Source of the DNA: Planctomycetota bacterium
GTDB taxonomy: Bacteria; Planctomycetota; UBA1135; UBA2386
DNA length: 24,121 nt
Direction of reading: 5' to 3'
NCBI GenBank assembly: GCA_947501605.1
Contig: CANMWZ010000049.1
Location: forward strand, 1-24,121
In this document: in pieces, positions 1 through 24,121 of the stretch
Numbering within the stretch: position 1 is the first letter of the stretch
Layout of the letters: the number at the start of each line of letters is the position of its first letter
Position numbers and translations under genes: made by a program
Notes under the pieces: model-generated
Told to the model about the DNA's origin: nothing
Database searches by the model: none
Seen by the model: only the letters and a program-made list of their open reading frames with translations

Positions 1-241
1 GCGTGATGTTGTGTTCGAGGATCGCGCGCTTGCCGTTGCGGGGCCGCAGCAAGGCAATCGCGATGACGGCAATCGGCACCGAGGCCGAAACCGTGAGGCC
101 GACCTTCAGCGCCAGGTAGGTCGAAGCAGCGCCAAAGACGATGCCCAGCAAGGCGCCGAGCAGCACGGCTCGAAACGTCAGTTCTGGCTGAACTTCCTCG
201 GCGAGGACGAGCGGCGTGAATCCTTGGGGAGTGTCTGTCAT
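1..241 (-). CDS. OPT family oligopeptide/metal-chelate transporter, N-terminal part (truncated by window start)
   Basis: Not in the ORF track. Manual translation from ATG at 241 gives MTDTPQGFTPLVLAEEVQPELTFRAVLLGALLGIVFGAASTYLALKVGLTVSASVPIAVIAIALLRPRNGKRAILEHNIT. The ELTxRA, YLxLKxGxTxSASxP and LExNI motifs are typical of the OPT N-terminus. Confidence 0.9.
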   Translation of the reverse strand, partial: MTDTPQGFTPLVLAEEVQPELTFRAVLLGALLGIVFGAASTYLALKVGLTVSASVPIAVIAIALLRPRNGKRAILEHNIT

Positions 242-462
242 TGGCGATCGAGGCAAGAGACGCCAGAGGGTCCGCTCCCTGGCGCTCGGTTTCCAGCAGG
301 CAGTGTCGCCGAGGTGAGATCCTGGCCGCCGAGGTCGGGGCTTTGGCGCCTTTGTGCGCACCGGTCGGCCTCGGGGCGGCCGGGATCCGAGAGTCGGCAC
401 GGACACGGTGAAGACGACTTCTTTGTCCCGATCGCGGGGGTCCCGGCACAATGAGGCAGCCC

Positions 463-1989
463 ATGAACCTCACACTTCTGCTGTTGTCCCTCGTGCCGTT
501 GCCTCAGCAACCGGACAAGGTCCCCACCTTCACCGAGGACGTGGCGCCGATCGTGTTCGCCCGCTGTGCCCAATGCCACCGGCCGGGGGAAGTGGCGCCG
601 TTCTCGCTGCTGAGCTACGCCGACGTGAAGAAGCGAGGCAAGACGATCCAGGAGGTCGTCGAGGACCGGTTCATGCCGCCGTGGCATCCGGTCGAGGGCT
701 TCGGTGCCTTCCGCAACAGCCTGCGGTTGTCCGACGCGCAAGTGAAGACGGTGTCGCGCTGGGTCAAGGGGGGGATGCCAGAGGGACCGAAGGAGAAGCT
801 GCCGCCACTGCCACAGTTCGTCGAGGGCTGGCAACTCGGGGAACCCGACCTGATTGTGCAGATGCCGGCGGGCTTCGAAGTGCCAGCGGGTGGCCGCGAC
901 ATCTATCGCAACTTCGTCATTCCCCTCGACCTGAAGGAAGACGCCTGGGTCACGGCAATCGAAGTGCGGCCCTCCGCGCGAGCGGTCTTGCACCATGTGC
1001 TCTTCTTCCTCGATGACACCGGCGAAGCGAGGCAGCAGGAAGGCGAGGGCGGCAAACCTGGTTACAACGGCATGCGGTTGCAGCGACAGCAGTCGATTGG
1101 CGGCTGGGCCGTCGGCGGCATGCCGGAGAAGCTGCCCGATGGGCTTGCGATCCGGTTGCAGAAGGGCAACGACCTGATCCTGCAATCGCACTTCCACCCG
1201 TCGGGCAAGAAGGCCACGGAACAGACGACGCTCGGCCTCTACCTCAGCAAGGAACCGCCCAAACGCACCATCGTCCCCATCCAGTTGCCGCCGTTCTTCG
1301 GCATCGCCGCCGGCATCGACATCCCCGCTGGGGACAAGGCCTGGCGCCTCAGCGACGCCTTCGAGCTGCCATGCGATGTCGAGGCGGTCACGGTTGGCGG
1401 ACACGCGCACATGCTGCTGCGCTCGCTGCGCATGCAGGCGGAGATCGCGGGTGAGGAGCCGATTCCTCTACTCAAAATCGACGCCTGGGACTTCGACTGG
1501 CAGAACCGCTACACGTTCCGCGAGCTGGTGCCCCTCCGAAAGGGCGCAACGGTGACGGCCGAGCTCCTCTACGACAACAGCAAGGACAACCCCAACAACC
1601 CCAACAAGCCCCCCAAGCGCGTGCGCTGGGGTCGGGAATCCAGTGACGAGATGGGCTCCATTACCTTGATGGTCGTGTGCAAGGACGAGGCGGACCTGCC
1701 GGCTCTACAAGCGGCCGTGCGCGCGCACGTCGGCAAGAGCACGGTGGCTCGTGTCACCGACCAGATCGACGCACGGTTTGCCGAGTACGACACCAACCGC
1801 GACGGCAAGATCACGCGCGATGAGGCGCCAAAGCGCATGGCCCGGTTCTTCGAGTTGCTCGATGAAGACAAGAACGGGTCGCTCGACAAGGCGGAGCTGA
1901 AGCGCGTGCTCGAAGGCATGGCAGGCGGGTTCGGCGGGTTTGGTGGCGGCGGCACGGGGAACGGAGGCTCAGGTGGCGGCGGCAAGTGA
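463..1989 (+). CDS. Secreted CxxCH-heme + copper type II (PHM/DBH-like) monooxygenase-domain protein with a C-terminal EF-hand pair
   Basis: Hydrophobic signal-like N-terminus (ATG 463; alternative 451). CAQCH at 565-579, LHHV at 991-996, QSHFH at ~1183-1197, HAH at 1402-1410, DEM at 1645-1653. EF loops DTNRDGKITRDE (1789-1824) and DEDKNGSLDKAE (1861-1896). Gly-rich tail. Confidence 0.8.
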   Translation: MNLTLLLLSLVPLPQQPDKVPTFTEDVAPIVFARCAQCHRPGEVAPFSLLSYADVKKRGKTIQEVVEDRFMPPWHPVEGFGAFRNSLRLSDAQVKTVSRWVKGGMPEGPKEKLPPLPQFVEGWQLGEPDLIVQMPAGFEVPAGGRDIYRNFVIPLDLKEDAWVTAIEVRPSARAVLHHVLFFLDDTGEARQQEGEGGKPGYNGMRLQRQQSIGGWAVGGMPEKLPDGLAIRLQKGNDLILQSHFHPSGKKATEQTTLGLYLSKEPPKRTIVPIQLPPFFGIAAGIDIPAGDKAWRLSDAFELPCDVEAVTVGGHAHMLLRSLRMQAEIAGEEPIPLLKIDAWDFDWQNRYTFRELVPLRKGATVTAELLYDNSKDNPNNPNKPPKRVRWGRESSDEMGSITLMVVCKDEADLPALQAAVRAHVGKSTVARVTDQIDARFAEYDTNRDGKITRDEAPKRMARFFELLDEDKNGSLDKAELKRVLEGMAGGFGGFGGGGTGNGGSGGGGK

Positions 1990-2662
1990 CCACGCCGGTC
2001 TGCGGTCGCAGACTCGCCGCCGAAGCCGAAGACCCCGCCATCAGTCTGCTTCTTGCCCGCGGCCGCCGTGGCTCGTCGTCGCCCGCAAGCGCGCTGGGGA
2101 AACACTTCTCGTTACCGCGGTCCTCGCCTCTTCCTGTGCCTTGCCGACCTCGCTCGATCCGAGCCAGGCCTACCGTTCGTTGGACGGCGCTGTGTTCGCA
2201 CCGCTCGACGTCCCGCCCGCGTGCATCCGCGTCATGGTGTTCGTGACGACGGAGTGCCCGATCGCCAACTCGTATGCCCCAAAGCTCGCCGAGCTTTCGG
2301 CCATGTGGTGCGGCACCGAGGTGGAATTGGTGCTGGTGCATCTGGACCCCGACCTGACCGAGGCCAGCGCTCGCCAGCATGCGCTCGAGCATGAACTCTG
2401 GATGCCGATTGTGCTCGACCCTGCGCAGCGGTTGGCGGTGGCCACAGGAGCCTCCATCACACCGGAAGCCGCGGTCTGTACGCGGGACGGCGTTGTCTAC
2501 CTTGGACGCATCGACGATCGATGGCGCGCCCGCGGTCAGGACAGCCAGAAGGCGGCCTGCAACGACCTAGTGGATGCGGTGCAGGCAGTCCGGCTCGGCC
2601 GACCGGTTGCAGAACCACAACAGCCGGCTATCGGTTGTCGCCTGCCGACGGTCGTGCGCTGA
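1940..2662 (+). CDS. Redoxin / AhpC-TSA-like thioredoxin-fold protein, probable lipoprotein (start uncertain)
   Basis: VFVTTECPIANSY, GASITPEA (cis-Pro loop), VYLGRIDD and C-terminal AIGC motifs of Prx-like redoxins; lipobox-like VLASSC. No ATG/GTG/TTG in frame between 1990 and the lipobox. Confidence 0.8.
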   Translation: MVAAARGTEAQVAAASDHAGLRSQTRRRSRRPRHQSASCPRPPWLVVARKRAGETLLVTAVLASSCALPTSLDPSQAYRSLDGAVFAPLDVPPACIRVMVFVTTECPIANSYAPKLAELSAMWCGTEVELVLVHLDPDLTEASARQHALEHELWMPIVLDPAQRLAVATGASITPEAAVCTRDGVVYLGRIDDRWRARGQDSQKAACNDLVDAVQAVRLGRPVAEPQQPAIGCRLPTVVR

Positions 2663-2719
2663 TCCTACGCCGTCGGTAGCCCTGGCACCGTGGGGCCCTG
2701 CGGCTACTGTGCGCCGCCG

Positions 2720-3508
2720 ATGGCCGTCCCCACCAAGGTCCCGTTCCGCCTCGACGGCAAGGTCGCGGCCATCACCGGCGCTGGCTCTGGCATCGGCAAG
2801 GCAATCGCGGAACGCTTCGCCCAGCAAGGGGCTCGCGTCGCGGTACTCGAACTCGATCGGCACGCAGGGGAAGCGGCGGCGGCCGAATTGCAGGCGGCCG
2901 GCTACGAGGCCGTTGCGATCCCGTGCGACGTCACCCGAGACGCCGAGGTGCGAACTGCCTTTGCGACGCTGCAAGAGCAGTGCGGCAGACTCGACCTGCT
3001 GGTCAACAACGCTGGCATCGGCCACGTCGGCACCTGTGCGACGACCACAGAAGCAGACTTCGACAAGCTGTTCGCCGTCAACGTGAAGGGCGTCTATCTC
3101 TGCACCCGCGCGGCCTTGCCGATGCTGATGACGTCGCGCGGCACAATCTGCAACTTGGCCTCGATCGCGAGCCTGATCGGGATCGCCGACCGGTTTGCCT
3201 ACTCGATGACCAAGGGGGCCGTGCTGACGATGACCAAGTCGATCGCGATCGACTACCTGCAGTACGGCATCCGCTGCAACTGTGTTTGCCCAGCACGCAT
3301 TCACACCCCCTTCGTCGACGGCTATCTGCAGAAGAACTACCCCGGCAAGGAAGCCGAGATGTTCGACACGCTCGCCAAGTGGCAGCCGATCGGCCGCATG
3401 GGTACGCCTCAAGAGGTCGCCGATCTCGTGCTGTATCTGTGCAGCGACGAAGCCGGCTTCGTAACCGGGCAGGCGGTGCCCCTCGACGGCGGCAAGCTGG
3501 TGTTCTGA
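2720..3508 (+). CDS. SDR-family oxidoreductase, probable 2-keto-3-deoxy-L-fuconate dehydrogenase-like
   Basis: TGAGSGIG Rossmann motif, NNAG, catalytic YSMTK, PIGRMGTPQEVA; clustered with an FAH hydrolase and a lactonase. Confidence 0.85.
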   Translation: MAVPTKVPFRLDGKVAAITGAGSGIGKAIAERFAQQGARVAVLELDRHAGEAAAAELQAAGYEAVAIPCDVTRDAEVRTAFATLQEQCGRLDLLVNNAGIGHVGTCATTTEADFDKLFAVNVKGVYLCTRAALPMLMTSRGTICNLASIASLIGIADRFAYSMTKGAVLTMTKSIAIDYLQYGIRCNCVCPARIHTPFVDGYLQKNYPGKEAEMFDTLAKWQPIGRMGTPQEVADLVLYLCSDEAGFVTGQAVPLDGGKLVF

Positions 3509-3535
3509 CCGCGATTCTCGATCCTGGAGCCCCCC

Positions 3536-4417
3536 ATGAGTGACTTCCGCCTGTTCCGCTTCGGCCCCGAAGGCCGCGAACGCCCCGGCGTGCTCACGCG
3601 CGAGGGCAAGCGGCTCGATTGCTCGTCGTTTGGCGAGGACTGGGGGCCGGCCTTCTTCGCGCGCGAAGGCCTCACGCGGCTGTCGACCTTTCTCCGCACC
3701 CGCGACGATCTGCCCGAAGTAGCCGAGGGCGTACGCTTTGGACCATGTTTGCTTCGGCCCGGCAAGCTCATCTGCATCGGCCTCAACTACCGGGACCACG
3801 CCCGCGAGACGGGTGCCAAGTTGCCGACGGAACCGGTCGTGTTCTTCAAGGCAACCACGGCCGTGTGTGGGCCCGATGACGACCTCCTGATTCCGCGCCA
3901 CAGCGACAAGACCGACTGGGAAGTTGAGTTGCTGGTCGTCGTCGGCGACAAAGCGCAGTACGTCGAACCCAGTGCGGCGATGGAGCACGTCGCCGGCTAC
4001 GCCCTCCACAACGACTACAGCGAGCGCCACTGGCAACTCGAACGCGGTGGCCAGTGGGTCAAGGGCAAGAGCTTCGACACCTTTGCCCCGCTCGGGCCGT
4101 ACTTTGTGCCGCGGGACCAGATCGCGGATCCCCAGGATCTACCGATGTGGCTCGACGTCAACGGCAAGCGGCGGCAGCAGTCGAATACGCGTGAGATGGT
4201 CTTCACCGTGCGCGAACTCGTGAGTTACCTGAGCCAGTGCATGACGCTCGAACCCGGTGATTGCATCAGTACCGGCACTCCGGCCGGCGTTGGCCTTGGC
4301 TGCAATCCTCCCGAGTATCTGCGGGCCGGCGACGTCGTTCGGCTCGGCATCGACGGGCTCGGCGAGCAGCGCCAGAAATGCGTCGGCTACCCGCGCGTCC
4401 CGGAGTCGCTGCAGTGA
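3536..4417 (+). CDS. Fumarylacetoacetate hydrolase family protein, probable 2,4-diketo-3-deoxy-L-fuconate hydrolase-like
   Basis: ICIGLNYRDH, EPVVFFK, DWEVEL, NDYSER, GKSFDTFAPLGP and TGTPAGVG motifs. Confidence 0.9.
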   Translation: MSDFRLFRFGPEGRERPGVLTREGKRLDCSSFGEDWGPAFFAREGLTRLSTFLRTRDDLPEVAEGVRFGPCLLRPGKLICIGLNYRDHARETGAKLPTEPVVFFKATTAVCGPDDDLLIPRHSDKTDWEVELLVVVGDKAQYVEPSAAMEHVAGYALHNDYSERHWQLERGGQWVKGKSFDTFAPLGPYFVPRDQIADPQDLPMWLDVNGKRRQQSNTREMVFTVRELVSYLSQCMTLEPGDCISTGTPAGVGLGCNPPEYLRAGDVVRLGIDGLGEQRQKCVGYPRVPESLQ

Positions 4418-4437
4418 GAGGACGGGCGCCCGGCGCG

Positions 4438-4800
4438 ATGCCGCCGCTGCGCTTTGGCCAACGCCTCGGCCTCCGCCCCGACCGCTTCGAAGACTACTGC
4501 CGACACCACGCCCGCATTTGGCCTGAGATCGCCGCCGCCATCCACGGCGCCGGCATCCGCAACTACTCGATCTATTGCCTCCGCGTCGAGGCTTCGAGCG
4601 AACAGGGCGGCTACGAGCTGTTCGGCTACTACGAGTACGTCGGGCCGAAGGAAGAGTATGGCGCGCGCATGGAACGCTTGGGTGCGGCCCCGCGCATGCG
4701 CGAGTGGTGGGACCTGATGGAAGCCATGCAGATCCCCCATCCGCGACGCCAGACCGGCACGTGGTGGGCGGCGATGGAAGAAGTATTCCACCAGGACTGA
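4438..4800 (+). CDS. L-rhamnose/L-fucose mutarotase (RhaM/YiiL family)
   Basis: YCRHHARIWPEI, GIRNYSIY, LFGYYEY, REWWDLM and MEEVFH motifs. Start is ATG 4438 or a coupled GTG at 4414. Confidence 0.88.
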   Translation: MPPLRFGQRLGLRPDRFEDYCRHHARIWPEIAAAIHGAGIRNYSIYCLRVEASSEQGGYELFGYYEYVGPKEEYGARMERLGAAPRMREWWDLMEAMQIPHPRRQTGTWWAAMEEVFHQD

Positions 4801-4860
4801 CAGCGGACCGGTTGCAGGCGATGCTGTGCCCTCTTCTGGACTGCATCGTTCTCCTTCGCC

Positions 4861-5958
4861 ATGCGCATCACCAAGGTCGAGACCCAGCTCCTTCGCGTAC
4901 CGCTGCAACAGCGCACGATCACCGATAGCCAGTCGACCGTCACCCACGTCGAGTTCCTGCAGGTCGTGTTGCAGACGGACGCTGGCATCACCGGCTATGG
5001 CATGAACTGGAGCTACACGCCCGGGCTCGTGGCGGCTCAGGTGATGGTGCAACAGAACTACGCGCCGCTGCTCGTTGGCAAGGATCCGGCGATGCGGAAG
5101 GCGATCGTGAAGGACATGTTCTTCAGCAACCACTTCATCGGTCGAGTGGGCGCCGCCCGCGTTGGCATCGCGGCGGTCGAGTACGCGTTGTGGGACCTCG
5201 TTTGCCGAGAAGCCAACAAGCCGCTCTGGAAGTATCTGGGCGCTTGCCGCGACACGGTCAAGGCCTACAGCACCGACGGCGGTTGGTTGTCATGGAGCCT
5301 CGACGATCTGTTGCGCGACTGCCATCGCCTGATCGAACGGGGTTTCGACGCGGTGAAGATCAAGCTCGGTCGGCCGGATCCGCGGGAGGACCTGCGTCGC
5401 ATCGCCGCCGTTCGCAAGTCGATCGGCGACAAGATCGACATCATGACCGACGTCAACTGCGCCTGGACGCTGGCCACCAGCAAGCAGTACGGCAGCCGGC
5501 TGCATGACTACGACGTGCGCTGGCTGGAGGAGCCGATGAAGCCCGAGGACGTCACCATGCACGCCGAGCTTGCGCGCGCCATCGAGACGCCGATCGCCGT
5601 CGGCGAGACGATCTTCACGCGCGAGGCCTTCCGCGACTACATCGCTGCCGGGGCTGTCCATTACGTACAGGCTGATTCGACCAAGCTGCTGGGCATCGAC
5701 GAGTGGCTCGAAGTGGCGGCATTGGCGGCGAGCTACAACCTGCCGGTGATCCCCCACACCAATGTGCAGCACAAGCTGCACGTCCAACTGGCGGCGGCGA
5801 CGCCCAACTGCATCATGGTCGAGAGCTGCTACGAGTCGATCAACGAGATGTGGGAGGAGCCCATCTACGTGACGAACGGCTTCTACAACCTGCCCCAAGA
5901 ACCGGGCGTCGGCCTGCGCATCCAGGATGCCTACCTGAAGGCGCACCGGATCAGCTAG
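4861..5958 (+). CDS. Enolase superfamily, mandelate racemase subgroup; probable acid-sugar dehydratase
   Basis: KIK motif; metal ligands in TDVN, WLEEP and VGET; Asp-His dyad in QADSTK / IPHTN; ALWDL; PGVGL. Confidence 0.88.
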   Translation: MRITKVETQLLRVPLQQRTITDSQSTVTHVEFLQVVLQTDAGITGYGMNWSYTPGLVAAQVMVQQNYAPLLVGKDPAMRKAIVKDMFFSNHFIGRVGAARVGIAAVEYALWDLVCREANKPLWKYLGACRDTVKAYSTDGGWLSWSLDDLLRDCHRLIERGFDAVKIKLGRPDPREDLRRIAAVRKSIGDKIDIMTDVNCAWTLATSKQYGSRLHDYDVRWLEEPMKPEDVTMHAELARAIETPIAVGETIFTREAFRDYIAAGAVHYVQADSTKLLGIDEWLEVAALAASYNLPVIPHTNVQHKLHVQLAAATPNCIMVESCYESINEMWEEPIYVTNGFYNLPQEPGVGLRIQDAYLKAHRIS

Positions 5959-5962
5959 CGCG

Positions 5963-6802
5963 ATGCCGACGCCGCGACTCGACAGCCACCAGCACTTCTG
6001 GCGCTACACGGCCGCCGACTACGGGTGGATCGACGACACGATGGCCGTGCTGCGGCGGGACTTCCTGCCCGTCGACCTCAAGCCCGTGCTCGATCAGACG
6101 GGTCAGGATGGCTGCATCGCTGTTCAGGCTCGGCAATCCGAGGCCGAGACCCGGTGGCTGCTCCGGCTCGCCGACGAAGCCCCGTGGATTCGCGCCGTGG
6201 TCGGCTGGGTAGACCTGGCCTTGGCGGAGGTCGCGGACCGGCTCGATGCGCTGCGCCACGAGCGTCTTCGCGGCATTCGCCACGTGCTGCAAGCCGAACC
6301 TGACGACTACAGCAGGAGTTCGGCCTTCCGCCGCGGTCTGGCTGAGCTGGCCCGACGAGGTCTGGTCTACGACCTGTTGGTCTACGCGCCGCAGTTGCCC
6401 GTGGCGATCGAGTTGGTCCGCGCCTTCCCCGACCAGGCCTTCGTCCTCGACCACATGGGCAAGCCCCGGGTTCGGGCCGGGGAGCACAGCACCTGGGCCC
6501 GCGACCTTCTCGTGCTGGCATCCTTGCCCAACGTCGCATGCAAGCTCTCTGGACTGGTGACGGAGGCCGAGTGGCGGACCTGGACGAATGCGTCGCTGCG
6601 ACCCTACTTCGAGACGGTGCTCGAGGCCTTTGGGCCGAAGCGGCTGATGTTCGGCTCCGATTGGCCGGTCTGCCTGAGCGCTGCGACCTACGCGCGCTGG
6701 CACCAGGTGGCGGCGGCCTGGACGGGGCCGTTGTCGGCGTCGGAACGGGCCGCGATCGAGGGCGGCACGGCAGCGACTTGGTATCGGCTACCTCAGGCCT
6801 GA
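5963..6802 (+). CDS. Amidohydrolase_2 family, L-fuconolactonase-like sugar lactonase
   Basis: DSHQHFW, CIAVQA, VVGWVDL, GIRH, VLDHMGKP, CKLSGL and MFGSDWPV motifs. Confidence 0.88.
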   Translation: MPTPRLDSHQHFWRYTAADYGWIDDTMAVLRRDFLPVDLKPVLDQTGQDGCIAVQARQSEAETRWLLRLADEAPWIRAVVGWVDLALAEVADRLDALRHERLRGIRHVLQAEPDDYSRSSAFRRGLAELARRGLVYDLLVYAPQLPVAIELVRAFPDQAFVLDHMGKPRVRAGEHSTWARDLLVLASLPNVACKLSGLVTEAEWRTWTNASLRPYFETVLEAFGPKRLMFGSDWPVCLSAATYARWHQVAAAWTGPLSASERAAIEGGTAATWYRLPQA

Positions 6803-6908
6803 ATCCGAGGCACGTTGCGGGCCGGAAGTCGGGCGGGATTTGGCCTCTGGTTTTGCGAAATGCTTGCCATCCTGACCACTGCGGGCGACGGGCGTCGGGA
6901 AGCCCAAT

Positions 6909-6956
6909 TCGCTAGCTTTGGCGTTGCATCTGACCGGAAATCACAATACGTAGTGG
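6909..6956 (+). promoter_or_regulatory. Tandem NrdR-like boxes
   Basis: TCACAATACGTAGTGG (6941-6956) matches the consensus acaCwAtATaTwGtgt at 12/16 positions. A degenerate copy TCGCTAGCTTTGGCGT (6909-6924) lies exactly 32 bp upstream. A -35-like TTGCAT is at 6924-6929. Located upstream of an RNR gene. Confidence 0.7.
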
Positions 6957-6964
6957 CCCCCTGT

Positions 6965-7372
6965 GACTGACCGGCGGGTCTCCCCCGCATCGAATGGAGA
7001 CCGGCGCAAGCGCGCCGGTCGACGTTCGAACGGACGGTTGCGGGACCTGGAGCAGCTCGGTCAAGCAGCTCTGGGTGCACCCCGATTTTCGGGGCGGTTG
7101 TCTCTGCTGGGCGGTCCCTTTGAGGGGGGTCGCGATGGTCTCGGTCAGTCCCTGGCATATGCGGGCCGCGTGCGCGGCACTTGCCGGAGGTCCCGACTGG
7201 CGGCCCCGGCTCGGACTCCCGCCGCGGACGATTGCCGGTGCGAGTCGGTTGTCGTTCGTTCCAGTCCGTTCATTTCTGAGTAGTTCCGTCTCGGCGCACC
7301 GGTCGCGGCCGCGACAGCAGTGCCGTTCGCTTCGGCGGCGGCGAATCGAAACGACTGCCGTAGCAACGGCAG
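6965..7372 (+). ncRNA. Putative structured 5' leader RNA of nrdJ
   Basis: Nested perfect helices 6965-6973/7142-7150, 6999-7007/7012-7020, 7042-7047/7113-7118, 7080-7085/7089-7094, 7235-7242/7295-7302 and 7355-7361/7366-7372. No convincing ORF. Confidence 0.4.
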
Positions 7373-7376
7373 ATCC

Positions 7377-7386
7377 AGGAGGAGGT
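7377..7386 (+). promoter_or_regulatory. Shine-Dalgarno site of nrdJ
   Basis: AGGAGGAGGT, 5 nt before GTG 7392. Confidence 0.8.
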
Positions 7387-7391
7387 AAGGC

Positions 7392-10300
7392 GTGAAGATC
7401 CAACGGCGGTTCACCAAGCAAGGCAGCTCGCCCTACGCGGGCATCGCGTTCCACAAGCGCACCAGCGAGATCCGGAATCCCAACGGGTCCGTCGTGTTCG
7501 AAGCGCGCGACATCGATGTCCCCGCGGCCTGGAGCCAGGTCGCCGTTGACATCCTGGCGCAGAAGTACTTCCGCAAGGCAGCGGTGCCGCAGCGCGACGA
7601 GAACGGCAAGCCGATGCTGGACACCGCCGGCAACCCGGTGCTCGGCGGCGAGACCTCCGCCCGTCAGGTCTTCGACCGTCTCGCCAGTTGCTGGCGCCAC
7701 TGGGGCGAAGAGCACGGCTACTTCGACACCAAGGACGACGCCCAGGCCTTCGAGGCCGAGCTTTGCCACATGCTTGCGGCGCAACATGCCGCGCCGAACT
7801 CGCCACAGTGGTTCAACACTGGCCTCCACCACGCCTACGGCATCAGCGGCCCGGCCCAGGGTCACTGGTATGTCGACCCGCACACCGGAAAGCTGCACCG
7901 CAGCAAGTCGGCCTACGAACGGCCCCAGCCGCACGCATGCTTCATCCAGGCCGTCAGCGACGACTTGGTCAATGACGGCGGCATCATGGACCTCTGGACG
8001 CGCGAGGCGCGCCTGTTCAAGTACGGGTCGGGCACCGGCAGCAACTTCTCGCAACTGCGGGGCGAAAACGAGCCGCTCTCGGGCGGCGGCAAGAGCTCCG
8101 GCCTGATGAGCTTCCTGAAGATCGGTGACCGCGCGGCTGGCGCCATCAAGTCGGGCGGCACCACGCGTCGCGCCGCCAAGATGGTCTGCCTCGATCTCGA
8201 CCACCCAGATATCGAAGCCTTCGTGTCGTGGAAGGTCATCGAGGAGCAGAAGGTCGCGGCGCTGGTCACCGGCAGCCGAGTGATCGGGCGCATCCTGAAG
8301 CAAGTCGTCAACGCCTGCCACGTCAAGGCTGAGGACGGCACGGCTCAGATCATCACCGCGGCGGCCGACAACGGGCAGTTGCGAGCCGTGCTGCTCGAAG
8401 CCCGGAACCTGCAGATTCCGGACAGCTACCTGCAGCGCGCGTTGCAACTCGCCGGCCAGGGTTTCCACGCCGTCGAACAGCCCGAGTACGACACCAACTG
8501 GGATGGCGAGGCCTACGCGACGGTCTCTGGGCAGAACTCGAACAACTCGATCCGCATCCCCAACGCGTTCTTCCGCGCGGTCGACGAAAGCAGCAAGTGG
8601 CAGCTGATCCGCCGCACCGACGGCAAGGTCGACAGCGAGCTCGATGCCGTCGAGTTGTGGGACAAGATTGCCTACGCGGCATGGGCCTGTGCGGACCCGG
8701 GCGTTCAGTACGATACGACGATCAACGAGTGGCACACTTGCCCCGCCGATGGTCGCATCAATGCGAGCAATCCGTGTTCGGAGTACATGTTCCTCGACGA
8801 CACGGCGTGCAACCTGGCGTCGATCAACCTCGTCAAGTTCCTCAACGAGGACGGCTCCATCGACATCGATGGGTTCCGCCACGCAACCCGCCTCTGGACG
8901 GTAGTCCTCGAGATCAGCGTGTTGATGGCCAGCTTCCCCAGCCAGGAGATTGCCAAGAGGAGTTACGAGTTCCGCACGCTCGGACTGGGGTTTGCCAACC
9001 TCGGCACCATTCTGATGCGTTCGGGCATCCCGTACGCATCGCCCAAGGCCTACGCGATCGCCGGTGCGATCAGTGCGGTGATGTGCGGCGAGTCCTATGC
9101 CACGTCGGCGGAGATGGCCAAGCAACTCGGCGCGTTTCCGGGCTACGAGCGCAACAAGGATTCGATGCTGCGAGTCATCCGCAACCATCGTCGGGCCGCG
9201 TATGCGGCGAGCGCCTCGGAGTACGAAGCCCTGTCGATTGCGCCGGTTGGCATCGACGCGCAGTTGTGCCCGAAGGACCTGCTCGAAGCGTCGCGCTCCG
9301 CGTGGGACAAGGCGCTCGTGCTGGGCGAGAAGCATGGCTACCGCAACGCGCAGGTAACCGTGATCGCGCCGACGGGCACCATCGGCTTGCTGATGGACTG
9401 CGACACGACCGGTGTGGAGCCGGACTTCGCCCTGGTGAAGTTCAAGAAACTTGCCGGCGGCGGCTACTTCAAGATCGTCAACCAGAGCCTGCCCCCAGCG
9501 CTCAAGAAGCTCGGCTACTCACCAGCACAGATCGACGAGATCGTGGCCTACGTCGTCGGGCGCAAGACTCTCGCCGGCTCGCCGGCGGTCAACCACGAGA
9601 CGCTGGCGCAGAAGGGCTTTGACAGCGCGTCGCTGCGCAAGATCGAGGACTCGCTCAAGTCGGCCTTCGATCTCAACTACGCATTCAGCAAGAACGTGCT
9701 CGGCGAGGAGTTCCTGCGCCGGCACTTCGGGCTCACCGATGCGCAGATGAGCGACTGGACCTTCGATCTGCTGCGCCACATGGGCTTTGGCAAGGCGGAG
9801 ATTCAGGCCGCGACGGACTACGTGTGCGGCATGATGACCGTCGAAGGCGCTCCTCATCTGAAGGACGCGCACCTGCCCATCTTCGATTGCGCCAACCGTT
9901 GCGGGCGCATCGGCAAGCGCTTCATTCCGTTCGCGGCGCACATTCACATGATGGCTGCGGTCCAGCCCTTCATCAGCGGCGCGATCAGCAAGACCATCAA
10001 CATGCCGAGTGACGCCTCGATCGCCGAGGTCAAGGAGGCGTATCGCCTCGGCTGGCGTTCGATGCTCAAGGCCGTTGCGCTCTATCGCGACGGCAGCAAG
10101 CTGAGTCAGCCGCTCAACACCAGTTTGGTCGATGACTCGGCGGTGTCGATGCCTGCAGAGACGCAAGCCGTGGCGCAGCGCATCACCGAGCGCGTGGTGC
10201 ACCGCTACCTCGCCAAGCGCCGAAAGCTGCCGCAGCGCCGAGCCGGCTACACGCAGAAGGCGATCGTCGGTGGGCACAAGATCTATCTGCGCACGGGTGA

Positions 10301-11000
10301 GTACGAGGACGGCACGCTTGGCGAAGTCTTCCTCGACATGCACAAAGAAGGCGCCGCCTTCCGCAGCCTGATGAACTGCTTCGCGATCGCGGTGTCACTC
10401 GGCCTGCAGCACGGCGTGCCGCTCGACGAGTTCTCGGACGCGTTCGTGTTCACGCGCTTCGAGCCCAACGGCGTGGTCCAGGGCCACGATCAGATCAAGA
10501 TGGTCACCAGTGTGATCGACTACGTGTTCCGCGAGTTGGCGATCAGCTACCTCGGGCGCACCGATCTATGCCAGGTGCAGAACGAAGATCTGCGCCACAC
10601 GACGATGGGCGCCAAGAGCCCGGAGTACACGGACGAAGAGGTGATTTCCGAGGAGGTCTACGAGGTGGACGCAATTCGCCCAGACCCTCGGACGGATCGC
10701 CTTCATCCGCAGAGCCGCGGCATCGAGCGCAACAACCCTGACGAGGTGATCGCGCCCCAGGCTCACCAGAACCAGCAGGCCCCGAGCCGAGTGGCAACCA
10801 GCGAAACGGCCCACCGCGGCACTGCGCAGGTGGCTTCGGCGGTAGCGGCGGAGAGCCAGAAGCTGCGCCGCAAGATCGCGGAAGCTCGGCTGAAGGGCTA
10901 CGAGGGTGACCCGTGCGGCAGCTGCGGCGCCTTCACGCTGGTTCGCAACGGCACGTGCCTCAAGTGCGTGTCGTGCGGCGGCACGAGCGGCTGCAGCTGA
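7392..11000 (+). CDS. nrdJ: Class II (adenosylcobalamin-dependent) ribonucleotide reductase with TSCPD domain and C-terminal Zn-ribbon
   Basis: [34 protein letters not shown] (thiyl Cys), [29 protein letters not shown]-terminal CGSC...[11 protein letters not shown]; 1202 aa. Confidence 0.97.
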
Positions 11001-11038
11001 GCTGCAACTCCGCCAGAGAATCGAATACGTCCAGACTG

Positions 11039-11083
11039 CGGTTCGGCATCCGGATTCGTCCGGTGCCGGACCGTGGCCTTTTT
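11039..11083 (+). terminator. Intrinsic terminator between convergent nrdJ and the NHL gene
   Basis: Hairpin CGGTTCGGCATCCGGA-TTCG-TCCGGTGCCGGACCG followed by TGGCCTTTTT. Confidence 0.75.
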
Positions 11084-12156
11084 CAGCGCACGCGTTCGAG
11101 CTTGCTGACGCGACCGTGGACGTTCCAGTCCATGACGTAGAGGTTGCCCTTTGCATCCGCACACACGGAGTGCGGCGCGAAGAAGACATCCTTCTGCCAC
11201 AAGTCCGAGGCGATCTGGTTGGTGGCGCGCTTGTCCGCAGGGGCTGCATCCCCCAACACCAGTACGGGCTTGTCCTCGCGATCGAGAATCGTCACCCGAC
11301 CGGCGAGGTCCGCTACCGCCAGCATCTCGTCCGCCAACGGCCACACGTTGCAAGGTCGCCACAGCCCGTCCTTGCTCTCGCGCACGAAGGCGCCGTCGAG
11401 CGTGAACCACTGCAGCCGATGGTTCTCGCGGTCGCAAACGAGCAGTAGCTCCGTACCGCTACGCGAATCGACGAAGAGGCCGTGCGGTGTCTGCATCCTT
11501 CCTGGCTCGGTGCCAGGGCCGCCGAAGGACATCCTGTGCACGCGTTCCTTGTCGTAGACATGCACCCAGGACTTGCCGTAGCCGTCGGCGACGAAGATGC
11601 GCCCGTCCGAGGAGGTCACGATTGCTGTCGGATGGAACTCCTCCGCCTTTTGGTAGATCCCCGTGCTCTCGGGCCAGCCGAGGGTCCAGATCACCGCGCC
11701 GTCGATCGTCGTCTTCAGCGTCTCGTGCCGCGACGTATGCGCGAGGTAGAGCACCTCCTTCTCTTCCTCAAGGCGCAGCGTCATGCCATGCAGTCCACCG
11801 CGATACTCCTTGCCCCAGCCACCCACGACGGTGCCTTCCGGCGAGAAGATCAGCACAGCCTCCTCGGTATCGGTGTTGGCCAAGAGCCGGCCCTTGCTGT
11901 CGATCACTAGGCAGCCGTGCGTACTGCCAAGCTCCTTGCCGTTGTCGCGACGTCCAAAGCCGTCGACCCAACGGAACTGTGGTGGCTTCGGCAGGCCCTT
12001 CGCTTCTTCTTTGGTTGCCGAGCTGGTCTCGGCTGGCAACGGCGTTTGCACGGGCTCCTGGCCCTGCACTGCAGCGACCAAGGTCGTGAGCGCCAGAACG
12101 AGCCGCCGTGGAGCAGCGAAGAACAGATCGAGCGAATCGTCAGTGCGTGTGGCCAT
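11083..12156 (-). CDS. Secreted NHL-repeat beta-propeller, peptidyl-alpha-hydroxyglycine amidating lyase (PAL)-like
   Basis: Signal-like RRLVLALTTLVAAVQGQ; LHGM, VADGYG, TPHGL, VCDRENHRLQWF, APHSV and GNLYVMDW motifs. Likely start is ATG 12156 (or 12168) rather than 12321. Confidence 0.8.
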   Translation of the reverse strand: MATRTDDSLDLFFAAPRRLVLALTTLVAAVQGQEPVQTPLPAETSSATKEEAKGLPKPPQFRWVDGFGRRDNGKELGSTHGCLVIDSKGRLLANTDTEEAVLIFSPEGTVVGGWGKEYRGGLHGMTLRLEEEKEVLYLAHTSRHETLKTTIDGAVIWTLGWPESTGIYQKAEEFHPTAIVTSSDGRIFVADGYGKSWVHVYDKERVHRMSFGGPGTEPGRMQTPHGLFVDSRSGTELLLVCDRENHRLQWFTLDGAFVRESKDGLWRPCNVWPLADEMLAVADLAGRVTILDREDKPVLVLGDAAPADKRATNQIASDLWQKDVFFAPHSVCADAKGNLYVMDWNVHGRVSKLERVR

Positions 12157-13081
12157 GGTCCTTGTCATCGAGATGGGTAAGCGAATGCAATGCGGACGCT
12201 CCAAAGATCGAGTCCGAAGCGTCTTGGGCGAGCGACTGCAGCACGACACGAGCCTCGGCATCGCGACCGCATTCATGCAGCGCTTTCCCCAGATAGAGAC
12301 GAGCCCGCAGGGCCTCGTCACCGAGGGCGGGATCGCGTGCTGGACCGGCCAGTAGCGTTGCTGCCTCTACGTGCTTCCGTTCCTTGAAGAGAACGTAGCC
12401 GAGCGTTACGTCAGCTGCCGCGGACGGCAGGGCCGCTCGCAGCCACTGCCGCGCGCGTTCGCAACGCCCGTCCAACGCAAACAACCGCGCCAGGCGATGA
12501 TTGGCATCGACTTCGCCCGCCTGCGCCGCCCGTACCAGCAGGTCCTCGGTGCCTACCCGGCAGCCGAGATCGAGAAGCGCGCAGCCGAGGGCGAGGTTGG
12601 CTTTGCCATCGACCGGTGCACGTGCCAAGGCCGCCCGCAACTGCAGGACCTGTTGCCGCCGGCTGGCGCACAGGCGCAGAAACGCCGCGAGTTCGGGTGG
12701 ATCCTGTGGTCCTGGACGAGCGGCATAGACGCGCCCTTCGCTGTCGAGGACGCAGACTCCCATCCCCTCGCCACCGCCGATCCACTGCGAGTAGAGCCGT
12801 TGCTGCGCGAACCCGTCCATGCTCAACGAGGCGAACCCGCCGGCATCGAGAGCAACCGTCACCTCGGGCGCCAGGAGCACGACACGCTGCATCCGATCAC
12901 TCTGTTCACGACCTGCCAGGCGGAAGAAGATCACCGCGTCGCGGCCAACCGCTCGCGCCTCTCGCAAGGTGCCAGCAGAGTCGTCCGACCAGCGTCCCGG
13001 GGTTCCGGCACAGCCAGCAAGACTCAGCCCAAGCACCAGCGTCCAGTTGGCCGGATGCAGTCGGAGAGAGGGACCTTGCAC
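12140..13081 (-). CDS. Lipoprotein with a redox-inactive thioredoxin-like domain, TPR repeats and a His-rich tail
   Basis: Lipobox LAGC; thioredoxin-like N-domain lacking CxxC; TPR-like helices (ANLALG, TLGYVLF, ARLYLGKAL); C-terminus HLDDKDHGHTH; 17-bp overlap with the NHL gene. Confidence 0.7.
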   Translation of the reverse strand: MQGPSLRLHPANWTLVLGLSLAGCAGTPGRWSDDSAGTLREARAVGRDAVIFFRLAGREQSDRMQRVVLLAPEVTVALDAGGFASLSMDGFAQQRLYSQWIGGGEGMGVCVLDSEGRVYAARPGPQDPPELAAFLRLCASRRQQVLQLRAALARAPVDGKANLALGCALLDLGCRVGTEDLLVRAAQAGEVDANHRLARLFALDGRCERARQWLRAALPSAAADVTLGYVLFKERKHVEAATLLAGPARDPALGDEALRARLYLGKALHECGRDAEARVVLQSLAQDASDSIFGASALHSLTHLDDKDHGHTH

Positions 13082-13372
13082 GCGACGATCGCAGCAGGAG
13101 CGGCACGCTGAGGCAATGGTCGGATGCAGTACTTCGCGGTCCAGGCCACCACGGGCCCCCGTGACGGACGCGGTGGCGGTTGGTCGGCGTCGCCACTCAG
13201 GTTCTCCGCCGGAATCGCGGCACCTGCCACGATGGACCAGGACACGATCCGTACCCCGATGCTGCCCCCATGGCCCCGGCGGCGGCGACGATCGGCGGCA
13301 TTCCGAACGACGCCGCGCCCAGTTGCGACCTCACCGATCGACACCGACGACGCAGACTCCTAGAAGGGCGCG

Positions 13373-15271
13373 ATGCGAATCGCGCTCTTCTTGTGTTCTC
13401 TGGCGATCCTCGCTTTGGCTGCCTGTCGCTCGACCGAGGATCCCTCGATGCAGAAACACAACCCCGATGTGCCGCAGCGCGACCCCCACAGCTTTTCGCA
13501 GCCTTCGGCAGTCTGTGTGCAGCACGTGTCGCTCGACCTAGATCTCGACTTCGACCAACTGCAGGCACGAGGGACGTGCACGCTCTCCCTGCGCCGCACG
13601 GATCCATCGGCGCCGCTGTGGCTCGATACCGAAGGGCTCCTGATCGACAGTGTGATGGCGGTGCCGATGGACACACCCGTGCCCTTCGAACTCGGCCCGC
13701 GCGATCCCACTCTGGGGCAACCGCTGCGCATCGAGCTGCCTTCCGCCTGCGACCGCGTGCGCATCGTCTACCGGACGGCGGCCTCCGGTGCGGCGGCGAT
13801 GCAGTGGCTCTCCTCGGCTCAGACAAGCGGCGACCAGCCGTTCCTGTTCACCCAAGGCCAGGCCATCTTGACGCGTAGCTGGATTCCGCTGCAGGACTCG
13901 CCCGCGGTGCGCGTCACCTGGGACGCGCGCATTCGGGCGCCGAAGGGACTGCGGCCGTTGATGAGCGCAGAAGAACGCGGCGGCGACGCGGCAACGGGCT
14001 ACACCTTCGCGATGCGGCACCCGGTGCCGAGCTACCTGATCGCCCTCGCGTGCGGCAAGCTCGAAGAGCGCATCATCAGCGCTCGCTGTGCGGTCTGGGC
14101 CGAACCCGAAGTTGTCGAGGCCGCCAGCAAAGAACTCGAGGACATGGAGCGGATGGTCGCGGCGTGCGAGCAGCTGTTCGGTCCGTATCGCTGGGGTCGC
14201 TACGACGTCCTGGTTCTGCCGGCGAGCTTCCCGTTTGGCGGCATGGAGAACCCGTGCCTGACGTTTGCGACGCCGACGATTCTCGCCGGCGACAAGTCGT
14301 TGGTCGCATTGATCGCCCACGAACTCGCCCACAGTTGGTCGGGCAACCTCGTCACCAATGCGACCTGGCGCGACTTCTGGCTCAACGAGGGCTTCACCGT
14401 CTACCTCGAGCAGAGGATCATGGAACACGTCTACGGCGTCGAGCGGGCCAAGATGGAGATCGCGCTGTCCATGCGACAACTCGCGCAAGAGCTCCGCACG
14501 CTGCCGCCAGGCGATCAAGTGCTGCACATCGACCTTGCCGGCCGCAACCCGGACGATGGCATGACGTCGATCCCCTACGACAAGGGTGCCGCGTTCCTGC
14601 GCCGACTCGAGCAGGTGTTTGGTCGCCAACGCTTTGATGCCTTCTTGCGCGCCTACTTCGACCGCTACGCCTTCCAGAGCATCACGACCTCCCAGTTCAG
14701 CGAGTGGTTGCAGCACGACCTCTTGGACCAAGAGCCAAAACTCGCGGCGACGGTGGATGTGCCGCTGTGGATCGAGACGCCGGGTTTGCCGGCGGATGCA
14801 CCGTTCGCTGAGTCCACGGCCTTTCTGGCGGTCGACGTCGTGCGCGAGGCGGTGAGTAGCCAGAAATCCGCGGCGGCGCTTCTGGCGCTGGGCGACCTCG
14901 ACTGGAACACGCAGCAGTGGCTCCGCTTCCTCGCCGACCTGCGCGTCGATGCTGCCGTGATGGCGGCGATCGACACTCGCCATCGCCTGACGACTTCGGG
15001 CAATAGCGAGGTCCTGTGCCTCTGGCTAGAACTGGCCATTGCGGCGGACTACGCGCCGGCGATGCCGCGGCTGGAGCAGTTCCTCGTCACGGTCGGGCGG
15101 CGGAAGTTCCTGAAGCCGCTTTATGAGGCGCTGCTGCGTACTGCGAACGGCAAAGAGCGCGCCCTCGCGATGTACCAGAAGGCGCGACCGCACTACCACG
15201 CGGTCGCCGTGCGCACCCTCGACGAGCTGCTCGGCTACGCCGCCCCGACGGGATCCGGCACCCAACGTTGA
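13373..15271 (+). CDS. M1-family zinc aminopeptidase (leukotriene A4 hydrolase-like), lipoprotein
   Basis: Lipobox LAAC; DPHSFS, GGMEN, HELAH...NEG, IPYDKG and VGRRKFLKPLY motifs. Confidence 0.95.
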   Translation: MRIALFLCSLAILALAACRSTEDPSMQKHNPDVPQRDPHSFSQPSAVCVQHVSLDLDLDFDQLQARGTCTLSLRRTDPSAPLWLDTEGLLIDSVMAVPMDTPVPFELGPRDPTLGQPLRIELPSACDRVRIVYRTAASGAAAMQWLSSAQTSGDQPFLFTQGQAILTRSWIPLQDSPAVRVTWDARIRAPKGLRPLMSAEERGGDAATGYTFAMRHPVPSYLIALACGKLEERIISARCAVWAEPEVVEAASKELEDMERMVAACEQLFGPYRWGRYDVLVLPASFPFGGMENPCLTFATPTILAGDKSLVALIAHELAHSWSGNLVTNATWRDFWLNEGFTVYLEQRIMEHVYGVERAKMEIALSMRQLAQELRTLPPGDQVLHIDLAGRNPDDGMTSIPYDKGAAFLRRLEQVFGRQRFDAFLRAYFDRYAFQSITTSQFSEWLQHDLLDQEPKLAATVDVPLWIETPGLPADAPFAESTAFLAVDVVREAVSSQKSAAALLALGDLDWNTQQWLRFLADLRVDAAVMAAIDTRHRLTTSGNSEVLCLWLELAIAADYAPAMPRLEQFLVTVGRRKFLKPLYEALLRTANGKERALAMYQKARPHYHAVAVRTLDELLGYAAPTGSGTQR

Positions 15272-15333
15272 ACTGGAGAGTGGCGAGAGCTTCCCTCGCC
15301 CCCTCAGCCCCGCTACCTTCCCCCACCTAACTC

Positions 15334-15480
15334 ATGACTGCTCCGCTACTCGACAAGCAGGAAGTTGCCCTCATCGGCACTGGTTTCGTCCTCGGCGTGA
15401 TCCTGATGGCCGCACTGGTCGTCCTCGGGCTTTCGCTCGGACTAACGCCGTCGATCGTGTTTGGCATTCCGTACCAGTAG
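15334..15480 (+). CDS. Small single-pass membrane protein (48 aa)
   Basis: Below the ORF-track cutoff. MTAPLLDKQEVALIGTGFVLGVILMAALVVLGLSLGLTPSIVFGIPYQ; an uncharged hydrophobic stretch; occupies the gap on the same strand as both neighbours. Confidence 0.6.
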   Translation: MTAPLLDKQEVALIGTGFVLGVILMAALVVLGLSLGLTPSIVFGIPYQ

Positions 15481-15579
15481 GCGCTCCTTCCCGGGGCCCG
15501 TCCAGCGGGCCTTCGACTTCACTGCGAGCACCCTCGCGCAATTCCATGTCGAGCGATCGACTTGGGCCGCTTCCTTCCT

Positions 15580-17097
15580 ATGCAGTACGGATTCGTCATC
15601 GACCAGCGCCGGTGCATCGGTTGCCATGCCTGCACGGTTGCGTGCAAGTCGGAGAACGATGTTCCGCTCGGCGACTTCCGCACCTGGGTGAAGTACGCGG
15701 AGGTCGGCACCTTTCCGCAAGTGAAGCGCCACTTCGCCGTACTGCGCTGCAACCAGTGCACCAGCGCGCCGTGCGTGACCATTTGCCCCGTCGACGCCCT
15801 GCACAAACGTGAGGATGGCATCGTCGACTTGTCCAAGGACGTATGCATCGGCTGCAAGGCTTGCATGCAGGCGTGCCCCTACGATGCGCTCTCGCTCAAT
15901 GAGGAGACCGGCGGTGCGGAGAAGTGCCACTTTTGCGCGCACCGTGTAGAGCAAGGGCTCAAGCCCGCCTGCGAAATCGTCTGTCCGGTAGAGGCCATCA
16001 TCTCGGGGGACTTCCACGACCCAAACAGCAGGATCAGCCAACTACGTCGCGACGTGCCTGGTGCCGCGGCCCGTCGCACCGAACAGGGTACCGGTCCCAA
16101 CGTTTGGTACCTCGGTGCCCACGAGACGTTGCTCGAGCCCGGGACGGCCAAGGAAGAGAACACCTACCTGTGGAGCGATCGACGATCGCCGCCGCCGCCG
16201 ATGCCGGCGAAAGACGCCCAGCGCTTCCAGCGGCAAGATGCCCGCGTTGTCCTCGACGTCGATCACAAGCTGCATTGGGGTGCCAAGGTATCGGCCTATC
16301 TCGTCACCAAGGGCATTGGTGCTGGCGCCTGCATGTGGGCCCCCTTCTTGCTGGCCATGAATGGCTCGGCGCTGGCGAAGGACTACGCCCCCGAGCTCAT
16401 CGGCATCGTTTTCACGACCTTGACCACGATCTTGCTGGTCGCGGATCTCAAGCGACCCAAGCTGTTCTTGACGCTGCTGCTGCGACCCAACTGGAAGAGC
16501 TGGTTGGTCAAGGGCGCGATCGTATTGATCGCCTTCAGCACCATCACCGCAGCCATCGTTGGGGCGCGCTTGCTCGGTCTTGATGCGATCGCCAATGGCT
16601 TGCGCTGGACCAACGTGCTTCCGGCTTCGATGGCCGCTGCCTATACCGCCTTCCTATTCGCGCAGTGCGAAGGACGCGATCTGTGGCAGCGCACCAATGT
16701 GCTCCTGCCACACCTTTTGGTTCAGGCCCTTTGGGTAGGCGGCGCGGCGTTGCTGCCATTCATTCCCGACCGCGGCCTCGCGGTCGCTGTCGCCGTGCTC
16801 GCGATCGTTCACCATGCACTCGGGTTGTTCGAGCGCTTCAGCACGCACCACACCAGCAATGCACAGCAAGCCGCTGCGATGCTGGCCGAGGTGAAGGCCT
16901 GGCCTGGTTCGCGCCACTCGGCCCTCCACCTCGGCCTTGCAACGGGAACGGCATCGGCGCTGCTTTCCGCGTTCTTGGTAGTAAGCGGCGCCGCCCATCC
17001 GGCGGCGCTCGCCATGTGTGCGGTCCTGGCCTGGGCCGGCCTGTTCCTCTACGAGCAGGCCTACGTGCGCGCTGGTCAGTTGCCGCCGCTGAGCTGA
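15580..17097 (+). CDS. Fused NrfC/PsrB-type four-cluster ferredoxin + NrfD/PsrC-type membrane anchor
   Basis: CIGCHACTVAC, CNQCTSAPCVTICP, CIGCKACMQACP and CHFC...ACEIVCP cluster motifs; then WGAKVSAYL, LVADLKRP, SWLVKG, AAAYTAFLF and several TM helices. Confidence 0.92.
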   Translation: MQYGFVIDQRRCIGCHACTVACKSENDVPLGDFRTWVKYAEVGTFPQVKRHFAVLRCNQCTSAPCVTICPVDALHKREDGIVDLSKDVCIGCKACMQACPYDALSLNEETGGAEKCHFCAHRVEQGLKPACEIVCPVEAIISGDFHDPNSRISQLRRDVPGAAARRTEQGTGPNVWYLGAHETLLEPGTAKEENTYLWSDRRSPPPPMPAKDAQRFQRQDARVVLDVDHKLHWGAKVSAYLVTKGIGAGACMWAPFLLAMNGSALAKDYAPELIGIVFTTLTTILLVADLKRPKLFLTLLLRPNWKSWLVKGAIVLIAFSTITAAIVGARLLGLDAIANGLRWTNVLPASMAAAYTAFLFAQCEGRDLWQRTNVLLPHLLVQALWVGGAALLPFIPDRGLAVAVAVLAIVHHALGLFERFSTHHTSNAQQAAAMLAEVKAWPGSRHSALHLGLATGTASALLSAFLVVSGAAHPAALAMCAVLAWAGLFLYEQAYVRAGQLPPLS

Positions 17098-17163
17098 GTA
17101 GCGAGCTGAGTGCCGTCGAGTCTTCGCGCTGGCCGTCTGGCAGCCTCGGGCCTCCGAGTGCTG

Positions 17164-19134
17164 TCAGCTCGCATCCACCTGCACCTGAAGGCTGGCGCAG
17201 AACTCGGCGAACTTCAACGCGCCGTCGATTGGTAGCCCCTTCTCACGAGCCTGCACCAGGGGCGTGTGCTTGCGCGCCTCCTGGATGGCCGCAAAGAGAG
17301 ACGCCGGGGTGATCGAGTCAGGATGCAGGCACGTGACGAGTCCGAGTTCGGCCAACCGGCTCGCGCGAATCCACTGCTCCTGGCGATACAGAACGCGAGG
17401 AATCAAGATGGCGCGTCGCGCCAGCGACAGGATGTCCGTGCACGTGTTGTAGCCCGCAGTGGCAATGACCAACTCCGCCGACCGCATCATGGCTGCCGTC
17501 GAAGGCAGGAAGCTGCGGATGGTGACCGGCAGATCTTCGGCCTCTTCCCGCATTCGTTGCTCGAGTTCTGGTTCGACGAACGGGCCGGTCAGAATCTCGG
17601 AGTGGAAGTCGATGGCGTGCAGATTGGTCCGCAGCATCTGTAGGAACGGCAGGATCACTGTGTCACCGCCGCCATCGCCACCGCCGATGGTGACCATGAT
17701 GGTCGGCTTCTGCCCGTGCACCGAGCCATCCTTCAGGCCGTCGTCTGGCGTGCAGACGTAGTTCAGGAATCGGGCGCGACTGGCCAAGGACGGCGGCAGT
17801 TCGTAGCGGGTCACCGGGTCGTAGAACTCGCGGTTGCCATAGACGACGACATGGTCGTAGTTCTGCTCGAGCTGCTCGTAGATCCCGCTGCGCTGCCAGT
17901 GCTCGATCACCGACTTGGGGTCATCGAGGATGTCGCGCATACCCAACACTCGTTGGCACCCGCGGTTCTCCTGCAGCCACTTCAAGGCCGGCAACAGTTC
18001 TCCGCGGCTGCCTGTCGGCGAATGATCCACCAGCAGCATGTTCGGCCGATAGTCACGGACCGTGTGCAGGATCAGATTGCTGCGCAGGCTGCGAATCGCG
18101 TCGCCACTGATCTGCAACGAGCGAGCTTCGTACTGCTCGGCCTCGACCTTGACGAGGGCTGGAAGCTTGACGTAGTCGGAGCCCTGGGGCATCCCATAGC
18201 GATGCACCATCGGTGACCCCGTGACCAACAGCACCGAGGCCTCTGGATGGCGGGCGCACACGGCCTTGATCAGGGCCATGCATCGGCGCAGGTGGCCAAG
18301 ACCGAAGGTATCGTGCGAATAAACCAGTAAGCGCGTGCCCTTGCCGAAGGCCTTGGTCGCGCGGACCGGTTCGGCCGGGACCAGTGCTGCAGGCTGGCGC
18401 TGTCGCAACGTCAGGAGTACGCCGGTGCCATTCGTATCGGCGTCGTCGACCTGTTCCATCGACACATCGACGAGCCGGAGCCGCCCATCGAGATCTCGGA
18501 TCTCGATCGTTGCCGGATCCGTCAGCGCGCCGGTCCGAACCCGCCCGAGGCATGGCATGAGAGGCGCGGCCGTAGCGCTGCCACCGAGAACGTCGGCGAG
18601 CAGCCGGCCATAGGTTCGATAGACCGGCCAACCGATGAGCTCGGCAGCGCTCTGGTTGGCAAACGTCACTCGATCGTCGCCGTCGACCACGAACACTGCA
18701 CCCCCGATCCGTTCGAGCATCGATTGCAGGGATCGATTGCGGCGCTGCTCGGTGACAAGGCGGGCATGGCTCGCGAATGCCGTCGAGATGGCGGCGCGAA
18801 CTTGGGCCTGCGTGAATGGCTTGACCAGATAGCCGGCGGCTCCGACCTGTTCCGTGCGCTCGACGGTGGCCTGGTCGGCATAGGCGGAAATGAAGATCAC
18901 GGCGCAGGCATGTTCCTGCACGAGCTTGCTCGCCGTTTCGACGCCGTCCGTACCGGCGGCGAGATGAATGTCCATGAGGACCAACTCGGGCCGTTCGTTT
19001 GCAGCGAGCTCGAGGGCCTCGTCGCGATCGGCAGCAGTACCGACCACGATGTGACCAAGCTCCTCCACGATCCTGGTCAAGTGGAGTTGAACGACCATCT
19101 CGTCCTCGACGATCAAAATGCGACGAGGGTTCAT
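17164..19134 (-). CDS. Response regulator REC-PAS fused to a GT-B glycosyltransferase (COG4671 / GT28-like)
   Basis: REC with E10-D11, D55, S83, K105-P106; PAS-like VFVVDGDDRVTFANQSAAELIG; from ~aa 268 YSHDTFGLGHLRR, LLVDHSP, LGMRDILDDP, VTIGGGDGG, AGYNT, LIPR and EQWIRA. Confidence 0.9.
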   Translation of the reverse strand: MNPRRILIVEDEMVVQLHLTRIVEELGHIVVGTAADRDEALELAANERPELVLMDIHLAAGTDGVETASKLVQEHACAVIFISAYADQATVERTEQVGAAGYLVKPFTQAQVRAAISTAFASHARLVTEQRRNRSLQSMLERIGGAVFVVDGDDRVTFANQSAAELIGWPVYRTYGRLLADVLGGSATAAPLMPCLGRVRTGALTDPATIEIRDLDGRLRLVDVSMEQVDDADTNGTGVLLTLRQRQPAALVPAEPVRATKAFGKGTRLLVYSHDTFGLGHLRRCMALIKAVCARHPEASVLLVTGSPMVHRYGMPQGSDYVKLPALVKVEAEQYEARSLQISGDAIRSLRSNLILHTVRDYRPNMLLVDHSPTGSRGELLPALKWLQENRGCQRVLGMRDILDDPKSVIEHWQRSGIYEQLEQNYDHVVVYGNREFYDPVTRYELPPSLASRARFLNYVCTPDDGLKDGSVHGQKPTIMVTIGGGDGGGDTVILPFLQMLRTNLHAIDFHSEILTGPFVEPELEQRMREEAEDLPVTIRSFLPSTAAMMRSAELVIATAGYNTCTDILSLARRAILIPRVLYRQEQWIRASRLAELGLVTCLHPDSITPASLFAAIQEARKHTPLVQAREKGLPIDGALKFAEFCASLQVQVDAS

Positions 19135-21425
19135 ACGGTCACCGCCGTAGCTGGAGCCCGACCGGCAAAGACAATTCGCACCGTCACGCCCCCATTGTTC
19201 TCCATCGTCACCTTGCCGTTGAGCTGGCGCGCAAGTTTGGCGACCAGACTCGTGCCTAGTGTTCGTCGGCTAGGTCCGCTGGCCGGCTTCAGCCCGTGGC
19301 CATTGTCGGTGACCTCGAGCACGCGCATGCCATCGGTTTGCTCCTTGAGACGCAGGGTCACCGTGCCCCGTTCGTCCTCCGCGAATGCGTACTTGAATGC
19401 GTTGGTCAGCAGTTCGTTCACGATCAACCCGCACGCCAGCGACTGGTCCAGATCGAGATGCAACTGATCGAGATCCAACACCAGTTCGATCAGGCTGGTC
19501 TTGCCGTACGACTGAACGAGATGTTGGGCCAGCACCTGCAGGTAACTGCGGGTGTCGATATGCGCCAGCTCCGTCGACTGGTAGAGCTGCTCATGGATCA
19601 TTGCGATGGTGCGGATGCGGTTCTGGCTCTCCTCGAGACGACGAAGCACCTCGGGATCACCGGCGGTAGATTGCATTGCCAACAAGCTCGAAATCACCTG
19701 CATGTTGTTCTTCACTCGGTGATGCACTTCGCGGAGTAGCAGTTCCTTCTCGCCGAGGGATCCCCGCAACTGCAGTTCGATGGCCTTGAGCTGACTGAGA
19801 TCCTGTGCCACCAGCACATACCCTTGGAGGACACCATCCGAGGTGCGCAAACCCGCAAACGAGAGCGACACCGGGATGTCCATGGCGTCGGCGCGCAGCA
19901 TCGCGCGTTCCAGACTGCCTCCCGAACGAGCCGAGGCCGCAGCAAGTTGGTCGACCGTTTCGCCATCGACCATGCGGCAGAGCATGCGCAGCGGCTGTCC
20001 TACTTGCAGGTGCCGTCCCCGACCAAGAAGGCGCTCGGCGGCGGCGTTGGCTTGCGACACCGTGCCGCTCTGGTCGCAGAGAATGACCGCGGCGGCCATC
20101 GAATCGAACATGGTCTGCAAACTCGTGACCGACACAGTCGTCGTCGCGAGTTGACCGGCCATGCTGTTGAACGCTCGCGCCAGCACGCCGAGCTCATCCT
20201 TGCCTCCGACTTCGACTCGTGTATCCAGCCGACCCTGCCCAAGTGCTACCGCCGCGTTGTGGAGCCGCTGGATCGGGACGTGGATCGAGCGCCAGACCAT
20301 GAGCCCGAGGACGCCGGCGACCAACACGGCGACCAGACTGGTGCCGAGTGCGACCCGCGTGGTCGTGCCCGTTCGGTCGAGCACGCCATGCAACTCGTCG
20401 CCTAGGTCTTCTTCCGCTCGGCTTAGATAGGCGTAGACATAGGGGATGAGTTCGAGGTCGAGGAAGGGCTCGACCTCCTCGCTGAGGAAGTCGAGGGCGA
20501 GATGATGACTGCCCGCGACCAAGTGCTCGTGCATCGATTTGACGAGATGCTGCAACTGCGGCACTCGCCCCAGCATGCCTTGGAGATGACCTCGGATGTC
20601 GTCCGAAGGCACCGCCGAGCTGCTTGCGGTCGGGCTACTGGCGTCGGTCAGGATCTGCTCGAACTTCGCCGCCTCCCGATCCATCTCGAGTGCAGCGGAC
20701 GTACCCTCGGTCTGCTCACTGAAGGCTTGGCTGCTGACAGCCTTGTGGGCTTCGGCGCGGAACTTCTGCAAAGCACGCAGCATCCTCGTGCCGTGTTCAA
20801 TTCGGCCGAAGGCGGTCTCCGGTCCGTTCTCCTGCACCGGTTGCAAGACGATCTGCAGGGTGTCGAGAAAGACCGTCTCGGGCGGTGTTCCGTCGAGGTC
20901 GCCGGGGACCACCATTCCCTTGACCTTGTCACTGGGCTTGACGTCTCGCAGTTCGATCTTGGTCGCCGTCCACTGATGCGTCGCTTCGTCGATCTTGCAA
21001 GAGACCTCGGCGCGATGGCCAGTAGCCAAACGGTTGAAGTCAAAAGGCGTTTCGGCGCCGGAGCGGTCAGGGTCTCCTTCCGTACGCGCGGTGACGAGCA
21101 GGCGAACGCCGTACATCGTCATGGTGCGCGCGGCAGGATCGATCGCCTGAATGCGACCGCGCAGTTTGGGCCGGAGTGTCTCCGGCATCTCGCTGACTTG
21201 GGTGGCGATGAAGGCACCAGCCGAGTTCCAGTAGCCCTCGAACTCGAGCCCCGATCGCGTCAGGTCGATGCCGCTGACATCGACACCATCACTCGGCTGC
21301 AGCCGCGTAACGCCTGCCCGCACCTGTTCGTTCACACCGTACGAGACGATGCCCACGAACAGGACCAAGCTCACCAGCACCGAGAAGGCGAGGGTGAGGC
21401 GGAATCGTAGACTCGATGCAATCAC
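19131..21425 (-). CDS. Membrane sensor histidine kinase: TM - DUF5666-like/helical sensor - TM - HAMP - PAS - HisKA_2 - HATPase
   Basis: H-box LLREVHHRVKNNMQVISSLL; N-box NELLTNAFKYAF; DNGHG and TLGTSLV; HAMP DELGVLARAFNSM; two TM segments. Likely GTG start at 21425 (track start 21515). ATGA overlap with the response regulator. Confidence 0.92.
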   Translation of the reverse strand: MIASSLRFRLTLAFSVLVSLVLFVGIVSYGVNEQVRAGVTRLQPSDGVDVSGIDLTRSGLEFEGYWNSAGAFIATQVSEMPETLRPKLRGRIQAIDPAARTMTMYGVRLLVTARTEGDPDRSGAETPFDFNRLATGHRAEVSCKIDEATHQWTATKIELRDVKPSDKVKGMVVPGDLDGTPPETVFLDTLQIVLQPVQENGPETAFGRIEHGTRMLRALQKFRAEAHKAVSSQAFSEQTEGTSAALEMDREAAKFEQILTDASSPTASSSAVPSDDIRGHLQGMLGRVPQLQHLVKSMHEHLVAGSHHLALDFLSEEVEPFLDLELIPYVYAYLSRAEEDLGDELHGVLDRTGTTTRVALGTSLVAVLVAGVLGLMVWRSIHVPIQRLHNAAVALGQGRLDTRVEVGGKDELGVLARAFNSMAGQLATTTVSVTSLQTMFDSMAAAVILCDQSGTVSQANAAAERLLGRGRHLQVGQPLRMLCRMVDGETVDQLAAASARSGGSLERAMLRADAMDIPVSLSFAGLRTSDGVLQGYVLVAQDLSQLKAIELQLRGSLGEKELLLREVHHRVKNNMQVISSLLAMQSTAGDPEVLRRLEESQNRIRTIAMIHEQLYQSTELAHIDTRSYLQVLAQHLVQSYGKTSLIELVLDLDQLHLDLDQSLACGLIVNELLTNAFKYAFAEDERGTVTLRLKEQTDGMRVLEVTDNGHGLKPASGPSRRTLGTSLVAKLARQLNGKVTMENNGGVTVRIVFAGRAPATAVTV

Positions 21426-21564
21426 GAAGTAGGGCGGGGCAGGGGAGGCAGAAGCGGGACTGGTGCTGAAGCAAACACCGGAATCAGCCCTCTGTTGTCG
21501 GGGCAATCCGACCATTCGTCAACCACTGCTTCTCTGCCCGTCGGGCCTCGGGGATCCGCGTACG

Positions 21565-21582
21565 GGTGGCATCCATGCCACC
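21565..21582. promoter_or_regulatory. Perfect inverted repeat in a divergent intergenic region
   Basis: GGTGGCAT-CC-ATGCCACC between the kinase and molybdoenzyme starts. Confidence 0.35.
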
Positions 21583-21658
21583 GGTCTCAGCTGGCGGACA
21601 AGCTCGCATGCTGCGCCGTGGCGCCCACATCGGCCTTCCCGGTAAGGTCTACAGATTC

Positions 21659-24121
21659 ATGGATCCGACCACGCTGCGAACGACTCCACTCGAGAACTTC
21701 CCGCCGCCGTCCGAGTGGGACGATTGGACCGAGTTCGACGCGCGTGCATGGCCAAAACGCGAGGAGCGTCACTACTCCCTGGTGCCCACCATCTGCTTCA
21801 ACTGCGAAGCCGCGTGTGGTCTCGTTGCCTATGTCGATCAGAAGGACGGGCGCATCCAGAAGCTCGAGGGCAACCCGTATCACCCTGGGTCGCGCGGCCG
21901 AAACTGCGCCAAGGGCCCCGCGACCATCAACCAGATCCACGACCCTGATCGCATCCTCTACCCGATGAAGCGGAAGGGGCCGCGCGGTAGTGGCGAGTTC
22001 GAGCGAACGACCTGGGACGAAGTGCTCGATACGCTTGCGCTGCGCATCCGCAACGCAATCGTCGAGCAGCGCCTCACCGAAGTGATCTACCACGTGGGAC
22101 GGCCAGGGCATGATGGCTACGTCGAACGGGTTCTGCAGGCCTGGGGCGTCGACGGGCACAACAGCCACACCAACGTCTGCAGCGCTGCAGCTCGTTTGGG
22201 CTACGTGCTGTGGAGTGGTCACGACCGCCCGTCACCGGACTACGAGAATGCCACGTTCACCTTGCTGATCTCCGCGCACTTGGAGACCGGCCACTACTTC
22301 AACCCGCACGCGCAGAGGATTATCGACGGCAAGATGAAGGGCGGAAAGTTGGCGGTTTGCGATATCCGCCTATCGAACACCGCGAGCATGGCCGATTTTT
22401 GGCTGGCGCCCCGGCCCGGCACGGAAGCCCTCATGCTGCTCGGCTTCGTCCACGTGCTCCTGCGCGACGGCTTGGCCGATTGGAAGTTCGTCGAGGACTG
22501 GGTCGATTGGCGCGGCTACCAGCGCGCCCGCGACCGCGAAGTGAGTTTCGACGCCTTCCAACGCGATCTCGCTGCCGACTACGCCTTCGCAACGCCGGCG
22601 CATGTAGCCATGGTCTGCGGTCTCGAGCCAACCACCATCGAAGAGGTTGGTCGCGAAATCGGTAAGGCCGGCGCCAAGTTCGCGAGCCATGTCTGGCGCA
22701 ATAGCGCCGCCGGAAACGAGGGTGGCTGGGCCGTCGCACGCAACCTGCAGTTCGTGTCCGTGCTGGTCGGCGCAGTTGGTTCGCTGGGTGGTACCAACCC
22801 CGCAGGGGCCAACAAATTCGTGCCTTCGCCCTTCAGCAAGCCGAGCCCGCAGCAAGTCTGGAGTGAACTGCTCTATCCTCGCGAATGGCCGCTCGCCCAC
22901 CACGAGCTCAGCTTCCTGTTGCCGCACCTGTTGAAGAGCGGTCGTGGCCGCGTCGACACCTACTTCACTCGGGTCTACAACCCGGTCTGGACCAATCCGG
23001 ACGGCATCGTCTGGATCGAAGCGCTCATGGATGAGGCGCTGTTCGGCTGCCACGTCGTGCTGTCGCCGACTTGGAACGAGACGAGTCGCTATGCCGACTA
23101 CGTGCTGCCGATGGGCCACGCGACGGAGCGCCACGACCTGATGAGCCAGGAGACCCACGCGGCCACCTGGATCGGCTTCCGGCAACCCGTGCACCGAGTC
23201 CTCGCCGAGCGCAAAGGCCAGACCGTCGAGTGGACATGGCAGGTCAACCCAGGCGAGGTCTGGGAAGAGGACGAGTTCTGGATCGCGCTGTCCTGGAAGA
23301 TCGACCCCGATGGCTCGCTCGGAGTGCGTAAGCACTTTGAGTCGCCGTACCGCCCTGGCGAGCGCGTCACGATCACCGAGTACTACCGCTGGATCTTCGA
23401 GAACTCGGTGCCCGGCTTGCCCGAAGCTGCCGCCAAGGAAGGGCAAACGCCGCTCGAGTACATGCAGCGGCACGGCTGCTTCTTGGTCAAAGACCAGATC
23501 TACCGCACGCATGAAGCCGAGTGGAAGGAGGGCGGCCAGGTCGATGCCGAGGAAGGGCTCGTTCGGCGCGATGGCAAGCCGGTCGGCGTCATCGTCGACG
23601 GCACGGCCCGGGTCGGCTTTCCGACGCAGAGCAAGCGGCTGGAGATCCACTCGCAAACGATGGCGGACTGGGGTTGGCCTCAGTACTCGGCACCGTGCTA
23701 CATCGAGAGTCACGTCGACGAGAAGCACCTCGACACCAACAAGGGCGAGATGGTCCTGGTCGGCACCTTCCGTCTACCGACGCTGATCCATACGCGATCG
23801 GCCAACAGCAAGTGGCTGAGTGAGTTGTCCAACACCAACCCCGTCTGGATCCATCCCAGCGACGCACAGCGCGTCGGAGTAGTCACCGGCGACCTCCTGA
23901 GAGTGACAACGGTCACGGGCTACTACGTCAATGCTGCGTGGGTTACCGAGGGCGTGCGTCCAGGCGTCGTGGCCTGCAGTCACCACCTTGGTCGGTGGAA
24001 GATCCAAGGGGATGCGCGCGCGCAGAACCGCTGGCAGATCCACGACGTCGACTTCCGCCAGGTGGAGAAGGGTCGCTACCTGGTGCGCCGCGTCAAAGAC
24101 GTCGGGGCCTTCGAGAGCAGC
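21659..24121 (+). CDS. Molybdopterin (bis-MGD, DMSO reductase family, Psr/Phs-like) oxidoreductase catalytic subunit, truncated by window end
   Basis: Absent from the ORF track because it has no stop in the window. Manual translation gives MDPTTLRTTPLENFPPPSEWDDW...TICFNCEAACG...EGNPYHPGSRGRNCAKG...DPDRILYPMKR...HTNVCS...YADYVLP...VWIHPSDA. The same frame reads cleanly at the window end (VEKGRYLVRRVKDVGAFESS). Confidence 0.93.
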   Translation, partial: MDPTTLRTTPLENFPPPSEWDDWTEFDARAWPKREERHYSLVPTICFNCEAACGLVAYVDQKDGRIQKLEGNPYHPGSRGRNCAKGPATINQIHDPDRILYPMKRKGPRGSGEFERTTWDEVLDTLALRIRNAIVEQRLTEVIYHVGRPGHDGYVERVLQAWGVDGHNSHTNVCSAAARLGYVLWSGHDRPSPDYENATFTLLISAHLETGHYFNPHAQRIIDGKMKGGKLAVCDIRLSNTASMADFWLAPRPGTEALMLLGFVHVLLRDGLADWKFVEDWVDWRGYQRARDREVSFDAFQRDLAADYAFATPAHVAMVCGLEPTTIEEVGREIGKAGAKFASHVWRNSAAGNEGGWAVARNLQFVSVLVGAVGSLGGTNPAGANKFVPSPFSKPSPQQVWSELLYPREWPLAHHELSFLLPHLLKSGRGRVDTYFTRVYNPVWTNPDGIVWIEALMDEALFGCHVVLSPTWNETSRYADYVLPMGHATERHDLMSQETHAATWIGFRQPVHRVLAERKGQTVEWTWQVNPGEVWEEDEFWIALSWKIDPDGSLGVRKHFESPYRPGERVTITEYYRWIFENSVPGLPEAAAKEGQTPLEYMQRHGCFLVKDQIYRTHEAEWKEGGQVDAEEGLVRRDGKPVGVIVDGTARVGFPTQSKRLEIHSQTMADWGWPQYSAPCYIESHVDEKHLDTNKGEMVLVGTFRLPTLIHTRSANSKWLSELSNTNPVWIHPSDAQRVGVVTGDLLRVTTVTGYYVNAAWVTEGVRPGVVACSHHLGRWKIQGDARAQNRWQIHDVDFRQVEKGRYLVRRVKDVGAFESS

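Follow-up and report, generated by a model that had tools for sequence, protein, structure and literature searches.

The window analysed here, a 24,121-nucleotide stretch of a planctomycete contig, carries two overlapping genes on one strand: a sensor histidine kinase and a single open reading frame that joins a receiver, a PAS domain and a GT-B glycosyltransferase (GT) (Table 1). Pfam searches and alignments confirmed what an earlier note on this DNA had read there, namely D55, S83 and K105 in the receiver, the GT motifs HDTFGLGH (residues 274–281), GGGDGG (484–489), AGYNT (560–564) and EQ (586–587), coupling to a HisKA_2 kinase through an ATGA overlap, and a fusion in which no DNA-binding domain was found by Pfam search. 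The receiver fold is complete, with the acidic pair E10/D11 beside D55, S83 and K105, as in response regulators; its top NCBIfam models belong to the PhyR/PRK13435 class, all under their cut-offs. Pfam Glyco_tran_28_C covers residues 514–625 (E 4e-11). With its presumed catalytic residues intact, in the same chain as the receiver and with no DNA-binding domain, the enzyme has the makeup of an enzymatic response-regulator output. The AlphaFold model of the fusion reaches a mean pLDDT of 86.7 and a pTM of only 0.67, so the arrangement of its domains is poorly fixed.

Table 1. Features of the kinase–fusion pair, in window positions
Feature	Position	Strand	Basis or remark
Receiver–PAS–GT-B fusion gene (P0001), 656 aa	17164..19134	(-)	single ORF without internal stop
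Receiver domain, residues 6-116	18787..19119	(-)	Pfam Response_reg, E 3.5e-22
D55 codon, phospho-acceptor of fusion receiver	18970-18972	(-)	
Long helix, residues 109-142, receiver helix 5 to PAS	18709..18810	(-)	model secondary structure
PAS domain of fusion, residues 136-245	18400..18729	(-)	Pfam PAS/PAS_4, E 3e-8
Fusion-specific motif F263-G-x-G-T267, directly before GT	18334..18348	(-)	alignment
GT-B glycosyltransferase domain, residues 268-650	17185..18333	(-)	alignment, structure search
H281 codon of fusion GT	18292-18294	(-)	invariant residue
D370 codon of fusion GT	18025-18027	(-)	invariant residue
D567 codon of fusion GT	17434-17436	(-)	Glu at equivalent place in YjiC, MurG
Sensor histidine kinase gene (P0002)	19131..21425	(-)	GTG at 21425 is the likely start; ATG at 21515 opens the longest ORF
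Extracytoplasmic tandem DUF5666 beta module (P0002 residues 88-226)	20838..21254	(-)	Pfam, model
Extracytoplasmic four-helix bundle (P0002 residues 231-378)	20382..20825	(-)	model
End of bundle, second membrane helix (388-406), HAMP (407-456), cytoplasmic PAS (466-577)	19785..20398	(-)	Pfam, alignment
Kinase core: HisKA_2 (596-670) and HATPase (696-783)	19167..19730	(-)	invariant LLxExHHRVKNN

The earlier note had allowed for a misassembly near 18330–18420. Contigs of X6 (16923–19813) and X8 (17212–18674), runs without a flag as possible sources of the window DNA, and an RNA-library contig of X11 (17771–18570) cross this region with 0 differences to the window, and the three-domain form recurs in 100 of 120 aligned sequences; an assembly chimera, in any case an exceedingly improbable origin for the fusion, is thereby ruled out. 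RNA-library contigs overlap parts of both the fusion and the kinase genes, which is no proof of transcription, and a search of 15200–22000 found no sigma-70 promoter.

The kinase, whose GTG start fits the aligned N-termini of its relatives better than the ATG, is laid out as TM-DUF5666-TM-HAMP-PAS-HisKA_2-HATPase. Its HHRVKNN motif is invariant in 23 aligned kinases, and we take H599 to be the phosphate-donating His, after HWE/HisKA_2 kinases. The kinase scores 140 of 750 bits against PhyK, and the regulator, which lacks a sigma-like domain, 111 of 240 against PhyR through its receiver part only, both below the cut-offs. Among 27 loci that show the gene preceding the fusion, 26 have the HisKA_2 kinase there, directly upstream and in the same orientation, 14 of them with the 4-base overlap; at the one exception, L112, MatE takes its place. 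The kinase was also found in all five further genomes (adjacent by coordinates in four). Receiver and DHp distances correlate with a rho of 0.86 over 16 loci, against 0.70–0.80 for other pairs, a covariation that shared descent can explain.

In the model of the sensor region, the DUF5666 module is inserted between the first helix of the four-helix bundle and its remainder. The bundle resembles the PcaY_PP ligand-binding domain (6s18; Z 15.1, rmsd 2.3, 139 aligned), a match tied with designed bundles; the matches of the sensor model were taken up by the helical bundle, and an Atlas feature search for the kinase sensor gave no usable match. As to a possible common origin with the bundle of the sister-cluster kinase, the profile match (99.7%) sets in as late as the last helices and stems from HAMP and the ATPase, and the 4HB_MCP_1 matches of sister-cluster kinases are under the cut-off. 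The DUF5666 module, which the earlier note overlooked, carries the conserved basic motifs RPKLRG, RxEVSC and KxSDKVKG and is common to export proteins of the pathway discussed below: its best matches are the porin and free DUF5666 proteins of Zixibacteria/Ignavibacteria-type clusters. The kinase-type DUF5666 profile found only the kinase itself in its own genome.

Receiver and GT occur together in 116 of 120 aligned family sequences, which, with the kinase upstream, rules out that the fusion is a singleton without a conserved partner, as the earlier note had feared. D55 is present in 117 of 120 rows (the remaining three are gaps), K105 and S/T83 in 118 each (two gaps), and neither these residues nor the GT motifs show a single substitution in rows that have a residue there. 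Mean identity in the fusions is highest in the receiver (0.67), followed by the GT (0.59), with the PAS at 0.35 and helix residues 121–142 at only 0.40; the PAS is absent from 16 of 120 rows, and the receiver–GT linker ranges from 45 to 83 residues. F263 is found in 92% of 115 fusions, against 0 of 12 sister GTs and 2% of the 51 remaining stand-alone GTs; eight positions in or flanking the GT are conserved in fusions only. The F263-G-x-G-T267 motif is retained in PAS-less fusions too, as are D361, C393, H428 and C646. In a midpoint-rooted tree with 24 fusion rows, a branch with support 99/95 separates the fused GTs from the rest, and they stand beside the Zixibacteria/Ignavibacteria-type clusters. 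Counts over loci and genomes, here and below, include kin and are not independent of each other.

The enzyme itself is built of two Rossmann domains and carries donor motifs in its C-terminal part, as in inverting GT-B transferases of the GT1/GT28 type. Foldseek matched it to OleI/OleD, CalG, YjiC and MurG (E 1e-14 to 1e-11, TM by target 0.57–0.74), and the closest proteins of solved structure, at 13–18% identity, are small-molecule GT1 enzymes. Against TIGR01426 (macrolide glycosyltransferase) the fusion scores 33 bits, well below the cut-off of 260; the MurG model TIGR01133 gave no match at E 1e-5, and Pfam gave none to GT2/PF13641, the GT-A family of REC-BcsA regulators. The earlier note assigned the GT to the COG4671 type, a provisional label; the term was not found in the literature searched. 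H281, D370, GGG, GYN and RxEQ are invariant in the fusions, and GYN and EQ align with YjiC. We take H281 and D370 to be the equivalent of the GT1 catalytic His–Asp dyad, a region outside the profile alignments to solved structures, which cover the C-terminal half only.

G458, G490 and E567, each kept by 90% or more of 63 stand-alone GTs, are relaxed in the fusions. Glu occupies position 567 in 90% of stand-alones, and among 115 fusions the residue is D in 66, Q in 30 and E in 18, with Asp in the window. Its counterpart in the alignments is the Glu in the motifs HGGMNSTME of YjiC and TVTE of MurG, presumably a nucleotide-ribose contact, after MurG E269, and the relaxation in the fusions suggests that donor binding may be changed.

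Stand-alone relatives of the fused GT head a GT-GT4-GT4-ABC-phosphotransferase-porin cluster, for which no description was found in the literature searched; a GT4 gene comes next in 113 of 120 loci. The genome of the window carries such a cluster on contig C9 (28554–39243 and the genes after), comprising GT4, GT4, ABC, APH, APH, an AlgE porin, a beta-helix protein and CarboxypepD, and without its head GT. Three GT queries matched the window only, which makes the fusion the only copy in the genome, and no GT lies upstream of GT4 in any of the five genomes of the genus. The earlier statement that GT-cluster partners are missing thus holds within the window only: at the genome level the C9 cluster rules out an orphan GT, and the idea of a switch without partners and with an unspecified acceptor gives way to a set of usual partners that lacks exactly this enzyme. 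The fusion itself heads a full cluster at two loci (L024, L111).

GT4 is present in 22 of 24 fusion genomes and was not found in two (G053, G210) among the matches listed. A second GT of the family was not seen in 20 of the 24 among the matches listed; the other four (G018, G041, G043, G048) retain a stand-alone GT next to GT4, so that in some genomes the fusion is dispensable. Of 401 genomes of the phylum, 43 carry the partner GT4, and each of these also has a GT of this family, five of them only as the fusion, among the matches listed. Because these searches scored the best candidates (at most four per genome, and the best 29 of 42–45 in the GT search of G001, G003 and G004), a second GT could be missed there.

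The C9 GT4 is 58–61% identical to GT4s of native planctomycete clusters versus 43–49% to those beside fusions; the partners with which the fusion would have to act are therefore foreign to it. Some 200 bases ahead of the C9 GT4 there is a sigma-54-like site (6 of 300 shuffles scored as well), and a sigma-54 activator gene lies 2.4 kb upstream; such a site recurs in only three of eight sister regions, in a weak test of 13 regions with base shuffles. Given these findings, the notion that enzyme control replaced transcriptional control is not supported as stated.

Taken together, we favour, with a probability of about 0.6, a reading in which the kinase and the fusion are a travelling cassette, the kinase likely phosphorylates D55, and this likely switches on the GT, which is probably the member that the C9 cluster lacks. 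As the fusion is the only copy of that GT, an outside signal would then likely switch a step of exported-glycan synthesis directly. Phosphate would pass from H599 to D55, as two-component rules and the coupling of the genes suggest. The GT would be an inverting UDP-sugar transferase of GT1/GT28 type acting through H281 with D370. Its donor is probably a UDP-uronic acid or another UDP-hexose, given that UDP-glucose dehydrogenase genes lie directly upstream of sister stand-alone GTs and that epimerase–GT fusions exist among the relatives. Because the usual partners stand in a cluster without exactly this GT, an intermediate of the C9 export pathway is its most likely acceptor. The product would be an early, probably lipid-linked, intermediate, which the two GT4s may extend, the two APH-family kinases phosphorylate and the MsbA-like ABC transporter flip, before the AlgE-like porin exports a short anionic glycan or glycolipid. 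The dispensable PAS and variable linker argue against a rigid lever and for a receiver on a tether, which would dock onto the enzyme or bring about its dimerisation, and we favour a CheB-like relief of inhibition upon phosphorylation. The cassette may have arisen once, in a Zixibacteria/Ignavibacteria-type cluster, and displaced the native stand-alone GT in many planctomycetes.

An unlikely alternative is that the GT serves the export cluster constitutively, the receiver–PAS part being a complete regulator that became fused to the next gene and either acts by way of other proteins or serves only to bring the enzyme to the membrane kinase. Output-less receiver–PAS regulators are indeed known from the accessible part of PMC5847659, one relative (G005) has a PAS-HisKA_2 kinase beside a receiver–PAS match without this GT, and the variable PAS and linker and the low pTM would fit. 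However, the fusion has been retained across 24 tree rows since one origin, in most loci the GT has moved off its cluster along with the signalling genes, and the fusion-specific GT positions outlast PAS loss.

We consider it improbable that the role of the fused GT lies beyond the C9 pathway, in signal-triggered transfer of sugar to a protein, a lipid or a small molecule, as the earlier note had allowed, for example tied to the flanking molybdenum-enzyme genes. The top structural matches of the GT are natural-product GT1 enzymes, four genomes keep both GT forms and two show no GT4; NrfD-type and molybdopterin oxidoreductase genes flank the cassette in seven close-relative loci, five of which show both neighbours. 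Yet none of the 401 genomes has GT4 without this GT and five rely only on the fusion, among the matches listed, and the fusion heads the cluster at two loci. Neighbours other than the kinase vary outside the close relatives, and because the NrfD/molybdopterin context is confined to these, a functional tie to it is disfavoured. It is more improbable still that the GT is a weak enzyme or nucleotide-sugar sensor that passes information to the receiver and kinase phosphorelay: the relaxed positions near the predicted donor site would suit such a role, but the catalytic and donor motifs are invariant and the fusion is the sole GT of its family found in 20 of 24 genomes, among the matches listed.

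A tentative extension of the favoured reading, and one we hold to be rather doubtful, is a closed product-feedback loop across the envelope, in which the DUF5666 module of the kinase, derived from export proteins of the pathway, senses the exported anionic glycan and sets GT phosphorylation. Its invariant basic motifs would bind the glycan in the periplasm, synthesis would be metered at the enzyme without transcription, and a two-gene throttle would have spread among planctomycetes, displacing unregulated transferases of native clusters. No DUF5666 was found by Pfam in the C9 porin. If true, this would be the first function for DUF5666.

Where two-component systems control polysaccharide synthesis, they normally do so by way of transcription or second messengers. 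In CheB, WspR/PleD and RsbU-type regulators, phosphorylation of the N-terminal receiver governs an enzyme on the same polypeptide, and the long helix after the fusion receiver recalls the coiled-coil type of such regulators; their outputs are signalling or chemotaxis enzymes, whereas that of the fusion is a biosynthetic transferase. OleI/OleD, CalG, YjiC and MurG share the GT-B fold and C-terminal donor motifs with the fusion, but they have no regulatory domain and their acceptors are not transferable to it at such low identity. The GT family, its motifs and the gene order are the same in the stand-alone GT28_C-GT4-GT4-ABC-APH-porin clusters (L122, L033, L101 and an E. coli plasmid), in which the GT is a separate protein, preceded in sister clusters by a HisKA kinase and a sigma-54 regulator. 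Synechocystis sll1722–sll1726 is, we presume, a possible homologue of these clusters, and sll1722 is said, in a title from 2004, to be an inositol-phosphate synthase. The accessible text of PMC3566033 and PMC6971039, citing Foster et al., gives sll1722–26 a role in EPS production and stress protection, and that of PMC4759255 describes sll1723 as salt-inducible.

PMC5847659, in its accessible part, lists CheB, WspR/PleD and RsbU-type regulators as enzymatic-output classes. It also describes receiver–GT2 fusions, the REC-BcsA (Glyco_transf_2_3, GT-A) regulators of Methanobacteriaceae such as MTH_548, with no experiment reported in that part. As in our fusion, a receiver is joined to a glycosyltransferase as predicted output, with no DNA-binding domain; the archaeal proteins are GT-A/GT2 and cellulose-synthase-like, whereas the fusion is a GT-B of GT1/GT28 type, mostly from Planctomycetota, that has a PAS insert, a kinase dedicated to it and an export cluster to which it can be traced. 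All4160 of Anabaena PCC 7120, a STAS–glycosyltransferase, likewise joins a phosphorylatable module to a (polysaccharide) GT, and phosphorylation controls enzyme function directly (bioRxiv 10.64898/2026.04.08.717354, accessible part); there, in contrast, a partner-switching kinase and phosphatase act on STAS, with inhibitory effect and no His–Asp transfer to an on-enzyme receiver. The earlier note had also considered that the architecture might already be characterised: no receiver–GT-B fusion was found in the literature searched, and output-domain reviews and the supplements of PMC5847659 may list some.

A soluble enzyme, its kinase and likely pathway partners come together in this family, which makes direct His–Asp gating of a glycosyltransferase testable in vitro, and a phospho-switchable GT-B would serve glyco-engineering. 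The cassette also gives a handle on DUF5666 and on a widespread, uncharacterised GT-GT4-GT4-ABC-phosphotransferase-porin cluster, in which a regulated enzyme at a distant locus apparently replaces an unregulated one.

The kinase and receiver-glycosyltransferase cassette is real and conserved. The single 656-residue receiver-PAS-GT-B frame that had been read from the sequence is confirmed by a stop-free ORF and its Pfam domains (see table), and the fusion is genuine rather than a misassembly at the PAS-GT junction, as contigs from two sequencing runs, neither flagged as a possible source of this DNA, span it, covering 16923-19813 and 17212-18674 with zero differences from the window. A contig from an RNA library also spans this junction. 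The AlphaFold model, built on a 76-row alignment (mean pLDDT 86.7, pTM 0.67), shows the last helix of the receiver continuing as a single helix over residues 109-142, followed by the PAS fold and two Rossmann domains. Its top Foldseek matches are the GT1 enzymes OleI/OleD, CalG and YjiC, together with MurG (E 1e-14 to 1e-11, 13-18% identity).

Genes of the window and domains of the cassette proteins
Element	Position	Strand	Description
EF-hand protein	451-1989	+	C-terminal EF hands
Sugar-catabolic run	2720-6802	+	Ordinary; short-chain dehydrogenase, FAA hydrolase, rhamnose mutarotase, enolase-type dehydratase, amidohydrolase
Class II ribonucleotide reductase	7392-11000	+	
313-residue ORF	12140-13081	-	No Pfam match; conserved in relatives
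Peptidase	13373-15271	+	M1/leukotriene A4 hydrolase-like
4Fe-4S/NrfD fusion gene	15580-17097	+	Flanks cassette, opposite strand
Fusion ORF	17164-19134	-	656 residues, stop-free
Fusion domains (Pfam)	Residues 6-116; 136-245; 514-625	-	Receiver; PAS; Glyco_tran_28_C
Kinase	19131-21425	-	Two predicted membrane helices (residues 40-58, 388-406), DUF5666, HAMP, PAS, HisKA_2, HATPase
Molybdopterin oxidoreductase gene	21608-24121	+	Flanks cassette, opposite strand

The NrfD-fusion and molybdopterin oxidoreductase neighbours recur in L096-L098 and L104-L106, and the cassette may have been inserted between subunits of one respiratory enzyme.

The fusion is no singleton. A protein search gave 681 matches among 8,000 scored candidates, with the closest named homologue (87%) labelled Planctomycetota. 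We examined the best 120 of the 681 and aligned 119 of them with the query; 116 of the resulting 120 rows carry both receiver and GT (100 receiver-PAS-GT and 16 receiver-GT), three have no full receiver and one no full GT. The phosphoacceptor position D55 is present in 117 rows (3 gaps), K105 and S/T83 in 118 each (2 gaps each) and the GGGD, GYN and RxEQ motifs in 119 each (1 gap), none of them ever substituted, and H274, D275, H281 and D370 occur in all 120. Compared with the query, the receiver averages 0.67 identity and the GT 0.59, against 0.40 in the helix and 0.35 in the PAS domain. Among the matches listed, source labels are mainly Planctomycetota; Myxococcales, Deltaproteobacteria and Spirochaetales appear once each. 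Automatic JGI naming gives 'predicted glycosyltransferase/CheY-like', and the architecture is therefore already visible in databases.

The kinase stop overlaps the fusion start as ATGA, and the proposal of a dedicated kinase is upheld across loci, whose genes were called with a purpose-made codon model. Where the upstream gene was in view (27 of 31 fusion loci), it is a HisKA_2 kinase on the same strand in 26, 14 of them with the four-base overlap; seven of the fusion loci, from genomes closely related to that of the window, are not independent. The exception, L112 (383-4205), has MatE upstream, and its GT is among the longest branches of the fused GTs. Each of five further genomes also has the kinase, in four of them at coordinates that place it next to the fusion, and the H-box is invariant across 23 aligned kinases. 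A search with the kinase's outside region returned 33 proteins, comprising 31 HisKA_2 kinases of the same form and two DUF5666-AlgE porins. In the sensor model, a DUF5666 β-module sits between the first helix and a four-helix bundle that resembles the ligand-binding domains of chemoreceptors (Z 15.1, rmsd 2.3, 139 residues aligned to 6s18), with designed bundles tying.

Stand-alone GTs of the same family, which have no receiver, are followed by a partner glycosyltransferase gene, GT4, in 113 of 120 loci. The typical order outside Alphaproteobacteria is GT, GT4, GT4, an MsbA-like ABC transporter, two or three APH-family kinases, a DUF5666-AlgE porin, CarboxypepD and a β-helix protein, often accompanied by UDP-glucose dehydrogenase, epimerase, sulfatase or sulfotransferase genes; the Synechocystis region sll1722-26 may be homologous to this cluster. 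The earlier note had held that the usual partners were absent, which is right for the window itself but not for the genome. Another contig, C9, carries the cluster from 39243 downwards with every core gene except the GT, and three GT queries of this genome matched the window only. The fused GT is not an orphan. In all five genomes of the genus, the 1.4-1.5 kb preceding GT4 holds no GT; four of them have the fusion at another place, and in the fifth, which is 65% complete, no GT was found. In L024 and L111 the fusion still heads the export cluster.

Upstream of the headless cluster on C9 (region L184) lie a 593-residue ORF (15495-17276) that matches nothing in Pfam or NCBIfam, and a TPR-GAF-sigma-54 activator (17718-19967), and a sigma-54-like site occurs about 200 bases before GT4. 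Sulfatases beside the fusion (L024:20004-21647, L111:1778-3607) bear C-terminal DUF5666-like repeats, the fourth DUF5666 protein type of the cluster. A full GT-GT4-GT4-ABC-APH-APH-porin-dehydrogenase cluster adjoins an IS630 element on an E. coli plasmid (L261:10013-20191), and ten Escherichia plasmid records match the GT. In alphaproteobacterial clusters (L058, L050, L260), the export genes are replaced by an oligopeptide-type importer, a histidine phosphatase and a second GT28_C gene with an MscS channel or cNMP-partnered ABC protein. Three unrelated loci have an N-terminal NAD-dependent epimerase fused to the same GT family (L034:9158-11320, L041:8978-11233, L129:6996-9266).

GT4 is found in 22 of 24 distinct fusion genomes (one partial, at a contig edge) and was not found in the other two, G053 and G210. 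No second GT of the family was seen in 20 of the 24; G018, G041, G043 and G048 retain a stand-alone GT beside GT4 in addition to the fusion, and a more distantly related GT28_C gene lies nearby in G042. Across 401 genomes drawn from the phylum, surveyed with at most four candidates scored per genome, the GT occurs in 47 and GT4 in 43, all within those 47, and the fusion is the sole GT found in five of the GT4-bearing genomes.

In a FastTree phylogeny built from 93 of 191 GT domains, those that are fused (32) form one group (0.892) nested within stand-alone GTs of Zixibacteria, Ignavibacteria and unnamed contigs (0.997). In a midpoint-rooted IQ-TREE phylogeny of 50 hand-picked rows, the 24 fused rows group together (99/95) and with eight of ten of these sister rows (100/99), separate from native planctomycete stand-alone GTs. 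The kinase's DUF5666 profile matches free DUF5666 proteins and porin N termini of the sister clusters with E values of 1e-45 to 1e-39, the motifs RPKLRG and KxxxKvKG being retained, whereas porins of planctomycetes reach only 1e-9 to 1e-4, and an Atlas structure search with the module ranks an AlgE/DUF5666 cluster first (TM 0.78, 146 residues). Because the GT trees and, independently, the DUF5666 matches point there, enzyme and sensor module go back to a single type of cluster. A HisKA kinase and sigma-54 regulator precede the sister clusters in all seven loci with sufficient upstream DNA. The C9 GT4 is of native type, with 58-61% identity to native planctomycete clusters versus 43-49% to GT4s beside fusions. 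From these sequence comparisons, we infer that the cassette probably entered on its own, shared the genome with the native GT, a state seen in G018, and then took its place.

Our main reading, to which we give a probability of roughly 60%, is that the kinase phosphorylates D55 and so switches on the GT, likely the member missing from the C9 export cluster. The demonstrated part extends as far as architecture, conservation, linkage and co-occurrence. The kinase would pass phosphate to D55; H281 and D370 would perform inverting UDP-sugar transfer onto an early, probably lipid-linked acceptor; and the C9 proteins would extend, phosphorylate and export the product. Gating by the tethered receiver is proposed because 16 forms lack the PAS domain, their linkers range from 45 to 83 residues, and eight positions (F263, T267, A337, D361, C393, H428, S545 and C646) are conserved in fusions only; activation by phosphorylation is favoured over inhibition. 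Against this mechanism count the relaxation in fusions of G458, G490 and E567, the last aligned with a Glu in the donor motifs of YjiC and MurG, the presence of both GT forms in four genomes, the two genomes without GT4 and the lack of a DUF5666 match in the C9 porin. The sigma-54-like site and activator near the C9 cluster suggest that control at the level of the enzyme would supplement transcriptional control instead of replacing it.

The cassette would work like CheB-type enzymatic regulators and is laid out like REC-BcsA, without being a member of either group. Receiver-GT2 (BcsA-like) fusions are listed in Methanobacteriaceae (PMC5847659), Anabaena All4160 is reported to be a polysaccharide GT under direct phospho-control via a fused STAS domain (bioRxiv 10.64898/2026.04.08.717354), and sll1722-26 is linked to EPS and stress (PMC3566033, PMC6971039, PMC4759255, PMC3516471). 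No description of a receiver-GT-B protein or DUF5666 kinase was found in a literature search confined largely to open-access papers.

A feedback loop, in which the kinase's DUF5666 module binds the exported glycan and sets the phosphorylation of the transferase that makes it, is a rather unlikely extension.
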